NCBI GenBank assembly: GCA_050246815.1
Contig: JBFWVI010000008.1
Span: forward strand, 1,973-65,972
Reading direction: 5' to 3'
Source: Bdellovibrionales bacterium
Lineage (GTDB): Bacteria > Bdellovibrionota > Bdellovibrionia > Bdellovibrionales > UBA1609
Length of the DNA stretch: 64,000 bases
In this document: one piece after another, positions 1 through 64,000 of the stretch
Numbering within the stretch: position 1 is the first letter of the stretch
Layout of the letters: each line of letters starts with the position of its first letter
Made by a program: the position numbers and the translations under genes
The notes under the pieces: model-generated
Database searches by the model: none
What the model saw: only the letters and a program-made list of their open reading frames with translations
What the model was told of the DNA's origin: nothing

Positions 1-597
1 GCGCAAGGGTCGCTGTTGGTTGGCTTTAGTCAAACGGGTGTGCATGAGACGGTGGCCCGCTTGCCTAACGGCGCCATGATCGAGCGTGACATTGGGCAAG
101 AATTCGCTTCGCGTAAGATGTTCCGCTTAACCTTGCACAATCCTGATTTCACCACGGCCGCGCGGGTGGTGAAAACCATCAACCGTGAGTTAGCAGGCAA
201 ATACTCGACGGCACTGGACGCAGGCACGGTCGATATCGTTGCGCCCACGGCCTATGAGGGCAAAGGCGTAGAATTGTTGGCCTTGATCGAAGCTGTTGAA
301 ATCAATCCAGACAATACCGCCAAGGTGGTGATCAATGAAAAAACCGGCACGGTGATCATTGGCCAAGGAGTTAAAGTTTCGCGCGTGGCGATCAGTCACG
401 GCGATTTGACTGTGAAGGTTGGCAACGAAGGCAAAAAGAAAGACGGCGACACTTTGATGGTGGTGGACGAGGCCGCCAGTGTCGGTGACATCGTGAAGGC
501 GATGAATCGCTTGGGCGTGACGCCGAAGGATCTGATCACGATTCTTCAAAGCATCAAGGCCGCGGGCGCTTTGCATGGGGATTTGGAAATTTTATGA
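1..597 (+). CDS. flgI: Flagellar P-ring protein (C-terminal part, truncated by window start)
   Basis: Open frame from base 1; motifs PDFTTA, AKVVINEKTGTVIIG, VAISHG and LITILQSIKAAGAL are typical of FlgI. Confidence 0.95.
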   Translation, partial: AQGSLLVGFSQTGVHETVARLPNGAMIERDIGQEFASRKMFRLTLHNPDFTTAARVVKTINRELAGKYSTALDAGTVDIVAPTAYEGKGVELLALIEAVEINPDNTAKVVINEKTGTVIIGQGVKVSRVAISHGDLTVKVGNEGKKKDGDTLMVVDEAASVGDIVKAMNRLGVTPKDLITILQSIKAAGALHGDLEIL

Positions 598-833
598 GGA
601 TACACAAAGTCCAAGATACATGGACGTGCCTTGGCTTTGTGGGGGGATGGTGAGTTAGAGTCGGTGAACCAGGAAGGTTAGACGCGGAGTTTTCAAGTTT
701 TCTCGCAGGAAACAAGGAATTCGTTCAGTGCGGGTCAATGATTGACCACAAGCCTGAGTCCGCTAGAAAAGTGCAGGATGCACGAAAAGGTTTCTGACTC
801 GCCTCCCCTTTTTTTTGAAAATTTGAAGGTATT

Positions 834-1520
834 ATGAAAATCGATCGTGCTTTGCCAATGCCGAACGCCCACCAGGATCCCGCAGAAAAAGCGGCGAAAC
901 AAGATGGCCAATTGCGAGAAGCGGCCAAGATGTACGAGCAGCACTTCATACGCGAAATGGTCAAGGCCATGCGCCAAGCTTCGCCCGAAGGTGGCCTTAT
1001 GGAGCCCAGTTTCGGCGAAAAAATTTATCGGGAACAATTGGATAATCAATACGTAGACGCTTGGTCCGGCCGGGGTGGTGTGGGTCTAGCGGACATGATC
1101 TACAATCATGTGCGCGAGCGTTATTTCCCAGGTGCACAAAATATGGCGGCACCCAAGGGGCCGTTGCCTTTGAAGCAAGAAGGCGGCGCACAAAAAGGCG
1201 ATTGGCAAGCCAAGCCCCTGCCTTTGAATAACGGGACACCTGCTAAGAAAGATTTATCACTGCGTTTTGAGGGCGAAAATCTTTCACCCGAGCAGCGTGT
1301 GGTGCAGGCCCCTTGGGCGGGAAAAGTCAGTCAAGCGTTCAATACAGAGAATGGTTTAAGTTTAGTTGAAATTGAACATGACCAAGGTCTAGTGTCGCGT
1401 TTGGTCTTTGCCGGTGCCGTGGATGGGCGCTTGAATGGACAACAGGTCCAAGCCGGAGCGAAACTGGGGCAGGTTCAAGGTTCGGCCCCATGGTTGCAGT
1501 GGCAAATGGAGAGAGTATGA
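834..1520 (+). CDS. flgJ: FlgJ-like rod-binding protein with degenerate M23-like C-terminal domain
   Basis: LREAAKMYEQHFIREMVKAMR...GVGLADMIY rod-binding domain; follows flgI; C-terminus VQAPWAGKV...VEIEH...VQAG resembles the M23 fold. Confidence 0.85.
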   Translation: MKIDRALPMPNAHQDPAEKAAKQDGQLREAAKMYEQHFIREMVKAMRQASPEGGLMEPSFGEKIYREQLDNQYVDAWSGRGGVGLADMIYNHVRERYFPGAQNMAAPKGPLPLKQEGGAQKGDWQAKPLPLNNGTPAKKDLSLRFEGENLSPEQRVVQAPWAGKVSQAFNTENGLSLVEIEHDQGLVSRLVFAGAVDGRLNGQQVQAGAKLGQVQGSAPWLQWQMERV

Positions 1521-1601
1521 GCCCCAGACCCGACTTCATAACGTTGTGGGCTAAATTCTCAATATGATACACTGTAGTGACAAACGACGAGCGGAGGAAG
1601 C

Positions 1602-1940
1602 ATGAAAGTCGGCAATAAAGTTGGCCAAAGTATCCAAGGGTCGGAAGCGGCCAAGGCCACCAAAACGGACACCGCCAAACGCAGCGGCAAGTCTGATGAT
1701 GCTTCCTCTTTAGCCGGACTGGGTTCAGCGAAAGCGGGGGATACGGCCAAGGTCAGCATGTCAGATCGTGCCCAGGCAATGCAAAAGGCCAAAGCGATCG
1801 CCGGCACGGACACGGTGGATGAAGCCAAAGTGGCGCGCTTGCAAAAATTGATCGATGAAGGAAAATACAAGGTCGACTCGAAAGCTGTGGCAGACCGTAT
1901 GGTGAATGAACACTTGGCGATGAGCGAATTGGACAATTAG
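1602..1940 (+). CDS. flgM: Anti-sigma28 factor FlgM
   Basis: KVSMS...KVARLQKLIDEGKYKVDSKAVADRM motif; GGAGG RBS; position before flgN. Confidence 0.93.
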   Translation: MKVGNKVGQSIQGSEAAKATKTDTAKRSGKSDDASSLAGLGSAKAGDTAKVSMSDRAQAMQKAKAIAGTDTVDEAKVARLQKLIDEGKYKVDSKAVADRMVNEHLAMSELDN

Positions 1941-1974
1941 AAACTGATTTTTAAAGAAGGGGCCTGGTTCACGG

Positions 1975-2487
1975 ATGAATCAGCAAATCGACGCTCTACA
2001 ATTTGATCTGCTTGGAACGTTGGAAGAGCTGGTGCGCCTTTATCGCGTACTACTTGAGACCGTTCGGCGCGAAAAAGAAATCCTGATCTCCAGTCAACTG
2101 GATGATCTAAATGAAAACAACCGCGGCAAAGAAGCCATCCTGGTCAAAATACAAGTGATCGATGAGCAGCGCGAGGCTCAGGCGAAAGCATTGGCCATGG
2201 CCTTAAGGATCAATGCGCCGGAGCCCAGACTTTTGGATCTGGCACGTTATGCCAGCGGCGAAGTGGGTGATCGCTTTCGCAACTTTCATTCTGTTTTGGA
2301 AATTTTGTTGAAGCGTGTTCAGGAGTTGAACAAGGACAACGAATTGTTGGTGCAATCGGCTTTGCAGCACATCACGGGGGCCATGAAGGCCATCCGTGAA
2401 GATTTGCAAGAAAAGCCGACGTATCAGCGCAAAGGTGAAGTCAGTGCACCGGCTGCCACGGGGCAGTTGGTTAGCAGGGAAGCTTAA
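1975..2487 (+). CDS. flgN: Flagellar export chaperone FlgN
   Basis: Helical protein with ELNKDNELLV and PTYQRKG, located between flgM and flgK. Confidence 0.85.
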   Translation: MNQQIDALQFDLLGTLEELVRLYRVLLETVRREKEILISSQLDDLNENNRGKEAILVKIQVIDEQREAQAKALAMALRINAPEPRLLDLARYASGEVGDRFRNFHSVLEILLKRVQELNKDNELLVQSALQHITGAMKAIREDLQEKPTYQRKGEVSAPAATGQLVSREA

Positions 2488-2557
2488 GGCTTTGGGCATT
2501 ACGCTTTAAGCCTGAAGATCGAAATCCAGGATGGATCTCGATCGAGGGGTAGACAGG

Positions 2558-3985
2558 ATGTCGAGAATTTGGTCGATGATGGACGTCGGCAAGCGCTCTC
2601 TGATGAACAGTCAGACGGGCCTGCAGACCGTTGCTCATAACATCGCCAACCGGACCACCGATGGGTACTCCCGTCAGACCGTGCAATTTAAAACCAACGA
2701 GCCCGTGGGTTTTGGCAAGAACCGCATCGGTATGGGCGCCCGCCCTGGCGAAATCAGCCGCACCAACAACACCTATGTGGAAAAGCAGCTTGAAAAAGAA
2801 GGCAACCAAATGGGCTTTTTGGAGGGCCGGGCCGACATGCTGGGCCGGGTTGAGCAGGTTTACAATGAACAGGCCAACAAAGGTTTAAACCAATACATGA
2901 GCGACCTGTTCAACGCCTTTCGTGAGATGTCGAACAACCCGGAAAGTTTGGCGTCGCGAACTTTGGTCAAAGAGTCGGCAGACTTTTTAGCGAAAGATTT
3001 TAAGCGGGTTTCGACTCAGTTGGACGAAATTCAAAGCGACATCGATTATCGGGTGACCACGAAAATTGAAGAGGTCAATCAGACCACCAAAGAGATCGCC
3101 CAGCTGAACGAAAAGATTCAAGTTGTCGAAATGGCCGGCGGCCGCGCCAACGACGAACGCGATCGTCGTGATCTGTTGCTGAAAAAACTAGGCGAGGCAA
3201 TCAACATCCGCTACGCCGAAGGGAAAGACGGCAGTATCAGCGTCACGGCGGGCAACACGGCGCTGCTGGTCTCGGGTTTCAGCCAGCGTAATTTGGAAGT
3301 CATGGCGACGCCAATGGGTGCCAATAAGCGCGAGGGACGAGTTGAGATTTTCTATAAATCCACAGACACATCGACACCCGTGAACGTCACGAAACAGCTG
3401 GTGGGCGGCCATGTGGGGGGTCTGTTGGATGTGCGCGACAACGTGATCAACGGACTTCATGACAGGATGGACGAACTGGCCTATAGCTTCGCGACCCAAG
3501 TCAACGAAGCGCACTTTGAGGGTTACAACCGCTATGGCCGTAGTGGCGTAATATTGTTCGAATTGCCCACCGGTTTAGACGGTGCCGCGGCCAATATTCA
3601 GGTCAACCGCGACATTAAGGAAGACGTGGGACAGATCGCCGCCGCTGGCGCGCCGAATTCGCCCGGGGATAACCGCATCGCCAACGTGCTTTCGGCTCTG
3701 CAGTACAAGCAGGTCATGGAAGAAAACACAGCCACCTTGGATGCCTATTACGGCAGTGTCGTCGGCCAAATCGGGGTCGAAGCGCAGCGGGCTAATTCGG
3801 CGCAGACATCGCAAAAAGATATCTACGCTCAACTGAGAAATATTCGTGAGAGCATAAGCGGAGTGAGTCTGGATGAAGAGACCACAAAAATGATCGAGTA
3901 TCAAAAATCTTTCGATGCTTCGGCTCGATTGATTCGGACTGCGGATGAGATGATGGACACGGTCCTGAATCTCAAGCGGATGTAA
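2558..3985 (+). CDS. flgK: Hook-associated protein 1
   Basis: HNIANRTTDGYSRQ N-terminus and SGVSLDEE C-terminus; start moved to ATG 2558 (MSRIWS). Confidence 0.95.
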   Translation: MSRIWSMMDVGKRSLMNSQTGLQTVAHNIANRTTDGYSRQTVQFKTNEPVGFGKNRIGMGARPGEISRTNNTYVEKQLEKEGNQMGFLEGRADMLGRVEQVYNEQANKGLNQYMSDLFNAFREMSNNPESLASRTLVKESADFLAKDFKRVSTQLDEIQSDIDYRVTTKIEEVNQTTKEIAQLNEKIQVVEMAGGRANDERDRRDLLLKKLGEAINIRYAEGKDGSISVTAGNTALLVSGFSQRNLEVMATPMGANKREGRVEIFYKSTDTSTPVNVTKQLVGGHVGGLLDVRDNVINGLHDRMDELAYSFATQVNEAHFEGYNRYGRSGVILFELPTGLDGAAANIQVNRDIKEDVGQIAAAGAPNSPGDNRIANVLSALQYKQVMEENTATLDAYYGSVVGQIGVEAQRANSAQTSQKDIYAQLRNIRESISGVSLDEETTKMIEYQKSFDASARLIRTADEMMDTVLNLKRM

Positions 3986-3995
3986 GGGATAAGCG

Positions 3996-5045
3996 ATGCG
4001 TGTTGCGGATAGCATGACCTATGATCAAGTGCGCGGGAACATCGGGAAAAACCGCACCCAGATGTCCGAGCTGCAAAACCAGGCGTCCACGCAAAAACGA
4101 GTGACCAAGCCATCGGATGACCCTGTTGCGGCCAGCCGGGTGTTGTCGTCGCGTATCGACTTTCAGGGCAACAAACAGTACGTCAAAAATTTAAATTATG
4201 CGAAGTCCTTCTTGGACGCCACCGATCAGGCCCTGGGCGATGTTTCTGAAAATCTGATGCGCATGAAAGAATTGGCGATTAGCCAGTCTAACGATGCCAG
4301 CGCGAACGATGAATCCAGGCGCGTGGTGGCCACCGAAGTCGAGCAAATTTTTAATCAGATCATCAGCATCGGCAATCGCAAACTGGGCGATCGATTTATT
4401 TTTGGCGGCTTCAAAACCCAAGACCGACCCTTCGACCAAAATGGCAACTACGCGGGCGACAGTGGCGAGATGATGCTTCACATCGACAAGGCCACGTTCT
4501 TGCCCATGAACATTGCGGGTAACCGAGTGTTTTTAGGCGAAGGCATGTCGGCCCAAGGCATTGTCCGCTCCACGCAAGAACAAGCGATCACGATTGAAGA
4601 GTACAACCAGCGCAAAAACGAGGCCGAAGACCCTTCGATCCAGCGCCCGCCCGAAATGCGAGGGCCAGCCGGCGCGCGCACAGAAGATATGCCCGCAGAC
4701 CAGGCCATTGGCTCGAATCTTTTTGAGGTGGCCAGACAATTAGAGATCGCGCTTCGCACCGATGACAAGCAGGGCGTGCAAGACACTCTGGATTTGCTGG
4801 ATGATGCTTTGACACAAGTGGTGTTGGCCCGTTCTCAAGTGGGCAGCCGTGGCATGGCTGTCGACAATTTGATGCAAAGCCTCGAAAAATCCAAAGTCGA
4901 CAATCAAGTGGCGATTTCGCAGCACGAAGACTCCGATGTTTTTTCAACCATCAGTGACATGAATAAAACCGAAAGCACGCTGCAGGCGACGCTTCAGACT
5001 TCGGGCAAACTGATTCAACCCTCGTTACTCAATTTTTTACGATGA
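3996..5045 (+). CDS. flgL: Hook-associated protein 3
   Basis: KPSDDPVAA, RFIFGG and SLLNFLR motifs; follows flgK. Confidence 0.95.
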   Translation: MRVADSMTYDQVRGNIGKNRTQMSELQNQASTQKRVTKPSDDPVAASRVLSSRIDFQGNKQYVKNLNYAKSFLDATDQALGDVSENLMRMKELAISQSNDASANDESRRVVATEVEQIFNQIISIGNRKLGDRFIFGGFKTQDRPFDQNGNYAGDSGEMMLHIDKATFLPMNIAGNRVFLGEGMSAQGIVRSTQEQAITIEEYNQRKNEAEDPSIQRPPEMRGPAGARTEDMPADQAIGSNLFEVARQLEIALRTDDKQGVQDTLDLLDDALTQVVLARSQVGSRGMAVDNLMQSLEKSKVDNQVAISQHEDSDVFSTISDMNKTESTLQATLQTSGKLIQPSLLNFLR

Positions 5046-5455
5046 AAAACACAAAAGCGCTTCCCTTTTACAGCCGGACCTTTTTAATCAATAAGCGCAT
5101 GCAGCTGACGTTTTTGATGTACTCGGTCTTTTTGGCCATGGTCGTCAGCGTCACCAATTTTTGTTTTCAATTGTTGATGGCGAACAGCGAGACTGTGCCG
5201 ACGCCAATCGACCTTTCGGTGGTGGCTTTAAGCATGATGTTCATCTTCACCGTGGTCATTTTCTTTGGGCTCTATCTCACCAATCGAATCGCCGGGCCAC
5301 TTTTTCGTCTGCAGCGTCATATGGAATCCGTCGCAAGTGGACAGACCACAGAGCCCCTGGCCTTTCGCAAGAAGGATTATTTCTCGGATATCATTGAGCC
5401 CTACAACAAGATTTTGCAGCGTTTACAGAACCAAAGTGTCCCAGAACGTAAATAA
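5042..5455 (+). CDS. Two-TM membrane protein with stand-alone HAMP-like domain
   Basis: Two hydrophobic helices then TNRIAGPLFRL...FRKKD; ATGA overlap with flgL stop. Confidence 0.7.
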   Translation: MKNTKALPFYSRTFLINKRMQLTFLMYSVFLAMVVSVTNFCFQLLMANSETVPTPIDLSVVALSMMFIFTVVIFFGLYLTNRIAGPLFRLQRHMESVASGQTTEPLAFRKKDYFSDIIEPYNKILQRLQNQSVPERK

Positions 5456-5670
5456 CTCCAACCTTGGGTGCTCAGAGGCTCGACGTGGATGTTTTCGTAA
5501 CCAGTCTGGGATCTCTGCGTCATTAATTGTTGTTTTTCGATGCCGACTCAATGCGGTCCTGAAATAGTCTAGCTTGCACGGTCTTGAAGCGTGCAGATTT
5601 TTCGTAGGTCTACAATATCACAGCACTTTTGCTTTTCGTAAGGTTGACAACCGTACCCCCCAAGGATAGC

Positions 5671-5698
5671 TAAGGTTCCTCGATTAAGTTGCCGTAAA
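5671..5698 (+). promoter_or_regulatory. Candidate sigma28 promoter for csrA
   Basis: TAAGGTTC-N12-GCCGTAAA; a second weaker candidate TTAATTGT-N11-GCCGACTC lies at 5523-5549. Confidence 0.45.
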
Positions 5699-5765
5699 GA
5701 GCAATGAAGGGTTGGCCTGACTAACCCAGACACTTTGACCAGGACGTTGAAGGAGATTTTTAACC

Positions 5766-5993
5766 ATGCTGGTTCTGACAAGAAAACTAGGCGAAAGTAT
5801 CGCCATCGACGATCACATCAAAATTCGCGTGGTTCAAATCAAAGGTAAACAAGTCCGTTTGGGTATCGAAGCGCCAAAGGACACCAAAATTCATCGCGAA
5901 GAAGTTTACCAAGCCATTCAAAACCAGAACCAAGAATCTTCGACCACCGCTCCAGACAGTGCCCGTGCGGTTTCTAAGCTTTTAAAGCCCTAA
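5766..5993 (+). CDS. csrA: Carbon storage regulator CsrA
   Basis: [12 protein letters not shown]...VRLGIEAPK...IHREE signature. Confidence 0.97.
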
Positions 5994-6100
5994 CCCTATT
6001 TAATGCGACGCTTCCATAAAAAGAAGCAGCTACCTTTAGCCGAGAATTTGGCTTGTCGTGTCTTCACTTTGTAGGCATCCTCAGGATTGGGAGGGGTAGG

Positions 6101-6637
6101 ATGAAAGTCCAAACGTCCAGATTTGGGGTGGTCGAGATCGGCAACGATGACTTGATCGAGTTTCCGGAAGGGCTCCTGGGCTTCAATCATTTGCGCAAGT
6201 TTGTTTTGCTGGACGATCCCACCGACGACATTTTTGCTTGGTTGCAAAGCTGCGAAGAGGCATCCATCGCCTTTCCCGTGCTTGAGCCTGAACTTTTTGC
6301 CGGTCAATATCATGTGCAGCTGACTAAACATGATTTAGAGGCTTTGAAGTTGCCTTTGGGTGAAGGTTTTAGAACCTTTATGGTGATCACCATCCCGCAG
6401 GACCCGACCCAAATGACGGCCAATATGAAGGCTCCCTTGGTGATCAACGTCAACCGCCGCCTTGGTCGCCAGTGCGTGTTGCAAGACAATCAATTGGCTA
6501 TTCGTGAGCCGATTTTCGCTAAGCTGCAGCAGCGCGTGGTGCAAAATCCGCAAGTGCCGATCAAAAGCCAGGGCCGTGAGCCCAAAATGCCAATGCGCCA
6601 AGCTCCGGTTCGGGGGCCTGAATCTTCGGCTGAATAA
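6101..6637 (+). CDS. fliW: Flagellar assembly factor / CsrA antagonist FliW
   Basis: TSRFG, FPEGLLGF, WLQS and MTANMKAP motifs; start moved to ATG 6101. Confidence 0.95.
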   Translation: MKVQTSRFGVVEIGNDDLIEFPEGLLGFNHLRKFVLLDDPTDDIFAWLQSCEEASIAFPVLEPELFAGQYHVQLTKHDLEALKLPLGEGFRTFMVITIPQDPTQMTANMKAPLVINVNRRLGRQCVLQDNQLAIREPIFAKLQQRVVQNPQVPIKSQGREPKMPMRQAPVRGPESSAE

Positions 6638-6661
6638 GTAATATTTATTAAATGAGCTTTA

Positions 6662-8143
6662 TTAAAAACTTTGTGTGTCCGTGCAGGCCTGACAGTAAGG
6701 TGTAGGCACAGTGCATGTGGCGTCCGGCGCGCCATTGATCGTCACGGAGGATCCAGACTGACTTGCGGTCAAACGGTAGTTTTCGGGGACAGCTGCGCCC
6801 GACGCGTTGGTGTAGGAAGTCGCGTAATTCAGATTGTAGGGGGCGGAGCTCAAAATCCATCCCGTCCCAAAACGACCCCTCGTGATATTCATATACACAT
6901 CTGAATTGGTGTCGTCGTCGCAGACAATCAATGAGTATTTGACCAGGGCCTGCCCCGGGCGCGATGTGCCAAAACAACTCACTTCAAATTCGGCGGCGCA
7001 GGGGCGTTCAGGTGGCTCGGTCGCGGTCAAAGGATTGGGTGGCACTGTTCCGGCCATGTCGATATTGCGATTGCACCAAAGGCAGGCCTCGGTGGTGGGC
7101 CCGAGTTTGCGGTTGATGGTGGGGGGCGGACAAGTGACCGCACCGGTATTGAACACGGCAGGACGGCCTGGAACCTTGTATTGCGTGCAGATTTCGGGAT
7201 GGCAGCGAAAGTTGGCGTAATCGGCTTCGGCGATACCCGTGCCAGGAATCGTAGGCAGGGTTGTGCCTTGCGCCGGTAAAAAATCATATCCACCGGTGAT
7301 CTTGATCGCGGTGTCGATCGGCGGGTTGAAATTGACGCTGTTATGTCGGTAGTTGTCGATGCTCCGGCAGAAGTTCGCTGTGGAATCCACCCCATAACAG
7401 CCCGCGATCACGTTTGGATTGGTGGAGCTGACATGCACGATCAAGGGAATGGACTGATCATCAAAAGCCGAGATCAGCGCCGCCTGTCGGGCGGGATTTA
7501 CTTCTGCCAATACCACCGGTGAATTAGGGGTAGGCGCAATGCCGCCACCACGGCCTTCGCGACTATTAGGATCCGCGGGATTGAGTTTGCCTTGCAACCC
7601 ATAAATTAACAGCCGCGCCTCATAAGTGTGATACCAGTGCTCGCGTGGATTGTTGGCTGCGGATCGCGGGCGGTCCAAAACCACAAAACCTAAAGATTGG
7701 GGCGGATTGGGTATGGGATTTGTTAGGTTGCCGGCCCACAAGCGCACACCGCCGATGGTTGCCCACTCGCGAGGTGCGGCGGGATTGTGCGGCCACCCCC
7801 GCGACAACGGGCCTTGTCCCAAAGGCATGGGTCCATAATTCATGTTGAGTGACACTTCGGTGCCGCGGACGGGGTCCGAGCTGGGATCAACGCCCGGTGC
7901 GGGAATGGGGGTGGGAAAGCGTTGGCCTCGCAACATTTGCGTGCAGAGCAAAGGGTCCTCGACGGCGGCCCGAACGGCCGAGCGAATGGCCTCAATGTTG
8001 GTGCTGTAGGTGCGCGCGGAACTTCTTTCTGCGCTATTTTTACTGCTGAGCATGTAAGAGGCCGTCAGTGTTCCAAGTAAGCCCACCACCACCATGATGG
8101 GGATCAGGGCCGAGCCGCGGTTAGAAAGTTGAATGCGCATCAT
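6662..8143 (-). CDS. Large PilX/K-like minor pilin with Pro/Cys-rich C-terminus
   Basis: NRGSALIPIMVVVGLL class III signal lacking Glu5; start placed at ATG 8143 overlapping the upstream stop. Confidence 0.7.
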   Translation of the reverse strand: MMRIQLSNRGSALIPIMVVVGLLGTLTASYMLSSKNSAERSSARTYSTNIEAIRSAVRAAVEDPLLCTQMLRGQRFPTPIPAPGVDPSSDPVRGTEVSLNMNYGPMPLGQGPLSRGWPHNPAAPREWATIGGVRLWAGNLTNPIPNPPQSLGFVVLDRPRSAANNPREHWYHTYEARLLIYGLQGKLNPADPNSREGRGGGIAPTPNSPVVLAEVNPARQAALISAFDDQSIPLIVHVSSTNPNVIAGCYGVDSTANFCRSIDNYRHNSVNFNPPIDTAIKITGGYDFLPAQGTTLPTIPGTGIAEADYANFRCHPEICTQYKVPGRPAVFNTGAVTCPPPTINRKLGPTTEACLWCNRNIDMAGTVPPNPLTATEPPERPCAAEFEVSCFGTSRPGQALVKYSLIVCDDDTNSDVYMNITRGRFGTGWILSSAPYNLNYATSYTNASGAAVPENYRLTASQSGSSVTINGAPDATCTVPTPYCQACTDTQSF

Positions 8144-9114
8144 GGGCAGACCAAACATGAGTAATATTGTTCCCTGTGGTTGACATATTGAGTGCATTTT
8201 TTGCCGCAAGAGTACGCCGTGCGCCAGGCGCGTGATCCCATTAAGGTGGGGGTCGAGCCCGGGGGGCAGCCTTGTATGGGTGGAAAGGTCATCGGATTGG
8301 TTTGCTGTTCCGGTGAAGGATCCGGAATACCATAGGGCGGATCATAGCTGTAGACGACGTAAGAGCCGCGCATGATGCAGCGATTGTTGCCGGTGCCGCT
8401 TGGATTGCAATTCATGGTCAGGGGATTCCATACGCCAGAAGCCGCCGTGCAAGCCGACTCCGAGTCCACCGCGCCCAAACAATCCACGATGGGCACTGGT
8501 GGCACGTTGCCTTGGGTGATGACCGGAACCTCAAAATAGCGGGCGGGCATGGGCCGTGCGGCTGGCAAATTGGTCACAGGGTCGCGGGTGTTGGGATCGA
8601 TCACTTCAAGAATTAATTGGATTTGGGCAGTGGTGCGAAAACGGTTGGGCCCGACCGGCACGAACTCAGGCAGGGTGGGATTGGCCAAACTCGGTTTCAA
8701 TTGAATGCCTAGGCTTCGCACTCGGGTTGAGTTGTTGATCATGTAACCCGCCTGGGGTGCAGGCAATGTACTTAGTTCGTTGTGATACGCGCTGAAGTTC
8801 AGCAGCGCGAATGCGGGCGCGATCACCGTCGCTCCAGGCTGGGCTGGTGGCGGGGGCAGTTGAATCGTCACGGGCGACAATGGGCGCACCAGCGAACTGC
8901 GACATGAGGCGCTGTTTTGTAAATGCTGGCTGATGGCGGCGGCGAATTCGTTGCTTTGATCGCGCGACTCCACCAGTTTTTGCGCACGCATAAATTGGCC
9001 GATGAGGGTGCCCGTGGACACCACCACAACGCTGAGAATGCCCAGGGCCATCAGCATCTCAGCTAAGCTTAACCCCTTCTTTTTTTGAATAAAACTAAAT
9101 CTATTTATGGGCAT
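8140..9114 (-). CDS. Prepilin-type N-terminal cleavage/methylation protein
   Basis: KKGLSLAEMLMALGILSVV motif; Cys-rich C-terminus; start uncertain (9114 or 9123). Confidence 0.85.
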   Translation of the reverse strand: MPINRFSFIQKKKGLSLAEMLMALGILSVVVVSTGTLIGQFMRAQKLVESRDQSNEFAAAISQHLQNSASCRSSLVRPLSPVTIQLPPPPAQPGATVIAPAFALLNFSAYHNELSTLPAPQAGYMINNSTRVRSLGIQLKPSLANPTLPEFVPVGPNRFRTTAQIQLILEVIDPNTRDPVTNLPAARPMPARYFEVPVITQGNVPPVPIVDCLGAVDSESACTAASGVWNPLTMNCNPSGTGNNRCIMRGSYVVYSYDPPYGIPDPSPEQQTNPMTFPPIQGCPPGSTPTLMGSRAWRTAYSCGKKCTQYVNHREQYYSCLVCP

Positions 9115-10022
9115 ATCACACACGAATAATAGGTTTCATGGTGGTACACGGTTCGGGTGCACTTTTTGCCACAGCTATAAGAGCTTTCAAAGTCGTTACC
9201 GCCGGTCAGGCGGGGCACAGAACCGGCGGGGCACGCCTGATTGCTGGTGACCGGATTGTTCAATTGACCTGTGGTCGGTGAGTCGGGTTGAGTGGGATCG
9301 CTTTTACTATAAACCGAAAAAAAACCAACCACCATGCACTTGCTTCCGCCGATCGAGGTGGTGTTGCAGGTCTGCGTGGCGCTGTCCCAGTCACCCGGAT
9401 TGCCGGTGGCCAGTTGGCAGGCGCTTTGCAAATCCATAGTACCCAAACAATCTTCAATGACTGCGGGCGAAGTGTTGGTCACCGTAGTTACGGGCACTTC
9501 AAAATAGCGTGTCGGTAGGGGTTGCACTTGATCGCCCTTCAACAATTCGACCATCAACTGAATTTGGGCTGTCGTACGATAGCGTGTCAGCATGCCCTTA
9601 CGAAAGGGCATGAATTGCGTCGCGGGCTTAAGTTGAATACCCAAATTGCCGACTCGCGAGCTGCGCGAGATCATAAAGCCGTTCTGTAATGTGGGTGGGC
9701 CAGGAGTGGCCGCTGGAACTTCGCTCAAGAATCCCGTGAAATTGGCGATGGTCAAAGGGGGCGCGGCCACATAGTCGCCCGGCGTGCTCGGCGGCGTTGG
9801 CGTCATCAATGTGACTCCACCTAAGGAGGATCGGCATTGGTCTTTAAGAGAAAAATATTTAGAGAGGGCGGATCCAAATTCATTCACTTCGTCACGCGTT
9901 TGTATCAGTTGATGAGAGCTCATGAATTGTGAAATCAAGGTTGAGCTTGACAGAACAACGACACTTAAAATGCCGATAACCAGGATCAATTCGGTTAAAG
10001 TAACGCCCTTGGAACCCTTCAC
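9105..10022 (-). CDS. Prepilin-type protein, paralog of 8140-9114
   Basis: SKGVTLTELILVIGILSVV; shares RTTAQIQL, RYFEVPV and YSCGKKCT with its neighbour. Confidence 0.85.
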   Translation of the reverse strand: MKGSKGVTLTELILVIGILSVVVLSSSTLISQFMSSHQLIQTRDEVNEFGSALSKYFSLKDQCRSSLGGVTLMTPTPPSTPGDYVAAPPLTIANFTGFLSEVPAATPGPPTLQNGFMISRSSRVGNLGIQLKPATQFMPFRKGMLTRYRTTAQIQLMVELLKGDQVQPLPTRYFEVPVTTVTNTSPAVIEDCLGTMDLQSACQLATGNPGDWDSATQTCNTTSIGGSKCMVVGFFSVYSKSDPTQPDSPTTGQLNNPVTSNQACPAGSVPRLTGGNDFESSYSCGKKCTRTVYHHETYYSCVICP

Positions 10023-10078
10023 TTGCCTCGCCCGCCCATATCCATATAATAGAATACTGAGGACAATGTTGTACAGAT

Positions 10079-10813
10079 ATGAAACAAAAACGCCGGCGCA
10101 GTCGCAAAAAAAGATATCGGCACCTCTGGGTTGCTTTGGTGCTTGTGGGTCTGCTCGTGGGTCTCAAAATGAAACGCGATCACAACTTACGCCAAGCAAA
10201 TTTAGTTCCGCGGCCGCAATCGCTCAGGTCGACTTCGAATAACGCAATTAGCCAGTCGCCTTTGGATCACCAGACGGCCGGTTCTTCTTCGCAAGTTCGT
10301 GAACCCACGCAAGGCGAAGTGCTGATGGCCATTCGCGACAGTGTTAAGCCGATGCCCAACATGGCGCTGAATATCGCTTTGCCAGCACACATGACATTCA
10401 ACAGTTTGAGTTTGGGCAAAGGCAATTCTGGCAGCTACGCCTTCGATGCGAAAACCGGTGTGGGTATGGCCGTCGTGGCATTGGCGCAAAATTTAACTCC
10501 CGCGCAATTGATGAACCTGGTGCGCGCGCAAGAGAGCAAGCCTGAAATTCCGAATTTGCAAGGCGTGTTGGTTGGCAGCTTTTCACAGCCGCGCGAAGTG
10601 CCGGCGATTCAAGATAGCGGTTTGGCCCAAGCCCTAATTTGGAGCGGAAAAAATCGACAGGGCGCCGAGGTGCATATCGCCTATGCCCCTCGTTTGGATC
10701 AAAAAGGCGTTCACGTGATCATCATGTCGGGGAGCAAAGACTATTTTGATCAGAACGATGATTATCTAGATTACCTTTACCGCAATATGCGGGCGGGACC
10801 TCAAGCCAAATGA
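10079..10813 (+). CDS. Hypothetical membrane-anchored protein
   Basis: Basic N-terminus plus one TM helix; translationally coupled to the next gene. Confidence 0.65.
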   Translation: MKQKRRRSRKKRYRHLWVALVLVGLLVGLKMKRDHNLRQANLVPRPQSLRSTSNNAISQSPLDHQTAGSSSQVREPTQGEVLMAIRDSVKPMPNMALNIALPAHMTFNSLSLGKGNSGSYAFDAKTGVGMAVVALAQNLTPAQLMNLVRAQESKPEIPNLQGVLVGSFSQPREVPAIQDSGLAQALIWSGKNRQGAEVHIAYAPRLDQKGVHVIIMSGSKDYFDQNDDYLDYLYRNMRAGPQAK

Positions 10814-11502
10814 GGGCGAGCCCACGACCTTCGGAATTTTATTTACTCAGTTTCGCCGTTTCTGCCTGCAGCTTGATTTATGAATTTGTCATCGCTCAAA
10901 CGCTGGCGGCCGTTTGGGGCGGCACCTTGCTTTGCTACGCGTTGGTGATCGGTGGATTCACTTTGGCTATGGGGCTGGGATCCATGAGCGTCGCCCATGT
11001 GAAAGATCGGCAATCGGCGTGGTTTCAGCTGCTGCGGGTGGAAGTATTGCTGACCTTGGTCGGCACCTTGGGGCCTTGGTGTGTTTTGGCCCTGGACCCC
11101 GTGCATTGGCCAGAATCATTTTCGCTGGTGCTTAGGGTCGGTTCGTTCGCTCCATGTCTGGCGATTGGCTGGTACACGGGCAAGGAGTTGCCTTTGATGA
11201 TGGAGATTGTCACCAACCACTCCCAGGCGCTGAAAGTGATGGCCTGTGATTATTTGGGGATGTTTGCCGGCAGTCTTTTGTTTCCACTGTTGCTACTGCC
11301 GGAACTTGGGGTTTGGGGCACGGGCCTTTTAGTGGCGACGATTAACGCAGTCGCCGCGCTTTGGATCTTGTGGCGTGCGCCGCAAGCGATCGATCGACTA
11401 TGGGGATCGTTGCAAGCACTGCAGTTCATAGCGTTGCTGGTGGCGTGGACGCAGATCGACGGGCTGACCGATTTCGCGACAAGCTGGTTCATCCATGGTT
11501 AA
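10810..11502 (+). CDS. Membrane module of fused MFS-like/spermidine synthase family (stand-alone)
   Basis: ACSLIYE, AMGLGS, GKELPL and DYLGMFAGSLLFPLLLLP match the TM region of membrane-fused SpeE proteins. Confidence 0.75.
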   Translation: MRASPRPSEFYLLSFAVSACSLIYEFVIAQTLAAVWGGTLLCYALVIGGFTLAMGLGSMSVAHVKDRQSAWFQLLRVEVLLTLVGTLGPWCVLALDPVHWPESFSLVLRVGSFAPCLAIGWYTGKELPLMMEIVTNHSQALKVMACDYLGMFAGSLLFPLLLLPELGVWGTGLLVATINAVAALWILWRAPQAIDRLWGSLQALQFIALLVAWTQIDGLTDFATSWFIHG

Positions 11503-13117
11503 AGCAAAAAGTGTCGAATGGGCTTGGATCGGCGTCGCACTATCGCTTGGTGCATGCAGCATGAGCTACGAACTCTTGTTGGCGAAACTCATGGGCGAGT
11601 TATTTGGGCAAGAGGTTTTGTGCCAAAGTTTGACGGTGGGCACATTTTTGCTGGGACTTGGTTTTGGTTCGTGGCGTGCCTCGGATCGTGCCGGCGATTC
11701 TTCGCGCCAACTGGTCGGGATTGAACTTGGCTTGGCGGTTCTTGGGGCCACCGCGCCTCTTTTGATTATGACTTTAGTGACACTCACCAAAGTGTTGATT
11801 CCAGAATTTATTATTCAGAGCGAAGACCAGCAAATCTGGATGGTGCTGGGGTTGGCTTTTTTGCAGCCGCTGCCTTTTTTGATCGGTTGGTGGTCGGGTT
11901 GGGAGCTTCCGCTAATTATCAAAGCCAGCCAAGGCGTCAGTCACGCGCGAATATTGGCGGGCAGCTACTGGGGCGGAATGTTTGGCAGCTGGTTTGTTCC
12001 ATGGGCGGGGTGGCTGCACATGAGCGTGGCCCAAGCGGCCTGGCTGGTGGGCGCGGTGAATTGGGCCACGGCCTTTGTTCTATTGCTATGGCTGCTGCCA
12101 AACAAAAGCCGGGCGCTGTCGCACAGTTTGTTGGCATGGTTTGCGTTGCTGGCGGTGATTACCTTGCAGGCTCCTTTGCAGCGCGCTTATTTAGTGATTC
12201 ACTACGGCCAATACGCTTTAAACCATCTCAGCCAACCTGATGTTTCGATGCTTTGGCGCATTATTCAAAGGTCTCCGCCGGTGCAACGGGTGATTTCAAG
12301 TTATCAGAACATCGATCTTGTGGACGAAAGTTTTTTTAGCAGCATGGGACTGGTTGGTGATTTCACTTTGTATTTGAACAAAAAGCCCCAATTTTCAGCG
12401 AAGACCTTTCGCTCATATCACGAGTCCATGGTCTTGGGGGCGCTTAACTTGGCCAAAATCCAACCGCGTGAAGTCGTGATTTTTGGTGGTGGCGATGGTC
12501 TGATCGCGGCAGAGCTTTTAAAGCTTCCGTTTATCGAAAAGATCACGCTGATCGAACTGGATCCCGTGGTGATTCAGTTGGCCAAGCAAGACCCGCGTTT
12601 GTTGAAATTAAATGAAAGAAGCTTGTTTGATGCAAAGGTCGAAGTGATCATAGACGACGCCTTTCGCTTTTTGCGCGAACGTCAACAACCGTTGACGGCG
12701 GTCTTCATTGACTTCCCTTACCCCGACAGTTTTGACACCACCAAACTTTTTAGTCGTGAATTTTTTGGCTCACTGCTGTCTAAGTTGGATCCTGGTGGAT
12801 TCGCCGTTTTGGACGCGCCGTTTTGGCGGGTGCTGAGCGAAGACATGGTAACCCCGCGACCTTGGCCGCAGGATCTATTACTAAGCACCATTCAAGCGGC
12901 GGGTATCAAAAACTATTTATTATTCGGCCCGATCGAGCCGTTTTTGTACATTGCGACCGACGCAGATGTAAAATTACGCTTTGATTATTCCCTGCTGCCG
13001 GCCACCATCGAATCGCGCAGTTTGGTGAATATGACCGACATCCGGCACTTGCTCGAAGATACGGAAATACGACCGGAGTATGTGAATTCCATTTTTAAAC
13101 CCAGAAGGTGGCGATGA
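11495..13117 (+). CDS. Membrane-fused spermidine synthase-like (aminopropyl/methyl-transferase fold) protein
   Basis: TM N-half; SSYQNI, YHESMV, IFGGGDG, IELDP, DDAFRFL and DFPYP motifs. Confidence 0.8.
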   Translation: MVKAKSVEWAWIGVALSLGACSMSYELLLAKLMGELFGQEVLCQSLTVGTFLLGLGFGSWRASDRAGDSSRQLVGIELGLAVLGATAPLLIMTLVTLTKVLIPEFIIQSEDQQIWMVLGLAFLQPLPFLIGWWSGWELPLIIKASQGVSHARILAGSYWGGMFGSWFVPWAGWLHMSVAQAAWLVGAVNWATAFVLLLWLLPNKSRALSHSLLAWFALLAVITLQAPLQRAYLVIHYGQYALNHLSQPDVSMLWRIIQRSPPVQRVISSYQNIDLVDESFFSSMGLVGDFTLYLNKKPQFSAKTFRSYHESMVLGALNLAKIQPREVVIFGGGDGLIAAELLKLPFIEKITLIELDPVVIQLAKQDPRLLKLNERSLFDAKVEVIIDDAFRFLRERQQPLTAVFIDFPYPDSFDTTKLFSREFFGSLLSKLDPGGFAVLDAPFWRVLSEDMVTPRPWPQDLLLSTIQAAGIKNYLLFGPIEPFLYIATDADVKLRFDYSLLPATIESRSLVNMTDIRHLLEDTEIRPEYVNSIFKPRRWR

Positions 13118-13977
13118 GCGAATTCAGTCGCAGACAACTGTTGCGCTATTTTTGGCTTTGCGGTTTGTCTTATCAAGCCGATGCAATTCCAATCGGCGGC
13201 ATATTGGGCAATCAAAACCCCCAGCACGCGCGCTTTGTGGCGCTTCGCTATTGGGATTGGTATCAAAAAGAATTTTTCCCGTTCCAAAAACATCTGGCAC
13301 AAGACGAGCAGGGCTTGATCAAACAAGGACTTGCCAGTTTGCCCAATTGGAACGAATTATTTTCGCCAATGCAGGGGATTGACCGATTTTTGGTCAGCCA
13401 TCGCTTACAGGGTGGGCACGCGACTCATGGGCGGGTGGCGATCCATGTGGGCGCCGAGCTTCAAGCAGCCATGCGCACGATCTGCAAAAGGCAAGGTGTG
13501 TCGGCCTCATTTTTTGATCAGGGCGGACAGGTGTACGGCCTGGGCTGGGATTGCGATGCCGACCTCTTCAAGATTTATTTACGCTATGATTCGCGCCAAC
13601 AAATCCAAAATCAATCGATCAAAAGTTTAGAGAAAAATGCGGCCCACGAGAGCGAAGGCGATTTTTATCCGGTGCGGTTTTCAAGCCTGCGTTTTAAAAG
13701 GGGCCAGCTTTTAGAAAAAAGACTTTATCGCGTGGCGCGTGGGATTTCGTCCGCGGTGCGCGGGATCGCGAAGTTCGGTCCGCACATTTTACAAGTGACG
13801 CAAATTTTTAGTGATCAGGGGTTGCGGCCGGCCCACTGGCGTTTGTTGAATTTTCCGTCGCTGGGCCTGCCCGAGCAAGCGGAACTCGCGTTTATTAAGC
13901 AAGAAAAAGAGTTTCGTTTCGCCGCGGATTCCGTACGTTATCAGGATCCGCAAAATATCACGGTCTATTACCCTTGA
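13114..13977 (+). CDS. Hypothetical protein with possible Tat signal
   Basis: MSEFSRRQLL...ADA N-terminus; ATGA coupling to the previous gene. Confidence 0.6.
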   Translation: MSEFSRRQLLRYFWLCGLSYQADAIPIGGILGNQNPQHARFVALRYWDWYQKEFFPFQKHLAQDEQGLIKQGLASLPNWNELFSPMQGIDRFLVSHRLQGGHATHGRVAIHVGAELQAAMRTICKRQGVSASFFDQGGQVYGLGWDCDADLFKIYLRYDSRQQIQNQSIKSLEKNAAHESEGDFYPVRFSSLRFKRGQLLEKRLYRVARGISSAVRGIAKFGPHILQVTQIFSDQGLRPAHWRLLNFPSLGLPEQAELAFIKQEKEFRFAADSVRYQDPQNITVYYP

Positions 13978-15004
13978 GTTTTTGAATGACCCAATCGGTC
14001 GCTTTGGTTAAGGTGTTCACCAGGGGCAGCAAAACCAAAAAATAAGCGTTCAAGATCCACGGACTCGATAGCAAAACATCGGTGAAAAAACCGAAAAAGT
14101 AATAAACGAAAATGTGCACGATAAAGGCGATACCTAATTTTTTCGCCAAGTGGGTGTGTGACACCCATTGAAAGCGCGGATGGCGCTCAAAAAATTGTTG
14201 CACTTCAATCGCTGTCGCCAGCCGCAGCAAAAACAAAACCGGCAACATTTGGAACCAAAAATCCAAAGACGAGCGGCTGAACACATAGCAATAAAACTTG
14301 TAACTCATCGGCGGATCCGCGTAGGCGCCCCAGTTGTAAAAACAAACCGCCAGCACCGGTAGCCAAGCGATCAGTTCGCGCCGTCCCTTAAAGGCATGAT
14401 TCGCGCTCAAGTGTCCCCAGGCGTACATCACCCAGGATAAACCGATCCATGGCAGCAGATGCCAACCCCCGCGCCCGTCGTATTCGCAATGACCAGTCCA
14501 GATACGACGGGTCTGCACAGACAACTGAAGTTGATCGGCCACCAAATCCCAAGGCACGAAGTACAGCACTGCCCCGACCGTGCCCAGGGGCCAAACCCAT
14601 TTTGGATTTTTGGTGCAAACGTAAGTGCAAAGCAGGGTGATCAGCAAATAATGATAGATGTCCCATTCCACCCAGAGTGATTGAAGCCGAAAGCCCCCTT
14701 CGGAAAAGCTGACGAACAAACAGCTAAAGGCAACCAGGATAATTAAATTGACCAAGCGTACGCGACCCTTTTTGTAGCCAGCCAAAAAAGAAAAAATCGC
14801 CAGCACGGCGAAACCAGCATAGGTCAGCGTGCGAAAAGTATAATAGTACCAGTCCCACAAAACGGCGTGGCCGGTGGGCCAAACGATGTCGTGGCTTAAG
14901 TCTTCCCAAAGAATGGCGTAGCTGTCGTACCAAATGATTAGGCTTAAAAACAAAACCTTGATGATGTCGACCAAATACAGTCGGGACTTTGTGGGCACAT
15001 CCAT
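13958..15004 (-). CDS. Polytopic membrane protein, possible acyltransferase (HGSNAT/DUF1624-like)
   Basis: SRLYLVDIIK N-terminus and WHLLPWIG; many TM helices. Confidence 0.5.
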   Translation of the reverse strand: MDVPTKSRLYLVDIIKVLFLSLIIWYDSYAILWEDLSHDIVWPTGHAVLWDWYYYTFRTLTYAGFAVLAIFSFLAGYKKGRVRLVNLIILVAFSCLFVSFSEGGFRLQSLWVEWDIYHYLLITLLCTYVCTKNPKWVWPLGTVGAVLYFVPWDLVADQLQLSVQTRRIWTGHCEYDGRGGWHLLPWIGLSWVMYAWGHLSANHAFKGRRELIAWLPVLAVCFYNWGAYADPPMSYKFYCYVFSRSSLDFWFQMLPVLFLLRLATAIEVQQFFERHPRFQWVSHTHLAKKLGIAFIVHIFVYYFFGFFTDVLLSSPWILNAYFLVLLPLVNTLTKATDWVIQKLKGNRP

Positions 15005-15200
15005 TGATTGATAGCCTAATCAGCGAAAGCAAGGCTGACAACGATCCAGACTATGGTCTGGTGAAACCAGGACTATGGTCGCAATTGATTGGCTCAGTTC
15101 AAGTCGTTCACGCTGTCTCCCGATGAGAATATCAGCCAGGAAGGCATGAACAGTTCGCGACCCAAGGATGGAGCGCAAGAAATCCCACGGAGGGAATTCT

Positions 15201-15782
15201 ATGCGGCTTTTCGCTTTTTTATTTGCGGCCGTGATCACCACGGAAATGGTCCACGCCGAAGAAATTCAAATTTTCGATATGCGCAAAAGTTTGGCGCTGT
15301 CGGATCAAGAACCTGTCTATCGCGATTTCTATTTGTCGCGGGGACTGGAGGCCGGCCTGCGTCCCGGCATGATCCTGACCGTGAAACGCCGTCAACCCCT
15401 TTACGACGGCATACACAACCGCTCGGCCGGAGATTTGGGGCTGGTGGTGGCACGAATCAAAATCATTCACGCCGAAAAAGGTTTGGCCGTGGCTCGCCAC
15501 CATTCCGGCTTTAACCGTGATGACCTGCCACTTTTGGAAGACAATTACATCATGATTGGCGATGAGGTCGATTTGAGCTCGGCCACGACGGAAAGCAAAG
15601 CCAAGGGTCAGAAGAAGGCCGAAGAAAAATCAGAAGAGGTTCAACCCACTGCCGACTCTCAAGACAGTGCTGAAAAACCGCCACAAACCGCCGCCTTAAA
15701 TCAAAATGGCGTTGATTTTGCCTCTCAAGCCCCGGATAACAGCCTGAAAGCCCAACCCATTGATGGGCCCACGGTGCAGTAA
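15201..15782 (+). CDS. Exported hypothetical protein
   Basis: Signal peptide MRLFAFLFAA...VHA; GGAGG RBS before ATG 15201. Confidence 0.7.
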   Translation: MRLFAFLFAAVITTEMVHAEEIQIFDMRKSLALSDQEPVYRDFYLSRGLEAGLRPGMILTVKRRQPLYDGIHNRSAGDLGLVVARIKIIHAEKGLAVARHHSGFNRDDLPLLEDNYIMIGDEVDLSSATTESKAKGQKKAEEKSEEVQPTADSQDSAEKPPQTAALNQNGVDFASQAPDNSLKAQPIDGPTVQ

Positions 15783-15809
15783 CCAACCTGCGTCGTCAGG
15801 TGAGGTGCC

Positions 15810-16697
15810 GTGAGTTCTGAAAAATACTTTCGTCTTCAGTTGCAAAACGTTCGGCGTGACCAGGAAGAAATGGTCACGCTTTGGTGCTTTGATCATGGGG
15901 CAGAAGGCCTAGCCGAAAACTTGCCCTTTCGCCAAAATCCGGAAGATTATTCGGTTGAACTGTTGCCGGCCGACACGTTGTCGATAGATGCTTTTTTCTC
16001 TGCGCCCTTAGCCGCCAACGATTTAGATAATCTGAAGGCCCGCTTTGCGGACGTGATTGTTTCTTTGAATGAAGAGCAGGTGCAGGATTGGATGGCCGAG
16101 TGGAAGAAGGGTTTTACGCCGTTCCCTTTGGTGGACGGGGTATGGGTCTTACCGCACTGGTTGCCCCGCCCGGCTGAGGCCAAGCAAGTGATTTTGATGG
16201 AGCCCGGCATGGCCTTTGGCACGGGCACTCACGAGACCACAAAGCTTGCGGCGCAGTTGTTGGCGGATGCACTTCGCACCCGCCCCGGTGCTCGGGTTTT
16301 AGATGTGGGCACCGGAACCGGCATTTTGGCGATCTTGGCCAAGCTTCTTGGGGCACGTGAAGTGGTGGCCACGGACATCGATCCCGAGGCCGTGCGAGTG
16401 GCTGAAGAAAATTTTGAACTCAACCGACAAACGCAAATTCCGGTCAGCAATAAAACACTGGATCAGTTGGACGGCGAATTCGACGTAGTGGTGGCCAACA
16501 TCATCGATGGCGTTTTGGCCGCCTTGCAATCGGGTTTAAAAAGGCGTACAGCCCCAGGCGGAGCGCTGGTGCTTTCGGGCATTATTGACGAACGACTGGC
16601 GGGATTTCGCGAGCGTTTTAAGCCCGAGCCCCTGCGACTGACCAAAGAGCAGCGTCTGAATGAGTGGCACGGCTGGTTGGTGGAGCGTCCACGATGA
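15810..16697 (+). CDS. prmA: Ribosomal protein L11 methyltransferase
   Basis: PGMAFGTGTHETT, VLDVGTGTGILAI, VVANI and LSGI motifs. Confidence 0.95.
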   Translation: MSSEKYFRLQLQNVRRDQEEMVTLWCFDHGAEGLAENLPFRQNPEDYSVELLPADTLSIDAFFSAPLAANDLDNLKARFADVIVSLNEEQVQDWMAEWKKGFTPFPLVDGVWVLPHWLPRPAEAKQVILMEPGMAFGTGTHETTKLAAQLLADALRTRPGARVLDVGTGTGILAILAKLLGAREVVATDIDPEAVRVAEENFELNRQTQIPVSNKTLDQLDGEFDVVVANIIDGVLAALQSGLKRRTAPGGALVLSGIIDERLAGFRERFKPEPLRLTKEQRLNEWHGWLVERPR

Positions 16698-17455
16698 GGC
16701 GCTTTTGGCTGGAGCCACAAAACTGGGATCAAGAGCAATTGCAAGTGAGTGGCGAGCTCTTTCATCACTTGATCGATGTTTGCCGTTTTGAGGTCGGCGA
16801 CAAGTTTGAATTGCTCAGTACGGGCCAGGCCGTCTTTGTTGAAATTTTAAGCGTCGACAAGCGCCATGCGCAGCTGCGCCGTCTTGAGGTGCGCCAGATT
16901 GGCCAGATGCCAAAGCCCCACATTCATTTGGCACTTTCGGTACCGCGTTTTGCAAAGGTCGATTGGATTGTGGAAAAGTCCGTGGAACTTGGTATTCATG
17001 AAATTCATCCTTTTGTTTCGGACCACAGTTTTGTGCGCGATCCGGCCCAAGTGCCTGCCGCCAAGGTGGCTCGTTGGCGAAAGCTGGTACAGCAAGCCAG
17101 CCAGCAATCGGGACGTGGTGAATTGATGGGTGTCGCGCAAACAACCACCCTCCAGGCGTTGCTCACCCAGGTTAACCAAAAGCCCAAGACATTGTGTCTA
17201 TTCCCTTTTGAAGGGGAGTGCGAACTCACCCTTAAGCAGCGCCTAAAAGGCTTAAAACCCACAGATTTCGAGGAAATATGGGTTTTTGTGGGGTCCGAAG
17301 GAGGCTTTTCGCGGGCCGAGGTCGAAAGTTTCAAAGTGGCCCAAATCGCCCCGGTCAGTTTAGGCGCCCAGGTGCTGCGAGTCGAAACGGCTTGCTTGGC
17401 CCTGGCCAGCATCCTAAAGTATGAATTCGAGGTGGTGGAGCATGGATCCATTTGA
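16694..17455 (+). CDS. rsmE: 16S rRNA m3U1498 methyltransferase
   Basis: EKSVELG, QQSGR, VGSEGGFS and SLGAQVLRVETA motifs; start at ATG 16694. Confidence 0.95.
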   Translation: MRRFWLEPQNWDQEQLQVSGELFHHLIDVCRFEVGDKFELLSTGQAVFVEILSVDKRHAQLRRLEVRQIGQMPKPHIHLALSVPRFAKVDWIVEKSVELGIHEIHPFVSDHSFVRDPAQVPAAKVARWRKLVQQASQQSGRGELMGVAQTTTLQALLTQVNQKPKTLCLFPFEGECELTLKQRLKGLKPTDFEEIWVFVGSEGGFSRAEVESFKVAQIAPVSLGAQVLRVETACLALASILKYEFEVVEHGSI

Positions 17456-18341
17456 AGAATTTGAAATCAAGCCGTTATCCGAAGGTTTAGGCTTCCACAA
17501 AAAAAGTGTGCCTTTGTCCGAGCAGGTGAAAAAATCGGGCCTGGCTGAAGCCTACTCGGTGCAAATTCCGTCTTTAACCCAAGCCGACAAAGAAAAGCTG
17601 CAATCAAATACTTCGTCAAAACCACAGGCTTTTGCTGATTTGCTGAAAGCGCTTGAGTCGCCCGCCAGTGCCCGCGCGCCAGCGCCCATGCGGCCGATGG
17701 TGCCGGCACCCGTCGCCGCGTCTGAATTGATGATCACCGAGCCTTTGCCGGCTCCGGGAACGGCTAAAAAGAAAGCTGTTGAAGTGGAAATTCCGCGTCC
17801 GCAAGGGCCCGAGTTTCCAACCTTAAACCCCGCCCGCCCAAGCAACACCACGCCGCTTTCAAAGGTGGTTGAAAACGTCGGGCTAAAGCGCGGCGCTGCG
17901 GATTCGCCCATGCGCATGCTGGAACGTGCCTCAGTCTCGATCCCCTCTGCAGTTTTGGATGGCGTAGTGGTCTTTGCGCTGTCACTGATGTTCTTGGTCA
18001 CGCTGATGACCATCACCAAAGTGGATTTGGCCGCCCTGGTTTTCCAAGTGGGCATGGATGTGCCGACCAAAGTGGCTTTTGGTGTTTTGTTTGCCTCGGT
18101 TTTGTTGATGTACATCGTGGTTGTGCGCAGCTTTTATGGCCGCACTTTAGGTGAGTGGACTTTTGACCATCAAATGGGCGATGACCAACAGCAGATGCAG
18201 GCCCTTTACCCTGTGCAGGTGATGTGGCGCGCGGTTTTGATCATGGCCACCGGCGTGATCACGATCCCGTTGTTGTCGATGATCTTTGGCCGCGACTTGC
18301 TGGCGCCGCTGACCGGCTTGCAACTTTACCGCAGTCGATAG
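17442..18341 (+). CDS. RDD-family membrane protein
   Basis: Disordered N-half; C-terminal TM domain with AVLDG and GRTLGEW. Confidence 0.7.
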   Translation: MDPFEEFEIKPLSEGLGFHKKSVPLSEQVKKSGLAEAYSVQIPSLTQADKEKLQSNTSSKPQAFADLLKALESPASARAPAPMRPMVPAPVAASELMITEPLPAPGTAKKKAVEVEIPRPQGPEFPTLNPARPSNTTPLSKVVENVGLKRGAADSPMRMLERASVSIPSAVLDGVVVFALSLMFLVTLMTITKVDLAALVFQVGMDVPTKVAFGVLFASVLLMYIVVVRSFYGRTLGEWTFDHQMGDDQQQMQALYPVQVMWRAVLIMATGVITIPLLSMIFGRDLLAPLTGLQLYRSR

Positions 18342-18356
18342 ATCTTTTAAGTTCAA

Positions 18357-18824
18357 ATGGGCCAAGCGCTTGCTTTACCAGAACTTTTGAAACAATTGAC
18401 GGCGACCCGAAAAGGTCGCCGCGTCGTTTTTACAAATGGCTGCTTCGATATTTTGCACGTGGGCCATGTGCGCTACCTGCAAGAGGCCCGGGCGCTTGGC
18501 GATCTTTTGGTTTTGGGCTTGAACAGCGATGCCAGCGTGAAGAAGCTTAAAGGCGAAGCCCGGCCCGTACAAAATGAAGCGGATCGCAGTGAAATTCTGG
18601 CCAGCCTTGGGTGCGTGGATTACGTGGTGATTTTTGGTGAGGAAACCCCGTTGGAATTGATCAAACAAGTTTCCCCCGACATTCTTGTGAAGGGTGGCGA
18701 TTGGCCCATCGATAAAATTGTCGGAGCCAAAGAGATTTTGGCCAAAGGTGGTCAGGTCAAATCGCTCAAGTTTCATCCCGGTCGCAGCACCACTTCGATC
18801 CTCGAAAAAATTCAGAAGCTTTAG
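18357..18824 (+). CDS. rfaE2: D-glycero-beta-D-manno-heptose 1-phosphate adenylyltransferase
   Basis: VFTNGCFDILHVGHVRYL, LNSDASV, LVKGGDW and STTSI motifs. Confidence 0.93.
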   Translation: MGQALALPELLKQLTATRKGRRVVFTNGCFDILHVGHVRYLQEARALGDLLVLGLNSDASVKKLKGEARPVQNEADRSEILASLGCVDYVVIFGEETPLELIKQVSPDILVKGGDWPIDKIVGAKEILAKGGQVKSLKFHPGRSTTSILEKIQKL

Positions 18825-18843
18825 TCGAAACGTTGCCGCGCAC

Positions 18844-18980
18844 TTAAGTATTTTGGTGAGTGCGGCCATGACGTATTGCAAATGTGACGATAATTCCCAC
18901 AACGGCGCCAAGCTTGATGATCAAACGGTACTTAAGCCGACCGCCTCAAGAACCTTAGAATGCTTCAAAGTGTCAAACAT
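18844..18980 (-). pseudogene. Internally deleted, frameshifted DUF1640/CCDC90-family remnant
   Basis: Manual translation: GGAG RBS, MFDTLKHSKVLEAVGL, then in another frame YRLIIKLGAVVGIIV; matches the head and tail of 27877-28413. Confidence 0.7.
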
Positions 18981-19090
18981 CGCCAGTCTCCTTTTATGGT
19001 TGGTAACTGCAAATCGAAAATCGGATTCGCGATGCCCTAATTTGATAAGAGCAGGTTTATTTGCGCGGCTTTCGGAGGGTGTATCCGACT

Positions 19091-19645
19091 TCAGGCTTTC
19101 GTCTTTTGATCCGCATTGCGTTCAAAAATAAAAAATTCAAGATTTTGCTGCAGAACTTTGTCGAGTTTATTTATTTTTCTTGAAAATTGGAAACCGGCTT
19201 TGCGCAGCACTTGGATGGACGCATGATTGTCCGGATCGGTCAGGGCGACAATTTGTTTTAGACCTAAGTTTTGAAAGCCATGCTCAATCAGTGCCTTCGC
19301 GATCTCTGTGGCGTATCCCTGGCCCCAGTATTTTTTCATGATCATAAAGCCGAGTTCTGGAAACTCGAATTCAGTTCGTATCAGCATGAACCAGCCGACG
19401 AATTCGTTTGAGTTTTCTAGCTCCGCCACCCAAATCCCAAGTGGCTCGCGGGAAGTCGCTTTTTCAATCGTACTTGTAAGTCGGGCTTCGGTTTGCGCCA
19501 AGGTCTGCGGCACTCGATAGCCTGTGAACTTGGTGATCAACGGGTCAGATTCAAGCTGATTCATCGAGCTCAAATCGGATAGACGCGGGCGGCGAAGGTG
19601 AGTTCGTTTTGTATGAATGGAAGACTTTGCTGACGTTGTGTTCAA
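19091..19645 (-). CDS. GNAT (RimJ/RimL-type) acetyltransferase
   Basis: ELGF...YWGQGYATE...NHASIQVLRKAGF. Confidence 0.9.
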   Translation of the reverse strand: MNTTSAKSSIHTKRTHLRRPRLSDLSSMNQLESDPLITKFTGYRVPQTLAQTEARLTSTIEKATSREPLGIWVAELENSNEFVGWFMLIRTEFEFPELGFMIMKKYWGQGYATEIAKALIEHGFQNLGLKQIVALTDPDNHASIQVLRKAGFQFSRKINKLDKVLQQNLEFFIFERNADQKTKA

Positions 19646-20403
19646 AAACGCAAACCCACCCGAGCGCTGTAAGTCGTATCGGGATAACGATCGATCTGCG
19701 CTGCAGCGAAAAGATCTTCGAAGTGAATGGTCAAACCCAAATAATTGTGGGTTTGCGTGACGGTGTGGCTGACGGTGTTGGATGTACCCAACTGCGGATC
19801 TGAAGGGTCCACCGTGCCGTTGGTGTTGTTGCCGCCGATAAAGGTGCCGGTGGCGCGTAGTTGGCCGACTCCAAAGTAAAGCGAGAATTGATTCACGTAA
19901 ATTCCCGCCACCAGGTCCGCGCCAAGGGCCGTGCTTTCAAAGTCATTGTTGATGTTGATATGATCCGCATGCATCAGCAGCGCCATGTTCACCGGTAAAA
20001 ACCGGGCTTCATAGAACGAGTAGCGAACCGCGCCACCGAAGCTGGTCATCTCGGAACCCGCCGTCATGGGTGCGGCATGCAGGAACAGGTCTAAATTGTT
20101 GTAAAGCCCTTTGCCGACGGTCAGGCGGGCGTAGCGCAATTCCTGGTCGCCATCAGGGGTACCGGCCCCCAGTTGGTTGAGTTCCTTGATGTCGATCAGC
20201 TCGAGTGATAACCCCACCTCAAAGCCACTGTAACCACCCAGCGGAAAGGGGTTGGTCAAAAGCTTTGTGCTGGTGGTCAGCCCCAGCATTTTGACCACCG
20301 CCACACGATCTTCTTTGCTGAGTTGTTTTGGGATCGTGACGGCAAAGGCGCGACCGCAAAAGAAAAAGAGTAAATTGAAAATGACAACTAAGCGGCTTTT
20401 CAT
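19642..20403 (-). CDS. Probable outer-membrane beta-barrel protein
   Basis: Signal peptide, amphipathic beta strands and terminal RVGLRF. Confidence 0.7.
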   Translation of the reverse strand: MKSRLVVIFNLLFFFCGRAFAVTIPKQLSKEDRVAVVKMLGLTTSTKLLTNPFPLGGYSGFEVGLSLELIDIKELNQLGAGTPDGDQELRYARLTVGKGLYNNLDLFLHAAPMTAGSEMTSFGGAVRYSFYEARFLPVNMALLMHADHININNDFESTALGADLVAGIYVNQFSLYFGVGQLRATGTFIGGNNTNGTVDPSDPQLGTSNTVSHTVTQTHNYLGLTIHFEDLFAAAQIDRYPDTTYSARVGLRF

Positions 20404-20445
20404 GCTTTAGGCATGATAGCGAAGGGACGATTGCCGAGTCACTGA

Positions 20446-21702
20446 TTAAGAGGCGGCTTTGATCAGATCTTGCAGGCTGCGCAGTGTCTCACGGGCTTGC
20501 AGGGATTGTTCGCCACGAGAGGTCGAGAGCTCTTGCAGCACGGCCACGAAGCGGTTGTAGTGGCTGACGTAAGGATTGCGTGTGCTGGCGCTACCATTGC
20601 CGGGGGTGGGACGATTGTATTTGGCGTTCAGATAGCGGCGGGCCGAGTCTTCTAACTGTTTGGTGGCCCAGATCACCGCGAAAATATCGTCGCTTGAGCG
20701 CATCACGCTTTCCAGAACCCACAAGTAAGTCACTTGTTCGTAAATATTCAGCTCGGCTTCGGCGCGTTGACGAATGCGTGAACCAAAGGCCTCGTGCTTA
20801 ATCACATCCAGTAAAATATGATAGCTGTCGGGACTTGGGGTGCGGCCGGCGGCCAAAACACCCAATTCGCGCATTTCGATGCGCGAATCTTGAAGCATCA
20901 AATTCACTAGAGTGTAAAACAAGGCTGAGCTGATCTGGCCGCTTTGAACGGCTTCAATTAGGCGAACTGTTTCCTTGAAGTTCGGTTTGTCGAGGATGCG
21001 TTTCTTCCACTCTTCCAATCCAGCCAGCGCGGCGTTCTTGTTGTTGTTCGTGGCCAATCCGCCGCCAAAGGTGGGGGTGGCGCTATTCGCGCCCAGGTCG
21101 TCGTTGTTTTTGTCTTCGTCATCTTCTTTTTGGTTTTCATCGTCGGCTTTTGCGACCGTTTCATCTTCTTCGCAATCGGGGAGATCTTCTTCGCCTTCTT
21201 GTTTCTGACCTTCAGCGCCGGCGGCGCCTTGGTGGGCGAGAGCGGTGGGATCAACGGCTTGTGCGTGGAGGGCTTGAAGATGGGCTGGCATCTGACCTTG
21301 TGATTCACCGCTGCCATCTTTGGGTTTGCATTTCTTTTGTCCATCTTTCGACTTATCGGCGTCCTTTTTTGTGCCTTGAGCCACTTTGTTGGCAGCCGTG
21401 GCTTGACCGGCGTTGGAATCGAATTGGCCTTGAGTCGGCGGAATCATCAGTGCTTTTTGATACGCCGGGATTGTGCGAATTGCATTCACAGTGTTGTGAG
21501 CCATCAAGGGTTTTCCCGGAATAGCACGATCCCGCATCAACGGTTGAACACGGCCGCGCATCACACTGCGGCCGGCTTTGCCGATGCCTGCCAACTCACC
21601 AGTGGCAGGGGTGCCCACCCACGACAAGCGTTTGGCAATTTCAAACGCCCCGCCGATGGCAAGAGCGATGACAAATAAGGATGTGGTGCCTAAGCGGCCC
21701 AT
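20446..21702 (-). CDS. Membrane-anchored hypothetical protein with acidic linker and helical C-domain
   Basis: 418-aa ORF with N-terminal TM helix and GGAG RBS. Confidence 0.7.
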   Translation of the reverse strand: MGRLGTTSLFVIALAIGGAFEIAKRLSWVGTPATGELAGIGKAGRSVMRGRVQPLMRDRAIPGKPLMAHNTVNAIRTIPAYQKALMIPPTQGQFDSNAGQATAANKVAQGTKKDADKSKDGQKKCKPKDGSGESQGQMPAHLQALHAQAVDPTALAHQGAAGAEGQKQEGEEDLPDCEEDETVAKADDENQKEDDEDKNNDDLGANSATPTFGGGLATNNNKNAALAGLEEWKKRILDKPNFKETVRLIEAVQSGQISSALFYTLVNLMLQDSRIEMRELGVLAAGRTPSPDSYHILLDVIKHEAFGSRIRQRAEAELNIYEQVTYLWVLESVMRSSDDIFAVIWATKQLEDSARRYLNAKYNRPTPGNGSASTRNPYVSHYNRFVAVLQELSTSRGEQSLQARETLRSLQDLIKAAS

Positions 21703-21730
21703 GAGTGGACTCCTTCCAATCTTCTGTATC

Positions 21731-21745
21731 GCAGGAAGCGTGCCG
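21731..21745 (-). promoter_or_regulatory. Candidate sigma54 promoter
   Basis: CGGCACGCTTCCTGC (GG-N10-GC) about 30 nt upstream of the start at 21702. Confidence 0.55.
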
Positions 21746-21897
21746 GGCGTGGCATGGCTAAGACTTTGATTTTACTTTTGATTTACGTGGAGCCAAAAAC
21801 CACCCAAAGGGGGAGTGTCCAGATGCAAGACACCTGGACAGGGCGTGAAAAAAACCCTACTCTTTTTCAATAGTTATGGCTGCTTGGGAGCAACTTG

Positions 21898-22818
21898 ATG
21901 AGTGACCAATTCGGCGCGCGCTTAAAAGCGGCTTCTGATGGCGATCAGAGGGCCTTGGCGCAGCTCTTATCGTGGGTGGAAAAGCAGGGCGCCCAGGCGC
22001 TTCGCTACCCTGAGCTGCTCAAAAGCGCTCGCCCGGCTTATCGAATTGGTATTACCGGTCCTCCCGGTGCGGGGAAGTCGACCCTTGTGGGCGGTCTAAT
22101 CAAAGAGCTGCGTAAAAAAAATCTGCGCGTGGCGGTTTTGGCCGTTGATCCTTCAAGCCCCTTTTCACACGGAGCAATTCTAGGTGATCGAATTCGTTAC
22201 AACGAGCACGTGTTGGATGACGGCGTTTTTATCCGCTCGTTGGGAACCAGGGGAAGCCTGGGCGGCCTAAGTGCTGCGGCTTACTTGATGTTGCGGGTTT
22301 TCGATGCCGTTGGTTTTGATGTGGTGCTGATCGAAACTGTAGGGGTCGGACAAACCGAACTTGAAATCATGAATGTAGCCGACAGCGTGGTGGTGGTTTT
22401 GGTGCCTGAGTCCGGTGATTCCGTGCAAGCGATGAAGGCCGGCCTACTTGAGATCGCCGACATCTTCGTGGTCAACAAGGCGGACCGCCCAGGCGCCGCC
22501 AGCATGGCCAAAGAACTGCAATTTATCGGCGAAATCGGACCCGAAAATCGACCTAAACCGAAAGTATTGATGACGAATGCGCTAAGCTTCGAAGGGGTTT
22601 TGGATTTAAGCGTTGAGTTGCTTGGCCGTCTGGGTGATTTAAATTTGATCAAGCTGCGCGAGCAGGCTTTGCGTTTGCGCCACGAGGCGCGCGCTTTGCT
22701 GCGTGCGGAATGGGAAAATTCGATCGAGACGAAGCTGAAGTCCTTGAAAAAAAACAGTGATCTGGCCAAGGTTCTTGGTGCTAAAACAGCCCCAGTGAAG
22801 AAAAAGAAACGTAAATAA
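21898..22818 (+). CDS. meaB: Methylmalonyl-CoA mutase-associated GTPase MeaB/ArgK
   Basis: GITGPPGAGKST, AVDPSSP, LGDRIR, ETVGVGQ and NKAD motifs. Confidence 0.92.
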   Translation: MSDQFGARLKAASDGDQRALAQLLSWVEKQGAQALRYPELLKSARPAYRIGITGPPGAGKSTLVGGLIKELRKKNLRVAVLAVDPSSPFSHGAILGDRIRYNEHVLDDGVFIRSLGTRGSLGGLSAAAYLMLRVFDAVGFDVVLIETVGVGQTELEIMNVADSVVVVLVPESGDSVQAMKAGLLEIADIFVVNKADRPGAASMAKELQFIGEIGPENRPKPKVLMTNALSFEGVLDLSVELLGRLGDLNLIKLREQALRLRHEARALLRAEWENSIETKLKSLKKNSDLAKVLGAKTAPVKKKKRK

Positions 22819-22952
22819 AAACTCTTCGCGCGCAGAATGGTTCGGTCCCCGAGCTTTCGCCGTAGGGACCATGCCCGCAGCCGATGGCCTGCCCCCCGAA
22901 TTCCCAAAACGATTCACCATTCAACTAAAAGTCTAGTCGGGCCGATACGTTT

Positions 22953-23285
22953 ATGACGCAATACGTTATGAAGGTAACAGGAATTGGCCCCACGCTGGGC
23001 CCTCAGTCTGTGGATGACGACGACGACCAGGAACTCGAGATCGCCGGTCTAGTCAACGAAACCTACGCCCCCGTCGACGAAACGGAGGCCGGCGCAGAGC
23101 CATCGGACGAGCAGCAAACTCGTGAGGGTTTGGCGCGTCTTTATGATTTTCTCAAGGCAAAACAAGAAAAGCGGACGTCGGGTCATCTTAAAAACAGTAG
23201 GCTAGAGCGAGCCCTTGGTGCGTATCATAAAATTATTGAGTCCGATTTAGAGTTGCGCGGACAAAATCTAAAGCGACGCGGCTAA
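22953..23285 (+). CDS. Small hypothetical protein
   Basis: 110-aa ORF with acidic N-half; GCCGATAC (sigma28 -10-like) at 22941-22948. Confidence 0.55.
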   Translation: MTQYVMKVTGIGPTLGPQSVDDDDDQELEIAGLVNETYAPVDETEAGAEPSDEQQTREGLARLYDFLKAKQEKRTSGHLKNSRLERALGAYHKIIESDLELRGQNLKRRG

Positions 23286-23391
23286 CTTTTTAATATTTAC
23301 TCAAGTCTATAAAATATCTTTTTATTTCAATAGTTTATAATTTTTTTCTGTGTCTCAATGTTGGAAAATAACGCAAAGCGACAGAATGTGC

Positions 23392-23418
23392 TTAAGTTAT
23401 AACTCAATGCGTCGAAAA
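23392..23418 (+). promoter_or_regulatory. Sigma28 promoter of fliC1
   Basis: TTAAGTTA-N11-GTCGAAAA versus consensus TAAAGTTT-N11-GCCGATAA. Confidence 0.6.
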
Positions 23419-23523
23419 GTTATAGGACTGCTGAAACGGATCTTAAGTCTTGTGTCTGTGGGCACCGCTTGTGGTGACCGGTCTGGGGAGGCCGGTGAAA
23501 CGCGCAAGCAGGAGGGTGCGTTT

Positions 23524-24351
23524 GTGTCATTTCGAATCAGTACCAACGTCGCGTCGTTAGCGGCGCAACGAAATCTGGGAAACTCCCAAAGAGCCACTGA
23601 AAAAGCGCTACTGGCCCTTTCATCAGGGTCCAGGATCAACCGCGCCTCTGACGATGCCGCCGGCTTTGCCATTGCCGAAAGCTTGCGTGGGCAATTGAGT
23701 GGCGTGAAGCAAGCTAAGAAAAATGCCGACACAGCGACATCCTTTATTCAAACCGCCGAGGGCGGACTTTCTGAGCAGAACAATATTTTAATCCGCTTGC
23801 GCGAGCTGGCAGTTTACTCGGCCAGCGACACTGTCGGCGATGAAGAGCGCGGCTATTTGAACATGGAATTCCAGCAGCTATCGGCGGAATTTGATCGCAT
23901 AGCGCGCTCAACGCGCTATGGGAATAAACAGCTGCTGACTGGTAACGGGGATGAACACACCTTTCAGATCGGCGCGTACCGAGGTGAAGAGAACGAAGTG
24001 AGTTTTAAACTCGACGCCAACACCACCGCGAGTGAGGTGGGTATTTCTGGTTTGTCGATCGACGATCAAGATAGTGCGACGGATGTTCTTGAAGACCTTG
24101 ATGAGGGCTTGCAAAAGGTGGCCTCGGCTCGGGCCTCGTTCGGCGCTATGCAGTCGCGCTTGCAACACGCGTCTGATCACTTGGCGGTGCAGATTGAAAA
24201 CGTCTCGGCCGCCCGATCGCAGATCGTGGACGCCGACATTGCCGAAGAAGCAGCTAATCTGGCGCAAAACCAGATCATTCAAGACGCCGGCATCGCTGTC
24301 TTGGCTCAGGCCAACGTGAACACCTCTCGCGTAGCGCGGCTGATTCAGTAA
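23524..24351 (+). CDS. fliC: Flagellin (fliC1, 275 aa)
   Basis: GTG start after AGGAGG; FRISTN, LSSGSRINRASDDAAG and GAMQSRL motifs. Confidence 0.95.
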   Translation: MSFRISTNVASLAAQRNLGNSQRATEKALLALSSGSRINRASDDAAGFAIAESLRGQLSGVKQAKKNADTATSFIQTAEGGLSEQNNILIRLRELAVYSASDTVGDEERGYLNMEFQQLSAEFDRIARSTRYGNKQLLTGNGDEHTFQIGAYRGEENEVSFKLDANTTASEVGISGLSIDDQDSATDVLEDLDEGLQKVASARASFGAMQSRLQHASDHLAVQIENVSAARSQIVDADIAEEAANLAQNQIIQDAGIAVLAQANVNTSRVARLIQ

Positions 24352-24395
24352 CTAGACCTTCGTCTTGGTTTTTGTTTTAAGTGATGGGCGGGCTT

Positions 24396-24424
24396 GGGCG
24401 GTTCTTTGTAAGAACCGCCTTTTT
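24396..24424 (+). terminator. Intrinsic terminator after fliC1
   Basis: GGGCGGTTCT/AGAACCGCCT stem followed by a T run. Confidence 0.75.
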
Positions 24425-24556
24425 AATTTTAAAGCCCACAAGTTCAACATCTCCGGATTGATAACGCGCCAAGTTATAAAATAAATTTTATTCAATAAAG
24501 CCCATCCCTTTCAAGCACAAGATGTGTCGCGTCATAAACTGGACTAGACCAAGGTC

Positions 24557-24583
24557 TAAAGCTTCCTAGACCAAAGCCGAGAA
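24557..24583 (+). promoter_or_regulatory. Sigma28 promoter of fliC2
   Basis: TAAAGCTT-N11-GCCGAGAA. Confidence 0.85.
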
Positions 24584-24590
24584 GTTAAGC

Positions 24591-24818
24591 GAACACGTTG
24601 GAGCACCTCGGGACTCATCCGTTTCAGCAGTCACTGTAAATGGATTAGAACCGAACCAAGTATCGTGAGGAGGGGCAGTCACCCCCTCTCGCGAGAACCT
24701 CCAGCAAAACATAATTAACCAAGACTCGGATGTCGCGGATGTGCGTCTTATAGCCGGTTGGCTGTGGGTCGACGCATGTTTTGATCCTCACGGTCGGGGA
24801 AAGAACGTTGGAGGTTCT
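24591..24818 (+). promoter_or_regulatory. Long structured 5' leader of fliC2
   Basis: Two hairpins with CAGUCA loops, a 12-bp anti-SD helix (24694-24705/24807-24818) and GGA motifs. Confidence 0.7.
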
Positions 24819-25649
24819 ATGGGCTTAAGAATCAATACTAACGTTGCCTCAATCGGAGCGCAGCGGGTATTAACGAAGCAGCAACAACGCTTGGAGCATT
24901 CGCAACAAGCATTGGCTTCAGGAACACGTATCGTTAAAGCAGCCGATGATGCTGCCGGCTTGGCCATCTCAGAAAACATCAAGGGCCAAATGGTCGGTAT
25001 CAAAATGGCTCGTAACAACTCATACAACGCACAATCGTTGATTCAGGTCAGCGAGGGCGGATTGAACGAAATCAACAACATCTTGATTCGTTTGCGCGAA
25101 CTGGGTGTGCAAGCGGCCTCGGACACAGTCAGCGATGTTGAGCGTGAATTTTTGGATCAGGAAGCGCAGCAATTGCGTATGGAGTCGGATCGGATCGCGC
25201 GTTCGACACGTTTTGGTAACAAAACTTTGCTGGATGGTTCAGGCGAAGAGTTTGAATACCATGTCGGCCCATTTGCCGATGAAGATGAAAACGTCATTCG
25301 CTATCAAATCTCGGCTGATGCCACCAACAGCACCCTGGGCATCGATGGCGTCGGAGTGTCAGATAAAGACAGCGCTCGCGACACTTTAAGTTCGGTGGAC
25401 GAAGCTTTAGTGAAAATCGGTAAAATGCGCGCCGACTTCGGTGCCGTGCAAAGTCGATTGCAGACCACCACGAGCAATTTGGACATTCAATACGAGAACT
25501 TGTCCGCCGCAAAATCACGTATTTCGGATGCCGACGTGGCTTACGAGTCTTCAGAGATGGCTTCGTCGCAAATATTGCAAAGCGCTTCAGTGGCCGTGTT
25601 GGCGCAAGCCAATCAAAACGGCTCCTTCGCGCTGCGCTTGTTAAGCTAA
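24819..25649 (+). CDS. fliC: Flagellin (fliC2, 276 aa)
   Basis: MGLRINTNV, KAADDAAGLAI and GAVQSRL; ATG 24819 after GGAGG. Confidence 0.96.
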   Translation: MGLRINTNVASIGAQRVLTKQQQRLEHSQQALASGTRIVKAADDAAGLAISENIKGQMVGIKMARNNSYNAQSLIQVSEGGLNEINNILIRLRELGVQAASDTVSDVEREFLDQEAQQLRMESDRIARSTRFGNKTLLDGSGEEFEYHVGPFADEDENVIRYQISADATNSTLGIDGVGVSDKDSARDTLSSVDEALVKIGKMRADFGAVQSRLQTTTSNLDIQYENLSAAKSRISDADVAYESSEMASSQILQSASVAVLAQANQNGSFALRLLS

Positions 25650-25847
25650 ATTATTTCATCAGTCTTGTGAGGCTCGGCCGCACCTTGTGCGGCCGGGACT
25701 AAATCAGCTTTTTTGAGGACTCAAGATGCGGTCCTCTGTATCGCGATGCAAATGTTTTTTAAACGTTTTGAGTTTTAGACAGGTAGCCCACAGCATCCTG
25801 TCTTAAGCCCGCCCTGGGGTCGCCCCACGAACCCCAGGGTTTTTTTT
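25650..25847 (+). ncRNA. Structured ~200-nt 3' UTR of fliC2, candidate 3'UTR-derived sRNA
   Basis: Three hairpins before the terminator; one loop displays GCCCACAGC complementary to flagellin leaders. Confidence 0.45.
25811..25847 (+). terminator. Intrinsic terminator after fliC2 3' UTR
   Basis: GCCCTGGGGT/ACCCCAGGGT stem followed by a T run. Confidence 0.85.
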
Positions 25848-25887
25848 AAGCGGCGTCGACACTTCCTCAACCTCTCTTTTAAGACTT

Positions 25888-26502
25888 TTATTTTTTAACG
25901 AAGGTGGCTTTTTTGGCGTCGTTGACGCGAACGAGTTCGTAGCTTTTGGAGTTGAGCACTTTGAGCGTGAATTTGTAGTTGCTGCTGGTGGTGCCCTCGC
26001 AGAAATTGTCTTTGCAGGTCATTTCAACGCCGCCGCCGCAGTTGATAAAAGTGACGCTGACGTTGCTTAGGACACTGTTGTTGTAAGCGGTTTTGATTCT
26101 CTGGTCGCAGAAATAACGGGCATTGTCGGTGTATTCGCCGTCTTCAAGAACAACGGGGGGAGCGACACTCGTGCAGACCTGACCGGCCAATAAATCCGCG
26201 GTGCTGGCGATCATTTTTTTAAGGTCGCGGCAGACCACGTCGAAATCGCCATCGGCCCGGCGTTGCAACGATAGAATACCCGAGGGCTTTGAGGTCTTTT
26301 TGTTGGGGCAAACGTTGTTCAGTTCCAAATCCAGATCGGTCACGGTCTCACGATTGCCGTTGGTGCAAACCACGTCATAGGTGCCGTCGGCCTTTTGTTG
26401 CATCACCGCAACTTCATCGATCGAAAGAATATCAAAATCGGCTTGTGCCGCGACGGCAAAAAACAGAGCGGAGCTGAGCAGGCTATAAATAAAAAATCGC
26501 AT
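25888..26502 (-). CDS. Secreted Cys-containing hypothetical protein
   Basis: Signal peptide ending AQA; internal duplication QQKADGTYDVVC / QRRADGDFDVVC. Confidence 0.75.
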   Translation of the reverse strand: MRFFIYSLLSSALFFAVAAQADFDILSIDEVAVMQQKADGTYDVVCTNGNRETVTDLDLELNNVCPNKKTSKPSGILSLQRRADGDFDVVCRDLKKMIASTADLLAGQVCTSVAPPVVLEDGEYTDNARYFCDQRIKTAYNNSVLSNVSVTFINCGGGVEMTCKDNFCEGTTSSNYKFTLKVLNSKSYELVRVNDAKKATFVKK

Positions 26503-26726
26503 ATTGAGTCCTTTGTTTGTTGAGCAACGTCAGTGTTGCGAACGTAGTCTTTTAAGGAAGCCGGTCGAAGTCAAAAAAACTGGTTCACTCAGGTGCCAAA
26601 TCTGTTTGGCCCTGTTCGGGCAAGGCTTTCACTTGTTTTTGGTCTCAAATCGAGACGCCCTTAAAATGAGACGGCGGTATGGGTAAGACTTCATATTTGC
26701 CGGATGAAATATGACGAAAAGCACCT

Positions 26727-27740
26727 ATGGGCGAGAGAAAACTGAAGCTTGTCCCTCAAGGCGAAGAGGCAGCCGTCAAGGAATCTCATGCAATAGATAG
26801 TGAGTTCCTTGCGGTGCCTCCGGAACAGATTTTATCCCGTGCGCATGCGCTTTCGGATCTCTTCGTTCGCTTAAGCAGCGGCCGTCTGGTCAAGGTGGCC
26901 CACAAAGACGAAAAAATCGACCGCGAACGCATCGAAAGAATGGCCCACAAAAACGTCAATGAACTCTACGTCATGCGCCACGATTTTTCAGGGGTGATTC
27001 AAAATCTGATTTTGCATATGCGAGAAAATGCCACGGCCCCCACAGACAACGACAAATCGATCAATGAGTATTTTCAGGTGGCCCAATCGGTTTTGACTGA
27101 AGTGTCCAAGCTGCCGATTAGCGACGAAGCGATCGGGCATGCCATCGAAGTCACGCAAGAGCTGGCCACGCGCCTCAACGAAGTGGACGATATTGCAAAG
27201 GGCCTTAAATTGATTTTAGGTCTTGGCGAAAAGCATTCACGACATGCAATGGGCTGTGTTGTGGTCTCCAATTGGCTGGCCCGTGCCATGCGCTGGAGTG
27301 CTCCTCGCGTCCTGCAGCCGTTGACCTTGGGCGCCTTCATGCATGATGTCGGCCTGAAGGAGCTGCCGGTCGAGCTGCTGAATAAAGAGCGTATGCATTA
27401 TAGCGCTGAAGAAGTGGCGCTTTACGAAACACATCCCACGCGGGGCGTGATGATTTTGCGCAGCTTCAACGCCATGCCGGCCGAAGTGCTGCAAATCGTG
27501 CAAGAGCACCACGAAATGCCCAATGGGCAAGGCTTTCCAAACCACATCCGCGGCGAGCGCATGTTCCCATTGGCCAAAATCGTGTCCTTTGCCAACCTGC
27601 TGTCTCACGAAATGCTCGATGCCTTTCTTGTGCATAAATCTTTCTCGGTCGAGGGGATGATTGAACGCATCGACTTGATTTATAAGACCATGTACGGCAG
27701 CGAGATGCACAAAGCGGCCAAATCCATCTTCAAAAAATAG
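26727..27740 (+). CDS. HD-GYP domain protein (c-di-GMP phosphodiesterase family)
   Basis: MHDVG, HP and EHHEMPNGQGFP motifs. Confidence 0.85.
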   Translation: MGERKLKLVPQGEEAAVKESHAIDSEFLAVPPEQILSRAHALSDLFVRLSSGRLVKVAHKDEKIDRERIERMAHKNVNELYVMRHDFSGVIQNLILHMRENATAPTDNDKSINEYFQVAQSVLTEVSKLPISDEAIGHAIEVTQELATRLNEVDDIAKGLKLILGLGEKHSRHAMGCVVVSNWLARAMRWSAPRVLQPLTLGAFMHDVGLKELPVELLNKERMHYSAEEVALYETHPTRGVMILRSFNAMPAEVLQIVQEHHEMPNGQGFPNHIRGERMFPLAKIVSFANLLSHEMLDAFLVHKSFSVEGMIERIDLIYKTMYGSEMHKAAKSIFKK

Positions 27741-27876
27741 GGATCAAATATTTTCTTTTTAAGGCCGCGTGTCGGCAACGCTCCGAGTGGCGGACGCCGT
27801 TATATTTCTTTTTCCATTCTATTGCAGTCAGATAAGGCTTTAGAATTGCATTTTTTCCTCCGCGTAGGAGGAAAAA

Positions 27877-28413
27877 ATGTTTAATTCCCTAAAATATGCT
27901 AAAAAATTAGAAGCCGCTGGCTATTCCCGCGAACAAGCGGAAATGCATGTGCAAATTTTGAGTGAGATTATGGAAAGCAACTTGGCCTCAAAAGAAGAGA
28001 TGAAAGACCTCACCGCGGTGACGCGGCAAAGCTTTAAAGACCATACTTTTGAAATGCAGCAGCTTTTTAAAGAACATACTCATGCTATGGATCAAAGGTT
28101 TAAAGAATACACTCATGCGATGGATCAAAGGTTTAAAGAATACACGCATACTGCAGATGAAAGGTTTAAAGAGTACACGCATACTGCGGATGAAAGGCTT
28201 AAAGAGTACACGCATACTGCGGACCAAAGATTGAAAGACCACAACATTGAAACAAATCAGAAAATTGAAGAGCTTCATCAAAAGATAGATCGCGTGCGCA
28301 TCGAATTAAGCGGCGAAATCAAAATTTCCGAACAGCGTATGACGGTCAAGCTTGGCACAATTGTTTCAATCGCGATTGGTTTGGCGGTAACTCTGGTCAA
28401 GCTTGTGGCCTGA
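27877..28413 (+). CDS. DUF1640/CCDC90-family coiled-coil protein with C-terminal TM anchor
   Basis: MFNSLKYAKKLEAAGYSREQAE head, LASKE neck, repeat stalk, KLGTIV tail; AGGAGG RBS. Confidence 0.85.
   Translation: MFNSLKYAKKLEAAGYSREQAEMHVQILSEIMESNLASKEEMKDLTAVTRQSFKDHTFEMQQLFKEHTHAMDQRFKEYTHAMDQRFKEYTHTADERFKEYTHTADERLKEYTHTADQRLKDHNIETNQKIEELHQKIDRVRIELSGEIKISEQRMTVKLGTIVSIAIGLAVTLVKLVA
28033..28230 (+). repeat. Six tandem 33-bp units encoding 11-aa repeats
   Basis: Units such as TTTAAAGAATACACTCATGCGATGGATCAAAGG (FKEYTHAMDQR); a partial seventh follows. Confidence 0.95.
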
Positions 28414-28594
28414 TTGATCGAATTCAGAACTTCCTGGCCGCAGGCCTCAGGTCTAGGGGCTGTGACCTCGACCTTTGGTCTTGGCGACCAAGGTCCTACC
28501 GCACCGACTCCATACTTATTATTATTCCCACGGCAAAATCCCAAACTAAGGTCCAGTTCTACACCGACCATGGTCCAGTTTGACTGGACTCGAC

Positions 28595-28621
28595 TTTAGT
28601 TCGCCCCGACCTGGCCGAAAG
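28595..28621 (+). promoter_or_regulatory. Sigma28 promoter of fliC3
   Basis: TTTAGTTC-N11-GCCGAAAG, near-identical to the fliC4 promoter. Confidence 0.75.
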
Positions 28622-28628
28622 GTTTGTT

Positions 28629-28846
28629 AGAAGCAAGAGCGGATCTTGAAAGTCCGCCAGGCGAGAGTTCATCACTTGAGTGACTGCTTGTGATGAAATC
28701 GCTACCAGCCTGGCATGACCCATCAAAATTTGCTCCAACGTGTTCAACCAAGCGCAAAGGATGCGCGCACCCGGGGTGCGGCTCTGTGGGTAGAGCCCCT
28801 TCGGGTAGCGAAACGGATTTTGAACAAACCCAAAGGAGGACCTTTT
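28629..28846 (+). promoter_or_regulatory. Long structured 5' leader of fliC3
   Basis: Nested hairpins, a GUGACUGC loop, an AAGGA hairpin (28752-28766) and a GUGGGU loop (28786-28791). Confidence 0.7.
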
Positions 28847-29680
28847 ATGGGTCTCAGGGTCACAACCAATATTCCATCGATTAGCGCGCAGCGCACGATG
28901 GCCAGTTCACAGCGCGAAATTCAAAAGAGTTTCTCGCAGCTTTCTTCCGGTTCGCGGATCACCAAGGCAGCTGATGATGCAGCCGGCTTGTCGATCAGCG
29001 AAACTTTAAAATCCACCGTTCGAGGTTACGTGCAAGCGCAACGTAACGCCAACGATGGGATCTCGATGGTGCAAGTCTCTGAAGGGGGCTTGGGCGAGAT
29101 CAGCAACATCTTGACCCGCATGCGCGAGTTGGGTGTGCAAGCCGCCTCGGACACGGTCGGCGATGTCGAACGTGGCTTTATCGACAAAGAGGTTCAACAG
29201 TTGAAAAACGAAATGGAGCGTATCGCGAAAACCACTCGTTGGGGTTCGCAGAATCTGCTCGATGGCAGCGGTGAAGAATACGGCTTCCAGGTCGACATCA
29301 ACAATGACGACTTCAATGACCGTATTAGCTTCGACGCCAGCCAACAAGACGCCACAATCGGCACCTTGGGTGTTGATGGCTTTGATTTTTCGACCAAAGA
29401 TGGTGCACGTGATGCCCTTGAAATGTTAGAAACATCGCAACGCCAAGTGAACGGTTATCGTGCCAACTTAGGCGCGATTCAAAACCGCCTGATCTCGACC
29501 ACCGAAAACTTAGGTGTCGCGATCGAAAACTTCTCGGCAGCCAATTCGCGAGTTCGCGATGCGGACGTCGCGCAGTCTTCAGCTGAACTGGCTCGCAACA
29601 ACATCTTGCTGCAAGCCAACGTGGGTGTCTTGGCGCAAGCCAATCAGCAACCCGGTTTAGCAATGCGTTTGGTCTCTTAA
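28847..29680 (+). CDS. fliC: Flagellin (fliC3, 277 aa)
   Basis: MGLRVTTN start after AAAGGAGG; LSSGSRITKAADDAAG and LGAIQNRL. Confidence 0.97.
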   Translation: MGLRVTTNIPSISAQRTMASSQREIQKSFSQLSSGSRITKAADDAAGLSISETLKSTVRGYVQAQRNANDGISMVQVSEGGLGEISNILTRMRELGVQAASDTVGDVERGFIDKEVQQLKNEMERIAKTTRWGSQNLLDGSGEEYGFQVDINNDDFNDRISFDASQQDATIGTLGVDGFDFSTKDGARDALEMLETSQRQVNGYRANLGAIQNRLISTTENLGVAIENFSAANSRVRDADVAQSSAELARNNILLQANVGVLAQANQQPGLAMRLVS

Positions 29681-29703
29681 TTTATAATTTGATTTGTAAA
29701 GTG

Positions 29704-29769
29704 TTGGAGGGGTCTCCTTTGCCTCTCCGGTACCTACCTACCCAAGGAGGTTTTCCTCCTTGGGGTACT
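29704..29769 (+). ncRNA. Two-hairpin 3' UTR RNA motif, copy 1
   Basis: Hairpin with CUCCUUU loop, then a bulged hairpin (UACCUAC bulge, UUUU loop); covaries with 31000-31066. Confidence 0.7.
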
Positions 29770-29812
29770 ACATAGACTAGCCCGGACCGTCCTGAAACCA
29801 GACTGAACCGCA

Positions 29813-29842
29813 GTCGGTGAGATCAAGGTCGGTGAGATCAAG
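29813..29842. repeat. Perfect 15-bp tandem duplication
   Basis: GTCGGTGAGATCAAG x2, with degenerate similar words downstream. Confidence 0.9.
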
Positions 29843-29947
29843 GGCTGGCCCCCATCGAACGACCAGGTATGATACGTCGAAGGTCGTGAAATCCAAGATC
29901 AACGTCCAGAAATAGCACGCCTTCAGTCCAGAAACGCTGGACGCGAC

Positions 29948-29974
29948 TTCAGTTGGCCCCGACCTCGCCGAATA
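29948..29974 (+). promoter_or_regulatory. Sigma28 promoter of fliC4
   Basis: TTCAGTTG-N11-GCCGAATA. Confidence 0.75.
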
Positions 29975-30143
29975 ACTAGGCGTGAGTTGCATGGAACCCA
30001 GACGGTCAAGTCCAGGTCCAGGTGATCACAGGGTAACAAATATTAATAACCAGCATTACGGATAATGCCTTCTTCCGCTGGCCCAGTAGGTAGGGACATG
30101 AGGATGGAATACGGACGTTTTCGCCAACACAAGGAGAAGTACC

Positions 30144-30977
30144 ATGGGATTACGAGTTACAACGAACGTCGCGTCGATCAACGCACAGAAGTCGATGGCT
30201 TCCAGTCAGCGTGAGATCCAACGCAGTTTCGCACAATTGTCATCAGGTTCACGCATCACCAAAGCCGCCGACGACGCAGCGGGGCTTTCGATCAGCGAAA
30301 CGCTGAAGTCCACCATCCGCGGTTACACGCAGGCGCAACGTAACGCCAACGACGGTATCTCGATGGTGCAAGTCGCAGAGGGTGGCCTGGGCGAGATCAG
30401 CAATATCTTGACCCGCCTGCGGGAGTTGGGCGTGCAAGCGGCCTCAGACACGGTGGGTGATGTCGAGCGCGGCTTCATCGACAAAGAGGTTCAACAATTG
30501 AAAAATGAAATGGATCGTATCGCGCAATCGACACGTTTCGGCAAATCGAAACTCTTAAACGGCGATGGCGAAGAATACGCTTTCCAAGTCGATATCAATA
30601 ACAACGACTTTGAGGATCGAATTAACTTTAATGCCGCAGAATTGAAAGCGACCTCAGACGCTTTGGGTGTGGATGGATTTGATTTCTCGGATAAGCTTAA
30701 TGCTCGCGAAGGTTTGGAAGTGTTAGAAGACGCTCAGCGCATGGTGAACGGAATGCGTGCGAACCTTGGCGCAATTCAAAACCGCCTGGTGTCGACCACA
30801 GAAAACTTAGGCGTGGCAATCGAGAACTTCTCGGCTGCGAACGCTCGTGTTCGCGACACAGACGTGGCGCAATCTTCGGCAGAACTGGCCCGCAACAACA
30901 TCTTGTTGCAAGCCAACGTGGGTGTTTTGGCTCAAGCCAATGCCATGCCGCAAGCCGCTTTGCGCCTGATTGGTTAA
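30144..30977 (+). CDS. fliC: Flagellin (fliC4, 277 aa)
   Basis: Close paralog of fliC3; AAGGAG RBS. Confidence 0.97.
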   Translation: MGLRVTTNVASINAQKSMASSQREIQRSFAQLSSGSRITKAADDAAGLSISETLKSTIRGYTQAQRNANDGISMVQVAEGGLGEISNILTRLRELGVQAASDTVGDVERGFIDKEVQQLKNEMDRIAQSTRFGKSKLLNGDGEEYAFQVDINNNDFEDRINFNAAELKATSDALGVDGFDFSDKLNAREGLEVLEDAQRMVNGMRANLGAIQNRLVSTTENLGVAIENFSAANARVRDTDVAQSSAELARNNILLQANVGVLAQANAMPQAALRLIG

Positions 30978-30999
30978 TATTAAAATTGAATTTGAGAAT

Positions 31000-31066
31000 T
31001 GAGGCGGTGGCTTCTCCGCTGCTTCAGTACTTACCTACCCGGGCGGGTTTTCTCGCCCGGGGTGCT
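31000..31066 (+). ncRNA. Two-hairpin 3' UTR RNA motif, copy 2
   Basis: 11-bp hairpin with CUUCU loop, then a bulged hairpin (UACCUAC bulge, UUUU loop). Confidence 0.7.
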
Positions 31067-31152
31067 ATTTGGGGTTTGAGATGTAAGTCTTTTGTCTAGT
31101 TTCTGGATTCTAGCCTCTTCAGGCGACGGAAAGTTGCCGAATCCAAGACTGG

Positions 31153-31524
31153 ATGAATGTAAAAAGTTTGACTCCCAATTTAAGCGCGCTAGACCCTCGA
31201 CTTCGCACCGAGGCCAAAGACAATGTGCGCCTGCAAAACAGCGGCGACCGCGATGCGGATGGCCGTCGGCAGCAGAATGAGCCTGAACACAAGCGCCACT
31301 TGAACGAATCCGAGTTTGAAACAGCCTTGGAAACCTTAAAGAAAAACGCCGCCGTTACCGCTCACAACCTACAGATTCGAGTTGAACAACATGAAGATCA
31401 CCGGGTCATCTTCATCGAGGATCGGGCCGGGCAAGTGATTCGCCGTCTGTCAGAGGCCGACTTGTGGCTGGTCACTCGAGAAAATGATCGTCCCACGGGA
31501 AAAATTTTAGATAAAGCCGGCTAG
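31153..31524 (+). CDS. FlaG-like protein
   Basis: Located between flagellin and fliD; VIFIEDRAGQVIRRL...GKILDK resembles the FlaG C-terminus; GCCGAATC at 31136. Confidence 0.65.
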   Translation: MNVKSLTPNLSALDPRLRTEAKDNVRLQNSGDRDADGRRQQNEPEHKRHLNESEFETALETLKKNAAVTAHNLQIRVEQHEDHRVIFIEDRAGQVIRRLSEADLWLVTRENDRPTGKILDKAG

Positions 31525-31651
31525 TACTACGCGCGCCTTAAGTCCTGTCACCATGCCGCCGCATCACGAATGTCCAAGCCAACTAATTGACTCACGTTTT
31601 TCCTCTTAAATCGGTGAAACTAGAAGGGTACAAGCGCCGGAGGATGCTCGC

Positions 31652-33022
31652 TTGCCAATTACGTTTGGTGGAATTAACACAGGCTTACCCCCGAACATCG
31701 TCGACCAGTTGGTCGAAGCGGAACGCATTCCTATTCGCAATATGGAAGCGCAAAAGACCAAACAAGAAACCAAACTCAAATTGGTTCAGGATCTTGAAAG
31801 TAAATTGGCGGCGCTCAATGGTTCTTTGGCAGGTTTAGCGTCGGCGAAGGGTTTCAAAGATATTAAGCTAAACTCGGGCAATCCAAATGTGATCACCGGG
31901 GCGGTTGATCCCGACGCCAGCGTCACGGGCAGTTGGAATGTTGAGGTGGTCGAACTGGCGCAAAAGGCCGCGGCGATCACAAATGGTTTTCCCGACAAAG
32001 ATAAAACTCAAATCGGCACGGGCTACTTTCGCTTTCATACAGCGGACGGCAAAAAAGATGTTTACGTGAACGGTAAAAACAACACTCTTGAAAAGGCGGC
32101 CGAAACCATCAACGCCTCAGGCATCGGCGTGCGAGCAACCGTCTTGAATGATCGTAAAGACCCCGACAATCCCTACCGACTGATGATTTCTGGCGAAGCC
32201 GTTGGTGGCGATAACCGCATTGATTATCCGACGCTTTATTTCTTGGACGGCGATCAGGATCTTTACTTCGATGAAGAGCGCGAGGCAAAGAACGGTCGTG
32301 TGAAGGTGGATGGCTTTGAGTTTGAAGTCAGCGACAACAAAGTCAACGATGCCATCCCAGGTGTGACGCTAGAGTTGCGCCAAGCCGCACCTGGGCAGCA
32401 AGTGAATATCTCGGTCAAAGAAGATATGGAAATCGTAACCGGCAAAGTGAAGACATTTGTAGACGGTTTGAACGCTGTGCTGGGCTTTATTCAGCAACAA
32501 AACAGAATGGACAAAGACACCGACACCTCACAGACCTTGGGCGGCGACAGCATGCTGCGTTCGATCCAAAATCGCTTAGAGAGGTTGGTGCAGGATCCGC
32601 AGTACGGAATTGACGGACCGATCAAGCGCTTGAATCAAATCGGCATCACCTTTAACCGTGGCGGCACCGTGGATTACAAGGAAGAGGCCTTCAACCAAGT
32701 TTTGGCGCGGGACCCCGTTGCGGTACAAAAGTTTTTGGCCGGAGATGGTTTTAACACGGGCTTTATTAGTGCCGTGAAGCGCGAAGTGCAGACCGTGTTG
32801 AACGGACAGTTCGGGCAGGTGGCGATACGAAAAAAGGGCATGCAGGATCGCATCAACCAAATGGACGATCGGATTGCAATGAAAGAACGTCAGTTGCAAA
32901 CCAAAGAAGAAAGCTTACGGCGCAAGTTTAGCCGTTTGGAAGAAACCATGTCGCGACTTAAGTCCCAGGGTGGGGCTTTGGGCGGAATGGGCGGCGGCGG
33001 CGGTGGCCTGGCGCAAGGATGA
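31652..33022 (+). CDS. fliD: Filament cap protein
   Basis: TTG start after GGAGG; FGGINTGL...QLVEAERIP, IPGVTLEL and LRRKFSRLE motifs. Confidence 0.95.
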   Translation: MPITFGGINTGLPPNIVDQLVEAERIPIRNMEAQKTKQETKLKLVQDLESKLAALNGSLAGLASAKGFKDIKLNSGNPNVITGAVDPDASVTGSWNVEVVELAQKAAAITNGFPDKDKTQIGTGYFRFHTADGKKDVYVNGKNNTLEKAAETINASGIGVRATVLNDRKDPDNPYRLMISGEAVGGDNRIDYPTLYFLDGDQDLYFDEEREAKNGRVKVDGFEFEVSDNKVNDAIPGVTLELRQAAPGQQVNISVKEDMEIVTGKVKTFVDGLNAVLGFIQQQNRMDKDTDTSQTLGGDSMLRSIQNRLERLVQDPQYGIDGPIKRLNQIGITFNRGGTVDYKEEAFNQVLARDPVAVQKFLAGDGFNTGFISAVKREVQTVLNGQFGQVAIRKKGMQDRINQMDDRIAMKERQLQTKEESLRRKFSRLEETMSRLKSQGGALGGMGGGGGGLAQG

Positions 33023-33035
33023 TGAAGGAATAGAT

Positions 33036-33062
33036 TAAGTACCGAAATGAAACGGCCGATAG
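33036..33062 (+). promoter_or_regulatory. Sigma28 promoter of fliS
   Basis: TAAG-N15-GCCGATAG. Confidence 0.7.
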
Positions 33063-33101
33063 AAATAGGTCTAAGTTTTGAAAAGGTGATGAGCTAAGAT
33101 T

Positions 33102-33494
33102 ATGAAAAACGCGTATCAGAAATACAAAGAAACCTCGGTTCAAAGCGCAGGCCGCGAAAAGTTGCTTTTGATGCTCTACGAAGGCGCTATTCGCTTCACC
33201 AAGAAAGCCATCCTGGCCTGTGATCAAAAGGACATCGCTGAACGCGGCATGAATATCGGCAAATCTTACGACATCATCATGGAGCTGAACAATACGCTGA
33301 ATCACGAAGTCGGCGGCGAAATTTCAAAAAATCTTGAGCAGCTTTACATGTTCATGACGGATCGGTTGACCAAAGCGAATGTGACGGGCCAAAAAGCGCA
33401 CCTTGAAGAGGTCCTTAAGCTTCTCGAAACTTTGTATTCGGGATGGGTCGAAGCCGTCGAAAAATTAAAACGAGACGAAAACACCAAGCCTTAA
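33102..33494 (+). CDS. fliS: Flagellin chaperone FliS
   Basis: AYQKY, LLLMLYEGAI, NLEQLYMFM and GW motifs. Confidence 0.96.
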   Translation: MKNAYQKYKETSVQSAGREKLLLMLYEGAIRFTKKAILACDQKDIAERGMNIGKSYDIIMELNNTLNHEVGGEISKNLEQLYMFMTDRLTKANVTGQKAHLEEVLKLLETLYSGWVEAVEKLKRDENTKP

Positions 33495-33517
33495 GCCAGC
33501 ATCACCACGGAGGGACC

Positions 33518-33943
33518 ATGGAAAATATTATTGGATTGCTTCAAGATAAAAATTTTCACTTGCAGCGCTTCTATGAAATGAACGAAACCGAACTGATGAA
33601 TTTCGTTGAAGGCAATTTTGACAATCTTGAAGGGTTTTACAACACCCGTGAGGCAATTTTGGACCTTATCCGTTGCATAGACCGGTTGGTCGAACAGGCC
33701 AATCTGGCGCTGGTGGAGCCTGTGTTGATTTCAAATGAACACAAGAATGCCGTGGCGCAAGCATTGACGCGCAAAAATGAAATCGTAACAAAAATTTTGG
33801 GGCAAGATCTGCAAATACTTTCAGTTCTTGAAACAGCCAAATCCAATATCATAAAAGAATTGTCACAGGTGAAGACTGTGCGCAAAGCCGTGCGGGCTTA
33901 CAAAAGTACAGGTACCGAGCCTCGCCTAGACGAAGAGGCCTAG
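33518..33943 (+). CDS. FliT/FlgN-like helical chaperone
   Basis: Follows fliS; RAY near the C-terminus; GGAGG RBS before ATG 33518. Confidence 0.6.
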   Translation: MENIIGLLQDKNFHLQRFYEMNETELMNFVEGNFDNLEGFYNTREAILDLIRCIDRLVEQANLALVEPVLISNEHKNAVAQALTRKNEIVTKILGQDLQILSVLETAKSNIIKELSQVKTVRKAVRAYKSTGTEPRLDEEA

Positions 33944-34057
33944 TCGACACGGCTTGCTAATAACTTGATCAAGCCAGTTTCATGACGCTCGACTGAACCT
34001 CAAGTCAAAGAACCGTCGTCGAGACCCTTACTGCACCCAATCTGTTTCATTTCAGCC

Positions 34058-34072
34058 TGGCACCGGAGTTGC
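34058..34072 (+). promoter_or_regulatory. Sigma54 promoter
   Basis: TGGCAC-CGGAG-TTGC, canonical -24/-12 element 30 nt before the start at 34103. Confidence 0.8.
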
Positions 34073-34102
34073 TCTTCATCAATCCGAAGAGAGGACCCGA
34101 CC

Positions 34103-35176
34103 ATGCTAGGACTTCAGTCGCAGAATACTCCCACGACCCGACTTCCGCACAGTGCCGATCCACCCAAGGCGGCGGACTTGCACAAGGCCTTGAAAAATTT
34201 CGCCCATGATCATGGCGTAACAGAATTCGGCAATGAAGAAAGCGCGCGCTATTTTCATGCGGCCAAGCTTTTGATGCAACACCAAGAGTTTTATCCCGCT
34301 CAGAAACTGCTTCGCCAAGTGCTCAGCGTATCGCCCCATTCTTCGGCTACGGTTTATGCCTTGGCGGAATGCGCGGGGCACCTGGGCCAAAAAGCTGAGC
34401 GTCTGCAGTTGCTCAAAGCTTTGATCACATTGGATGATCATCCGCATTACCTTTTAACGCTGGCGCAAACGTTTTACGAACAGGGTTCGGATCAAGAGGC
34501 ACTCAAGTATTACCTGCAAGCTGTCCACCTGTTGCCCGAAGATGCGGGTTCGCTCTTTGAGGCGTACAAAAATATCGGAAACATCTACGTTCGGTGCCAC
34601 GATTTTGAATCGGCCGAAGAAAACTACAATCGTGCCCACACACTCAACCCTCGCTCCGCCACGTTACTGGTGAACTTTGGCACTTTAGCCATTCAGCGCA
34701 ATGACTGGGATGGGGCCATCCAACGTTTTCGCGAGGCCATTGCGGTGGACGCATCCTTCGATCGCGCATGGGTCGGCCTGTCACTGGTTCATAGGCAGTT
34801 CGGAGATTTTGATTTGAGCTGGGCAAACTTGGCGCGCGCATTGGATCTAAACCCGCTGAATACGACAGCGCTGCAGTTGGCTTTGAGCTGGGTTGTGAAA
34901 GACCAGCGCTGGGCCCTGGTCAGCGAAAGCCTCAAGCAATATATGGTGTTGAACGATCAAGATGCAGTGATGAGTTTGGCTTTGGCGCAACTTTGGTTTT
35001 TGCAAGGCCATTTTGCGTCCGCACGTTTGGAATTGACTCGCACTTTGGCATTGGATCCCGCGATTCAGGGCGGTTTGGATCTATTGAACTTGATCGAGCA
35101 AGAAGAAATGAAGAGGTCCCATGGATGGGATGAACACGGTGCCGAGTTTGGAGAAAATCACAGCCAAGAACGGTGA
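34103..35176 (+). CDS. TPR-repeat protein
   Basis: Repeated TPR patterns (AYKNIGNIY...AEENYNRAHTLNP; AWVGLS...ALDLNP). Confidence 0.9.
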   Translation: MLGLQSQNTPTTRLPHSADPPKAADLHKALKNFAHDHGVTEFGNEESARYFHAAKLLMQHQEFYPAQKLLRQVLSVSPHSSATVYALAECAGHLGQKAERLQLLKALITLDDHPHYLLTLAQTFYEQGSDQEALKYYLQAVHLLPEDAGSLFEAYKNIGNIYVRCHDFESAEENYNRAHTLNPRSATLLVNFGTLAIQRNDWDGAIQRFREAIAVDASFDRAWVGLSLVHRQFGDFDLSWANLARALDLNPLNTTALQLALSWVVKDQRWALVSESLKQYMVLNDQDAVMSLALAQLWFLQGHFASARLELTRTLALDPAIQGGLDLLNLIEQEEMKRSHGWDEHGAEFGENHSQER

Positions 35177-35777
35177 TGTGGTTTTAAAATACAGGGGGCG
35201 TTTGCTGGCTTCTGCCATAGACCCTCGACGTGAGGCCCGCGATTGGATCAATCGTTGGCGCTTGCGCATTGCGGTTGCGGAGCGCCTGGTGATTTTGGGC
35301 GCCGGAGCCGGCTTTCATATCGACGAAGTCGTGCGCGAATGGCCCGCCTTGCGCGTTTTGGTGATTTGTTGCGAGCCTGAAGTTTTCGCGGAAATGGCAA
35401 AACAACAAGCTGCGGCTTGGCCTCTGGTGGACCTGGTACTTTATGAAGGGCACGGCGACCTTTTATCCAACCCCAAAGTGCGCCATTGGATGCGCGGCTA
35501 CTTCACACTACTTGAACATTCTTCGCTCAGCAATCTGCAGACGGCTCTTTATCAAGAGTGCAAAGCGCGTCTTTTGGCTCGTGAGCCGTTGTTTTTCAGC
35601 GACTGGGTCAGGCGCGAGCCGCGTCTTAGCCAACTGTTTCCGCTGCAGGCCATACCGGGGGGCGAAAACCGCCAAATGCTTTCGATTAAGGATCTTGAAA
35701 AATTCGTCAATGTTCGTGCCGATGCGAACCCTGCGGATGTGATGATTGTGCGTGCCTTAAGAGAGTTGGTGCGATGA
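35121..35777 (+). CDS. Protein resembling the N-terminal part of motility accessory factor (Maf)
   Basis: KNG...LASAIDPRREA...VILGAGAGFH; no C-terminal MAF_flag10 domain visible. Confidence 0.6.
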   Translation: MDGMNTVPSLEKITAKNGDVVLKYRGRLLASAIDPRREARDWINRWRLRIAVAERLVILGAGAGFHIDEVVREWPALRVLVICCEPEVFAEMAKQQAAAWPLVDLVLYEGHGDLLSNPKVRHWMRGYFTLLEHSSLSNLQTALYQECKARLLAREPLFFSDWVRREPRLSQLFPLQAIPGGENRQMLSIKDLEKFVNVRADANPADVMIVRALRELVR

Positions 35778-37330
35778 AAATTTTGGTCGTCAGCCTGCTG
35801 AGGTTAGGGGATGTGTTTCTGGCGGCGCCAGCGTTGGCCGGGATCAAGCGGCGCTATCCCGATGCCGAGCTTCATCTTTTGGTGAACCGTCAGGCGGCCG
35901 GCGCCATCTCATTGTTGGGGATGGTCGACCGCTGGCACATCTTTGAGCGCGACCTGTTGCAGCAAGGTCTGACCGATGCCGAAAGTCCGATCTTGGAACC
36001 TTTTTATCGCCTTGAAGGCCAGCTGCAAAAATTAAGAGGTTACGATTTCGATATGGTTCTAAATTTTACACACAACCGTCTGAGCGGTTGGTTGTGCGGC
36101 ATCATTGGGGCGCGACAAACCATCGGTTTGGCTTTGGACAGTCAGGGCCGTCCGCGTTTTGGCTCGAACTGGTTTCAGTTTTTGAATGACAGGGCCGAAG
36201 AGCGCGGTCGCGAGATTTTTCATTACTCAGATGTATTTTGGTTTGGCGGCGGGATGGATCGTGAAGCACGCCACTGGCGCTGGCAGCTGCCAGCGCAGGC
36301 CAAAGTCGAAGCAGACGCGTTGCTTCAGGGCAAAACAGGTTTTATCGCCTTGCAACCCCTGACCAGTGAAAGCAAAAAAGAATGGGGCTCCGAGCACTGG
36401 GTGCAGGCCTTGCAAATGATGCAGCAGACTCGTCCACAAAGCGAGTTTGTGATTTTGGGGGCACCCAATGAGCGTGAGCGCTGCGAAGTTCTGTTGACGT
36501 CACTACGTGAAAAGGGTGTTCGTGCGATCGTCGCCATATGCTCGTTGGGCACGGCAGTTGAAATTTTAAGCCGCGCCGAAATGCTTTTGACCGGTGACAC
36601 CAGCATCAAACACTTGGCCGCGGCGTTGCCTTTAAAAGTGATCGAGATCAGCTTGGGCAGCAGTGACTGGCGACGCACGGGCATTTACAAATCGGGTGCT
36701 TACATCGTACAGGCCCGAGTTCCCTGCGCGCCGTGCCCACACTCATTGCCTTGCAGCGAATCCTTTCACCGGTGCGGCGCAATTTTGCCGCCAGATTTCA
36801 TTGCGAAATTCGGTCTTGCCGTTTTAGGCGGCGAGCCCCAGCAAATTCAAGATTTAGCGCGTGCATATGCGGGGGCTTGCGAAATTTATCAAACAAGTTT
36901 CAGCGGTGGCGGATATTGGCAGTGTTTGCCGGTGGGGCGCGCGGTGCAATCGCGCGACTTGCGTATGTGGCTGGACAAATTGACAACCAAGCTTTTGTTG
37001 CAGGGTGAACATTTGCAAGCTTTGGGCGCATACGGCACCGAAGCTATGCGTATGGGTGAATGGATGCGAAAAGAATTTCCGCATTTTTCGACCAATGGCT
37101 GGCAAGAATTGATCCGTCATTTGGAAGGCGATGATCAGATGCACCAGTTCAGCGCGCAGAATGCGCAAAAAAAATTGACGCAAATGATGCAGGCCACGCG
37201 CTCTCAGTCCACCGTGCAACTCAAAGAGATGCGTGTGCTGCAGGCAAAAGTCGAAGACATCAGCCGTCGCATAGAGATTCGTCATCGGCTGGTGCGCTCA
37301 TTAAGAAACATCGTGGAGGGAACTTTATGA
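35774..37330 (+). CDS. Glycosyltransferase family 9 (heptosyltransferase-like) with C-terminal extension
   Basis: LLRLGDV, KEW, LLTGDTSIKHLAAA and CAPC motifs. Confidence 0.9.
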   Translation: MKILVVSLLRLGDVFLAAPALAGIKRRYPDAELHLLVNRQAAGAISLLGMVDRWHIFERDLLQQGLTDAESPILEPFYRLEGQLQKLRGYDFDMVLNFTHNRLSGWLCGIIGARQTIGLALDSQGRPRFGSNWFQFLNDRAEERGREIFHYSDVFWFGGGMDREARHWRWQLPAQAKVEADALLQGKTGFIALQPLTSESKKEWGSEHWVQALQMMQQTRPQSEFVILGAPNERERCEVLLTSLREKGVRAIVAICSLGTAVEILSRAEMLLTGDTSIKHLAAALPLKVIEISLGSSDWRRTGIYKSGAYIVQARVPCAPCPHSLPCSESFHRCGAILPPDFIAKFGLAVLGGEPQQIQDLARAYAGACEIYQTSFSGGGYWQCLPVGRAVQSRDLRMWLDKLTTKLLLQGEHLQALGAYGTEAMRMGEWMRKEFPHFSTNGWQELIRHLEGDDQMHQFSAQNAQKKLTQMMQATRSQSTVQLKEMRVLQAKVEDISRRIEIRHRLVRSLRNIVEGTL

Positions 37331-37509
37331 AAAAAGAAACAGAGGTCCATTTACGTCGAATCCTGCAAAGGCTCGAGCAAGCAACGGACAAACTGTTGAG
37401 CACGCGCGGCTACGCTCAGGATACGGCTCGTGTTCGGCTACTACAAGAATTAATCAAGGAGCAGATCAATCATGCGGATTCTAGTTCTACAACTCGCTCG
37501 GTTCGGTGA
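37327..37509 (+). CDS. Small hypothetical protein
   Basis: GGAGG RBS and ATGA coupling; fills the gap between the GT9 genes. Confidence 0.5.
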   Translation: MKKETEVHLRRILQRLEQATDKLLSTRGYAQDTARVRLLQELIKEQINHADSSSTTRSVR

Positions 37510-38953
37510 TATTTTCATCACCTGGCCCACGCTGAGGGCTTTGCGGCGCCGCTATCCTGGCGCCGAAATCCATTTGGTCGTGCGCCAGCGCTTCAGAGCG
37601 GCGGCTGGCGACTGCGAAGCGATTGATAAGCTTTGGTGTTTAGACACGGCTCAAATATTGGAACCCCTGTTGACCGATCAAGGCGATGTGGACGTGAGTT
37701 TGGTGCGCTTGACAGAGTGGACCGAGCTCTTGTCTGAACAGGATTTTGATTTGGTGATCAACCTTTCGTTTTCGCCGTTTTCAAGTTATCTGACGTCGCT
37801 AGTGAGTCACGGTAATGCCGTTGTGCGCGGCTACACGCGCTATAGCGATGGCTTTTTGGCCATACCGGATGACACCAGTGCCTACTTTTATGCCCAAGTT
37901 GGTGTGGGCCTGAGTAATCGCTACCATTTAGCCGAAGTATTTGCAGCCGTGGCTGATGTCGAATTAAGTGGCGCCGATTGGAATTTGCCCATGACTTGGC
38001 ATGCGCAAGAGCGGTTGGTCGGCTGGCAGGAAAAGCAGCCCGAGTTGGCGGGCGATTACATTTTGTTTCACTTGGGCGCCAGCCAAGCCGAAAAAATTTA
38101 TCCGGCCTTCAAATGGCACCGGGTGATTTTGGAGCTGCAGCGCCGTTGGCCTGCGCAAATCGTTTTGATCGGCAGTGCCAGCGAGCAAAACATGGCCGAA
38201 GCCGTGCTTGGGGCCGGCGGCTGTGGAAGTGTTTTGAACTTAGTTGGCAAAACTGATTTTTCAGATGTGGGGGCGTTGATCGCAGGAGCGCAGGTGCTGA
38301 TCGGGGCCGATAGCGCACCGATGCATCTGGCCGGATTTACCGCCACGCCGTGCCTGAATTTGTCTTTCGCCGCCGTCAATTTTTGGGAAACCGGACCACG
38401 TACTTTGGGCAGTCGAATTTTGGTCGCGGACTCACCCGCTGATTTGCCCTCAGATCGAGTGGTCGCCGAAATTTTAGCCATGTTGAAGAATCAAAGCAGT
38501 CAACGCCCGGTGGTTTATCGCCGATCTCACCAGCCGGTGGGTTACGAATGGCAGGTGGCCGAAGATAACAATCAATCTTGGCGTATGATTCAAGCCATTT
38601 ATTCAGGTGGCGAGTGGCCCGAGGTGCACGACCCCATCATTGTCAAGGCGCTGTGGCAAATGCGCGAAGCGGTGAATGTGGCGATCACGCAAATCCCGAA
38701 CTTGCGGAATGTTGAAAAACGGCGTCTTGCCAACGGACTCATCGAGCAAGCCGATTTGGCTATTTATGCTTTACGTCGCGTGGTGCCCGAACTTCGGCCT
38801 CTGGTTTCTTGGTTCGAAACCGAGCGCTTGCGTTTGGGTCCCATGGATCTCGAGTCGCTGATTGCGCGCACCGGGGATATCTATGGCCAGCTGCTTGGAG
38901 TTTTAAATCTTTATTTGCTACCGATCGATCAACAACGGGAGGCTGAACCATGA
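37472..38953 (+). CDS. Glycosyltransferase family 9 with C-terminal extension
   Basis: LARFGDI, HLGAS, NLVGKT, GADSAPMHLA and ETGP motifs. Confidence 0.9.
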   Translation: MRILVLQLARFGDIFITWPTLRALRRRYPGAEIHLVVRQRFRAAAGDCEAIDKLWCLDTAQILEPLLTDQGDVDVSLVRLTEWTELLSEQDFDLVINLSFSPFSSYLTSLVSHGNAVVRGYTRYSDGFLAIPDDTSAYFYAQVGVGLSNRYHLAEVFAAVADVELSGADWNLPMTWHAQERLVGWQEKQPELAGDYILFHLGASQAEKIYPAFKWHRVILELQRRWPAQIVLIGSASEQNMAEAVLGAGGCGSVLNLVGKTDFSDVGALIAGAQVLIGADSAPMHLAGFTATPCLNLSFAAVNFWETGPRTLGSRILVADSPADLPSDRVVAEILAMLKNQSSQRPVVYRRSHQPVGYEWQVAEDNNQSWRMIQAIYSGGEWPEVHDPIIVKALWQMREAVNVAITQIPNLRNVEKRRLANGLIEQADLAIYALRRVVPELRPLVSWFETERLRLGPMDLESLIARTGDIYGQLLGVLNLYLLPIDQQREAEP

Positions 38954-39558
38954 GTGCCGAAAAACTGAGGTTAACCGCCGTTGATTTGGCCGGACAAGAC
39001 TTTTTAAATTGTTCGAGCCTTAAAGATCTTGTGGCGCAAATTGAGACCCAAGTTCGTTCGAAGGGGCGGGTGGTGTGTTCCGTGGCGGTCAATGGCTTGC
39101 ATTTAAATGAGGCCGACGAGCTGCGCCTGGGTTCCACACTGAAGCAAGACATTGATTTTATCGAAGTTGAAATCGAACAGCCCGATCATCTTTTGCGAAG
39201 CACGGTGGTTTCTCAGATTGAGTTGATGCAGGAAATCGATCGCGTGGCCCAGGCGGCGGCCGAGGCCTTTCGTCAGCTTGACCTAAGTCGCGGTCATGAT
39301 CTTTTGATTTCGATGCTGGATGGTTGTCGTTGGTTCACTGATTCCTTAGTGGCACTGCGCGATGTTTTGCGCTCGCTTAACACCGAGGGCATGAATGTGG
39401 AAGATTGGAAAAAGGCCGAAACCGAGCTGCATGCAGTTCTGAGCCAAGTGCTGGCGGCGGTTGAGAGCAGCGATCGGGTTTTGCTGGCGGATATTTTGGA
39501 GTATGAACTCGCCAATAGTCTTGAGAAGTGGCACGAACTCCTCAGCAGTCTGCGCTAA
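38950..39558 (+). CDS. Hypothetical helical protein of flagellar/Maf-type loci
   Basis: C-terminal DRVLLADILEYEL motif; coupled to the GT9 gene. Confidence 0.7.
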   Translation: MSAEKLRLTAVDLAGQDFLNCSSLKDLVAQIETQVRSKGRVVCSVAVNGLHLNEADELRLGSTLKQDIDFIEVEIEQPDHLLRSTVVSQIELMQEIDRVAQAAAEAFRQLDLSRGHDLLISMLDGCRWFTDSLVALRDVLRSLNTEGMNVEDWKKAETELHAVLSQVLAAVESSDRVLLADILEYELANSLEKWHELLSSLR

Positions 39559-39572
39559 TGCTATTCTAGGGC

Positions 39573-41549
39573 GTGCAAGATCTGCAGTTGCCCAAAACAA
39601 TTTATTTTCTAGGCAAGGGCTCGGTCCCGCCGGGATGGCAAGAGGGGCTTCGTCAATTGGGCGTGGAGTTTGACACCAAAGCGTCGGCCATTGCGCTGTT
39701 ACCGCTGGATCTAAAAATTGCGAAGATTCACGAAAAAGTCCAAGCTCACCGCGATCAGCATCCCGTCGCGGTTTTGCTGGGGGTTGGCAGCAGCGCCCAG
39801 CTTAAAGATATTGGTCAAATTTTGGCGGATAATTTAATCGACTTGGTCGTGGATCAAGCCTCAAGCCCTGCGGAACTGGCAGAAACCTTAAAAGCGGCTC
39901 AGCGCCTGCTGCAGCGCCGTCAGACGGCCTATCAGGATTTGTTGAAAACCCGGGATCACAATCGAAAGCTTGAGCAGCTAGGTGAAGGGTTGGAAGGAGC
40001 GGTTCGGGAGCGCACCCAAACCGCAGCCGATTCAAAGGCCGAAGTTGAAAAGCGCGTCACGCAGCTGCGTGAACTGCTTCGCTTCATGCAAGATTTGGCT
40101 CACGCCACCGCGCCGGAAGATGTTTTAAAATTTCTGCGTCGCGAACTTAAAGTCTATCATCGGGTCAGTGAACCCATTTTGGCTTTTGCCCTAAGTTCTG
40201 GCGAGCGCAGGCTGATTTATTTTCGTAGCGGCCAGGTGCTTGAGCGTCGCGCGAACCAATCGTGGCCGCAAAGTTTAAGGCTCAGGCGAAACGACGCGGC
40301 GGATTCGCAGTATTTGGCGGATGAGTTTGGTCGTCCTGTGAATCGGGTGCTGGCCATTCCCTTAATCGCGCGTAAGACCGGCGGCGAGCAATTGCAGCCC
40401 ACGCTGTTTTTTGAGCATCAGCTCAAGGATCACGAAATTGATCAGTTTTTGCACTTTATAGGCGATCGTTTGCAAGTGGTCAGTGTTGCCTTGGACCGCC
40501 TGCTGCTCGAATTTGACTTGCGCTCCGCCACCTACCTTTGGGAACACACCTTTGACGGTCTGGAGGACCCGGTGGCCATCGTCGATGTGGATTTTCATCT
40601 GATGCGCAGCAATCGAGCCTTTATCAGCCATGTTGGCCATCAAAGTTGTCACCTGAGCTTCAATAAGCAAGACGCAGCTTGTGCGGGCTGTCCGGTGCAG
40701 GAAGCTTTAAACAAAGGCGAAGCCGTACGTGGCGTGGTCCGTCGTGGCAGTGAAATGTTCGCGGTTCATAGTTACCCCATTTTGATGGAGCCTGGTGAGC
40801 GCCCCACCACAGTGGTGAACCACTACCTGAATGTGACCGAGGACTTGGGACTGCATGAGCGCATGGTGCAGACTGAAAAAATGGCCGCATTGGGGCATTT
40901 GGCGGGCCACATCGCCCACGAATTGAATAATCCGTTAACAGGCATACGCAGCCTGGCGCAACTCTGGTTGCAGCAAAAAATAGAACCGACAAGCGTAAAA
41001 GAGGATTTTAGTGAAATCGAAAAGGCCGCCGAGCGTTCTCAAGCGATTATCGCCAATCTGTTGCAATTCGCCACAGCCAATGACACTGAGCAAGTGGACA
41101 AGGTGGATTTGAAGTTGATCGTGCAGCGCACATTGCCGTTGTTAAAAACCGCTTTGAGCTCGCATCAAGTCGAAGTGGATTTGGGCGATGAGCAGGCGTG
41201 GACCCGCGTTGCACCGCAGTTGATGCAACAAGTTGTGTTTAACTTGCTTAAAAATGCCTGCCAAGCATTGTCAAGAAAAGGTCAAATTGAAGTTCAACTG
41301 TCCGCAACCGGTCAGGGTGGAAAAAACTATTGGCAATTAACCATCCGTGATAGCGGAGTCGGCATCGCGGCTGAACACTTAGAAACTATTTTTAGCCCCT
41401 TTTACACCACCAAAACGGAAGGTGAGGGCACGGGCCTGGGCTTAAGTTTAAGCCGAAGCCTGGTGCGCCGCTTTGGAGGCGACATCGCTGTGTCCTCGAC
41501 AGTGGGTGTGGGTACGGAATTTAAGGTTTTGCTGCCCAGGGAGTCTTAA
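39573..41549 (+). CDS. Cytoplasmic PAS-containing sensor histidine kinase
   Basis: AHELNNPL H-box, NLLKNA, DSGVGI, PFYTTK and GTGLGLS. Confidence 0.93.
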   Translation: MQDLQLPKTIYFLGKGSVPPGWQEGLRQLGVEFDTKASAIALLPLDLKIAKIHEKVQAHRDQHPVAVLLGVGSSAQLKDIGQILADNLIDLVVDQASSPAELAETLKAAQRLLQRRQTAYQDLLKTRDHNRKLEQLGEGLEGAVRERTQTAADSKAEVEKRVTQLRELLRFMQDLAHATAPEDVLKFLRRELKVYHRVSEPILAFALSSGERRLIYFRSGQVLERRANQSWPQSLRLRRNDAADSQYLADEFGRPVNRVLAIPLIARKTGGEQLQPTLFFEHQLKDHEIDQFLHFIGDRLQVVSVALDRLLLEFDLRSATYLWEHTFDGLEDPVAIVDVDFHLMRSNRAFISHVGHQSCHLSFNKQDAACAGCPVQEALNKGEAVRGVVRRGSEMFAVHSYPILMEPGERPTTVVNHYLNVTEDLGLHERMVQTEKMAALGHLAGHIAHELNNPLTGIRSLAQLWLQQKIEPTSVKEDFSEIEKAAERSQAIIANLLQFATANDTEQVDKVDLKLIVQRTLPLLKTALSSHQVEVDLGDEQAWTRVAPQLMQQVVFNLLKNACQALSRKGQIEVQLSATGQGGKNYWQLTIRDSGVGIAAEHLETIFSPFYTTKTEGEGTGLGLSLSRSLVRRFGGDIAVSSTVGVGTEFKVLLPRES

Positions 41550-41554
41550 AGGTT

Positions 41555-41935
41555 ATGAAAATTCTTGTGGTGGATGACGAGCCCGCGGTGCGGCTTTCAT
41601 TAAAACGCGTCCTGATGCTTCAAGGCCACGAAGTGCGTGAAGCCGAGGACGGACTAAAGGGTGTGCAGCTTTGGCGCGAATGGAATCCTGATCTGGTGCT
41701 GCTGGATGTTTTGATGCCGGGGCTGACGGGTCCTGCTGTGCTGCAAGAAATCGGGCAACCAAAGTTTGCGAAAGTGTTGTTGATGTCGGCCTATGCGGGC
41801 GATTATGATTTAGAAAAGGTCAAAGCGATGGGCGCGGATCATTTTCTGGCTAAACCCTTCGCGAATATTTTTGACGTAGTCAAAGTTGTCGAGGCAATTG
41901 GAAGTGGCAAAAACGAATCAGCCCGTTCAAATTAA
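41555..41935 (+). CDS. Single-domain response regulator
   Basis: ILVVDDE, LLDVLMP and KPF motifs. Confidence 0.93.
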   Translation: MKILVVDDEPAVRLSLKRVLMLQGHEVREAEDGLKGVQLWREWNPDLVLLDVLMPGLTGPAVLQEIGQPKFAKVLLMSAYAGDYDLEKVKAMGADHFLAKPFANIFDVVKVVEAIGSGKNESARSN

Positions 41936-42269
41936 GAAGGTCAGCCCGTATCCGTTCACAGCCGCGCTGGAAGGCGAAGGCAAAAAAATGAACCTGCAGA
42001 TTCGAAAGCTGACCATGCAGGGTTTTATCGCGCAACTGCCACAAGGTTTTGTCAAAGTCGGTGAAGAATACAAGACCCAAATGGAGCTGCCCGTGATGGC
42101 CCACTGGGTTGTGAGCATGGTCAAGGTGATAAAAACCTATGACCAGTTTCAAAGCAAAGACAATCCGGCCACAAAGGTCGAACGCTTGGCGGAATTTCAT
42201 TTTCTGAATTTAAGCGACGACCACAAGGGCAACATCAATCGATTTTTAACCGCGATTCGCCAGGTTTAG
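41904..42269 (+). CDS. Hypothetical protein, possibly PilZ-like fold
   Basis: Beta-rich with terminal FHFLNL...INRFL; no RxxxR motif; start uncertain. Confidence 0.5.
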   Translation: MAKTNQPVQIKKVSPYPFTAALEGEGKKMNLQIRKLTMQGFIAQLPQGFVKVGEEYKTQMELPVMAHWVVSMVKVIKTYDQFQSKDNPATKVERLAEFHFLNLSDDHKGNINRFLTAIRQV

Positions 42270-42274
42270 ATCAA

Positions 42275-42820
42275 GTGCGCATCATTGCCGGCAAATTTAA
42301 GGGCCATCGATTGGTCAGCTTTTCGGCCCATCATTTGCGCCCGACCACGGACCGGGTCAAAGAAAGCATTTTCAACAAATTGCAGATGACCACGCCGGGC
42401 AGCCGATTTTTGGATTTGTTCGCGGGTACCGGGGCCCTTTCGATCGAGGCGCTGTCGCGCGATGCCGCCGAAGTGGTCAGCGTTGAAAGCAATCCAAAAT
42501 CACTCAAAATCATTCGTGAGAACTTAGAAAAGCTCAAAATCAGCACCGGGGTTGAAATTCAGCCCCTAGACGTTTTCAAATACCTGCAGCGTTACAAAGG
42601 GGCGGCCTTTGATGTGGTGTTGGCCGATCCGCCTTTTACCCAAAAATTGGCCGATCAAGTGATGCAGGCCATCGCCGGCTCGGCCGTCATTGGCCCCGGC
42701 ACTGTTGTGGTTGTGGAGGCCAGCGCCCACGAAACTATGCAGGATTCTTACCCGCCATTGGTTTTAACTGACCGAAAAGACTACGGTGACAAATTGGTCT
42801 CCTTTTTCGCTTGTCCCTAA
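42275..42820 (+). CDS. rsmD: 16S rRNA m2G966 methyltransferase
   Basis: RIIAG, RPTTDRVKESIF, LDLFAGTG and DPPF motifs. Confidence 0.95.
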   Translation: MRIIAGKFKGHRLVSFSAHHLRPTTDRVKESIFNKLQMTTPGSRFLDLFAGTGALSIEALSRDAAEVVSVESNPKSLKIIRENLEKLKISTGVEIQPLDVFKYLQRYKGAAFDVVLADPPFTQKLADQVMQAIAGSAVIGPGTVVVVEASAHETMQDSYPPLVLTDRKDYGDKLVSFFACP

Positions 42821-42848
42821 ACAGGGGCCCGGTTAGAACCAGGCTCAA

Positions 42849-43361
42849 ATGTCAAAGTCTGGCGCCAAATCCATCGCCCTCTACCCCGGCAGTTTCGACC
42901 CCATCACTTTGGGGCATGTGGACATCATTCACCGCTTGGCCGGTTTTTATCAGGAGATCGTGGTGCTGGTGGCCAACTCGCCAGCAAAATCACAGATGTT
43001 CACCACGGCCGAGCGAGCAAAGTTAATCAAGGCCAGCCTGCCCGATGTCAAAAATGTGCGAGTTGAAGTGTTTGATGGCCTGACGGTGGATTATGCGCGC
43101 AAAGTGGGTGCCAAGGTGATCTTACGTGGACTACGCGCGGTGGTGGATTTTGAGTACGAATTCGCCATGGCCAATATGAACCGAAAGCTGGCGCCGGATC
43201 TTGAGACCATGATTGTTTTCACCCGTACCGAGTACAGTTTTGTCTCTTCGCGCATGGTGAAAGAAGTCGCTCTTTATGGTGGCGCGTTGGATTCATTGGT
43301 GCCACCGCCGGTGGCGAAAGCATTAAATGCTCGTGTTGCAGAATTGAAAGGCAAATCATGA
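42849..43361 (+). CDS. coaD: Pantetheine-phosphate adenylyltransferase
   Basis: YPGSFDPITLGH, RGLR..DFEYE and SSRMVKE motifs. Confidence 0.97.
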   Translation: MSKSGAKSIALYPGSFDPITLGHVDIIHRLAGFYQEIVVLVANSPAKSQMFTTAERAKLIKASLPDVKNVRVEVFDGLTVDYARKVGAKVILRGLRAVVDFEYEFAMANMNRKLAPDLETMIVFTRTEYSFVSSRMVKEVALYGGALDSLVPPPVAKALNARVAELKGKS

Positions 43362-44560
43362 TCAAGTTAGCCAATCGTGCCAGCGCTTTAAAACCTTCAC
43401 CCACACTGGCCTTAGCGGCCAAAGCCAAGGAACTCGCCGCAAAGGGCAATGACGTGATTTCGCTGACCGTTGGTGAACCTGATTGGGACACCTTCCCTCG
43501 CATCAAACAAGCCGCGATTGAAGCCCTTGAAAAAGGTCAAACCAAATACGCGCCAGCCAATGGTACGCCAGAGCTTCGCCAGATCATTGCCACACGCACG
43601 TCCAATGAACTGGGTGTGACTTATGGTGCCAACCAAGTCACGGTCACCGCCGGAGGCAAGATGGTGGTGTTTGCGGCACTGCAGGTGCTTTGCAATCCTG
43701 GCGACGAAGTGATTGTGCCGGCACCCTTTTGGGTTAGCTATCCACCTATGGCCGAGTTGGCGGGGGCCGTGCCGATCATCGTGGATTGCCCGGCTGCTGC
43801 GGGTTTCAAAATGACTGCGGCTCAATTGTCGCAAGCCATCACCCCGCGCACGAAAGTTTTGATTATGAATTCGCCATCTAATCCTACAGGTGAAATGTAT
43901 TCGCGCGAAGAGCTTATGGCGTTGGCCGACGTGTTGAAGCGCCACCCTCATGTGGTGGTCTTAAGTGACGACATTTACAATCGTCTGACCTTAACTGGTG
44001 AAGAATTGGCGCCGCACCTTTTGCATGTGGCGCCTGAACTTCAGGCCCGGGTGGTGGTGATCAATGGCGCTTCAAAAACCTATTCGATGACCGGCTGGCG
44101 TTTGGGGTGGGCGGTCGGTGAGGCCGCCGTGATTGGCGCCATGACCAATTATTTTAGCCAATCGGTTTCATGTGCCGCGCCCTTCGCGCAAATCGGAATT
44201 TTAGCCGGTTTGAAAGAGGGAGACGCCGACGTGCAAAATGCGGTGAAGAAGTTGCGCGAGCGCAGTCAAAGTGCACTTTCGGCTTTGCGCGATGTGCCCG
44301 GCATCGAAGTCGCGGCGCCCGCCGGCGCGTTTTATTTTTGGCCTTCGATTCAAAAGTACATCGGCAAATCCTTTAAAGGCCAGCGCATCAATGGCAGCCG
44401 CGAGTTCGCCGAATTTCTTTTGCAAGAAGAGATGGTGGCTGTGGTGCCCGGAGTCGAGTTTGGCTCTGAAGGTTATGTTCGGCTCAGTTTTGTCATTGCC
44501 GAGGCGCGCTGGCAGCAGGCGATGCAGAGATTGTCTAATTTTGTTAAGAACTTAACATAG
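43358..44560 (+). CDS. aspC: PLP-dependent aspartate aminotransferase (class I/II)
   Basis: VGEPD, NSPSNPTG, SDDIY and SKTYSMTGWRLG motifs. Confidence 0.9.
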   Translation: MIKLANRASALKPSPTLALAAKAKELAAKGNDVISLTVGEPDWDTFPRIKQAAIEALEKGQTKYAPANGTPELRQIIATRTSNELGVTYGANQVTVTAGGKMVVFAALQVLCNPGDEVIVPAPFWVSYPPMAELAGAVPIIVDCPAAAGFKMTAAQLSQAITPRTKVLIMNSPSNPTGEMYSREELMALADVLKRHPHVVVLSDDIYNRLTLTGEELAPHLLHVAPELQARVVVINGASKTYSMTGWRLGWAVGEAAVIGAMTNYFSQSVSCAAPFAQIGILAGLKEGDADVQNAVKKLRERSQSALSALRDVPGIEVAAPAGAFYFWPSIQKYIGKSFKGQRINGSREFAEFLLQEEMVAVVPGVEFGSEGYVRLSFVIAEARWQQAMQRLSNFVKNLT

Positions 44561-44676
44561 GGCGCCCAGTCGCCCAGTTGTCTTTGACCACGATCTTTAG
44601 GCGCGGTGCGAGCCACTTGCCGTCTGGGTTCTGGTCGGCCTACACTTGCAGGCGCCACTCACACAAGAGGTGAAAG

Positions 44677-45210
44677 ATGATTCGCTTATTTACACTTTGT
44701 TCCGCGCTTGTTTTGACGCTGTTGTCAGCCACGATGGCCGAAGCTCAGGCCAAAGGTTATGCCGGTCTTTTGCTGGGTATGAGCGTGCCCGATGCCGATG
44801 ACACTTCGGCGCGACCGATGTACGGCGTGCAGGGTGGAGCCCGCTTGGATGGCGAGTTCGGTCTTGGTGCTTTTTATTTAACTTCGAAGAAAGAAGAAAC
44901 GGTCAATGCTGTCAAAACGGACTATGATTACAACCTCTACGGTCTTGAAGGTTCATTTCATTTCGAGGGCGTAGCCGATGGTGCTTACATCGCCGCTCGC
45001 ATCGGTTTAGCCAAAGTGGATGTGGGCACGGTGAACTACAGTCCCATGATCTGGGGGCTGCTGTTCGGTTATGACCACTTCTTAAGCGAAAAATTCTCGT
45101 TGGGCATTGAGGGTGGCTTTACCTCGGTGCAAGGTGATGACAACGGCACCAACAATTTGGACGGGTTCACGATGCTGAACTTCCTGGTCGCCGCGAAGAT
45201 GTGGTTCTGA
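44677..45210 (+). CDS. Small outer-membrane beta-barrel protein
   Basis: Signal peptide, amphipathic strands and terminal WF. Confidence 0.85.
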   Translation: MIRLFTLCSALVLTLLSATMAEAQAKGYAGLLLGMSVPDADDTSARPMYGVQGGARLDGEFGLGAFYLTSKKEETVNAVKTDYDYNLYGLEGSFHFEGVADGAYIAARIGLAKVDVGTVNYSPMIWGLLFGYDHFLSEKFSLGIEGGFTSVQGDDNGTNNLDGFTMLNFLVAAKMWF

Positions 45211-45316
45211 GGCGGAGGGCTGGCGCGCGTAGCCATGGTTTATAAAAGCCCAAATTCGTCACACTGTCAGGATCATGACAGGTGAAGCAACTCGGTAAAT
45301 CTGGTACTTTGGTTCC

Positions 45317-46384
45317 ATGAAAAGGTATCGGACCTTATCGGCGTTTTTTCTATGCATTTGTTGCGCGGTTGTGCAGGCCACACCTGACAACCCAAATCCA
45401 CAGATGCTCTCACGGAAGCATCTGACTTCGGTGGTTCGGTATCTTTCGCATGTTGCGGAATATTATGCTTACACAAACCAGGCTGAGCGCCAGAAAATTG
45501 CAAGCTCCGGCGAAGGTCAGCAGATGGATAGCTTCTTACAGAGATTCGGCGGGCCCGCCAACGCCCCCGTTCGAAATTCTGCGCGGTGGATACTAACGTT
45601 CTTAGAAAGAGATACTATTTTTATCAATAGACCCACGGAACTTCGGGAAGATCAAAAAAATGGCGGCAATACTTTAGCCCAGCCCCTTACACCCATGGAA
45701 AATTGGGACGCAGCCGATCGAAGTGCTCGTTATTCGTCGGATGTTCGCATCAGGGCCAAAAAGATCATTCTTGCTCAACCGGATAATGGTTACATTCTCA
45801 CCTTAGAAACCCAAGGGGCCTCCTCGAGTGTCTCTGACTATGGGTACAAGGGCAGCCTTTTTCTGACAATCGCGCAACCCATAGAACAGATCTTTCAGGC
45901 TTCGAACGCGGAGTACTTGGCGTCCGCAAAACAAGTCATGGCGCCTGTGAATCAGATGAATCTTTCCAAGAATTTTAAAAATGCGGTGATGCGATATCCC
46001 GGACTCACAGCGGCTTTGCTTGAGATGGCAGACTTCGAATCTGAGCAAATGCAAAACTTTCAAATTCAATTGTTGGTTCGCGATTACAAAGCCGAAGCGG
46101 ATGCGCTTTTTTCAAGCTCAATCAAGGCGGCAGAATTCTCAGGATGGCAAGTCTTGGGTTATAGTCACGGGCTCGCCCGAAGCCGTGATGGAAAGTATTA
46201 TCTTTTGCATACGCTGGAATTTTTCTCCACAACCTGGGCCAACGAAGTGGTGGGCTTGATCCTTGAAATTGCCAAAAGGCTGCCGACGCAAGACAAAATC
46301 GTGCATTTCAGGCCCATTGAAAATGTATGTGGTCAGTTCTTAAAAGAAGGGTCGCACGAATCACAAAAGCCGACTTTAAATTAG
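45317..46384 (+). CDS. Exported hypothetical protein
   Basis: 355-aa ORF with signal peptide ending VQA; no recognised domain. Confidence 0.65.
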   Translation: MKRYRTLSAFFLCICCAVVQATPDNPNPQMLSRKHLTSVVRYLSHVAEYYAYTNQAERQKIASSGEGQQMDSFLQRFGGPANAPVRNSARWILTFLERDTIFINRPTELREDQKNGGNTLAQPLTPMENWDAADRSARYSSDVRIRAKKIILAQPDNGYILTLETQGASSSVSDYGYKGSLFLTIAQPIEQIFQASNAEYLASAKQVMAPVNQMNLSKNFKNAVMRYPGLTAALLEMADFESEQMQNFQIQLLVRDYKAEADALFSSSIKAAEFSGWQVLGYSHGLARSRDGKYYLLHTLEFFSTTWANEVVGLILEIAKRLPTQDKIVHFRPIENVCGQFLKEGSHESQKPTLN

Positions 46385-46777
46385 AACTTCGCCAGTTCGA
46401 TGGGTGCCATCAAGTCTAATAAATTCACCTGTGTCTTGATCAACATCGATGCTTTCAATTTTCACCGCATCAAACGCTCTGTCGTAAACAATTTGTCCGA
46501 CTTTGATTCCACAATAACTGTTGATCTTTGCCGGCGGATTTAAGCGAATGAATTTACCCTCTGCTTCAGATTCGTAATTGTGACCTCTCCGGATCGGTAC
46601 CGTCCCCTTAAAAAATTCGCCCAATTTGAACGGGATTGAGTAGGGGAGGACAGCTCTTTTAGAGGCGCAAAATCGTCACAGTGATCCCACGGCAGACACT
46701 AAAAGAAGGCCCTAAAACGTTATTATCCAGCATTGCGCGATATCAAATGCGGTACAGTCATTGCACTCAATCGACCC

Positions 46778-48151
46778 ATGTTAAAAGCGACTCTATTGCG
46801 CCTCTCGCTGATGATCCTGGTTATTGGCACAGTCGCCAATTCAGAAGAGACTTCTCCACGTGGGCGTCCCCAATTGACTTTGATTCAAGGCGGGAAGTGC
46901 GATGACATTATTATTGCCAAACCCGCAACTGATCCGCTCGCAATGGCGCTTCAATCTGTCTATCAGGCCTTAAGCATTCCCATTTCGCTGAGCTCTCCAC
47001 ATGCAGAATTAGAGCTCTTTGAAAAAGCGGCAGGTCAACATTCAGGAAATCGCTATTTTTTTCGTGACTCGACGGCCCCAAGCGTAGCTTCACAGTTTTT
47101 CACAAAAAAAATTGGCAATTTTTTTGGCTTTGTCTTGCGCGATTCGCCAGGCGAACTGCCGGAGTTTTCGATCCCAGGTGGCAAAGAGCTCCAGCATGCG
47201 ATTGCTGAATTCAATGCAGCGGCTGTAAAATTGAGAGTTCCCAAAATCGCATTTCGTTTCAAGGAGCTGCTTGTGCCCTTAGTGCCAGGAGCTGTGCCGA
47301 GCCACCTAAGACAGGTTGAGATTGACGTCAAGCTTAAACCGGACCTGACCAACTTCAATTCATTCTTTACTTTTGAAGTGGCTTCGACCCTTCAGTCTTG
47401 GTTTCACACGATGTCGTACATAGCGCCTGCCATGGCAATGCCTCCCGCGGTCCTTGAGTTTTTAGACGAAGTCACGACTTTTAACCTCTCATTTCATCGC
47501 TCAATGGCTTTTGGTTTAGAGATGGCCAAAGACAAACACTCTGTCGATGACATCGAGTACATTCGTAAACAAATTGAGGATTCCGAATCTAACGCTGCGG
47601 CGTATGCGCAGGTTTTTTTGGCACAAGGCCGGGAGTATTTGCATAGTTTTCTGGATTATGAGTCAAAAAACTTCAAGGGTCGATACCGGGCCTCAGGTAA
47701 TTTAATGTGGTATTTTCGGCGCATCTTGCAGCGGTCCCCTTTGGATACTGCGGCCGAGTTCTGGCTCAGAGAAGATTTTTTTCCAGATCACAATTTGGAT
47801 ATACGTAGACATTTTAAATTGGATGAAAAGGGTCGTTTGCGTTTTACCCCTCAGCGGGGGGAATTCCAACCGCATGTTCTACAGCAGATTCGGCAAATGC
47901 TTCGTGTGAGTCGGGGCGTGGTCATGAATCCGTATGTGATTTTTCGCTTCAATGAGTTTCATGATTTTGTGAAACAGTTGACTGACGGAAAAGAGTTGGT
48001 TCGCGCCGAAGCCCACTTGCGGCTGCCCGATTCGGGGCCTGGCTTGCCGCCTGATTTGAAGGGCAAATCCGAAGAAGAAAAATTCGCAGCCCTCATGGTG
48101 GCTCGAATCGACGAGATCGAGCGAGTGATTCGATACATTCGGGATCGGTAA
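46778..48151 (+). CDS. Exported hypothetical protein
   Basis: Long ORF; signal-like MLKATLLRLSLMILVIGTVA from ATG 46778. Confidence 0.65.
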   Translation: MLKATLLRLSLMILVIGTVANSEETSPRGRPQLTLIQGGKCDDIIIAKPATDPLAMALQSVYQALSIPISLSSPHAELELFEKAAGQHSGNRYFFRDSTAPSVASQFFTKKIGNFFGFVLRDSPGELPEFSIPGGKELQHAIAEFNAAAVKLRVPKIAFRFKELLVPLVPGAVPSHLRQVEIDVKLKPDLTNFNSFFTFEVASTLQSWFHTMSYIAPAMAMPPAVLEFLDEVTTFNLSFHRSMAFGLEMAKDKHSVDDIEYIRKQIEDSESNAAAYAQVFLAQGREYLHSFLDYESKNFKGRYRASGNLMWYFRRILQRSPLDTAAEFWLREDFFPDHNLDIRRHFKLDEKGRLRFTPQRGEFQPHVLQQIRQMLRVSRGVVMNPYVIFRFNEFHDFVKQLTDGKELVRAEAHLRLPDSGPGLPPDLKGKSEEEKFAALMVARIDEIERVIRYIRDR

Positions 48152-48354
48152 AGCTCTCCCCGCACTGGACGGGGCATGGTTACTGCAACTAACTGCTTTA
48201 ATTTGCAGGAGAACGATGGAAATCGGGACTCTTCGCTCAGTTTGCGAGGAGCTTCTTCGTTCCGCGCCTTAAGTCGAGTGTTGGGCTAGGTGCGTTGCGG
48301 CCTTGGTCCAAAGACCCTTAAAATAGAAAGTGGACTTAAGGGTGGGAGCTTTTC

Positions 48355-49380
48355 ATGAGCACAGGTTGGATGTTGCAGGTTTTTGTCGACGTGGCACTGT
48401 TTTTGGGTGTGACGGTGGCGTGGTTTCGTTTGAATCGGCCGGCGCAAGATGATCCGCGTTTAAGCCGCGGCCTGCAGCTGTTGCAAAGTAAAATCGCGGT
48501 GCTGGAAGACTTAAGCGACCGCACCGATGCGCAAGTGAAGCAGCTCACCAGCTTGATCGAGCAAAAAGCCCGGCTGCTGCAAAACAAAATCATCGAAGCC
48601 GAACATCAGATCCGCCGCGTGGATCAGGCCATGCACAAAAGCAAAGAAGTGGCCGAAATTTTTCAGGATAAAATTCCCCATCAAGAAATTATCGAACGCC
48701 AAAACACCATCAAGTACGTGAAGGCGGCAAAGCTTGCCCATGCTGGCAAAAGCCTTCAGGAGATAGCGGCCGCCGTGGATTTGCCCATGGTTCAACTTGA
48801 GCTGATCGCCAAACTGAACAAAGACCAATTGGTGTTTGATGCCGAAGCATTGCCGGAGTGGGCGCAAAATCAAATCGTGGCGGACGATGCGGCCAACTTC
48901 ACGGCCGAAGTGTTGGCCGTGCCCAGCGCCGCGCCTGCCAGCAGCGGCGGCGATTTGGCCACTTTATTTGAGCCACCAAAAGAGGAGTACGCCTCTCTGA
49001 AGCGATTGGGTGAAGAGTTTCGCAACGCCTGCGTCGAATTTGATCGCCAACATGAGGGCTCAGAGGCCACCATGACAGAGGCGCCTTTCACCGAAGCCGC
49101 CAATATGCCGAGCACGGCCGAGGACCCTTCTGCCATTTACGAAGGTGCGAAAAAAGTGACGGCGAAAATCGTTGCATCCGCTGGTGAATTTTTGCAGCAA
49201 GTGGAAGCCAAGGCCAAGGACTTCATTGAACCATCAGCGGCAAAGCCTGTGGTGAAAGTCAATCCACCCAGTCTGACCACTCCGCCACTATCGCCGAAGC
49301 CGGCCCCCATTCGCACCGGCACGGTCGAAGTGCGCAAGGTTGAATTCCCACGGGTTAATATTAACCAAAACCTGCGCTAG
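48355..49380 (+). CDS. Membrane-anchored coiled-coil protein (DUF2802-like segment)
   Basis: N-terminal TM, coiled coil, YVKAAKLAHAGKSLQEIA...ELIAKL. Confidence 0.65.
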   Translation: MSTGWMLQVFVDVALFLGVTVAWFRLNRPAQDDPRLSRGLQLLQSKIAVLEDLSDRTDAQVKQLTSLIEQKARLLQNKIIEAEHQIRRVDQAMHKSKEVAEIFQDKIPHQEIIERQNTIKYVKAAKLAHAGKSLQEIAAAVDLPMVQLELIAKLNKDQLVFDAEALPEWAQNQIVADDAANFTAEVLAVPSAAPASSGGDLATLFEPPKEEYASLKRLGEEFRNACVEFDRQHEGSEATMTEAPFTEAANMPSTAEDPSAIYEGAKKVTAKIVASAGEFLQQVEAKAKDFIEPSAAKPVVKVNPPSLTTPPLSPKPAPIRTGTVEVRKVEFPRVNINQNLR

Positions 49381-49391
49381 GTTGAACGAGC

Positions 49392-49625
49392 ATGCAGTTC
49401 CAATTGCCACGTTTGAAGATTGGCCAGCAGGTGCAAGCCGAGGTCAGTGAAGTCTTTGCCAACGGCGATGCCTTGGTCAGCTTTAGCGGTGATTTAGTTC
49501 GGATCACCAATCAAACGACACATCGATTTCAATTGGGCGAAACACTAACCCTAAGAGTGACCGCACTAAAGCCCCTGGCGTTTCAATGGATGGGGCGCAA
49601 GCGTGGCTTGGATGTGTCGATTTAA
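49392..49625 (+). CDS. Small hypothetical protein (OB-fold-like)
   Basis: LKIGQQVQAEV...GETLTLRVTALKPL; operon position. Confidence 0.55.
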   Translation: MQFQLPRLKIGQQVQAEVSEVFANGDALVSFSGDLVRITNQTTHRFQLGETLTLRVTALKPLAFQWMGRKRGLDVSI

Positions 49626-49627
49626 AA

Positions 49628-50128
49628 TTATTTTGTGCTTTCGCGCACAAAGCGCGACACATAATAGCGCACCAAATAGTCCAAATTGATTTGCAATTCG
49701 TTTGAGGTCCAAACCAATTCGCCATAGGCGCCCCAACGGGCTTTTAAGGTGTCCACGGGGCCGACGGCGGGGGTCTCCACCACGGCTTGTCCCGGTACAA
49801 AGTGCGGCGACGTGGCGTTGAAGCTGATCGTGATTAGACCGGGCTGTTTCATGGAGAAAATCAACTTGTAGCCGTTTCGAAACAACATGAAATCAGATTG
49901 GGTTTTTGAAATGCCGTAAATTTTTATGGTGCCGACGGCGGAACCTTTGAGCTGATTGAAGGTGGAGGCGGATTCAATAAAGCCGGTTTTTAAGTCGGCC
50001 AAAAATTCGGTGGTGGCCAGTTCCAGTTCGCGCTCGGCATCAAAACCCGCGCTCATATCGACCATGCCGGTGTCTTCCATCTGTTGTTCAGCTAGGACGA
50101 GATCTTTAATCCAATTTAATTTTTCCAT
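49628..50128 (-). CDS. Hypothetical protein
   Basis: GGGGAG RBS; 166-aa ORF with ordinary globular composition. Confidence 0.75.
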   Translation of the reverse strand: MEKLNWIKDLVLAEQQMEDTGMVDMSAGFDAERELELATTEFLADLKTGFIESASTFNQLKGSAVGTIKIYGISKTQSDFMLFRNGYKLIFSMKQPGLITISFNATSPHFVPGQAVVETPAVGPVDTLKARWGAYGELVWTSNELQINLDYLVRYYVSRFVRESTK

Positions 50129-50226
50129 TAGAACTCCCCCGCCGCCTGCACTTAACGCTGCAGCACAGCATAATCATCATGGGCTGCACCGCAAAAGTCA
50201 ACAGGGTGGCGGGGGGAATATGGTTT

Positions 50227-50586
50227 TTAGGCTACGGATTCGCGGTTCACGCTTTGATTATTGAAAAATGAAACCTTCTTCGCATGGATGCTGAGTTTGG
50301 TTTCTTGAGTGCCGTCTTCACGAACTTGCGAATAGGGCGACAGTTGCCCCTCGACGAAGACCAGCGCGCCTTTGGCGATGCCATCGGTGCAGATTCGGGC
50401 TAATGTTCCCCAGACCATCACCGAATGCCAGTCCGTGCTTTCGGACCATTTCTCTTCTTCTTTTTCTTTCCAGCGGCGGTGGGTGGCGATGCTTAGGCGG
50501 GTGTAGGGTTGCCCGGCCTTGGTGGTCAATAGTTCGGGGGTGTGCCCGACATGACCAAGCAGAAAAACTTTATTGAGACTGCGCAT
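50227..50586 (-). CDS. ssb: Single-stranded DNA-binding protein (short form)
   Basis: LNKVFLLGHVG, TDWHSV and KGALVFVEGQL; AAGGAGG RBS before ATG 50586. Confidence 0.9.
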   Translation of the reverse strand: MRSLNKVFLLGHVGHTPELLTTKAGQPYTRLSIATHRRWKEKEEEKWSESTDWHSVMVWGTLARICTDGIAKGALVFVEGQLSPYSQVREDGTQETKLSIHAKKVSFFNNQSVNRESVA

Positions 50587-50784
50587 AATTTGCCTCCTTG
50601 TGGCGAGTGATTCGAAATTGCAAAAATGGATTCCGCTGCGAGTCGCGAATGTGGCTGAGGTGGCCATCGCATTGGCCGTGATCCGGATTGTGAAACTAAG
50701 GCAGTTTTTAAGTTGTGGATTTGACAAACCCAAAAGGTCACCTAGAATGGGGGATCATTTTTTGACCGCAACCGGGAGTAGCAA

Positions 50785-51294
50785 ATGAAAAAAAACGCTT
50801 TGACCATCTTGGCCGTGACCGCGGCAGTGATTTTGACCTCAGCTTGCGGCAGCAAGAAAAAAAGCGGCGACGGAGTGAATGTCGGCGGCAATCCTGATGC
50901 CGGCATTGCAGCCAAAGAAATGGCCTTTGACGCCGCTGGTAGCGACTCGGGAACGATCGCTGGATTGTCGACCATTTTCTTTGAGTACGATCAGGCCAAC
51001 ATCACCACGGCCGCTCGCCGCCAATTGGCCGCCAACGCCGAATGGATTAAAAACAACACCAATGTGGCCGTGCAAGTCGAAGGACACTGTGACGCTCGTG
51101 GCACCGTTGAATACAACATCGCTTTGGGTGAACGCCGCGCTTTAGCGGTCAAAAATTACCTGATCAGCTTAGGCATTGATGGCAAGCGTTTGTCGGTCAT
51201 TAGCTATGGCAAAGAGCGTCCCATGGTCCAAGGCGACAGCGAAGACGCTTACGGCAAAAATCGTCGCGCCAATTTTGTTCCTGTTCCTAAGTAA
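50785..51294 (+). CDS. pal: Peptidoglycan-associated lipoprotein
   Basis: Lipobox TSAC; EGHCDARGTVEYNIALGERRA, ISYGKERP and NRRA. Confidence 0.95.
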   Translation: MKKNALTILAVTAAVILTSACGSKKKSGDGVNVGGNPDAGIAAKEMAFDAAGSDSGTIAGLSTIFFEYDQANITTAARRQLAANAEWIKNNTNVAVQVEGHCDARGTVEYNIALGERRALAVKNYLISLGIDGKRLSVISYGKERPMVQGDSEDAYGKNRRANFVPVPK

Positions 51295-51306
51295 GGCGGC
51301 TGACGC

Positions 51307-51627
51307 ATGAACCGTCGCATAAGGCGTTGGGGCATGGGTCTGCTGGTGCTTGGGGGGCTTACGGCCTGCGTGGTGGCCCCTTTGCCTGTGGAAGAGTACA
51401 CCTTGGCCCGCGCGGCGGTCACGGCGGCGCGAGATTCAGGCGCCGAACGATTGGCGCCGGGGCTTTGGTACAAGGCCGAAGAAAATTACCGCAAAGGCCA
51501 AAAATTTCTCAAAGACAAAGATAACGAATCCGCCAAGAGCAGCTTTTTGAAGGCGATCGAGTTTTCGGAAAAAGCTGAAAACGCCTCACGGCTGAAAAAA
51601 TATGAATCAGGGGAGTCTGTGCAATGA
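51307..51627 (+). CDS. DUF4398-like lipoprotein
   Basis: Lipobox LTAC; ARAAVTAARDSGAERLAP helical pattern. Confidence 0.7.
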   Translation: MNRRIRRWGMGLLVLGGLTACVVAPLPVEEYTLARAAVTAARDSGAERLAPGLWYKAEENYRKGQKFLKDKDNESAKSSFLKAIEFSEKAENASRLKKYESGESVQ

Positions 51628-52283
51628 AAGCCAATTCGCTTTGGACCATTTTACTGCTGAGTCTTGTTTTGCCGGGTTGTTTGGCCACGCGAGCAGAGCT
51701 GAGAGGTGAGACAGACGCCCGCCGTACTCAAGTCAGCGCGGCTCAGGAGCGACAAGCCGTGCAAAGCACGCGTTTTGACGATTACGACCAGCAGTTTCGC
51801 CAAATGAATGGGCGCATGGATCAGGTTGAAAACCAGCTCACACAAATCAATGCCGGCCACGCCGACAAATCAAACCAAGAGCAAAAGCGCCGTGATGAAA
51901 TTGAAAAACGCCTTCGCGCCTATGAAGAGGCACTCAACAAACTTGAAGCCAAAGTGGCTGAGTTGCGGGAAGAGCTTAAAGCCAGCCAAAAACCGGTCAA
52001 AAAAGAGAGCGTGCCTGCCGGTGGCTTAGGCAGCAGTCTGACCGCGGCCGAAGCGGCTTTTGAACTGAAAGATTGGAAGCTGGCCATTGTCGAATACGAG
52101 AACTACCGCAAAGAAAACCCCAAGGGTAAAAGCTACGTTTTAGCCACTTACCGCATCGGTTTGGCCTTCCAAGAGCTTGGCAAAAAAGAAGAGGCCAAGG
52201 TCTTCTTTGAAGAGGTCGTGGCCAAGTTCCCCCAAAGCAAAGAAGCGAAAAAGGCTAGCCAGAAACTCAAGAGCATGAAATAG
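51624..52283 (+). CDS. cpoB: Tol-Pal associated CpoB/YbgF-like lipoprotein
   Basis: Lipobox LPGC, coiled coil, C-terminal TPRs (VAKFPQSKEA); downstream of pal. Confidence 0.75.
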   Translation: MKANSLWTILLLSLVLPGCLATRAELRGETDARRTQVSAAQERQAVQSTRFDDYDQQFRQMNGRMDQVENQLTQINAGHADKSNQEQKRRDEIEKRLRAYEEALNKLEAKVAELREELKASQKPVKKESVPAGGLGSSLTAAEAAFELKDWKLAIVEYENYRKENPKGKSYVLATYRIGLAFQELGKKEEAKVFFEEVVAKFPQSKEAKKASQKLKSMK

Positions 52284-52289
52284 AGCCTT

Positions 52290-53333
52290 ATGGCTCAAAT
52301 GAACCGCATTTTAGCGATTGAAACCAGCTGCGACGACACGTCCGTGGCCGTTGTCAGCGGTTTGGGGCGGGTTGAAGCCTGTTGTTCGGCCCATCAGGAT
52401 TTGGCCCATGCCCCCTTTGGTGGCGTGGTGCCCGAGATCGCCAGTCGCAACCACACCGAAGCCATTTTACCGCTGGTTGAAACGGCCTTACAAAAAGCGG
52501 ATCGCACCTGGACTGAAATTGAGGGGGTGGCCGTCACCAATCGCCCTGGCCTGCTCGGCTCACTTTTGGTGGGTGTTGTGACCGCAAAAACCTTGGCGCT
52601 GACCAAAAGCCTGCCCTGGATCGCGGTCAATCACATTGAAGGTCATCTGCTGGCGCCTTGGCTTCGTGATGACGATTATGCTCCGCCAGAGGGGTTCGCG
52701 TTTCCGTATTTGGCGCTGGCCATCAGTGGCGGACACACCCATCTTTTTTTGGTGGAGGAGCTAGGGCGCTATCGACTGCTTGGCAAAACCGTCGACGATG
52801 CGGCTGGCGAGGCCTTTGATAAATTTGCCAAAATGATGGGGCTTGGTTACCCGGGGGGCGTGCATGTTGATCGGCAGGCCAAAAGTGGCCGAGTTGATCG
52901 CTTTCAATTTCCGCGCTCGATGCTTAGGGAAGCTCATTTGGATTTTAGTTTTTCAGGTCTTAAAACAGCCGGTCAAAGGGCCCTTGAGGGGTTGTCCGAA
53001 GAGCAATTGAGCGAAGCGATCCCGGACCTGTGCGCCAGTTTTCAAGAGGCCATTGTCGATGTGCTTTTGGCCAAGCTTGAAAAGGCCGGCCAACAGTTTG
53101 GCGTGAAGCGCGTTGTGCTGACGGGTGGGGTCAGCGCCAACTCGCGTTTGCGTGAGCGCGCACAAAGCTTGGCAAATGCGCGTGGCTGGCAGTTGGCCGT
53201 GCCGCCACTTCGCTATTGCACGGACAACGCAGCCATGATCGGCTACGCAGGCCTTTTGCGTTTGCGCCGCGGGGAATATTCGGCGCAAGATTTGGGGCCC
53301 TCGCCGTCGTCATTGCCCACGGATTTTTTATGA
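52290..53333 (+). CDS. tsaD: tRNA t6A transferase subunit
   Basis: IETSCDDT, GGVVPEIASRNH, HIEGH, SGGHT, DDAAGEAFDK and TDNAAMI motifs. Confidence 0.97.
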   Translation: MAQMNRILAIETSCDDTSVAVVSGLGRVEACCSAHQDLAHAPFGGVVPEIASRNHTEAILPLVETALQKADRTWTEIEGVAVTNRPGLLGSLLVGVVTAKTLALTKSLPWIAVNHIEGHLLAPWLRDDDYAPPEGFAFPYLALAISGGHTHLFLVEELGRYRLLGKTVDDAAGEAFDKFAKMMGLGYPGGVHVDRQAKSGRVDRFQFPRSMLREAHLDFSFSGLKTAGQRALEGLSEEQLSEAIPDLCASFQEAIVDVLLAKLEKAGQQFGVKRVVLTGGVSANSRLRERAQSLANARGWQLAVPPLRYCTDNAAMIGYAGLLRLRRGEYSAQDLGPSPSSLPTDFL

Positions 53334-54157
53334 GTGAAAGCCTGCTGTCACGAACCAAAGCGCGCATGCAAGAGCTTGGGCTTCAGCCGCAAAAAGGTTT
53401 GGGGCAAAACTTTTTAATCAGCCGCCATGTGGTCGACAAAATCATTCATGCCGTGGCGGCTCAAAATCCGCGTCAGCTTTTGGAAGTGGGCCCTGGCGTC
53501 GGTTCTTTGACCGAATCGTTGTTAGAAATGAATTTGCCCCTGACAATTATCGAGCTGGATCGGAGTTTGGCCGAATACTGGCGCAAGCGCGGTCAAAACG
53601 TACTCGAAAACGATGCACTGAAGGTCAATTGGGCCCAAGCGGCTCCGGTGGCGCCAACAGTTTTGGTCAGCAATCTGCCTTATCAAATTTCGACCCATCT
53701 GGTGATTGATTTGAGTTTTGGTCCTGCGACCATCCCCAGCATGGTGCTGATGTTTCAAAAAGAGGTGGCCGAACGGTTAATGGCCAGGCCGCGCACCAGC
53801 GCTTATGGGCTTTTGAGCGTGATGTTGCAAAGCCATTGGCAGATGCAACGGGTGCTTGAGGCCGGTCCCGGCGATTTTTGGCCCGCCCCGAAGATTGCAA
53901 GTCAAGTGGTGCAGTTTCAAAGAAAGCCCGCCCCCTTTGCCGGACGCGAAAAGGCCTATTTATCTTATTTAAAAGCCGCTTTCGCCCAGCGCCGCAAGTT
54001 TTTAAGCAAAAATCTACTCGCCCGCCCCCCTAAGCCTGGGCTAAATCAAGAGGCCATTGTGGCGGCCCTTGAAGAGCTTGGTTTGGGTTCTAGGGTGCGC
54101 GCAGAGGAGTTGAGCGTGGAGCAGTTTGAAAAGCTGTTCGAACGGATTGGGCAATAA
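53330..54157 (+). CDS. rsmA: 16S rRNA dimethyltransferase KsgA
   Basis: LGQNFL, EVGPG, SNLPYQIS, QKEVAERL and QRRK; start at ATG 53330. Confidence 0.95.
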   Translation: MSESLLSRTKARMQELGLQPQKGLGQNFLISRHVVDKIIHAVAAQNPRQLLEVGPGVGSLTESLLEMNLPLTIIELDRSLAEYWRKRGQNVLENDALKVNWAQAAPVAPTVLVSNLPYQISTHLVIDLSFGPATIPSMVLMFQKEVAERLMARPRTSAYGLLSVMLQSHWQMQRVLEAGPGDFWPAPKIASQVVQFQRKPAPFAGREKAYLSYLKAAFAQRRKFLSKNLLARPPKPGLNQEAIVAALEELGLGSRVRAEELSVEQFEKLFERIGQ

Positions 54158-54612
54158 TGGGCATTAAGATCATCACCGATAATAAAAAGGCCCGCTTCGA
54201 TTACCACATCGTGGAAACCTACGAGGCCGGCTTGGTGTTGACCGGCAGCGAGGTTAAATCCTTGCGTGAAGGCGACTGCAGTCTCAAGGATAGCTATGTC
54301 GCCTTTGTAGGCGACGAGGCTTATGTTCAAAAAATGCACATCTCGGTTTACAAAGCCTCAAGCTACAACAATCACGAGCCTGAGCGGCGCCGTAAACTTT
54401 TACTGAATCGCCACGAACTGAATAAAATCGAAGCGGCGATCCAAGAGAAGGGCTACACCTGCGTGCCGCTAAAGGCCTACTTCAAAGAAGGCCGTGCAAA
54501 ACTTGAAATTGCGTTGGCCAAGGGCAAGCTTAAGGGGGATAAGCGGGATACGGCTAAGAAACGCGACGCGAATCGCGAGATTCAGCGTTCGTTGCGCCAC
54601 TCAAAGCGCTAA
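54157..54612 (+). CDS. smpB: SsrA-binding protein
   Basis: NKKARFDY, EAGLVLTGSEVKSLR, RKLLL and DKR motifs. Confidence 0.97.
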   Translation: MGIKIITDNKKARFDYHIVETYEAGLVLTGSEVKSLREGDCSLKDSYVAFVGDEAYVQKMHISVYKASSYNNHEPERRRKLLLNRHELNKIEAAIQEKGYTCVPLKAYFKEGRAKLEIALAKGKLKGDKRDTAKKRDANREIQRSLRHSKR

Positions 54613-55222
54613 GCACCGGGTAGGGCAAATCAGCCTTCAGGTTCAATTGCATGCTTTTTTCTTCGATCAGGGTGCGCCAAGCATTGAATGACTCTTTGTC
54701 TTCGGGATCAATTTTCAGTTTTTTAATCATTTCCAAGTCGCGTTTTAAGTTGGTGCGAAAAGACTCATAAAAGTAGTTGTACGAATCCACCATGTCTTGG
54801 AACTCGTCGGTATCACGGATGCGCACGGGGGCAATGTGCCATTGGCCACGGCTTAACCGTCGCAAATGGTTGCGGATCACCTTCAGCGGGCCGACGATTC
54901 GATTGGTCAGCTTAAAACTCAAAATCATAAAAAATGTAGTCAATCCTGAAAAGCCAACGAACAGCAGGCCCGTTACCCAAATTTGCTCGCGTTCTAAATC
55001 ATCCATCAGGGCGGGGGCGAATTGGTGGGCCAAATCGATGAAAATACGATAGTTTTGATTCAAGAACATAATGATCGGCACGAAGGCGAAGATGGCGCCA
55101 AGAGCGGCCGCGACGATCACCACGCCGGCATAGCGGACTTGAAAATCACGGTCGATAAACCGTGAGGCACGTCGCTGGTGCGACGGAAGCTGCATGTATT
55201 CAAAGCCGCGGTGCCACCACAT
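54554..55222 (-). CDS. Two-TM HAMP-like membrane protein
   Basis: RFIDRDFQVRY and LTNRIVGPL...IRDTDEF; start may be the internal ATG at 55195; 3' end overlaps smpB. Confidence 0.75.
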   Translation of the reverse strand: MWWHRGFEYMQLPSHQRRASRFIDRDFQVRYAGVVIVAAALGAIFAFVPIIMFLNQNYRIFIDLAHQFAPALMDDLEREQIWVTGLLFVGFSGLTTFFMILSFKLTNRIVGPLKVIRNHLRRLSRGQWHIAPVRIRDTDEFQDMVDSYNYFYESFRTNLKRDLEMIKKLKIDPEDKESFNAWRTLIEEKSMQLNLKADLPYPVLSALSGATNAESRDSRRVS

Positions 55223-55279
55223 GATCCATTAAGTTTACCCGGTGTTGTGTTTCCCCCAAAGCTTCTCTAAGCTTGTGGT

Positions 55280-55942
55280 ATGAACTCTTTGCTTAAGTCG
55301 GTCGGCAAGATTTTCCTGTTGGTCCAAATAGGCGTTGCGGCCGGCTGCAAGTCCAGCCCCGGCCCAGACGAACCCGCGCCCTCGGTCCAGGTGCGCGAGC
55401 AGCTCGAGACTGAGATTTCGTTGAAGGCAGACCGCGAGAGCCTGGCCGAGTTGCGTAAAGAAGTTCCCGAGCAAAAACGCCAAGCCAATGACGAGCTGGC
55501 TTTGGTGCTGCAACTGATGGGTGAAGTGAAGTTGAACCCGTCTGAGGTGCAGAGCCGCTATCAGCGGGCCATGCAAAAGCGCCGCGCCGAATTCCGCGAC
55601 AAAGTCCGTCAATTGCGCGAGACCTATCGCCGTGAAGAAGCCAAGCGCAAAGCCCATTTTTTAGATCAACAAAAACAATCACGTGAAGATTTTAAAAGCC
55701 AGAGCGCCAAACGTGAGCAGGTTCGTGAATTTTATTCGGGCCAGGATCGCGAGCGCCAGCACTTCTTTGCGGGCGAGCGCGACCGTCGCAAGGACTTCGA
55801 AAGCGAAATCGACACACAAAGTAAGGATTTCGATTCCTACATGCGCGAAAAGCAAAAAGAATTTTTAGAGCAGCATAGACTCTATTCAAAACGCTTTCGC
55901 GAAGCGCCGACCACCTTGGCCCCGCAGGGAACCGGTCAATAA
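55280..55942 (+). CDS. Coiled-coil lipoprotein
   Basis: Lipobox AAGC followed by highly charged helices. Confidence 0.7.
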   Translation: MNSLLKSVGKIFLLVQIGVAAGCKSSPGPDEPAPSVQVREQLETEISLKADRESLAELRKEVPEQKRQANDELALVLQLMGEVKLNPSEVQSRYQRAMQKRRAEFRDKVRQLRETYRREEAKRKAHFLDQQKQSREDFKSQSAKREQVREFYSGQDRERQHFFAGERDRRKDFESEIDTQSKDFDSYMREKQKEFLEQHRLYSKRFREAPTTLAPQGTGQ

Positions 55943-57246
55943 CTTTTTTGCCAGGTATGGCGGTGGCTGTCGACATGCAGCTTCGCGCCCAGGCGCTGAA
56001 AGACAACTCCTAAGCCCAATAGAGTTCGATGCACCAGGGTCAGGCCCGTGCTGAAGTTCTGCAGCTGGGGATTGAATAGCTGCTGCGAAAATATCTCATG
56101 GCCCCGTCGTACAAAATCAGGTTGAGTCTTGAAATCAAAGCTTTCCTGTGCCAGCAAGGTTTGAATCCAGTCCAAATAGGGCTCGACCGCTTGCTCCAGC
56201 AGCTGGCGGTTTTGTTCAACGCCGCCGGGGGCCACTTGCATGCCGCGCTTTTCATATTGCTCAAGCAGCGGCGTACGATCATCTCCTTTCGAAGTTCGCC
56301 ACAGTTGAGTATAGAAGGTGACGTCTTCTTGAGGGATTATTTTGACCGCGCCGAAGTCGATCACGGCAATACGGTCGTCTTCGGTGATTAGGAAATTGCC
56401 TAAGTTGGGGTCCACATGCAGGCGCTGCCACTGAAACACGCTGCGAGTGAAAAAGCTGAATAAAGTGTTGGCCACTTTGTCGATGCGGTCTTGCGAAGGG
56501 TGGCTGAGCAACCACTGATCTAAATGCTGGCCCGATACAAAATCCATGGTCAAAACGGTTGGGCAGGTCAGATCGGCGTGGACTTGGGGGATGAACATGG
56601 TGGGTGGCAATGTCTGTGCGCGAAACCAATTTGAATGTTCTTGCTCGACCATGTAGTCGACTTCTTGGCGCAGGCGATCTTGCAATTCGTCCAGGATGTT
56701 GATCAGCAGGCCGGTGTTTGCAAAGGGCTTTAAAAGTTTACGGGCCAAGGCGAAGTCATTGACGATACTTTCGTTCATACCGGGGTATTGCACTTTGACG
56801 GCCACCCAGGTGCCGTTTTTAAGTTTTGCCCGGTGAACTTGGCCCAGGCTGGCTGCGGCCAGGGCGTCGGCTTCGAATTCAGCAAACACCAAAAGGGGAT
56901 CTTGCCCCAGCTCGCGGCGTAAAACCGTGCGCACCAGCGCGGCAGAAAGCGGCGACACTTTGTATTGCGCCTGCTCGAACACTTTCATGTACTCTTCGGG
57001 CAGCAATCCGGTTTCGCCGCAAAAGAGTTGCGCCAGCTTCAATGCTGTACCACGCAATTGGCTTAAGCCTTCAAAGATCATCTGCGCGATTTCAAGATTT
57101 GTGCGCTGCCTTAATGTTTGTTTGTCTTCGGGTTTTAGGAACACCGATTTGACACCGCTCGAGATTTTTTTGCTCGCGACACGGCCGGCCACTTTGCCAA
57201 TTACTTTGCTGCGAGCGAGAGATGTTTTAGGGGGACTTTTTGCCAT
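55936..57246 (-). CDS. ABC1/UbiB/AarF-family atypical kinase
   Basis: ALKLAQ, AAASLGQVHRA, VAVKVQYPG, HVDPNLGNF and IDFG motifs. Confidence 0.93.
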   Translation of the reverse strand: MAKSPPKTSLARSKVIGKVAGRVASKKISSGVKSVFLKPEDKQTLRQRTNLEIAQMIFEGLSQLRGTALKLAQLFCGETGLLPEEYMKVFEQAQYKVSPLSAALVRTVLRRELGQDPLLVFAEFEADALAAASLGQVHRAKLKNGTWVAVKVQYPGMNESIVNDFALARKLLKPFANTGLLINILDELQDRLRQEVDYMVEQEHSNWFRAQTLPPTMFIPQVHADLTCPTVLTMDFVSGQHLDQWLLSHPSQDRIDKVANTLFSFFTRSVFQWQRLHVDPNLGNFLITEDDRIAVIDFGAVKIIPQEDVTFYTQLWRTSKGDDRTPLLEQYEKRGMQVAPGGVEQNRQLLEQAVEPYLDWIQTLLAQESFDFKTQPDFVRRGHEIFSQQLFNPQLQNFSTGLTLVHRTLLGLGVVFQRLGAKLHVDSHRHTWQKSY

Positions 57247-57319
57247 TTCGAGCCAAAACTAAAGGTTTACTTTAACGCTACCTGATTTATCCTAAGAAGG
57301 GAGCATTTAAGAGTCGCCT

Positions 57320-57559
57320 ATGGATCAGATTAAAACCTTCGTCGAAGATCAGATGCGTCATGTTTTGGAGCAGCAAACACTGCCCCTGAACGAAGAGACG
57401 ATTTTGACCGGCTTGCCGGGCTGGGATTCGGTCAAAATGCTCAGCTTGCTTGTGACAATCGAAAAGAAATTCAAGGTGACTTTTCACGCCCGCGAAGTGA
57501 CCAACCTCAAAACTCACGGCGAACTGTTGCGTTTGGTCGCTGCCAAGATGGCCCAATGA
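57320..57559 (+). CDS. Acyl carrier protein
   Basis: GWDSV phosphopantetheine site and IEKKFKV. Confidence 0.9.
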   Translation: MDQIKTFVEDQMRHVLEQQTLPLNEETILTGLPGWDSVKMLSLLVTIEKKFKVTFHAREVTNLKTHGELLRLVAAKMAQ

Positions 57560-59463
57560 ATGCCGAAAAGATTTTAAACACGGCTTTTTTGATCCGCCGG
57601 ACCGAAGAAAAACTTCTGGAGCTGTTCACCCAAGGCAAGGTGCATGGCACGATTCACACCTGTGTCGGTCAAGAGATGGTCGGAGCTTGTCTGGCCGAAC
57701 ACTTAAGCGCGAGCGACTACGTGTTTTCGAACCATCGCGGCCACGGCCATTATTTGGCGGTCACCGGGGATTTGCCCGGGATGTTGGGTGAGCTACTGGG
57801 TCGAGGTATGGGTGTTGCGGGCGGCGTCGGTGGCAGTCAGCATTTGCAAAAGGGCCGCTTTTTTTCAAATGGTATTCAAGGCGGTATCGTGCCTTTGGCT
57901 GCCGGAGCCGCATGGGGAGCCAAGCTGGAAGGTAAAAAATCCATTGCTGTGGTTCTCGTAGGGGATGGCACTTTGGGTCAGGGTGCGATTTATGAGACCA
58001 TGAATCTGAGTGCACGTTGGCAATTGCCACTTTTGATTGTGAACGAAGACAATGGCTACGCTCAATCGACCAGCAAGCAGGAAACTTTTGCCGGCGATTT
58101 GAGGGCAAGAGTGCAGGGCTTTGGGTGCAGTTATGCCCAGGGTGACACCTGGGACTGGCCAACGCTGCACCAAATTTTTGCGGATCAGATCCAGGCGCTA
58201 CGCGCTGGCGGGCCGCCGTGCTTCATCGCGGTTCGCACCTATCGGTTGAAGGCACACTCAAAGGGCGACGATTTACGTGATCCGCAGGAGGTCAAAAGGT
58301 ACTTTGACCTGGATCCATTGCAAAAACTATTGAGTGCAAAGGATGCTGTGGCTTTGCATGCCGATCAAAAAGCCAGCAACGAAATTGAAAAACAAATTCA
58401 GAAAGTTTTAGCCGCCCCCGTCGCACAGCCACCGGCACTGGCGGCTTATCAAACACCAAAGTGGTTTCCTTGGAAATCTGGCCCAGAGGGGCTGTATGTT
58501 GAGGCTTTAGCCGAAGCCTTTCAGCAGGTTCTGGCCAACCATCCTCAAGTTTTGTTTATTGGCGAGGATGTGCAGGACCCTTACGGCGGATGTTTCAAGG
58601 CCAGCAAGGGCTTAAGCAGCCGGCAAGCTCAGCGTGTGCGCAACACGCCCATCTCTGAAGCCGCGATCAGCGGGGTGGGCACCGGTGTCGCTTTGGCGGG
58701 GTATCCGTGTTTTGTCGAGTATATGTTTGGCGATTTTTCGGCCTTGGCTTTCGACCAGATCGTCAATCATGCGGCAAAGTTCGATCAGATGTATCCCGGC
58801 GTGAAGGCCCAAGTGATATTCAGAACCCCCATGGGGGGCGGGCAAGGGTATGGCCCCACCCACAGTCAAAATTTAGAAAAACATTTTTTGGGCGTTCCGG
58901 GTCTGCAAGTTTATGCGATGAACGCCATGGTGGATCCTCGTCTTTTCTTGGATGATCTTGTCAAAAGACAGTCGGGGCCCGTCTTGCTGATTGAAAATAA
59001 AAAGCTTTATTTGCAAAAGACCGTGGCCAGCATCGATTCGATGTGGCAAGTGCAAACGCAAAAAGACAGCTGGAACGTCCGCTTAAAGCCCAAGGCGGGC
59101 CCAGCGCAGGTGAATCTGGTGGGGCATGGAGCCTATGCCACGATCCTAATGAATGCCGCAAAGACGCTCTTCGTAGAACACGAAATTTTGTGCAGCTTGT
59201 TTATCGCCACGCGCTTGTCAGATTTTGATTTGCGCGAGGAATTGCAGGAATGGCTGGGAACGCCCGTCCATTTGCTGTTTGAAGAGGGCCAGGGTTACGC
59301 CAGTTTTTCAGCTGAAGTTGCGGCGCAGTTGGCCGAATACGGCGTCAAGGCGAGACGGTGGTTTCCGCCCGCACGCGTGGTGCCGTCGGCGCCGTCACTT
59401 GAATCTGAATTTCGCTTAAGCGAGGCCAAAGTGATCGCGGAATGTCTTGAGGTGTTGCAGTGA
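57556..59463 (+). CDS. Fused 2-oxoacid dehydrogenase E1 alpha/beta (ThDP-dependent)
   Basis: HTCVGQE, NHRGHGH, GDG...EDN, HS, IGEDV, TPISE and GPTHSQ motifs. Confidence 0.92.
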   Translation: MNAEKILNTAFLIRRTEEKLLELFTQGKVHGTIHTCVGQEMVGACLAEHLSASDYVFSNHRGHGHYLAVTGDLPGMLGELLGRGMGVAGGVGGSQHLQKGRFFSNGIQGGIVPLAAGAAWGAKLEGKKSIAVVLVGDGTLGQGAIYETMNLSARWQLPLLIVNEDNGYAQSTSKQETFAGDLRARVQGFGCSYAQGDTWDWPTLHQIFADQIQALRAGGPPCFIAVRTYRLKAHSKGDDLRDPQEVKRYFDLDPLQKLLSAKDAVALHADQKASNEIEKQIQKVLAAPVAQPPALAAYQTPKWFPWKSGPEGLYVEALAEAFQQVLANHPQVLFIGEDVQDPYGGCFKASKGLSSRQAQRVRNTPISEAAISGVGTGVALAGYPCFVEYMFGDFSALAFDQIVNHAAKFDQMYPGVKAQVIFRTPMGGGQGYGPTHSQNLEKHFLGVPGLQVYAMNAMVDPRLFLDDLVKRQSGPVLLIENKKLYLQKTVASIDSMWQVQTQKDSWNVRLKPKAGPAQVNLVGHGAYATILMNAAKTLFVEHEILCSLFIATRLSDFDLREELQEWLGTPVHLLFEEGQGYASFSAEVAAQLAEYGVKARRWFPPARVVPSAPSLESEFRLSEAKVIAECLEVLQ

Positions 59464-60473
59464 ACAAACCGCTGACGGTCCCACGTTTGAATCCGAACGA
59501 CAACGAAGTCGAATTGGCAGTTTGGCACAAAAAGACCGGTGATAAAATTTCGGTGGGGGATCCCATCTGCGATTTTGCGACCACCAAGGCGGCCTTTATT
59601 TTTGAAGCTGAGAGTGAAGGTTATCTGAAGCAAAAGGCGGCAAAATCGGCGCGCTTAAGCGTCGGGGATGTGTTTGCCGAAATTTGCGCAAGTGTCGAAG
59701 AGGCCCAAAAAGTCGACGTCAAGCCGGCGGCTGCCGCATCAATCGCCACGACATTCACCCGCAAAGCGCTGCAGAAAATGCGGGAGCTGGGTTTGAGCCG
59801 TGATGACTTTCAAAATCACGCCTTCGTCACAGAAAAAACTGTGCTTGAAAGGACCAAGGGCGGTGCCGGCGGTTTGTCGATCTTGAAAGAAGCCGAGATC
59901 GCCGCTTTGAATATGAGTGGAGCAGCCTTGCGCAGCTCTTTGACAATGTTGGCGTCTGCCAAAACTTTGAAAGACATTTCGAGCCGTACCAATGTGTCGG
60001 TTCAAGCCTATATAGCCTGGGCGACGGCTCAGACACTTCAAGAAAAAGCGCGCTTTTTGAACCGCTTTCCCGCAAGCGAGTCCACCAAAACATCCGTGGA
60101 TCTGGGCTACGCTTTGGACATGGGCACGGGGACGCGCTCATTCTTGGCTAAAGACTGCCAAACATGGAGCGCAGAGCGCTGGGGCGAGCAGGTGGTGGAT
60201 TGGGGTATGCGTTTATTGCGCAATCAAATCCGTCTTGAAGAGCTGGGCTCGGGGGATTTCACGCTGACCGATTTAAGCAGCGAAGGGATTTTTTCGTTTG
60301 AACCACTGTTGGTGGCCGGACAGTCGGCGATTTTAGGGGTGGCGGGTGAGCTGGGCGGGGGTGAGCCGCGTGTTTCGCTGACTCTGTCTTTTGATCACCG
60401 AGTGCACGACGGGCGGCAGGCGGCGCAGTTTTTAAAGGCAATGAGGGCAAAAATTGAAAATCCCCAGTCTTAA
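59460..60473 (+). CDS. Divergent E2 acyltransferase (lipoyl domain plus shortened catalytic domain)
   Basis: ATTKA lipoyl-Lys site and FDHRVHDG catalytic motif. Confidence 0.85.
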   Translation: MNKPLTVPRLNPNDNEVELAVWHKKTGDKISVGDPICDFATTKAAFIFEAESEGYLKQKAAKSARLSVGDVFAEICASVEEAQKVDVKPAAAASIATTFTRKALQKMRELGLSRDDFQNHAFVTEKTVLERTKGGAGGLSILKEAEIAALNMSGAALRSSLTMLASAKTLKDISSRTNVSVQAYIAWATAQTLQEKARFLNRFPASESTKTSVDLGYALDMGTGTRSFLAKDCQTWSAERWGEQVVDWGMRLLRNQIRLEELGSGDFTLTDLSSEGIFSFEPLLVAGQSAILGVAGELGGGEPRVSLTLSFDHRVHDGRQAAQFLKAMRAKIENPQS

Positions 60474-61587
60474 ATTTTCATTTGTTTATTTTTCGTCATT
60501 TGTGGCGGTCTTGTTTGTGGTGAAGATCTTGCTGCAGGTGCTGGAGCCATTCAATGGCACTAACAACATGTGGACCAAGGATCGCATCCGTCAGTCTTTG
60601 CGGGCGCTTGACCAGTGTTTACGCCAGCCGCCTGGGTCAGGTGTCGTGCTTTTTTTAGGAACCTCGGAAATTGAAGTCGGTTTTGACCCGCGAATCTTTG
60701 ATCGAACTTTAAATCGTTCGACTGAAACGCTCAACTTGGCCGTGCGCAATGTGGGTAATTTCATGCCGCTTTATTTGGCCCGGGTGCGCCAGGAATTTTT
60801 AAAACATTCGGCCAAAGCAGATGTGATCTTTCTGCACATGCCAATTTCTAGAATGACAAAGAGGGCGCGCAATTCGGCATCCGAAGGCAACAAAACGCAC
60901 GATTTGCCGACGGTCTATTTTGACCAAACCGTAGCTGGAAATTTTGAGGCCAGTGCCTATGAGCTTGGGTTTTTCTTCTTCAACAAATACTTTTTGGGTG
61001 AGCGAAGCTTAAGTCAGATGACTTATTTATTGCGCCGGCCTTTGCGTGGATGGATGGCCCAGCAAGGAGCGGCGGCAACGGCACGCATTGATCTTTGGAA
61101 TCGCGCAGACCTGCATCCCCAACCCGCTTGGGAACCCAAGACACGCGGACATTTTTATTGGAACCTCGAAAATGAGGGTGCGATGTTGCAGGGGGTGTTG
61201 CAGGCCATACCGCCAGAAACCGCACTACGCAGTTCGATTGCTTTTCAAAAGACCTGCTGCGATTTTGTCGATTTAAATATTGATTGGCAGTACGTCGAAC
61301 AGGTGCGGACTTCTCTGATCAGGCTGAAAGAGGTGACTCGGCATCTGATTTTGATCCATTTGCCTGAACATCCGGGTTTCAAGCGCAGCGAAGATTCTTT
61401 GATCAATATGGCATTGGTGCTTAAGCGTCTGCGCCAAGACACGGGTGTGGAGCTGTGGGAAACACAAATGTATGAATCTTACGGGCCGGAGCACTTTATT
61501 GACGTGGTCCATTTTTCGCCGTTAGGGGTTCGTCACTTCTCGGAAGAGCTGGCGAAATCGGCCATAGACCTTTTGCCGACGGAATGA
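60454..61587 (+). CDS. Membrane-anchored SGNH-fold protein (DltD/AlgJ-like)
   Basis: N-terminal TM, FLGTS, NLA and DVVH (DxxH) motifs. Confidence 0.7.
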   Translation: MKIPSLKFSFVYFSSFVAVLFVVKILLQVLEPFNGTNNMWTKDRIRQSLRALDQCLRQPPGSGVVLFLGTSEIEVGFDPRIFDRTLNRSTETLNLAVRNVGNFMPLYLARVRQEFLKHSAKADVIFLHMPISRMTKRARNSASEGNKTHDLPTVYFDQTVAGNFEASAYELGFFFFNKYFLGERSLSQMTYLLRRPLRGWMAQQGAAATARIDLWNRADLHPQPAWEPKTRGHFYWNLENEGAMLQGVLQAIPPETALRSSIAFQKTCCDFVDLNIDWQYVEQVRTSLIRLKEVTRHLILIHLPEHPGFKRSEDSLINMALVLKRLRQDTGVELWETQMYESYGPEHFIDVVHFSPLGVRHFSEELAKSAIDLLPTE

Positions 61588-61591
61588 CCCT

Positions 61592-63007
61592 TTAGAATTG
61601 GAAATATAAGAAGCTTTGGTTGTCGAATTGACCCATGGCCAAAATTAAAACGGTTAAAACCGCATAGGCCAAACTGAGCTTACGCCACGACGCCGCAGCG
61701 GCCCTGTGCAAATAATCCCTGGCCACGGCATTGACCAACAAGATCAGCAAGCCCACAACCGCCAGCTTGGCTGAAATCATCACATCTTGCGGCACTCGCA
61801 GCGCAAAATCCAGGCTGGTCAAAGCCGAGGCGATTTTGTTCAAGACAAGGCCCGCGCTGTTGACCGATTCCGCGCGAAAAAAGATCCAACAAAATGTCAC
61901 TAAATGAAAATTCAAAAGCACCAGGATCGCCGTAGCTGCAGGGCCGCGCAGTTGACTCAGATGGCGATTGAAGATTCGGTAAAGGCTATAGATCACGCCG
62001 TTGAGCAGGCCCCAAATCAAGAAGGTCCAATTGGCTCCGTGCCAAATTCCCGAAAGTACAAAAACCAAAATGATGCCGACATCGGGCCCCCAGCCGGTGG
62101 GCCATCGGCGCACAAAGGGGTAATAAACGTATTCAAAGAACCACTGGGACAGGCTGATATGCCAGCGCTTCCAGAATTCGGGCAGACTTCTGGCCAAATA
62201 GGGGCGCTCAAAATTTTGCGTCAGTTGCACGCCAAACAGCAGCGAACTGCCCACAGCGATATCCGTGTAACCGGAAAAGTCACAATAGATTTGAAACGAG
62301 AAAGCATAAACGCCAAGGATCATCGTGAGCGGGGTCTGAGAGGCGGGGTTTGAAAACGCCATATCCACAAGAGGCGCCAGATTGTCCGCGATGACGATTT
62401 TTTTAAATAGGCCCCACAGCAAAATCACCAGGCCGCTGCGGATCTGCGCAAGCGTTGGCGCGTGGATGATATGCAGTTGTTTTAGCAAAGTCGCCGCCCG
62501 TTCGATCGGGCCGGCCACCATTTGTGGGAACCAGGCAATGAACAGGGCAAATTGAAAAAAGCGTCGCTCGGCCTTTTCAATCTTCAGATAGACGTCGGTG
62601 GTGTAGCTCATGGCTTGAAAAGTGTGAAACGAAATTCCGATTGGCAGCACGATGTCGGGTAGCGTGAATTGCGTGGTCGCCCCTTCCCACGCCAAAAACC
62701 AGTTCAGTTCATGGGTTAAAAACAGCAAATATTTGAAGAAGATAAGTGAACCCAGGTTGGCGGCCAACGACATCAGCCAAACAATCTGGCGCACCCGCGG
62801 ATTTTTTTGGTTTTCGATCACGATGGCCGCAAAATAGTCGAACACGGTCAGTGCGATGATGACCAAAACGTACTGAGGCTTCCACGCCATGTAAAACAGG
62901 TAGGAAGCGGCCAGCAAAAAGTGCACGCGCCAGCGCGAAGGCAGCGAATAGGTCAAGCCGAAGACGAGGGGCAAAAAAAACAGAAAGGTTTGGCTGATAA
63001 AGCTCAT
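61592..63007 (-). CDS. MBOAT O-acyltransferase (AlgI/DltB-like)
   Basis: LPIGISFHTFQ, AGPIER, QIYCDFSGY, FWKRWHISLS and GIWHGA motifs. Confidence 0.95.
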   Translation of the reverse strand: MSFISQTFLFFLPLVFGLTYSLPSRWRVHFLLAASYLFYMAWKPQYVLVIIALTVFDYFAAIVIENQKNPRVRQIVWLMSLAANLGSLIFFKYLLFLTHELNWFLAWEGATTQFTLPDIVLPIGISFHTFQAMSYTTDVYLKIEKAERRFFQFALFIAWFPQMVAGPIERAATLLKQLHIIHAPTLAQIRSGLVILLWGLFKKIVIADNLAPLVDMAFSNPASQTPLTMILGVYAFSFQIYCDFSGYTDIAVGSSLLFGVQLTQNFERPYLARSLPEFWKRWHISLSQWFFEYVYYPFVRRWPTGWGPDVGIILVFVLSGIWHGANWTFLIWGLLNGVIYSLYRIFNRHLSQLRGPAATAILVLLNFHLVTFCWIFFRAESVNSAGLVLNKIASALTSLDFALRVPQDVMISAKLAVVGLLILLVNAVARDYLHRAAAASWRKLSLAYAVLTVLILAMGQFDNQSFLYFQF

Positions 63008-63045
63008 GAGCTTCTATATTAGGGGCCGGGCCTTTAAAAATCGAG

Positions 63046-63786
63046 TTAGTCTTTTTCTTGGTTCAAAAATCGCGACTTACGTTGTTTTTGCGAATCACTT
63101 AGGTCCGTCATCTGATCGACGGCTTTGATAAAGTGCTCGCGGGCCAGAAAATAAACTAAATCGACCACGCGACTAAGCAGATTGGACTTTAAGAGCTCGT
63201 TCAACAGACCTAAACTTTTGTCTAACATCTGCAATGTGCGGACCGATTTTTTGCTGTCATCGTTCAGCCAATAGTAGGTCATGCCCAAATGAAAATCCCA
63301 AAGCAGTTCACAAAACACTTGGGGGCCGGGTGGTTTGGGGAATTCCTCGACTTCAATGGCGGCATCCAGTAGGCGACCGACAAATTCAAGATGGAGTTTG
63401 CGCTGTTCGGCTAAATAAGTAAAAGAACCAGAAAGAGTGGTCAGAAACAGTTGCTTAAAAGCATCTTGCACGAAGGTTTTGTGTTTTTCGAATTCCGAAA
63501 TCTGCGCATCGAATAGCAACTGCAACTGCTCGGTGAAACTTAAAGTTGTGAAGTCGGGCAGGGCCTGCACTTTTTTGATGGCTTCGCGCAGGCTGGTGGC
63601 GAAATACTCCACCAAAAGGTGATCTTTGGTGGGGTAGTACTTGTAGATGACAGGCTCTGAAAGTCCCGCGCGCTGGGCGATTCGGCGCATGGTGGCCGAC
63701 TTCAAACCCTCTTCACTCATCAGATCAAGCCCGGCCTGCAGCAGAGCTTGACGGTTGAGTTGTTTTTGTTCGCGCGAGATTTTCAT
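63046..63786 (-). CDS. TetR-family regulator
   Basis: ATMRRIAQRAGLS...YKYYPTKD HTH; C-terminal YWLNDDS. Confidence 0.9.
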   Translation of the reverse strand: MKISREQKQLNRQALLQAGLDLMSEEGLKSATMRRIAQRAGLSEPVIYKYYPTKDHLLVEYFATSLREAIKKVQALPDFTTLSFTEQLQLLFDAQISEFEKHKTFVQDAFKQLFLTTLSGSFTYLAEQRKLHLEFVGRLLDAAIEVEEFPKPPGPQVFCELLWDFHLGMTYYWLNDDSKKSVRTLQMLDKSLGLLNELLKSNLLSRVVDLVYFLAREHFIKAVDQMTDLSDSQKQRKSRFLNQEKD

Positions 63787-63787
63787 C

Positions 63788-64000
63788 TTATTGTCTTGCC
63801 AGCGACATTTGGCCGTTGACGTCCATAATGGTCACGCCTTGTTTTGGCGCGTGATAGTAACCCGAAATGCTGCCGCCCTCTTTGGTGGCATTGGGCAGCG
63901 AGCGCGAAGTGCCGCGGCGAACAAGTAAGGTGGCCGTTCCCTCACGCAGTTTCATCAGCTCAGCGGGCGAAAAAGTAGCGCGCTGATTCGAGTAGATTGC
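63788..64000 (-). CDS. Hypothetical protein, C-terminal part (truncated by window end)
   Basis: 71 open codons ending at TAA 63788, directly upstream of the tetR start. Confidence 0.55.
   Translation of the reverse strand, partial: AIYSNQRATFSPAELMKLREGTATLLVRRGTSRSLPNATKEGGSISGYYHAPKQGVTIMDVNGQMSLARQ

What the first reader, a model, noticed from the sequence alone, without database searches (positions are those of the whole stretch)
23419..31066. Candidate RNA-RNA pairing network wiring four flagellin mRNAs through their UTRs
Seen: each flagellin has its own sigma28-like promoter and a roughly 100-230 nt structured leader. Leaders and trailers carry complementary words, mostly displayed in loops or bulges: leader2-leader3, trailer3/4 to their own SD and leader loop, trailer2 to leaders 1-3, and weakly leader1-leader4 (detailed in separate findings). 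Known: CsrA/FliW sets total flagellin level; the 3'-derived FlaX sRNA tunes flagellin paralogs in Vibrio cholerae; the S. aureus icaR 3' UTR pairs with its own SD. Inference: here the mRNAs themselves may form a circuit setting the order or stoichiometry of flagellins in a multi-flagellin filament. I know of no description of this in Bdellovibrionota.
Basis: partly seen in the sequence, partly recalled or inferred. Interest (0 to 1): 0.92.

Follow-up and report, generated by a model that had tools for sequence, protein, structure and literature searches.

The report
Flagellin mRNAs that pair with each other
The untranslated ends of four neighbouring flagellin genes carry matching complementary sequences that change together from genome to genome, so these messenger RNAs have probably been selected to base-pair with one another and with their own ribosome-binding sites, a way of coordinating flagellin production that my literature searches did not find described.

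Summary
The window has four flagellin genes, each behind a sigma-28-type promoter, with predicted leaders of 101-231 nt.

In the window alone, three UTR pairs exceed all 200 shuffles:
- leader1 x leader2, 16 bp
- leader2 x leader3, 15 bp
- trailer1 x trailer2, 13 bp

In relatives of the same order the paired boxes covary genome by genome. The count is permutations reaching the own-pair mean:
- leader1 x leader2: 0 of 50000 (14 genomes)
- leader2 x leader3: 0 of 50000 (23 genomes)
- trailer2 hairpin x leader1: 4 of 20000 (13 genomes)
- F3/F4 3'UTR hairpin loop x own Shine-Dalgarno: 0 of 50000 (21 genes)
- F3/F4 3'UTR linker x own leader loop: 85 of 50000 (21 genes)

Sequence predictions written down before fetching further relatives were largely met.

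Three further motif pairs are conserved and class-specific but show no covariation. Leader1-leader4 is not supported.

csrA, fliW, fliA and RNase III are present; Hfq and ProQ were not found. There is no Rfam match, and four literature searches found no description.

No RNA data exist for this metagenome-assembled genome. Transcript ends, cis versus trans action and the regulatory outcome are therefore inferred. Best reading: a conserved RNA-RNA pairing circuit among flagellin mRNAs, with F2 as hub.

The parts
23392..23418 (+). Sigma-28-like promoter of F1 (-35, 11-nt spacer, -10)
   Evidence: Pattern match. In relatives the -10 octamer always lies 7 nt before the leader1 seed (read).
23426..23441 (+). 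Leader1 5'-terminal seed; pairs with leader2 hairpin 1
   Evidence: 16 bp, all Watson-Crick, duplex -31.7 kcal/mol. Covaries in 14 genomes, 0 of 50000 permutations.
23456..23463 (+). Leader1 box CUGUGGGC; complementary to the trailer2 hairpin loop
   Evidence: 8 bp, -17.7 kcal/mol. YUGUGGGY is found in 6 of 8 F1 leaders. T2 x L1 is own-genome specific, 4 of 20000.
23524..24351 (+). Flagellin F1
   Evidence: Pfam Flagellin_N/C.
24386..24398 (+). Trailer1 motif GGGCGGGC(UU), just before the F1 terminator; complementary to the trailer2 linker
   Evidence: 13 bp, -27.5 kcal/mol. The motif is in 10 of 15 F1 trailers and 0 of 68 trailers of other classes. No covariation.
24396..24420 (+). F1 intrinsic terminator hairpin followed by a T run
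   Evidence: 11 pairs.
24557..24583 (+). Sigma-28-like promoter of F2
   Evidence: The spacing of 7 nt from the -10 to box A is constant in the 15 F2 leaders where both are visible.
24591..24605 (+). Leader2 box A at the predicted 5' end; pairs with leader3 box B, and in cis with the anti-box
   Evidence: 15 bp, -28.3 kcal/mol. Covaries in 23 genomes, 0 of 50000. The P1 helix with the anti-box appears in the RNAalifold consensus.
24614..24648 (+). Leader2 hairpin 1; its 5' arm plus loop (24617-24632) is the target of the leader1 seed, and its loop motif matches the leader3 loop
24660..24698 (+). Leader2 hairpin 2, with the same loop motif (CAGUCAC)
   Evidence: Compensatory stem changes in 17 relatives.
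24694..24705 (+). Leader2 internal anti-box / anti-SD
   Evidence: Pairs with the F2 SD region (12 bp, -21.9 kcal/mol) or with box A (7 bp, -11.1 kcal/mol). Consensus P1 helix.
24761..24769 (+). Leader2 copy of the (G)CUGUGGG(U) box
   Evidence: 9 bp with the trailer2 loop. No covariation signal.
24807..24818 (+). F2 Shine-Dalgarno region, a near repeat of box A
24819..25649 (+). Flagellin F2
25777..25803 (+). Trailer2 hairpin with the loop motif GCCCACAG (25786-25793)
   Evidence: MFE structure; coordinates. The motif is in 11 of 29 F2 trailers, against 1 of 33 F3/4 and 0 of 15 F1 trailers.
25802..25814 (+). Trailer2 linker (CUUAAGCCCGCCC), before the terminator
   Evidence: With at most 1 mismatch it is in 21 of 29 F2 trailers and 0 of 54 others. 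Pairs with the trailer1 motif.
25811..25848 (+). F2 terminator hairpin and T run
28595..28621 (+). Sigma-28-like promoter of F3
   Evidence: The promoter region gives DNA hits in many genera.
28669..28696 (+). Leader3 hairpin with the loop motif (A)GUGACUGC(U) at 28679-28688
   Evidence: 10 bp with the leader2 hairpin 1 loop, -17.4 kcal/mol. Conserved (13 of 35 F3/4 leaders). No covariation.
28731..28745 (+). Leader3 box B, the complement of leader2 box A
28752..28766 (+). Leader3 hairpin with AAGGA in its loop (CsrA-site-like)
   Evidence: MFE structure; sequence. By my reading of the alignment, about half of the 16 relatives have GGA in this loop.
28786..28793 (+). Leader3 hairpin-loop motif GUGGGUAG; pairs with the trailer3 linker
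   Evidence: 8 bp, -12.4 kcal/mol. The hairpin is in the consensus. Linker x own leader: 85 of 50000.
28831..28839 (+). F3 Shine-Dalgarno region
   Evidence: 9 bp with the trailer3 loop, -14.5 kcal/mol.
28847..29680 (+). Flagellin F3
29701..29733 (+). Trailer3 hairpin 1; its loop (29713-29721) is an extended anti-SD
   Evidence: Loop x own SD: 0 of 50000 in 21 genes.
29734..29764 (+). Trailer3 linker (CUACCUAC) and a terminator-like hairpin with no clear T run
29948..29974 (+). Sigma-28-like promoter of F4
30053..30068 (+). Leader4 hairpin with CGGA in its loop (CsrA-site-like)
30086..30094 (+). Leader4 loop motif GUAGGUAGG; pairs with the trailer4 linker
   Evidence: 9 bp, -13.6 kcal/mol.
30133..30140 (+). 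F4 Shine-Dalgarno region
   Evidence: 8 bp with the trailer4 loop, -13.6 kcal/mol.
30144..30977 (+). Flagellin F4
30993..31061 (+). Trailer4: hairpin 1 (anti-SD loop 31010-31017), linker 31030-31038, terminator hairpin 31038-31061

Best explanation
The leaders and trailers of these sigma-28-driven flagellin mRNAs carry elements that have been selected to base-pair as RNA.

**Contacts that covary:**
1. The first nucleotides of the F1 transcript invade hairpin 1 of the F2 leader.
2. The first nucleotides of the F2 transcript (box A) pair with box B in the F3-type leader.
3. The F2 3'UTR hairpin loop pairs with a box in the F1 leader.
4. In F3/F4-type genes, the 3'UTR hairpin loop is an extended anti-Shine-Dalgarno matched to the gene's own ribosome-binding site.
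5. The linker that follows this hairpin matches a hairpin loop in the gene's own leader.

F2 is the hub of the contacts between genes.

**Inferred working:** the F2 leader is a two-state switch. Its internal anti-box pairs either with box A or with the SD region, so capture of box A or opening of hairpin 1 by another flagellin mRNA would shift F2 translation. The 14-20 bp duplexes may also be cut by RNase III. F3 and F4 would dampen their own translation through 5'-3' pairing of the icaR kind. CsrA/FliW would act on the GGA hairpins and SD regions on top of this.

**Status:** complementarity, conservation and covariation are shown. Transcript ends, cis versus trans action, the sign of regulation and the link to flagellin order are inferred.
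For: **Window alone**
- L1 x L2 (16 bp), L2 x L3 (15 bp) and T1 x T2 (13 bp) each beat 200 of 200 dinucleotide shuffles.

**Own-genome versus other-genome permutations**
- L1 x L2: 14 genomes, own mean helix score 38.5 against 27.5, 0 of 50000. The own partner is best or co-best in 9 of 14.
- L2 x L3/4: 23 genomes, 35.6 against 31.0, 0 of 50000.
- T2 x L1: 13 genomes, 4 of 20000.
- F3/4 trailer hairpin loop x own SD: 21 genes, 17.2 against 14.2, 0 of 50000.
- F3/4 trailer linker x own leader: 85 of 50000.
- The two swapped controls (linker x SD, loop x leader) gave 22119 and 28350 of 50000.
- Whole trailer x own SD: 1 of 50000 in 34 genes.

**Compensatory variants**
- For L2 x L3 they occur at several positions. 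One genome (G038) has both boxes rewritten yet keeps 15 bp.
- For L1 x L2 the distal half of the duplex differs in nearly every genome.

**Predictions** written in the notebook before fetching new DNA, checked
- L1 seed: G010, 16 contiguous nt as predicted. G014, 15 nt. G039, 16 bp with 2 G-U. G022, met with a 1-nt bulge.
- Box B: G012, 13 of 14 with the odd position a G-U. G013, 11 nt including the predicted variant. A second G010 gene matched exactly.

**Motif distribution**
- The motifs are strictly class- and strand-specific. For example box A is in 23 of 29 F2 leaders and 0 of 49 others. Box B is in 16 of 35 F3/4 leaders and 0 of 43 others.

**Position and structure**
- Both seeds start 8 nt after the -10 octamer in every relative where both are visible, which places them at the predicted transcript 5' end.
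- The RNAalifold consensus of 17 F2 leaders gives the box A:anti-box helix and hairpin 2, with compensatory changes.

**Genome content**
- Hfq and ProQ were not found in a genome estimated 99% complete; RNase III is present. This fits long, chaperone-independent duplexes.
- fliA, csrA and fliW are present.
Against: - No RNA data exist. The genome is assembled from a metagenome and only DNA runs hold it. Promoters, 5' ends and 3' ends are therefore predictions.
- Strand asymmetry should favour the sense strand if G-U pairs matter, but it is only modest. Sense beats antisense in 6 and 11 genomes, ties in 6 and 7, and loses in 2 and 5.
- Three motif pairs show conservation without covariation: L2 loops x L3 loop (31257 of 50000), T1 x T2 (3395 of 20000) and T2 x L2 or L3 (2452 and 1812 of 20000).
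- The 8-9 bp contacts of trailers 3 and 4 are not significant in the window alone.
- Leader 4 folds no better than its shuffles.
- Relatives are not independent, and the permutation null ignores phylogeny.
- Where a genome has several paralogues the best pair was taken. The same rule was applied to own and other pairs.
- The leader1 seed resembles the 3' arm of leader2 hairpin 1, so part of that match could come from shared descent. The pairing with the hairpin loop and the G038 variant argue against this.
- The regulatory outcome cannot be derived from sequence.
Confidence: 0.7

Rival explanations
1. The pairing species are short RNAs rather than full-length mRNAs. They would be 3'UTR-derived sRNAs (hairpin, single-stranded linker, terminator) released from F1, F2, F3 and F4, and/or prematurely terminated leader fragments. 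These would act in trans on the flagellin leaders, as FlaX and FliX do. The base-pairing is the same, but the molecules and the kinetics differ.
For: The trailers have typical sRNA architecture: a hairpin, an unpaired conserved motif directly before a terminator hairpin, and then a T run in T1, T2 and T4. FlaX is processed from the flaA 3'UTR and represses flaB (PMC11879080, abstract and section titles read). E. coli has sigma-28-dependent UTR-derived sRNAs (PMC10578931, start of the abstract seen in search listings).
Against: Processing cannot be seen without RNA data. The F3/F4 trailer elements match their own gene better than paralogues do, which fits cis action as well as trans. Hfq and ProQ, the usual partners of such sRNAs, were not found.
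Confidence: 0.3
2. The complementary boxes are DNA elements. Either the same double-stranded motifs are used in both orientations as binding sites of a regulator, or they are inverted repeats kept alike by recombination. RNA pairing would then be incidental.
For: At the DNA level each pair is one motif in two orientations. Strand asymmetry is only modest. Three pairs are invariant rather than covarying. Other conserved palindromes lie just upstream of the -35 elements, so DNA-binding regulators probably act at this locus.
Against: At least five different motif pairs would each need a protein. The variable halves of the L1 x L2 duplex differ in nearly every genome, and G038 rewrites both L2 and L3 boxes. 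That does not fit a protein site. The boxes always lie downstream of the promoter, on the sense strand, at the predicted 5' end or in hairpin loops with covarying stems. Inside the helices the non-Watson-Crick pairs are G-U. Repeats of 14-20 bp without flanking homology are short for gene conversion (general knowledge, not tested).
Confidence: 0.07
3. The leaders are ordinary CsrA/FliW-controlled flagellin leaders with GGA sites in a hairpin loop and at the SD. In this view the complementary words have no role of their own.
For: csrA and fliW are adjacent in the same window, at about 5766-5921 and 6155-6514. Leaders 3 and 4 have a hairpin with AAGGA or CGGA in the loop plus an AAGGAG-type SD. 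The three other flagellin genes of the genome also have GGA hairpins in their leaders. The system is established in B. subtilis and C. jejuni (PMC6529632 and PMC4894983, starts of the abstracts seen in the listing).
Against: CsrA control does not explain covarying complementarity between different genes, or between the 3' and 5' ends. Box B, the leader1 seed and the 3'UTR loops contain no GGA. By my reading, only about half of the 16 relatives have GGA in the post-box-B hairpin loop. The two mechanisms can coexist.
Confidence: 0.1
4. The F1-F2 contacts are intramolecular. Read-through past the F1 terminator would give one F1-F2 transcript in which leader1, leader2 and the trailers fold on each other.
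For: F1 and F2 are adjacent on the same strand, here and in most relatives.
Against: F1 ends with a strong intrinsic terminator of 11 pairs plus a T run, and F2 has its own conserved promoter. This cannot apply to L2 x L3: an opposite-strand ORF and two other genes lie between them here, and the distance varies among relatives.
Confidence: 0.1

Closest known systems
icaR mRNA 5'-3' UTR pairing in Staphylococcus aureus (PMC3868564; abstract read)
   Same: A pyrimidine-rich 3'UTR motif pairs with the Shine-Dalgarno region of the same mRNA. In icaR this blocks initiation and creates an RNase III substrate. The F3/F4 trailers carry an anti-SD in a hairpin loop that matches their own SD and its flanks, and RNase III is encoded in the genome.
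   Different: This locus has a second 3'-5' contact (linker to leader loop). The element is conserved and covaries across many genera, and it sits on flagellin paralogues. No experiment exists. The loop motif extends beyond the SD core in a gene-specific way.
FlaX, a flaA 3'UTR-derived sRNA that represses flaB in Vibrio cholerae (PMC11879080; abstract and section titles read)
   Same: RNA from one flagellin gene base-pairs with the mRNA of a paralogue and changes flagellum composition. The F2 trailer hairpin x F1 leader contact is of this type.
   Different: FlaX works with ProQ, and ProQ and Hfq were not found here. At this locus leaders also pair with leaders through 5'-terminal seeds. Several nodes are linked, and processing is unknown.
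hly 5'UTR - prsA2 3'UTR mRNA-mRNA interaction in Listeria monocytogenes (PMC8722363; title and start of abstract seen)
   Same: Two full-length mRNAs pair directly through their UTRs to couple the expression of functionally linked proteins.
   Different: That is a single pair in one species. Here there are at least three intergenic contacts among paralogues, with covariation across an order.
Sigma-28-dependent UTR-derived sRNAs of E. coli flagellar genes (PMC10578931; start of abstract seen)
   Same: RNAs made from UTRs of late flagellar genes feed back on flagellar synthesis by base-pairing.
   Different: Those are Hfq-associated sRNAs with short seeds (recalled, not checked here). Here the duplexes are 13-21 bp and no Hfq was found.
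CsrA-FliW-flagellin partner switch (PMC6529632, PMC4894983; starts of abstracts seen)
   Same: csrA and fliW are present, and the flagellin leaders have GGA in a hairpin loop and at the SD.
   Different: That is a protein-RNA mechanism. It does not account for the complementary covarying boxes, and is probably a parallel layer.

Membership tests
icaR-type 5'-3' UTR self-pairing | A 3'UTR motif complementary to the SD region of the same mRNA | tested here: met
   T3 loop x SD3 is 9 bp and T4 loop x SD4 is 8 bp. The match is own-gene specific: 0 of 50000 permutations in 21 genes.
icaR-type 5'-3' UTR self-pairing | Pairing blocks 30S binding and gives an RNase III substrate | not testable with these tools
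   Only the RNase III gene is shown.
3'UTR-derived sRNA acting on a paralogous flagellin mRNA (FlaX type) | A stable fragment processed from, or terminated within, the flagellin 3'UTR | not testable with these tools
   No RNA runs. Only the sRNA-like architecture is seen.
3'UTR-derived sRNA acting on a paralogous flagellin mRNA (FlaX type) | Base-pairing with the leader of another flagellin gene | tested here: met
   The T2 hairpin x L1 box covaries, 4 of 20000 in 13 genomes.
3'UTR-derived sRNA acting on a paralogous flagellin mRNA (FlaX type) | Dependence on ProQ or Hfq | tested here: not met
   No match to the Hfq or ProQ Pfam models in a genome estimated 99.1% complete.
CsrA-FliW control of flagellin translation | csrA and fliW genes present | tested here: met
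   The two genes are adjacent in this window.
CsrA-FliW control of flagellin translation | Two GGA sites in the leader, one in a hairpin loop and one overlapping the SD | tested here: inconclusive
   Present in L3 and L4. In L2 the GGA lies in box A and in the SD repeat. By my reading, only about half of the 16 relatives have GGA in the loop. Binding was not tested.
Sigma-28 (FliA) promoters | -35 TAAA-type and -10 GCCGATAA-type elements with 11-nt spacing, and fliA present | tested here: met
   Pattern matches upstream of all four genes and of many orthologues. fliA scores over its cut-off. The consensus sequence itself is recalled.
Any Rfam family | A covariance-model match | tested here: not met
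   0 matches at gathering score over the whole window. 0 matches at E up to 1 in 23300-31200.
mRNA-mRNA pairing (hly-prsA2 type) | Complementarity between UTRs of two separately transcribed mRNAs, under selection | tested here: met
   L1 x L2 and L2 x L3 covary, 0 of 50000 each. The genes have separate promoters and terminators.
mRNA-mRNA pairing (hly-prsA2 type) | A measured effect on stability or translation | not testable with these tools

The most novel reading that the evidence does not exclude
This would be a chaperone-independent, multi-node circuit made of the flagellin messenger RNAs themselves. Each transcript's 5'-terminal seed invades the leader of the next paralogue (F1 to F2, F2 to F3). 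The F2 3'UTR reaches back to the F1 leader and 3'UTR. F3 and F4 close on their own ribosome-binding sites. Together these contacts would compute the order and ratio in which flagellin paralogues are translated for a multi-flagellin filament, in an order of predatory bacteria that seems to lack Hfq and ProQ.
Probability: 0.35. Interest if true: 0.92.

Novelty: new variant of a known kind. Interest (0 to 1): 0.85.

Why it matters
Many bacteria build filaments from several flagellins. How the ratio and order of the paralogues is set is largely open beyond transcription and CsrA/FliW.

This locus offers a concrete, testable RNA-level answer: defined 13-21 bp duplexes between named positions of four mRNAs, with natural compensatory variants already in hand.

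It would also be a rare case of a conserved mRNA-mRNA network, found by covariation between separate transcripts. It sits in a lineage without the usual RNA chaperones. It would add several conserved RNA elements that are absent from Rfam: the F2-type leader, the F3-type leader, and the F2- and F3/F4-type 3'UTR elements.

Tried and rejected
**Approaches that failed or were replaced**
- RNAduplex with loops on 100 x 120 nt regions did not discriminate (trailer x leader body p 0.09). I replaced it with an ungapped-helix score.
- MAFFT plus RNAalifold on 13 F3/F4 trailers recovered only the terminator, not hairpin 1. No covariance model was therefore built and no model-based genome search was run.
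- Automatic calling of the trailer element found 21 of 37 F3/F4-type genes and included some wrong calls. I kept them as they were, so as not to bias the test.

**Tests that gave no support**
- Whole trailer x leader -125..-25: 8810 of 50000. Trailer x leader -95..-35: 1280 of 50000.
- Loop-loop L2 x L3 covariation: none.
- T1 x T2, T2 x L2 and T2 x L3/4 covariation: none.

**Searches that did not help**
- Genome-wide search of the boxes in the window's own genome: the other hits lie inside coding regions and look like chance. The exception is an exact copy of box A behind a sigma-28-like -10, antisense to the end of a greB-like gene. That copy is not conserved in 40 relatives; only the coding part gave hits.
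Only a few records were labelled Bdellovibrionales, Pseudobdellovibrionaceae or Bdellovibrio, so I drew no distribution from it.
- RNA evidence: no RNA holder listed.
Supplements of papers were not opened.
- Literature: four searches found no description of flagellin mRNA pairing in Bdellovibrionota. This is a statement about those searches only.
- No protein fold, complex or atlas tools were needed.

Full report
**What is there**

The region holds four flagellin genes on the + strand, each with Flagellin_N and Flagellin_C:
- F1, 23524-24351
- F2, 24819-25649
- F3, 28847-29680
- F4, 30144-30977

A small ORF and fliD (31652-33022) follow. Between F2 and F3 lie an opposite-strand ORF, an HD-domain gene and a coiled-coil ORF. 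The genome has three more flagellin genes on other contigs. It also has csrA and fliW, side by side in this window, fliA and RNase III. Hfq and ProQ models found nothing in a genome rated 99.1% complete.

Each of the four genes has a sigma-28-like promoter match, ending at 23418, 24583, 28621 and 29974. This gives predicted leaders of 101, 231, 221 and 165 nt. Leaders 2 and 3 and all trailers fold better than their shuffles. Leader 1 does so marginally and leader 4 does not. Rfam has no match, even at E up to 1.

**Is the complementarity more than chance in the window?**

I scored the best ungapped helix for all 28 pairs of the eight UTRs against 200 dinucleotide shuffles each. Three pairs exceeded every shuffle:
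- leader1 x leader2: 16 bp, 23426-23441 x 24617-24632
- leader2 x leader3: 15 bp, 24591-24605 x 28731-28745
- trailer1 x trailer2: 13 bp, 24386-24398 x 25802-25814

The 8-9 bp matches of trailers 3 and 4 with their own leaders, and of trailer 2 with the leaders, exist but are not significant on their own. Leader1 x leader4 is at chance (p 0.79).

**Relatives**

DNA searches in 40 relatives of the same order gave flagellin loci in 30 and 26 genomes, the window's own among them. I extracted 89 flagellin genes with their flanks, later 101, and classed them by best match to the seven flagellins of this genome.

The UTRs turned out to contain short, strongly conserved boxes in otherwise variable sequence. 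The boxes are strictly specific to one class and one strand:

| Box | Found in | Not found in |
|---|---|---|
| Box A | 23 of 29 F2 leaders | 0 of 49 other leaders |
| Box B (complement of box A) | 16 of 35 F3/4 leaders | 0 of 43 other leaders |
| GCAGUCAC | 16 of 29 F2 leaders | 0 of 49 other leaders |
| GUGACUGC (complement of GCAGUCAC) | 13 of 35 F3/4 and 2 of 8 F1 leaders | (1 of 29 F2 leaders) |
| AAGCCCGCCC, at most 1 mismatch | 21 of 29 F2 trailers | other trailers |
| GGGCGGGC | 10 of 15 F1 trailers | other trailers |

F3/F4-type trailers in many genera share one layout: a hairpin with a variable stem and a CUCC-containing loop, then a linker of the UACCUACC type, then a terminator-like hairpin.

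**Covariation between partners**

If two boxes pair, the partner from the same genome should fit better than the same box from other genomes. Permuting genome labels gave these results.

| Contact | Sample | Own vs other mean score | Permutations reaching own mean |
|---|---|---|---|
| L1 x L2 | 14 genomes | 38.5 vs 27.5 | 0 of 50000 |
| L2 x L3/4 | 23 genomes | 35.6 vs 31.0 | 0 of 50000 |
| T2 x L1 | 13 genomes | 26.5 vs 23.5 | 4 of 20000 |
| F3/4 trailer hairpin loop x own SD | 21 genes | 17.2 vs 14.2 | 0 of 50000 |
| F3/4 trailer linker x own leader (-95..-35) | 21 genes | 16.4 vs 14.5 | 85 of 50000 |
| Control: linker x SD | 21 genes | 9.14 vs 9.08 | 22119 of 50000 |
| Control: loop x leader | 21 genes | 12.48 vs 12.55 | 28350 of 50000 |

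For the F3/F4 tests, the hairpin loop and linker were called from the trailer alone, without looking at the leaders.

The variants are easy to read in the outputs. In L2 x L3 both sides change together at several positions, and one genome (G038) has both boxes rewritten yet keeps 15 bp. In L1 x L2 the half of the duplex that covers the stem of hairpin 1 differs in nearly every genome and the seed follows it.

**Out-of-sample check**

Before fetching more DNA I wrote down what the unseen leaders should contain. I then fetched 15 further pieces.

| Prediction | Result |
|---|---|
| L1 seed, G010 | 16 contiguous nt as predicted |
| L1 seed, G014 | 15 nt |
| L1 seed, G039 | 16 bp, both deviations being G-U |
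| L1 seed, G022 | met with a 1-nt bulge |
| Box B, G012 | 13 of 14, the odd position a G-U |
| Box B, G013 | 11 nt, including the predicted variant |
| Box B, second G010 gene | exact match |
| Box B, G016 | the piece fetched held no F3-type leader with the box |

**What did not covary**

- L2 loops x L3 loop: 31257 of 50000
- T1 x T2: 3395 of 20000
- T2 x L2: 2452 of 20000
- T2 x L3/4: 1812 of 20000

These pairs are conserved complementary motifs, which is suggestive, but the data do not tell pairing apart from a shared motif.

**RNA or DNA?**

At the DNA level each pair is one motif in two orientations. I therefore compared the helices read on the sense and on the antisense strands:

| Contact | Sense better | Equal | Antisense better |
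|---|---|---|---|
| L1 x L2 | 6 | 6 | 2 |
| L2 x L3 | 11 | 7 | 5 |

This leans towards RNA but is modest. Stronger arguments for RNA are these:
- The variable, genome-specific halves of the duplexes do not fit a protein site.
- The boxes always lie downstream of the promoter on the sense strand.
- They sit in hairpin loops whose stems covary.
- Both seeds begin 8 nt after the -10 octamer in every relative where both can be seen, which is the predicted 5' end of the transcript.

**How it may work**

The RNAalifold consensus of 17 F2 leaders pairs box A with an internal anti-box, enclosing hairpins 1 and 2. In this window the anti-box (24694-24705) pairs with the F2 SD region, a near repeat of box A, over 12 bp (-21.9 kcal/mol). 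It pairs with box A over 7 bp (-11.1 kcal/mol). The F2 leader thus looks like a two-state switch.

Box B of the F3 leader (15 bp, -28.3 kcal/mol) and the F1 seed (16 bp, -31.7 kcal/mol, longer and more perfect than the hairpin it opens) would shift that balance. Alternatively they could create RNase III substrates. The direction of the effect cannot be derived from sequence.

The F3 and F4 trailers would fold back on their own SD and leader loop, as in icaR (PMC3868564, abstract), or act as 3'UTR-derived sRNAs, as FlaX does (PMC11879080, abstract). The GGA hairpins and SD regions suggest CsrA/FliW as a parallel layer. All of this paragraph is inference.

**Distribution**

A strict pattern for the 5' part of the F2 leader matched 18 of 401 genomes sampled from the phylum. 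All 18 are in the same order: 12 of 27 in the window's family, G000 aside, and none of the genomes searched outside that order. The pattern is strict, so this is a lower bound.

**Novelty**

Four literature searches found no description in Bdellovibrionota. The closest known systems are:
- icaR
- FlaX
- hly-prsA2 (PMC8722363)
- the sigma-28-dependent sRNAs of E. coli (PMC10578931)
- CsrA-FliW

The kind of system, base-pairing regulatory RNA including mRNA-mRNA pairing, is known. A conserved multi-node set of contacts among flagellin paralogues, with 5'-terminal seeds and apparently no Hfq or ProQ, was not found in those searches.

**Limits**

- There are no transcript data.
- The relatives are unnamed and are related to one another, and the permutation null ignores phylogeny.
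- I chose the regions and the score. Some windows, such as leader -95..-35, were chosen after seeing where own-gene helices fell, though own and other pairs were treated alike.
- No covariance models or R-scape could be run.
- Supplements of the papers were not seen and are not needed for any claim made here.

Noticed in passing
window 28563-28579 and 29926-29942 (also 24543-24556 before F2): A conserved inverted repeat (GTCCAG, 5 nt, CTGGAC) lies directly upstream of the -35 of the F3 and F4 promoters, with further GGTCCAG/AGTCTAG-like copies upstream. The promoter-proximal stretch (window about 28536-28636) gave DNA hits at 73-85% identity in at least ten other genera, more conserved than much of the coding sequence. 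It is probably a binding site of a transcription factor.
   Followed up: no
G000 contig C2, about 47865 on the minus strand (outside the window): An exact 14-nt copy of box A lies 4 nt after a sigma-28-like -10, antisense to the 3' end of a greB-like gene. About 0.03 such copies are expected by chance in this genome (my own arithmetic, not a tool result). In 40 relatives only the coding part gave hits. It could be a lineage-specific sRNA that competes for box B, or chance.
   Followed up: partly
window about 5766-5921 and 6155-6514: csrA and fliW are adjacent, 17 kb upstream of the flagellin genes.
   Followed up: no
G000 contigs C22 (two genes) and C5 (one gene): The three other flagellin genes have none of the boxes. 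Their leaders carry several hairpins with GGA in the loop and long AAGGAGG-type SD regions. They look like plain CsrA targets.
   Followed up: partly
L056:1437-1503 (G008): One relative has a minimal 67-nt F2 leader consisting of little more than box A, a short hairpin, the anti-box and the SD. It would be a handy natural minimal switch for experiments.
   Followed up: no
window 27877-28413: This ORF has head-to-tail 33-nt repeats that encode a repeated ...FKEYTHxxDxR... unit. It gives only a weak CCDC90-like match, below the Pfam cut-off.
   Followed up: no
window 29741-29775: The hairpin after the F3 trailer linker has no T run behind it, here and in several relatives, unlike the T1, T2 and T4 terminators. 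It may be a stabilising 3' hairpin or a processing product end rather than an intrinsic terminator.
   Followed up: no

Follow-up and report, generated by a model that had tools for sequence, protein, structure and literature searches.

Do the mRNA leaders of neighboring flagellin genes pair with one another, and if so, has evolution maintained the pairing? The question is raised by a 64,000-nucleotide stretch of a Bdellovibrionales genome, referred to below as the window, in which the leaders of fliC2 and fliC3 are exactly complementary at two separate sites. A preliminary description, made from the sequence alone, had read this as kissing-loop plus toehold pairing between the two mRNAs. The genes and their predicted signals are as follows:

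23392..23419, plus strand: sigma-28-like promoter of fliC1, TTAAG-N16-CGAAAA, a sequence motif (compare the consensus in PMC3627812)
23524..24351, plus strand: fliC1 flagellin gene, GTG start
24396..24430, plus strand: intrinsic-terminator-like hairpin and T run 3' of fliC1 (11-pair stem, then TTTTTAATTTT)
24557..24583, plus strand: sigma-28-like promoter motif of fliC2, TAAAG-N15-CCGAGAA
24807..24817, plus strand: Shine-Dalgarno (SD) region of fliC2, GTTGGAGGTTC
24819..25649, plus strand: fliC2 flagellin gene, Pfam Flagellin_N and Flagellin_C
28595..28620, plus strand: sigma-28-like promoter of fliC3, TTTAG-N15-CCGAAA, in a region conserved in relatives
28847..29680, plus strand: fliC3 flagellin gene, Pfam Flagellin_N and Flagellin_C

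The FliA consensus in Bdellovibrio is TTAAG-N16-CCGATA (PMC3627812), and by motif the criteria for a sigma-28 promoter (TAAAG or TTAAG as the –35 box, a spacer of N15-16, and a CCGATA-like –10 box) were met; the transcription starts themselves are predicted. The fliC1-type motif also precedes type-1 leaders of other genomes, and that of fliC2 is kept upstream of the first pairing element in the listed type-2 leaders. Because each gene has its own sigma-28 motif and a terminator-like hairpin follows fliC1, we argue that the transcripts are separate. The elements of the two complementary sites, called A/A' and B/B', are:

24591-24605, plus strand: element A, GAACACGTTGGAGCA, at the predicted 5' end of the fliC2 mRNA
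28731-28745, plus strand: element A', TGCTCCAACGTGTTC, in the fliC3 leader, the exact reverse complement of A (15/15)
24617..24645, plus strand: fliC2 hairpin 1, stem ATCCGTTT / TAAATGGAT, with B in the loop
24626-24635, plus strand: element B, AGCAGTCACT, in the loop of fliC2 hairpin 1
24664..24693, plus strand: fliC2 hairpin 2, loop CAGTCA, with GCAGTCAC repeated at 24675-24682
28669..28697, plus strand: fliC3 hairpin, stem TTCATCAC (28669-28676) / GTGATGAA (28690-28697), with B' in the loop
28679-28688, plus strand: element B', AGTGACTGCT, in the fliC3 hairpin loop, complementary to B (10/10)

The four strings and their exact matches held as first described, as did the repeat in hairpin 2 and the fliC3 stem. 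The claim that A lies 8 nt after the –10 box and forms the mRNA 5' end was confirmed in position, with A starting at the eighth base downstream of the –10-like box GCCGAGAA (24576-24583); the 5' end at 24591 remains a prediction from the promoter motif only.

Within the genome of 3,402,612 bases, the 15-mer of A is found at these two sites only and the 10-mer of B at three places. The longest Watson–Crick run between the fliC2 and fliC3 leaders was 15, a length reached by none of 1,000 dinucleotide shuffles of the leaders (mean 7.5, maximum 14), while the control pair fliC1–fliC3 had a longest run of 7, attained by 725 of the 1,000. Duplex energy was –26.1 kcal/mol for A:A' (opening cost 5.8 + 6.4) and –15.6 kcal/mol for B:B' (opening cost 4.7 + 2.4). 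Element A is invariant or almost so across 52 aligned leaders and had a median predicted pairing probability of 0.41 and an opening energy of 5.8 kcal/mol; as far as accessibility can be predicted, it meets the criterion of a conserved, accessible seed of a trans-acting base-pairing RNA.

Among de-duplicated flagellin leaders, 55 genome labels have A behind a sigma-28 motif and 31 have A'. Across 185,579 species genomes, a strict pattern gave 53 matching stretches; 46 lie in genomes named as members of the Bdellovibrio group and one more in a Bdellovibrionales-like MAG. With a relaxed, phylum-wide pattern, 42 of 401 genomes matched, and the full A consensus was confined to genomes of the same order; the 16 genomes of other orders carried GAATA or GTTGAA variants at about chance level (a reversed-pattern control gave 7 hits). 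Across the order, the type-2 leader is conserved in sequence and structure over its first ~115 nt only and varies beyond them.

The covariation of A/A' and B/B' in relatives, which the preliminary description had suggested looking for, was found. In 33 same-genome pairs from 30 genomes, A and A' formed on average 13.6 Watson–Crick pairs out of 15 versus 12.9 with partners shuffled (0/20,000 permutations), and positions 1-11 of A were paired in 33/33. Position 6 is C:G in 26 pairs and U:A in the other 7, and mixed combinations are absent. Mapped on a tree of 53 type-2 flagellins, the underlying C-to-T change in A requires three origins, each accompanied in its lineage by the compensating G-to-A in A'. 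Position 4 is U:A in one same-genome pair, and in another family, with A/A' of GTTGTACACGTTG / CAACGTGTACAAC, position 2 has switched from A:U to U:A; the loop pair of that family is CAATCAC / GTGATTG, the same as in genome G023. A/A' thereby meets the criterion of a conserved complementary target site with compensatory substitutions. One-sided changes within the 13-nt core comprised 15 G–U and 0 A–C, which argues that the sense RNAs pair rather than the DNA. These results show that the complementarities are conserved in Bdellovibrionales and maintained by compensatory and G–U-only substitutions, and from this we conclude that selection acts on the pairing of the sense RNAs.

A high overall complementarity is partly built into the data, since a leader was classed as type 2 or type 3 if it had no more than two mismatches to a 13-nt consensus, and the exact A...B pattern was used to retrieve many loci. 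Only three lines of evidence escape this bias: the comparison within versus between genomes, the associations position by position, and the G–U asymmetry. Moreover, the genomes are related and the counts do not represent independent events, and the tree is that of the flagellin gene, not of the species.

Local folds placed the motif inside the loop of hairpin 1 in 52/52 type-2 leaders and of the fliC3 hairpin in 28/30 type-3 leaders. Hairpin 2 was present in 41 of 55 leaders, with the motif looped out in all 41, and six pairs of its stem had compensatory changes. A global RNAalifold analysis of 34 type-3 leaders returned no structure; their variable parts were poorly aligned. In the predicted folds, the kissing-loop criterion that both complementary segments lie in hairpin loops of ~6-8 nt was met, the loop–loop complex itself being inferred. 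Hairpin 1 had the longer match to the fliC3 loop in 19 of 26 comparisons and hairpin 2 in two, with five ties, but in G023, G157, and G132 it is hairpin 2 that the compensatory change in the loop follows. It is possible that the fliC3 loop could be kissed by either fliC2 hairpin.

A third partner had been missed by the preliminary description:

23426..23441, plus strand: 5'-terminal seed of fliC1, GACTGCTGAAACGGAT, the exact reverse complement of 24617-24632 in fliC2 hairpin 1

The seed matches the 5' arm and loop of hairpin 1 at 16/16 positions, with a duplex energy of –27.4 kcal/mol; 15.4 kcal/mol is needed to open the hairpin for fliC1, so the net gain is small. Conserved with covariation in 23 genomes, it tracks the hairpin 1 stem sequence of its own genome, the longest run averaging 15.1 within and 11.5 between genomes (0/2,000). 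The two genomes of genus g45 lack both hairpin 1 and a type-1 leader; G033 has both. From the complementarity and covariation, we infer that the fliC1 mRNA 5' end, itself predicted, is a further partner of the fliC2 leader.

We consider it likely that a hub, formed by the fliC2 leader or by a 5' fragment of that leader, pairs with the leaders of fliC3 and fliC1; covariation supports the proposed kissing-loop and toehold contacts, and the duplexes, transcript starts, and regulatory outcome are inferred. In this model, base pairing would center on the first ~115 nt of the fliC2-type leader, a hub RNA either carried on the whole mRNA or present as a 5' piece of it. The hub's 5' end (A, 13-15 nt), which is single-stranded, would bind A' of the fliC3-type leader, and one of the hub's two CAGUCAC hairpin loops would kiss the fliC3 hairpin at its GUGACUG loop. 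Hairpin 1 would be invaded by the fliC1-type mRNA, whose 5' end would use the loop as a toehold and then displace the 5' arm. Pairing may tie together the three sigma-28-driven flagellin mRNAs in their translation and/or decay, on top of CsrA-FliW control, and may set the relative amounts or the order of the paralogous flagellins. In B. bacteriovorus, the filament order is FliC3, C5, C1, C2, C6 (PMC2791853).

A concrete version of the hub model, which we regard as no more than possible, involves one further element:

24695..24705, plus strand: CCTCCA anti-SD-like motif 3' of fliC2 hairpin 2, a predicted pairing partner of the fliC2 SD

Here CCUCCA would close the fliC2 SD, A could open it as an SD mimic, and capture of A by fliC3 would keep fliC2 shut. 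The resemblance of A to the SD (TTGGAG at the SD), seen in close relatives of this genome, is limited to 15 of 55 leaders. When A was blocked in predicted folds, SD pairing went up in 14 of 53 leaders, down in 4, and was unchanged in 35. Support for a cis anti-anti-SD switch of fliC2 by A is weak: only a minority of leaders showed predicted pairing of A with the CUCC motif (median 0.13 expected base pairs), and the switch is retained as a minority model only. A bolder and equally unproven possibility is that the three leaders form a hard-wired RNA–RNA relay, from the fliC1 5' end into fliC2 hairpin 1 and from the fliC2 5' end and a loop into the fliC3 leader, joining the mRNAs in one complex and programming flagellin order or stoichiometry, perhaps also place; such a relay, if true, would be a post-transcriptional assembly-line code for a multi-flagellin filament.

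The best surviving alternative is a variant of the hub model that differs in molecular form alone: the active partner would be a short leader-derived sRNA of ~100-190 nt, made from the fliC2 promoter by attenuation or processing and acting in trans on fliC3 and fliC1. In its favor are the restriction of conservation to the start of the type-2 leader, a weak terminator-like hairpin within the fliC2 leader (24757-24773), the UTR-derived sigma-28-dependent sRNAs of E. coli (PMC10578931), and the sRNAs of B. bacteriovorus reported to be AP-specific and to have FliA promoters (PMC3627812, Table 2), although we could not place these on flagellin leaders. Against it, there is no convincing intrinsic terminator 3' of hairpin 2, and by reading the sequence we saw no second sigma-28 motif from hairpin 2 to the fliC2 start, so the fliC2 mRNA must carry the same 5' domain. 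On balance, we lean against a separate short RNA.

As a separate observation and an unverified lead, one strand of the B. bacteriovorus genome carries APsRNA3 and APsRNA4 at a distance of 1,130 nt (PMC3627812, Table 2), similar to the 1,165 nt between the predicted fliC1 and fliC2 starts. A rough estimate of the location of Bd0604/Bd0606 speaks against these sRNAs being the flagellin leaders.

The complementarity might also be a by-product of functions in cis, with A serving as a CsrA site or SD mimic and A' as an anti-SD of fliC3, so that a shared ribosome-binding sequence constrains both and the mRNAs never meet. Consistent with this, csrA and fliW lie within the window, A includes a GGA and, within this genus, looks like the SD region of fliC2, and one long fold of the fliC3 leader of G000 pairs A' with the SD and start codon. 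However, the expected base pairs between A' and the ribosome-binding site had a median of 0.02 across 34 type-3 leaders (0.0 in G000 itself with a slightly different folded segment, ending at ATG+12), and on this near-zero pairing we reject a general, conserved role of A' as cis anti-SD of fliC3. None of the covarying positions (2, 4, and 6) falls within a GGAG/CUCC core, the A/A' of family f10 lack GGAG/CUCC and are still complementary over 11-13 nt, and the SD similarity of A extends to just the 15 leaders noted above. The complementary loops and the fliC1 seed would be left unexplained, and we consider this reading very unlikely.

Also very unlikely is a feature of the DNA, either binding sites of a regulator in opposite orientation or an inverted duplication homogenized by gene conversion. 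The minus strand of the fliC3 leader does read A...B, one pattern retrieves both leaders, and an orientation-independent protein site would likewise coevolve. Nevertheless, the asymmetry of G–U over A–C changes has no rationale at the DNA level, the motifs lie in hairpin loops whose stems covary, and the A-to-B spacing is unequal in this genome's two leaders (20 vs. 42 nt) and variable among genomes, with spacers dissimilar by eye. On general grounds, a tract of 13-15 nt would also be too short for recombination-based homogenization. Finally, a 15-nt inverted match is expected about twice per 64-kb window (N^2/2 x 4^-15), but a post hoc chance match is all but excluded by both copies lying in the leaders of paralogous genes, by their conservation and covariation across the order, and by no shuffle reaching 15.

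Filaments made of several flagellins, added in a fixed order, occur in many bacteria. Returning to the hub model, the conserved, covarying complementarity among leaders of paralogous flagellin genes supplies a concrete hypothesis open to mutational testing. It suggests an undescribed RNA-to-RNA control of flagellar filament building in an order of predatory bacteria and, if true, would be a rare natural case of mRNA–mRNA cross-regulation with a toehold plus kissing-loop architecture. Rfam 15 covariance models gave no match at E <= 1 on either strand of window positions 20000-33000, and from the motifs three or more new families of structured leader RNA can be defined that Rfam lacks. In the literature searched, supplements excluded, we found no description of these motifs or of pairing between flagellin leaders.

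One related regulatory system is CsrA-FliW, which controls the flagellin leaders of B. subtilis hag (PMC13443453) and C. jejuni flaA (PMC4894983). As in those systems, csrA (5766-5921 of the window) and fliW (6155-6514) are present, meeting the hag-type criterion of gene presence. By sequence, GGA-loop hairpins and a GGA in the SD occur in fliC3 and other flagellin leaders:

28752..28766, plus strand: small hairpin GCGCA-AAGGA-TGCGC in the fliC3 leader, GGA in the loop (CsrA-site-like), with equivalents in the type-3 alignment

A hag-type leader has two GGA sites, of which one sits in a hairpin loop and the other overlaps the SD. The fliC3 leader combines this hairpin with an AAGGAGG SD, and fliC2 has TTGGAG within A and at its SD; these are sequence resemblances only, without binding data. 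Unlike in the known systems, CsrA binding accounts for neither the complementarity of the leaders nor its covariation, and the pairing elements come on top of the GGA sites.

In E. coli (PMC10578931) and C. jejuni, where two sRNAs tune flagellar gene expression (PMC11187230), base-pairing RNAs from late flagellar promoters or UTRs feed back on flagellar genes, much as proposed here. Those sRNAs belong to other phyla and have no sequence relation to ours, however, and our proposed targets are sister flagellin leaders with reciprocal complementarity. Trans-acting regulation between mRNAs is known from the Listeria hly 5' UTR and prsA2 and from S. mutans irvA and gbpC, and antisense kissing pairs are known from the plasmid systems CopA/CopT and RNAI/RNAII. 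The proposed hub would resemble the former in that a segment of one mRNA acts in trans on another, and the latter in that kissing loops nucleate the pairing. All of these are single pairs in single species or plasmids, in contrast to a three-node network of paralogues extending over an order, for which the evidence is a comparative signal of selection and no experiment. The OxyS sRNA and fhlA mRNA of E. coli form a stable two-site kissing complex with loop–loop contacts of ~7-9 bp. Compared with it, the flagellin leaders differ in that OxyS is a dedicated non-coding RNA, whereas the partners here are leaders of protein-coding paralogues, with one 5'-terminal single-stranded site and a third mRNA; they share with OxyS–fhlA the design of two short, separate complementary sites and loop–loop contacts between two structured RNAs.

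Comparative sequence analysis showed that selection keeps the sense RNAs of flagellin leaders complementary, while the transcript ends, complexes and effects are inferred. The leaders concerned precede three genes whose names are positional and imply no equivalence to the B. bacteriovorus names. In total, the genome contains seven flagellin genes; Flagellin_N also matches, more weakly, window positions 4014–4379, directly upstream of csrA and fliW.

23524–24351, + strand: fliC1, flagellin gene with Pfam Flagellin_N and Flagellin_C
24819–25649, + strand: fliC2, flagellin gene with Pfam Flagellin_N and Flagellin_C
28847–29680, + strand: fliC3, flagellin gene with Pfam Flagellin_N and Flagellin_C
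30144 (start), + strand: fourth flagellin gene, known from a whole-genome Flagellin_N match only
5766–5921 and 6155–6514: csrA and fliW, in the same window as the flagellin leaders

The preliminary description had paired site A (24591–24605, the predicted 5′ end of the fliC2 mRNA) with A′ (28731–28745) in the fliC3 leader, and site B (24626–24635), in the loop of fliC2 hairpin 1 (24617–24645), with B′ (28679–28688) in the loop of a fliC3 hairpin. All its sequences were found where it had placed them, and both complementarities are exact. In a genome-wide count, the 15-mer has only two sites in 3.4 Mb and the 10-mer three; among this genome's flagellin leaders, A and B are confined to fliC2 and B′ and A′ to fliC3. 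For the fliC2 and fliC3 leaders the longest Watson–Crick run is 15, which none of 1,000 dinucleotide shuffles reached; for the control pair fliC1–fliC3 it is 7, which 725 of 1,000 reached. No Rfam family matched the flagellin leader region at E ≤ 1. The computed duplex energy was –26.1 kcal/mol for A:A′ (opening cost 5.8 + 6.4 kcal/mol) and –15.6 kcal/mol for B:B′ (4.7 + 2.4 kcal/mol).

Site A begins 8 bases past a –10-like GCCGAGAA, part of a TAAAG-N15-CCGAGA motif similar to the FliA consensus TTAAG-N16-CCGATA, which PMC3627812 reports for 92 of 140 attack-phase promoters in B. bacteriovorus. As a strong terminator-like hairpin follows fliC1 (24396–24420, then a T run), fliC2 is expected to have its own transcript. 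Within the fliC2 leader, about 170–190 nt from the predicted start, we observed a weak terminator-like hairpin with GCATGTTTTG (24757–24783), which could conceivably free a short leader RNA.

In BLAST searches of the fliC2 and fliC3 leaders against 40 relatives, the fliC2 promoter and the initial ~100 nt of its leader were kept throughout the order, and a short conserved island in the fliC3-type leaders of other genera coincided exactly with A′. We scanned 185,579 species, one genome each, for the pattern GAACAYGTTGGAG-N15-45-AGCAGTCA and obtained 53 matching stretches: 46 from MAGs named as Bdellovibrio group, one more from a "Proteobacteria bacterium" with the same flagellin leaders, five from unrelated taxa that probably match by chance, and one from an "uncultured bacterium" of unplaced affiliation. 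All fetched loci gave 205 flagellin leaders, 167 after removal of duplicates, and these form three recurrent classes. In type 2, fliC2-like (55 leaders), a sigma-28 motif is followed by A, by a hairpin whose loop contains CAGCAGTCACT, in 41 of 55 by another hairpin with CAGTCA as its loop (24664–24693 here), and by a CCTCCA motif. Type 3, fliC3-like (about 30), has a hairpin with a GAGTGACTGC loop, a spacer of ~40 nt, A′ at a near-constant 95–139 nt from the ATG, and then small hairpins, frequently with GGA loops. Type 1, fliC1-like (about 30), carries GTGACTGCTGAAAyGAAc immediately after the sigma-28 motif.

Several further motifs were seen in these regions. In many genomes, a conserved TCG(C/T)T(A/T)(G/C)CAG motif (here 28699–28709) directly follows the B′ hairpin of fliC3-type leaders, and TCGCTACC, after that hairpin in the present genome, could pair with GGTAGCGA at 28806–28813. 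The –35 of type-2 promoters (24545–24575 and equivalent sites in relatives) is flanked by repeated (A/G)GACC words and by short palindromes of the form GACC-N2-4-GGTC/GGCC. Similar words, GGTCCAG/CTGGAC, precede fliC3 and the fourth flagellin gene; such words might mark an upstream regulator site. A tandem direct repeat, GGTGAGATCAAGGTC GGTGAGATCAAGG, is located at 29816–29843, upstream of the fourth gene's promoter. Finally, CUGUGGG(C/U) occurs in or beside a small hairpin loop of all three leader types, with GUAGGU in many relatives, and was seen again in alignments of type-1 and type-3 leaders; a common protein-binding or pairing element is conceivable. Its examples here are the following:

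23455–23465: fliC1, TCTGTGGGCAC
24760–24771: fliC2, GGCTGTGGGTCG
28780–28797: fliC3, GGCTCTGTGGGTAGAGCC

To study covariation of A and A′, we merged identical genomes (63 labels to 60) and obtained 33 pairs from the 30 genomes in which type-2 and type-3 leaders occur together. Same-genome sites formed 13.6 Watson–Crick pairs per 15, against 12.9 for shuffled partners (14.1 against 13.65 when G–U is included), and the observed complementarity was reached by none of 20,000 permutations. Positions 1–11 of A were paired with A′ in all 33, and true mismatches were limited to position 12 (five), position 13 (one) and the ragged positions 14–15. Position 6 was C:G in 26 pairs, U:A in seven and mixed in none, and position 4 was U:A in one pair; several matched changes affected positions 13–15 (relatives G002, G001, G034, JAKFYE, G026 and G040). 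On the maximum-likelihood tree of 53 type-2 flagellins, T at position 6 needed three changes, with three forced by the starred branches, and the compensating A in A′ was present in all three lineages; the relative JADJOV, falling outside the mismatch cut-off, was checked separately for this compensation. In three genomes from a different family of the order (G157, G132 and G033), the top complementary run between type-2-like and type-3-like leaders was GTTGTACACGTTG / CAACGTGTACAAC, of 13, 12 and 11 nt; at position 2 it has U:A in place of A:U, a compensated change.

Among one-sided changes in the 13-nt core, 15 led to G–U and none to A–C in the sense–sense duplex. Although inferred from sequence alone, this asymmetry in all likelihood marks the pairing, as RNA, of the two mRNA-sense strands. 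The rival explanation, that A/A′ is a double-stranded DNA site or a product of gene conversion, does not predict an excess of G–U over A–C and can be all but dismissed. Leader classes were set by consensus similarity and many loci fetched by exact pattern, so absolute complementarity is partly circular; the permutation tests, position-wise associations and G–U asymmetry supporting RNA pairing are free of this. As related genomes are not independent, we place weight on the three position-6 origins, on the changes that arose separately at positions 2 and 4, and on the two origins of the loop change.

In predicted local folds, the CAGTCA core was unpaired within at least 4 bp in all 52 first and all 41 second hairpins, and the TGACTG core in 28 of 30 fliC3-type hairpins. 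RNAalifold on 52 type-2 5′ domains recovered the second hairpin, with compensatory changes at six pairs. The loop motif seldom varies. G023 has the variant CAATCAC in hairpin 2 together with a matching GTGATTG in its fliC3 loop, and the same matched change is found, with an independent origin, in G157 and G132; in G033 hairpin 2 matches B′ over 10 nt. Hairpin 1 gave the longer match to the fliC3 loop in 19 of 26 comparisons, hairpin 2 in two, with five ties (means 8.5 and 7.15 nt). The proposal that B/B′ contact runs through hairpin 1 held only in part: the longer matches agree with it, while the compensated loop changes track hairpin 2. With the evidence so divided, either fliC2 hairpin could be the fliC3 loop's contact.

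The fliC1 leader provides a third partner. Its seed (23426–23441), beginning about 7 nt past a –10-like box at the predicted mRNA 5′ end, matches the reverse complement of 24617–24632 exactly (16/16), a stretch comprising the 5′ arm and loop of fliC2 hairpin 1 (computed duplex –27.4 kcal/mol, opening cost 6.1 + 15.4 kcal/mol). Across 23 genomes, the longest fliC1–fliC2 run averaged 15.1 nt within genomes and 11.5 nt for shuffled partners (0/2,000), the seed tracking each genome's own variable stem (e.g., GGTTCATTTCAG, GTTTGTTTTAG, TTCGTTTCAG and TCACTTCAG). In two complete genomes of genus g45, hairpin 1 is absent and none of their six flagellin leaders is of type 1; both features occur in G033, where 12 + 9 nt are complementary around a 1-nt bulge. 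By inference from the sequences, the layout corresponds to toehold-mediated strand displacement, in which the seed would meet the hairpin 1 loop first and then compete with the 3′ arm for pairing to the 5′ arm.

How pairing might act on fliC2 was considered using predicted folds. The fliC2 SD appears sequestered (median pairing probability 0.95), its main partner being the CUCC motif 3′ of hairpin 2 (a median of 5.7 expected bp), and A is mostly free (0.41). In one model, A would compete for this anti-SD and its capture by fliC3 mRNA would close fliC2. Blocking A increased predicted SD pairing in 14 and decreased it in four of 53 leaders; the model is attractive but, with such weak predicted support, doubtful. 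A cis anti-SD role of A′ in fliC3, suggested by one fold, failed in relatives. Given the GGA-loop hairpins and GGA-containing SDs of fliC3 and other flagellin leaders, and the presence of csrA and fliW, leader pairing may be layered over CsrA–FliW control, a possibility inferred without binding data. The leaders of the other flagellin genes (C22:30870, C22:34239 and C5:41680) have repeated AAGGA hairpin loops and AAGGAGG SDs, like classical CsrA targets.

We found no description of flagellin leader pairing in the literature searched. B. bacteriovorus HD100 has two attack-phase sRNAs on one strand (561,854–561,981 and 562,984–563,081), the first with a FliA promoter, whose starts are 1,130 nt apart (PMC3627812, Table 2). 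A similar distance separates the starts predicted for fliC1 and fliC2, although identifying the two sRNAs with flagellin leaders may well be wrong. Leader pairing can be tested directly by compensatory mutagenesis and is therefore of high interest. The architecture would work as two-site kissing antisense pairs and seed-based sRNAs do. Like the flagellar sRNAs of C. jejuni (PMC11187230) and the E. coli sRNAs that derive from UTRs and depend on sigma-28 (PMC10578931), it is wired into the late flagellar regulon. Unlike in those systems, its partners are the leaders of mRNAs from flagellin paralogues, three mRNAs are linked, and the sequences have no match among curated RNA families.

What the first reader, a model, noticed from the sequence alone, without database searches (positions are those of the whole stretch)
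29704..31066. Covarying 3' UTR motif after fliC3 and fliC4 that reads its own ribosome-binding site and leader loop
Seen: after an AU-rich spacer both genes have hairpin 1 then hairpin 2 (5-bp stem, UACCUAC bulge, 9-bp stem, UUUU loop). The upper stems differ yet pair (CCAAGGAGG/CCTCCTTGG versus CCGGGCGGG/CTCGCCCGG), and there is no U-tail. Hairpin 1 tracks each gene's own SD: GGTCTCCTTTG (29711-29721) pairs CAAAGGAGGACC (28831-28842), and GGTGGCTTCTCC (31006-31017) pairs GGAGAAGTACC (30133-30143), each with one bulge. The UACCUAC bulge (29735-29741; 31032-31038) pairs leader loops GTGGGTA (28786-28792, one G-U) and GTAGGTA (30086-30092). The two contacts are nested. Inference: a closed-loop mRNA that silences itself once fully transcribed, or a processed feedback sRNA.
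Basis: partly seen in the sequence, partly recalled or inferred. Interest (0 to 1): 0.9.

Follow-up and report, generated by a model that had tools for sequence, protein, structure and literature searches.

The report
Flagellin mRNA tail pairs own leader
A conserved two-hairpin RNA element just after certain flagellin genes of Bdellovibrio-like predatory bacteria exposes two short stretches that match, and in one case co-vary with, the ribosome-binding site and a hairpin loop in the same gene's leader, which points to a messenger RNA that folds head-to-tail to control its own translation.

Summary
After window flagellin genes 28847-29680 and 30144-30977 lie hairpin H1 (CU-rich loop) and hairpin H2 (lower stem, UACCUAC bulge, covarying upper stem). 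A covariance model of H2 finds it in 46 of 109 genomes of the family and 74 of 151 of the order (Bdellovibrionales by named relatives). It finds none in 127 genomes of other families of the phylum. All 51 of 51 hits checked lie after a flagellin gene. Rfam has no match. H2 is 99.1% paired, with compensatory changes at 13 of 15 pairs. The H1 loop co-varies with the bases flanking the cognate SD core: position +1 pairs in 42 of 67 genes against 23.5 in shuffles (0/5000). Cognate pairs beat non-cognate ones (0/5000). The bulge core CCUAC faces GUAGG, usually in a leader hairpin loop near -61, in 71 of 78 motif genes; this contact rests on conservation, with weak covariation. Best reading: a bipartite 5'-3' UTR interaction that occludes the SD. 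Whether it acts in cis or as a processed RNA, and what it does to expression, is untested; no RNA data were available.

The parts
28594..28620 (+). FliA (sigma-28)-like promoter of window fliC3: CTTTAG-N15-CCGAAA. The inferred transcription start is near 28628, giving a leader of about 219 nt.
   Evidence: Read. It resembles the TTAAG-N16-CCGATA consensus of B. bacteriovorus attack-phase promoters (passages of PMC3627812). The same box precedes fliC4 and the strain s4 homologue. This is inferred, not mapped.
28780..28797 (+). fliC3 leader hairpin GGCUCUG-UGGG-UAGAGCC. It carries GUGGGUA (28786-28792), the partner of the 3' bulge (8 bp with one G-U).
   Evidence: Fold; duplex (-15.7 kcal/mol). 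The homologous hairpin presents GUAGG fully in its loop in 55 of 72 distinct leaders, against a shuffled-flank mean of 15.6 and maximum of 25.
28831..28842 (+). fliC3 SD region CAAAGGAGGACC (ATG at 28847), the partner of the H1 loop. CAAAGGAG pairs with CUCCUUUG (8 Watson-Crick bp).
   Evidence: covariation.
29681..29705 (+). A+U-rich spacer between the fliC3 stop codon and H1.
   Evidence: Across 78 genes the median spacer is 26 nt with 74% A+U.
29706..29728 (+). fliC3 H1: purine-rich 5' arm, loop CUCCUUU (29714-29720), pyrimidine-rich 3' arm.
   Evidence: Fold. A CU-rich 4-mer sits in the terminal loop in 49 of 78 homologues, against 4.3 in shuffles.
29729..29769 (+). fliC3 H2: lower stem GGUACC/GGUACU, bulge UACCUAC (29735-29741), 9-bp upper stem, UUUU loop.
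   Evidence: Model R1 hit at 73 bits (G000:C8:31699-31744). Pair counts.
29947..29973 (+). FliA-like promoter of window fliC4: CTTCAG-N15-CCGAAT. The inferred start is near 29981, giving a leader of about 163 nt.
   Evidence: inferred as for fliC3.
30082..30095 (+). fliC4 leader hairpin CCC-AGUAGGUA-GGG carrying GUAGGUA (30086-30092).
   Evidence: fold. duplex with its own bulge segment: -16.7 kcal/mol, 9 bp with one G-U.
30133..30143 (+). fliC4 SD region GGAGAAGUACC (ATG at 30144). GGAGAAG pairs with CUUCUCC of H1 (7 Watson-Crick bp).
31001..31025 (+). fliC4 H1 with loop CUUCU(CC).
   Evidence: Fold.
31026..31066 (+). fliC4 H2: lower stem AGUACU/GGUGCU, bulge UACCUAC (31032-31038), upper stem CCGGGCGGG/CUCGCCCGG.
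   Evidence: Model R1 hit at 66.6 bits. Flagged as marginally terminator-like.

Best explanation
The element is a conserved, structured 3' UTR module of a subset of flagellin mRNAs in Bdellovibrionales. It displays two single-stranded 'reading heads'.

1. The H1 loop is an anti-Shine-Dalgarno sequence tuned to the SD core plus the adjoining bases of its own gene.
2. The H2 bulge (U)ACCUAC is complementary to a GUAGG(U) loop on a small hairpin about 60 nt upstream of the start codon.

The two contacts are colinear in antiparallel orientation. One mRNA could therefore fold head-to-tail: a loop-bulge kiss would provide nucleation and specificity, and an anti-SD/SD duplex would cover the ribosome-binding site down to a few bases from the AUG.

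The most likely consequence is reduced or gated translation initiation of that flagellin paralogue, possibly with stabilisation of the untranslated mRNA. This would be layered on a CsrA-FliW-type control of the same leader.

Shown: the structure, its conservation, its exclusive link to flagellin genes, and SD-flank covariation. Inferred: that pairing happens in cells, that it acts in cis, and that it represses.
For: - **Structure.** H2 is 99.1% paired over 51 sequences. 13 of 15 pairs have changes on both sides, 0 of 500 shuffles reach this, and slid controls are 43-56% paired.
- **Link to flagellin.** All 51 of 51 hits lie 37-268 nt after a flagellin gene on the same strand.
- **Distribution.** Family 46/109 genomes, order 74/151, other families of the phylum 0/127.
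- **H1-SD, cognate test.** Cognate longest Watson-Crick match is 6.55 nt against 5.52 non-cognate. Duplex energy is -15.16 against -13.12 kcal/mol. Both give 0/5000 permutations, n=78 non-redundant genes. The control (H1 against other leader parts) shows no effect: 3170/5000 and 1115/5000.
- **H1-SD, positional covariation around GGAG/CUCC.** Position +1: 42/67 Watson-Crick against 23.5 in shuffles (0/5000; A-U 18, G-C 22, U-A 2). Position +2: 36/67 against 20.2 (0/5000). Position +3: 32/67 (39/5000). Position -1: 35/67 against 26.0 (9/5000).
- **Examples.** GGAGAAGUC/GACUUCUCC, GGAGAAUA/UAUUCUCC, AAGGAGUCU/AGACUCCUU, AGGAGGCUC/GAGCCUCCU, GGAGGUCC/GGACCUCC, AUUGGAG/CUCCAAU, GGAGAACACC/GGUGUUCUCC.
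- **Tandem paralogues.** The cognate combination is better in 12 of 14 loci.
- **Bulge-leader contact.** GUAGG is in 71 of 78 leaders of motif genes, median position -61, against 15 of 60 flagellin genes without the motif. The genome background is 0.0275 per 85 nt.
- **Leader hairpin.** GUAGG sits in a hairpin loop in 55 of 72 windows, with widely varying stems.
- **Extended matches and compensation.** Matches of 8-11 bp occur in some lineages (ACUUUACCUAC/GUAGGUAAAGU). One compensated change is GCCUAC/GUAGGC.
- **Context.** csrA and fliW are in the same contig. B. bacteriovorus CsrA represses B. subtilis hag (passages of PMC13443453).
- **Possible protein-level hint.** In B. bacteriovorus the motif gene ends NAMPNSALRLIG, like Bd0606/fliC2 (passages of bioRxiv 10.64898/2026.06.08.730854). 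FliC2 is reported as a small component of the filament (abstract of PMC2791853).
Against: - No transcript data: no RNA run holds the locus.
- Any CU-rich loop will match strong SDs. 7 of 67 genes match only through the 4-nt core and 14 through 5 nt.
- The bulge-leader contact shows little covariation. Flank positions give 127/2000 to 1813/2000. Longest-match cognate advantage is 832/5000. Its energy signal (2/5000) is not far from an unrelated control (bulge against SD region, 28/5000), which shows that relatedness inflates such tests.
- Uncompensated mismatches exist: GUAGGA loops facing ACCUAC in L045-581, L050-624 and L058-568, and GCCUAC facing GUAGGA in L071 and L075.
- A 6-nt loop fully paired to a bulge is sterically demanding.
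- RNAcofold does not recover the contacts, though it cannot model kissing.
- Built-in repression of an abundant structural protein is not obviously useful.
- My motif scanner is regex- and hairpin-based and may mislabel some genes.
Confidence: 0.6

Rival explanations
1. The H1+H2 module is cut out of the mRNA, for example in the A+U-rich spacer. It would then act in trans as a 3'-UTR-derived small RNA on flagellin leaders (its own and perhaps paralogues), using the same two reading heads.
For: - The A+U-rich spacer (median 26 nt, 74% A+U) is the kind of site where endonucleases cut.
- The module is compact (about 65-70 nt) and very stable.
- GUAGG leader loops also occur on flagellin genes that lack the 3' motif (15 of 60; window fliC2 has GUGGGU). 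More leaders than tails therefore carry a target.
- Swapped combinations are nearly as good for the bulge contact.
- Karunker et al. list two attack-phase small RNAs at 561.9-563.1 kb of HD100, near the fliC1/fliC2 pair (Table 2 of PMC3627812). I could not map them.
Against: - H1 is tuned to its own gene's SD flank even between tandem paralogues (12 of 14). That fits 1:1 cis action at least as well.
- There is no U-tail of the kind usual for Hfq-type small RNAs in 71 of 83 cases (3 or fewer T in 8 nt).
- If APsRNA3 marks the FliA start of the fliC2-type gene, and the leader is about 163 nt as in strain s4, APsRNA4 would begin about 130 nt past the stop codon, beyond the motif.
Confidence: 0.2
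2. The module is only a 3'-end structure: a terminator or exonuclease block, perhaps bound by a protein. Its complementarity to the leader would have no function.
For: - It has a strong GC hairpin at the mRNA's 3' end.
- In the second gene of tandem pairs (my 'type 2'), H2 is often followed by U-rich tails such as GUGUUUU or AGUUUUU. fliC4's H2 is flagged as terminator-like.
- The invariant GGUACC...ACCUACCC...GGUACU sequence could be a protein site.
Against: - A terminator or stabiliser does not explain why H1 loop bases co-vary with the SD flank of the same gene.
- It does not explain why the conserved bulge is the exact complement of a conserved leader loop.
- The organism uses ordinary U-tail terminators elsewhere: fliC1 has one at 24389-24425.
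- In B. bacteriovorus strain s4 a canonical terminator follows H2, so H2 is not needed for termination there.
Confidence: 0.13
3. On read-through transcripts, the module of the first gene acts on the leader of the next flagellin gene as an intercistronic regulator.
For: - fliC3's H2 has no U-tail, and no terminator was found before fliC4.
- fliC3's bulge region matches fliC4's leader over 9 nt (CCUACCUAC/GUAGGUAGG, read).
- Many loci have a second flagellin gene downstream.
Against: - H1 matches its own SD better than the downstream gene's SD in 12 of 14 tandem loci.
- Many motif genes are not followed by another flagellin gene within the locus. Window fliC4 is followed by a short unidentified ORF (31153-31524, no Pfam hit) and then fliD. 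L032, L034, L036 and L038 are further examples.
- fliC4 has its own FliA-like promoter.
Confidence: 0.05

Closest known systems
icaR mRNA 5'-3' UTR interaction in Staphylococcus aureus (PMC3868564; title and abstract seen in search listing)
   Same: A 3' UTR anti-SD sequence pairs with the SD of the same mRNA and controls its translation.
   Different: As I recall it, icaR forms one long duplex cut by RNase III. It has no hairpin-presented loops and no second contact, and it is species-restricted. Here there are two short contacts displayed on a covarying two-hairpin scaffold, conserved across an order and tied to flagellin genes.
Bacillus subtilis hbs mRNA 5'/3'-UTR interaction (PMC5737220; abstract seen in search listing)
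   Same: An abundant mRNA is closed head-to-tail by UTR pairing, coupling stability with translation.
   Different: In hbs the pairing protects a 5' UTR cleavage site rather than covering the SD. There is no bulge or loop kissing motif. Homology was not tested and is not expected.
OxyS-fhlA two-site kissing complex (recalled; no paper fetched)
   Same: Bipartite loop-mediated RNA-RNA recognition, with one contact over the ribosome-binding site and a second distant one giving specificity.
   Different: OxyS is a trans-acting stress small RNA in enterobacteria. Here both partners lie on one mRNA, or on its own processed tail.
CsrA-FliW control of flagellin leaders (B. subtilis hag, C. jejuni flaA; PMC6529632 and PMC4894983, abstracts seen)
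   Same: The targets are the same: the flagellin 5' leader, with one site in a hairpin loop and one at the SD. csrA and fliW are present here, and the leaders carry GGA hairpin loops.
   Different: There the regulator is a protein that recognises GGA. Here an RNA tail reads the SD and a GUAGGU loop, which is not a GGA site.
3'-UTR-derived small RNAs (review PMC7821165, listing only)
   Same: A regulatory RNA is encoded in the 3' UTR of an mRNA.
   Different: Known cases act on other mRNAs and usually end in a U-tailed terminator. Processing has not been shown here.

Membership tests
Any Rfam family (release 15) | Score at or above the family's gathering threshold | tested here: not met
   There were 0 matches over the whole window at gathering thresholds. 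The best sub-threshold match on the motif was RAGATH-23 at 16.9 bits against a threshold of 92.6, E = 7.2.
Intrinsic (Rho-independent) terminator | GC-rich hairpin immediately followed by a U-tract | tested here: not met
   fliC3's H2 is not flagged and fliC4's is only marginal. Across homologues, 71 of 83 have 3 or fewer T in the 8 nt after H2. Some second-gene variants do have U tails.
5'-3' UTR anti-SD interaction (icaR-like mechanism) | 3' UTR sequence complementary to the SD of the same mRNA | tested here: met
   There are 8 and 7 Watson-Crick bp in the two window genes. Cognate pairs beat non-cognate ones at 0/5000.
5'-3' UTR anti-SD interaction (icaR-like mechanism) | Covariation between the two partners across homologues | tested here: met
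   Positions +1, +2, +3 and -1 around the GGAG/CUCC cores give 0/5000, 0/5000, 39/5000 and 9/5000.
5'-3' UTR anti-SD interaction (icaR-like mechanism) | Pairing lowers translation or changes stability in vivo | not testable with these tools
   No RNA run is listed. Reporters and compensatory mutants are needed.
3'-UTR-derived small RNA | A discrete short RNA species with a defined 5' end inside the 3' UTR | not testable with these tools
   No RNA data are available. The published small RNAs APsRNA3 and APsRNA4 lie in the neighbourhood in HD100 but could not be mapped. Supplements are closed.
CsrA binding site | GGA core, typically in a hairpin loop | tested here: not met
   The H1 loop (CUCCUUU), the H2 bulge (UACCUAC) and the leader loop (GUAGGU) all lack GGA. 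Separate leader hairpins do carry CAAGGAUG-like loops, for example window 28752-28766.

The most novel reading that the evidence does not exclude
Bdellovibrionales flagellin mRNAs may carry a dedicated RNA device that circularises the message. A loop-bulge kiss plus a gene-specific anti-SD clamp would let each paralogue's translation be gated individually after transcription ends. This gating might be released by CsrA-FliW state, a helicase or a nuclease during flagellum growth, and could help set the order or amount of the multiple flagellins along the tapered filament. If so, it would be the first phylogenetically conserved, covariation-supported closed-loop mRNA element in bacteria.
Probability: 0.3. 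Interest if true: 0.9.

Novelty: new variant of a known kind. Interest (0 to 1): 0.8.

Why it matters
Base pairing between the two ends of a bacterial mRNA is known from a handful of single-species cases. As far as my searches reach, none is supported by order-wide covariation.

- Searches made: and Rfam. None of them turned up this element. Papers outside the held library, and supplements, were not seen.
- What this offers: a compact, conserved, sequence-defined module with built-in predictions, namely specific compensatory pairs.
- Where it can be tested: it is present in cultivable B. bacteriovorus (strains s4 and YOA24), apparently on the fliC2/Bd0606 orthologue.
- What it would add: an RNA layer to flagellin homeostasis alongside CsrA-FliW, and a natural model for how two short kissing contacts achieve paralogue-specific control.

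Tried and rejected
- **Rfam.** No family matched at gathering thresholds or at E up to 10.
- **RNA evidence.** The look-up of sequencing runs listed 4 DNA metagenome runs and no RNA holder. This says nothing about expression.
- **RNAcofold of leader plus 3' UTR.** It gave small gains (-3.6 and -4.1 kcal/mol) through other pairings. For fliC3 it paired the SD with the 3' arm of H2 (CCUCCUUGG), which is peculiar to this genus. The program cannot represent loop-loop or loop-bulge kissing, so I draw nothing from it.
- **Flank covariation of the bulge-leader contact.** It was not significant, and my automatic choice of site picked wrong AGAGG sites in a few leaders. 12 of 55 genes without an exact CCUAC core were left out of that count.
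- **MAFFT alignment of the whole module.** It misaligned H1 and two H2 copies. I therefore modelled H2 alone and analysed H1 and the leaders by script.
- **Reverse-strand reading.** The reverse complement of the H1 loop is AAAGGAG, which could be an SD for a minus-strand ORF. I rejected this because no ATG follows it within a useful distance, and it would not explain covariation with the flagellin SD flank.
- **CsrA site.** Rejected for the motif itself because it lacks GGA.
- **DNA inverted repeat for inversion or gene conversion.** Rejected as unlikely.
- **Published HD100 small RNAs (APsRNA3 561,854-561,981; APsRNA4 562,984-563,081).** I could not place them on sequence.
- **Terminator search downstream of H2.** My crude script found 6 of 83. 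It is too strict to rely on.
- **Rows dropped.**
  - One search kept only flagellin matches covering query residues 3 or lower to 265 or higher, with at least 150 nt upstream and 120 nt downstream (154 genes). It removed 11 identical copies, leaving 143.
  - collapsed 83 motif genes to 78.
  - One search left out 11 of 78 genes lacking GGAG or CUCC.
Full report
**What is in the window.** Pfam finds four flagellin genes: about 23526-24351, about 24820-25649, 28847-29680 and 30144-30977. They are followed by a short ORF with no Pfam hit (31153-31524) and then fliD at 31652-33022. They are 81.5% identical tandem paralogues. The whole assembly has seven flagellin genes, and only these two carry the motif.

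After an A+U-rich spacer, each 3' UTR has two hairpins.
- H1 has 13 bp in the minimum-energy fold, with loops CUCCUUU and CUUCU.
- H2 has a 5-6-bp lower stem, the 5' bulge UACCUAC, a 9-bp upper stem and a UUUU loop.

The folds beat all 200 shuffles, with z of -3.77 and -5.01. fliC3's H2 has no U-tail. fliC4's is marginal. The organism does use ordinary terminators: fliC1 has one at 24389-24425.

**Is it a real, conserved RNA?** A BLASTN of the fliC3 tail against 41 related genomes (G000 included) found clear matches in two genomes of the genus and one of another genus, plus a weaker one in another family. All lie after flagellin genes.

I built a covariance model of H2 alone, because MAFFT could not align H1. 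It found:
- 46 of 109 genomes of the family and 19 of 35 genera, at one or two copies per genome.
- With a second model built from 51 hits: 74 of 151 genomes sampled from the order, in 10 of 13 families.
- In a sample of the phylum, hits only in families of the same order, and 0 of 127 genomes elsewhere.

These are samples, so 'not found in those searched' is the correct wording.

Named relatives are Bdellovibrionales, Pseudobdellovibrionaceae and Bdellovibrio. The motif is present in B. bacteriovorus strains s4 and YOA24 and in Bdellovibrio sp. HCB209 and HCB2-146. All 51 of 51 hits at E of 1e-4 or better lie 37-268 nt (median 53) after the end of a flagellin-coding match on the same strand.

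On the 51-sequence alignment, 99.1% of cells pair and 13 of 15 pairs show changes on both sides. No shuffle of 500 reaches any measure, and slid controls pair at 43-56%. That alignment was fitted to the model, which favours the structure somewhat. Rfam has no match.

**Contact 1: H1 loop with the cognate SD.** The loci were chosen by H2 hits or by flagellin similarity, not by H1 or the leader, so the following tests are independent of the selection.

H1 always folds as a hairpin with a purine-rich 5' arm (82%) and a pyrimidine-rich 3' arm (82%). A CU-rich 4-mer sits in its terminal loop in 49 of 78 cases, against 4.3 in shuffles.

A CU-rich loop would match any strong SD, so the test is whether it tracks what varies around the core. 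It does. Examples:
- GGAGAAG(UC) with (GA)CUUCUCC in this genus
- GGAGAAC with GUUCUCC in many second genes
- GGAGAAUA with UAUUCUCC
- AAGGAGUCU with AGACUCCUU
- AGGAGGCUC with GAGCCUCCU
- GGAGGUCC with GGACCUCC
- AAGGAGGUA with UACCUCCUU
- AUUGGAG with CUCCAAU
- CUGGAGG with CCUCCAG
- AUGGAGGU with ACCUCCGU in B. bacteriovorus

I anchored on GGAG and CUCC in 67 non-redundant genes (11 of 78 lacked one core). The results:

| Position relative to GGAG | Watson-Crick pairs | Shuffle mean | Shuffles at least as good |
|---|---|---|---|
| +1 | 42 of 67 (three pair types) | 23.5 | 0/5000 |
| +2 | 36 of 67 | 20.2 | 0/5000 |
| +3 | 32 of 67 | 23.6 | 39/5000 |
| -1 | 35 of 67 | 26.0 | 9/5000 |

Cognate H1/SD combinations beat permuted ones on longest match (6.55 against 5.52 nt) and on duplex energy (-15.16 against -13.12 kcal/mol), both at 0/5000. 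The control, H1 against other leader segments, shows nothing: 3170/5000 and 1115/5000. Within 14 tandem pairs the cognate arrangement is better in 12, tied in one and worse in one (L055).

Relatedness inflates such permutation tests, and the tandem 'type 1/type 2' split (my labels) is old, so these are not 14 independent events. Even so, the number of distinct compensated states is large (one search list). On the other side, 7 of 67 genes match only the 4-nt core and 14 match only 5 nt.

**Contact 2: H2 bulge with a leader loop.** The bulge core CCUAC faces GUAGG in 71 of 78 leaders of motif genes. The median position is -61, with a range of -88 to -37. Among flagellin genes without the motif by my scanner, 15 of 60 have GUAGG. 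The genome background is 0.0275 per 85 nt.

In 55 of 72 distinct leaders, GUAGG lies wholly in a hairpin loop closed by flanks whose sequences vary widely, for example CUUGA/UCAAG, CCUAGGA/UCCUAGG, GCCCU/AGGGC and GGUUCG/CGAACU. Shuffled flanks give 15.6 on average and 25 at most. So the leader hairpin is itself a covarying structure that presents the complement of the conserved bulge.

Some lineages extend the match to 8-11 bp, for example ACUUUACCUAC/GUAGGUAAAGU in L072, and also L073, L033, L057 and L060. One lineage shows a compensated change, GCCUAC/GUAGGC in L055.

The statistics are weak, however.
- Flank positions are not significant.
- The cognate advantage in longest match is 832/5000.
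- The energy signal (2/5000) is close to that of an unrelated control, at 28/5000.
- Uncompensated mismatches exist: GUAGGA loops in L045, L050 and L058, and GCCUAC facing GUAGGA in L071 and L075.

This contact therefore rests on conserved complementarity of two displayed single strands and on their co-occurrence, not on covariation.

**Geometry and context.** In the leader the order is GUAGG loop, then SD. In the tail it is anti-SD loop, then bulge. The spacer after the stop codon (median 26 nt) would keep a terminating ribosome off H1 (inference).

The leaders start at FliA-like promoters (window 28594-28620 and 29947-29973). I inferred these from the published consensus TTAAG-N16-CCGATA. 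The leaders also carry hairpins with CAAGGAUG-like loops and a further GGAU before the SD. csrA and fliW lie about 22 kb upstream on the same contig, at window 5766-5921 and 6155-6514. B. bacteriovorus CsrA represses B. subtilis hag in a heterologous assay (passages of PMC13443453). The same leader is therefore probably under CsrA-FliW control (inference), and the tail touches the SD that CsrA would also bind.

**Mechanism.** The best-supported reading is a bipartite 5'-3' UTR interaction. The anti-SD/SD duplex covers the ribosome-binding site to within a few bases of the AUG, and the loop-bulge kiss adds affinity and specificity. Covering the SD can hardly do anything but compete with 30S binding, so I expect repression or gating, possibly with protection of the idle mRNA.

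In B. bacteriovorus the motif gene ends NAMPNSALRLIG. That is the C-terminus given for Bd0606 (passages of bioRxiv 10.64898/2026.06.08.730854), which is fliC2 (passages of PMC2791853). The abstract of PMC2791853 describes FliC2 as a small component of the filament. The Fig. 6 legend of the same paper reports fewer RT-PCR cycles for fliC1 and fliC2 than for fliC3 to fliC6. This is compatible with translational restraint but proves nothing.

The data here cannot separate action within one molecule from action of a processed tail. Paralogue-specific tuning and 1:1 stoichiometry favour cis. The A+U spacer, and the wider spread of GUAGG leaders, leave room for trans.

H2 probably doubles as the terminator in many second genes, where it has U-rich tails. 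In strain s4 a separate canonical terminator follows it.

**Comparison with known systems.**
- The mechanism resembles the icaR 5'-3' UTR anti-SD pairing (PMC3868564) and the hbs closed loop (PMC5737220). I saw both only as listing abstracts.
- In architecture it resembles the two-site kissing of OxyS-fhlA (recalled, not fetched).
- It is not a member of any Rfam family.
- It is not a CsrA site, because it lacks GGA.
- It is not a canonical terminator.

My literature searches found no description of it. Supplements, and papers outside the held library, were not seen.

**Verdict.** The functional outcome is untested. I rate it a new variant of a known kind, of high interest, because it is conserved, carries specific compensatory-mutation predictions, and is present in a cultivable model organism.

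Noticed in passing
window 28733-28766 (and homologous leaders in L031-L060): Leaders of the first-gene type share an almost invariant box, CUCCAACGUGUUCAACC, about 100-115 nt before the ATG. It is followed by a hairpin with a CsrA-like loop (GCGCA-AAGGA-UGCGC at 28752-28766). A further GGAU lies before the SD. Second-gene leaders have GCUCAUGGAUUAUGAGC-type hairpins instead. These are probably CsrA sites. The box itself is unexplained.
   Followed up: partly
window 5766-5921 and 6155-6514: csrA (PF02599, 92.7 bits) and fliW (PF02623, 125.9 bits) lie next to each other on the same contig as the flagellin cluster.
   Followed up: partly
window 29770-29782; L037, L040, L043, L050 after H2: A short UAGAC-containing stretch (for example CAUAGACUAG, UAUAGACAGG, UUCUAGACGG) recurs just after H2 in first-gene tails of several genera. 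It may be a further conserved element or a processing site.
   Followed up: no
window 29815-29845: The fliC3-fliC4 spacer holds a 15-nt unit repeated in tandem (CGGTGAGATCAAGGT then CGGTGAGATCAAGGG).
   Followed up: no
window 29744-29761: In this genus the H2 upper stem is itself SD/anti-SD-like (CCAAGGAGG/CCUCCUUGG). RNAcofold pairs its 3' arm with the fliC3 SD. This is not conserved in other genera, where the stem differs.
   Followed up: partly
window 24754-24770 (fliC2 leader) and about 23455-23470 (fliC1 leader): The two other flagellin genes of the cluster lack the 3' motif but have GUGGGU (fliC2) or GUGGGC (fliC1) in their leaders at a similar distance from the start. More leaders than tails therefore carry a possible target. 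The three flagellin genes on other contigs have none.
   Followed up: partly
window 25665-25690 and 25813-25848: The second flagellin gene has a different 3' hairpin without a U-tail (GGCUCGGCCGCACCUUGUGCGGCCGGG). A canonical terminator appears only about 170 nt further on, so it also has a long structured 3' UTR.
   Followed up: no
B. bacteriovorus HD100 coordinates 561,854-563,081 (paper PMC3627812, Table 2): Two attack-phase small RNAs are reported close to where relatives have the fliC1/fliC2 pair: APsRNA3 (with a FliA promoter) and APsRNA4 (98 nt). They may be leader or tail fragments of these flagellin mRNAs. I could not map them.
   Followed up: partly
L096 2441-2462 (B. bacteriovorus strain s4): A canonical hairpin-plus-U terminator directly follows H2 in strain s4. 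In Bdellovibrio proper the module is therefore internal to the 3' UTR rather than its end.
   Followed up: no
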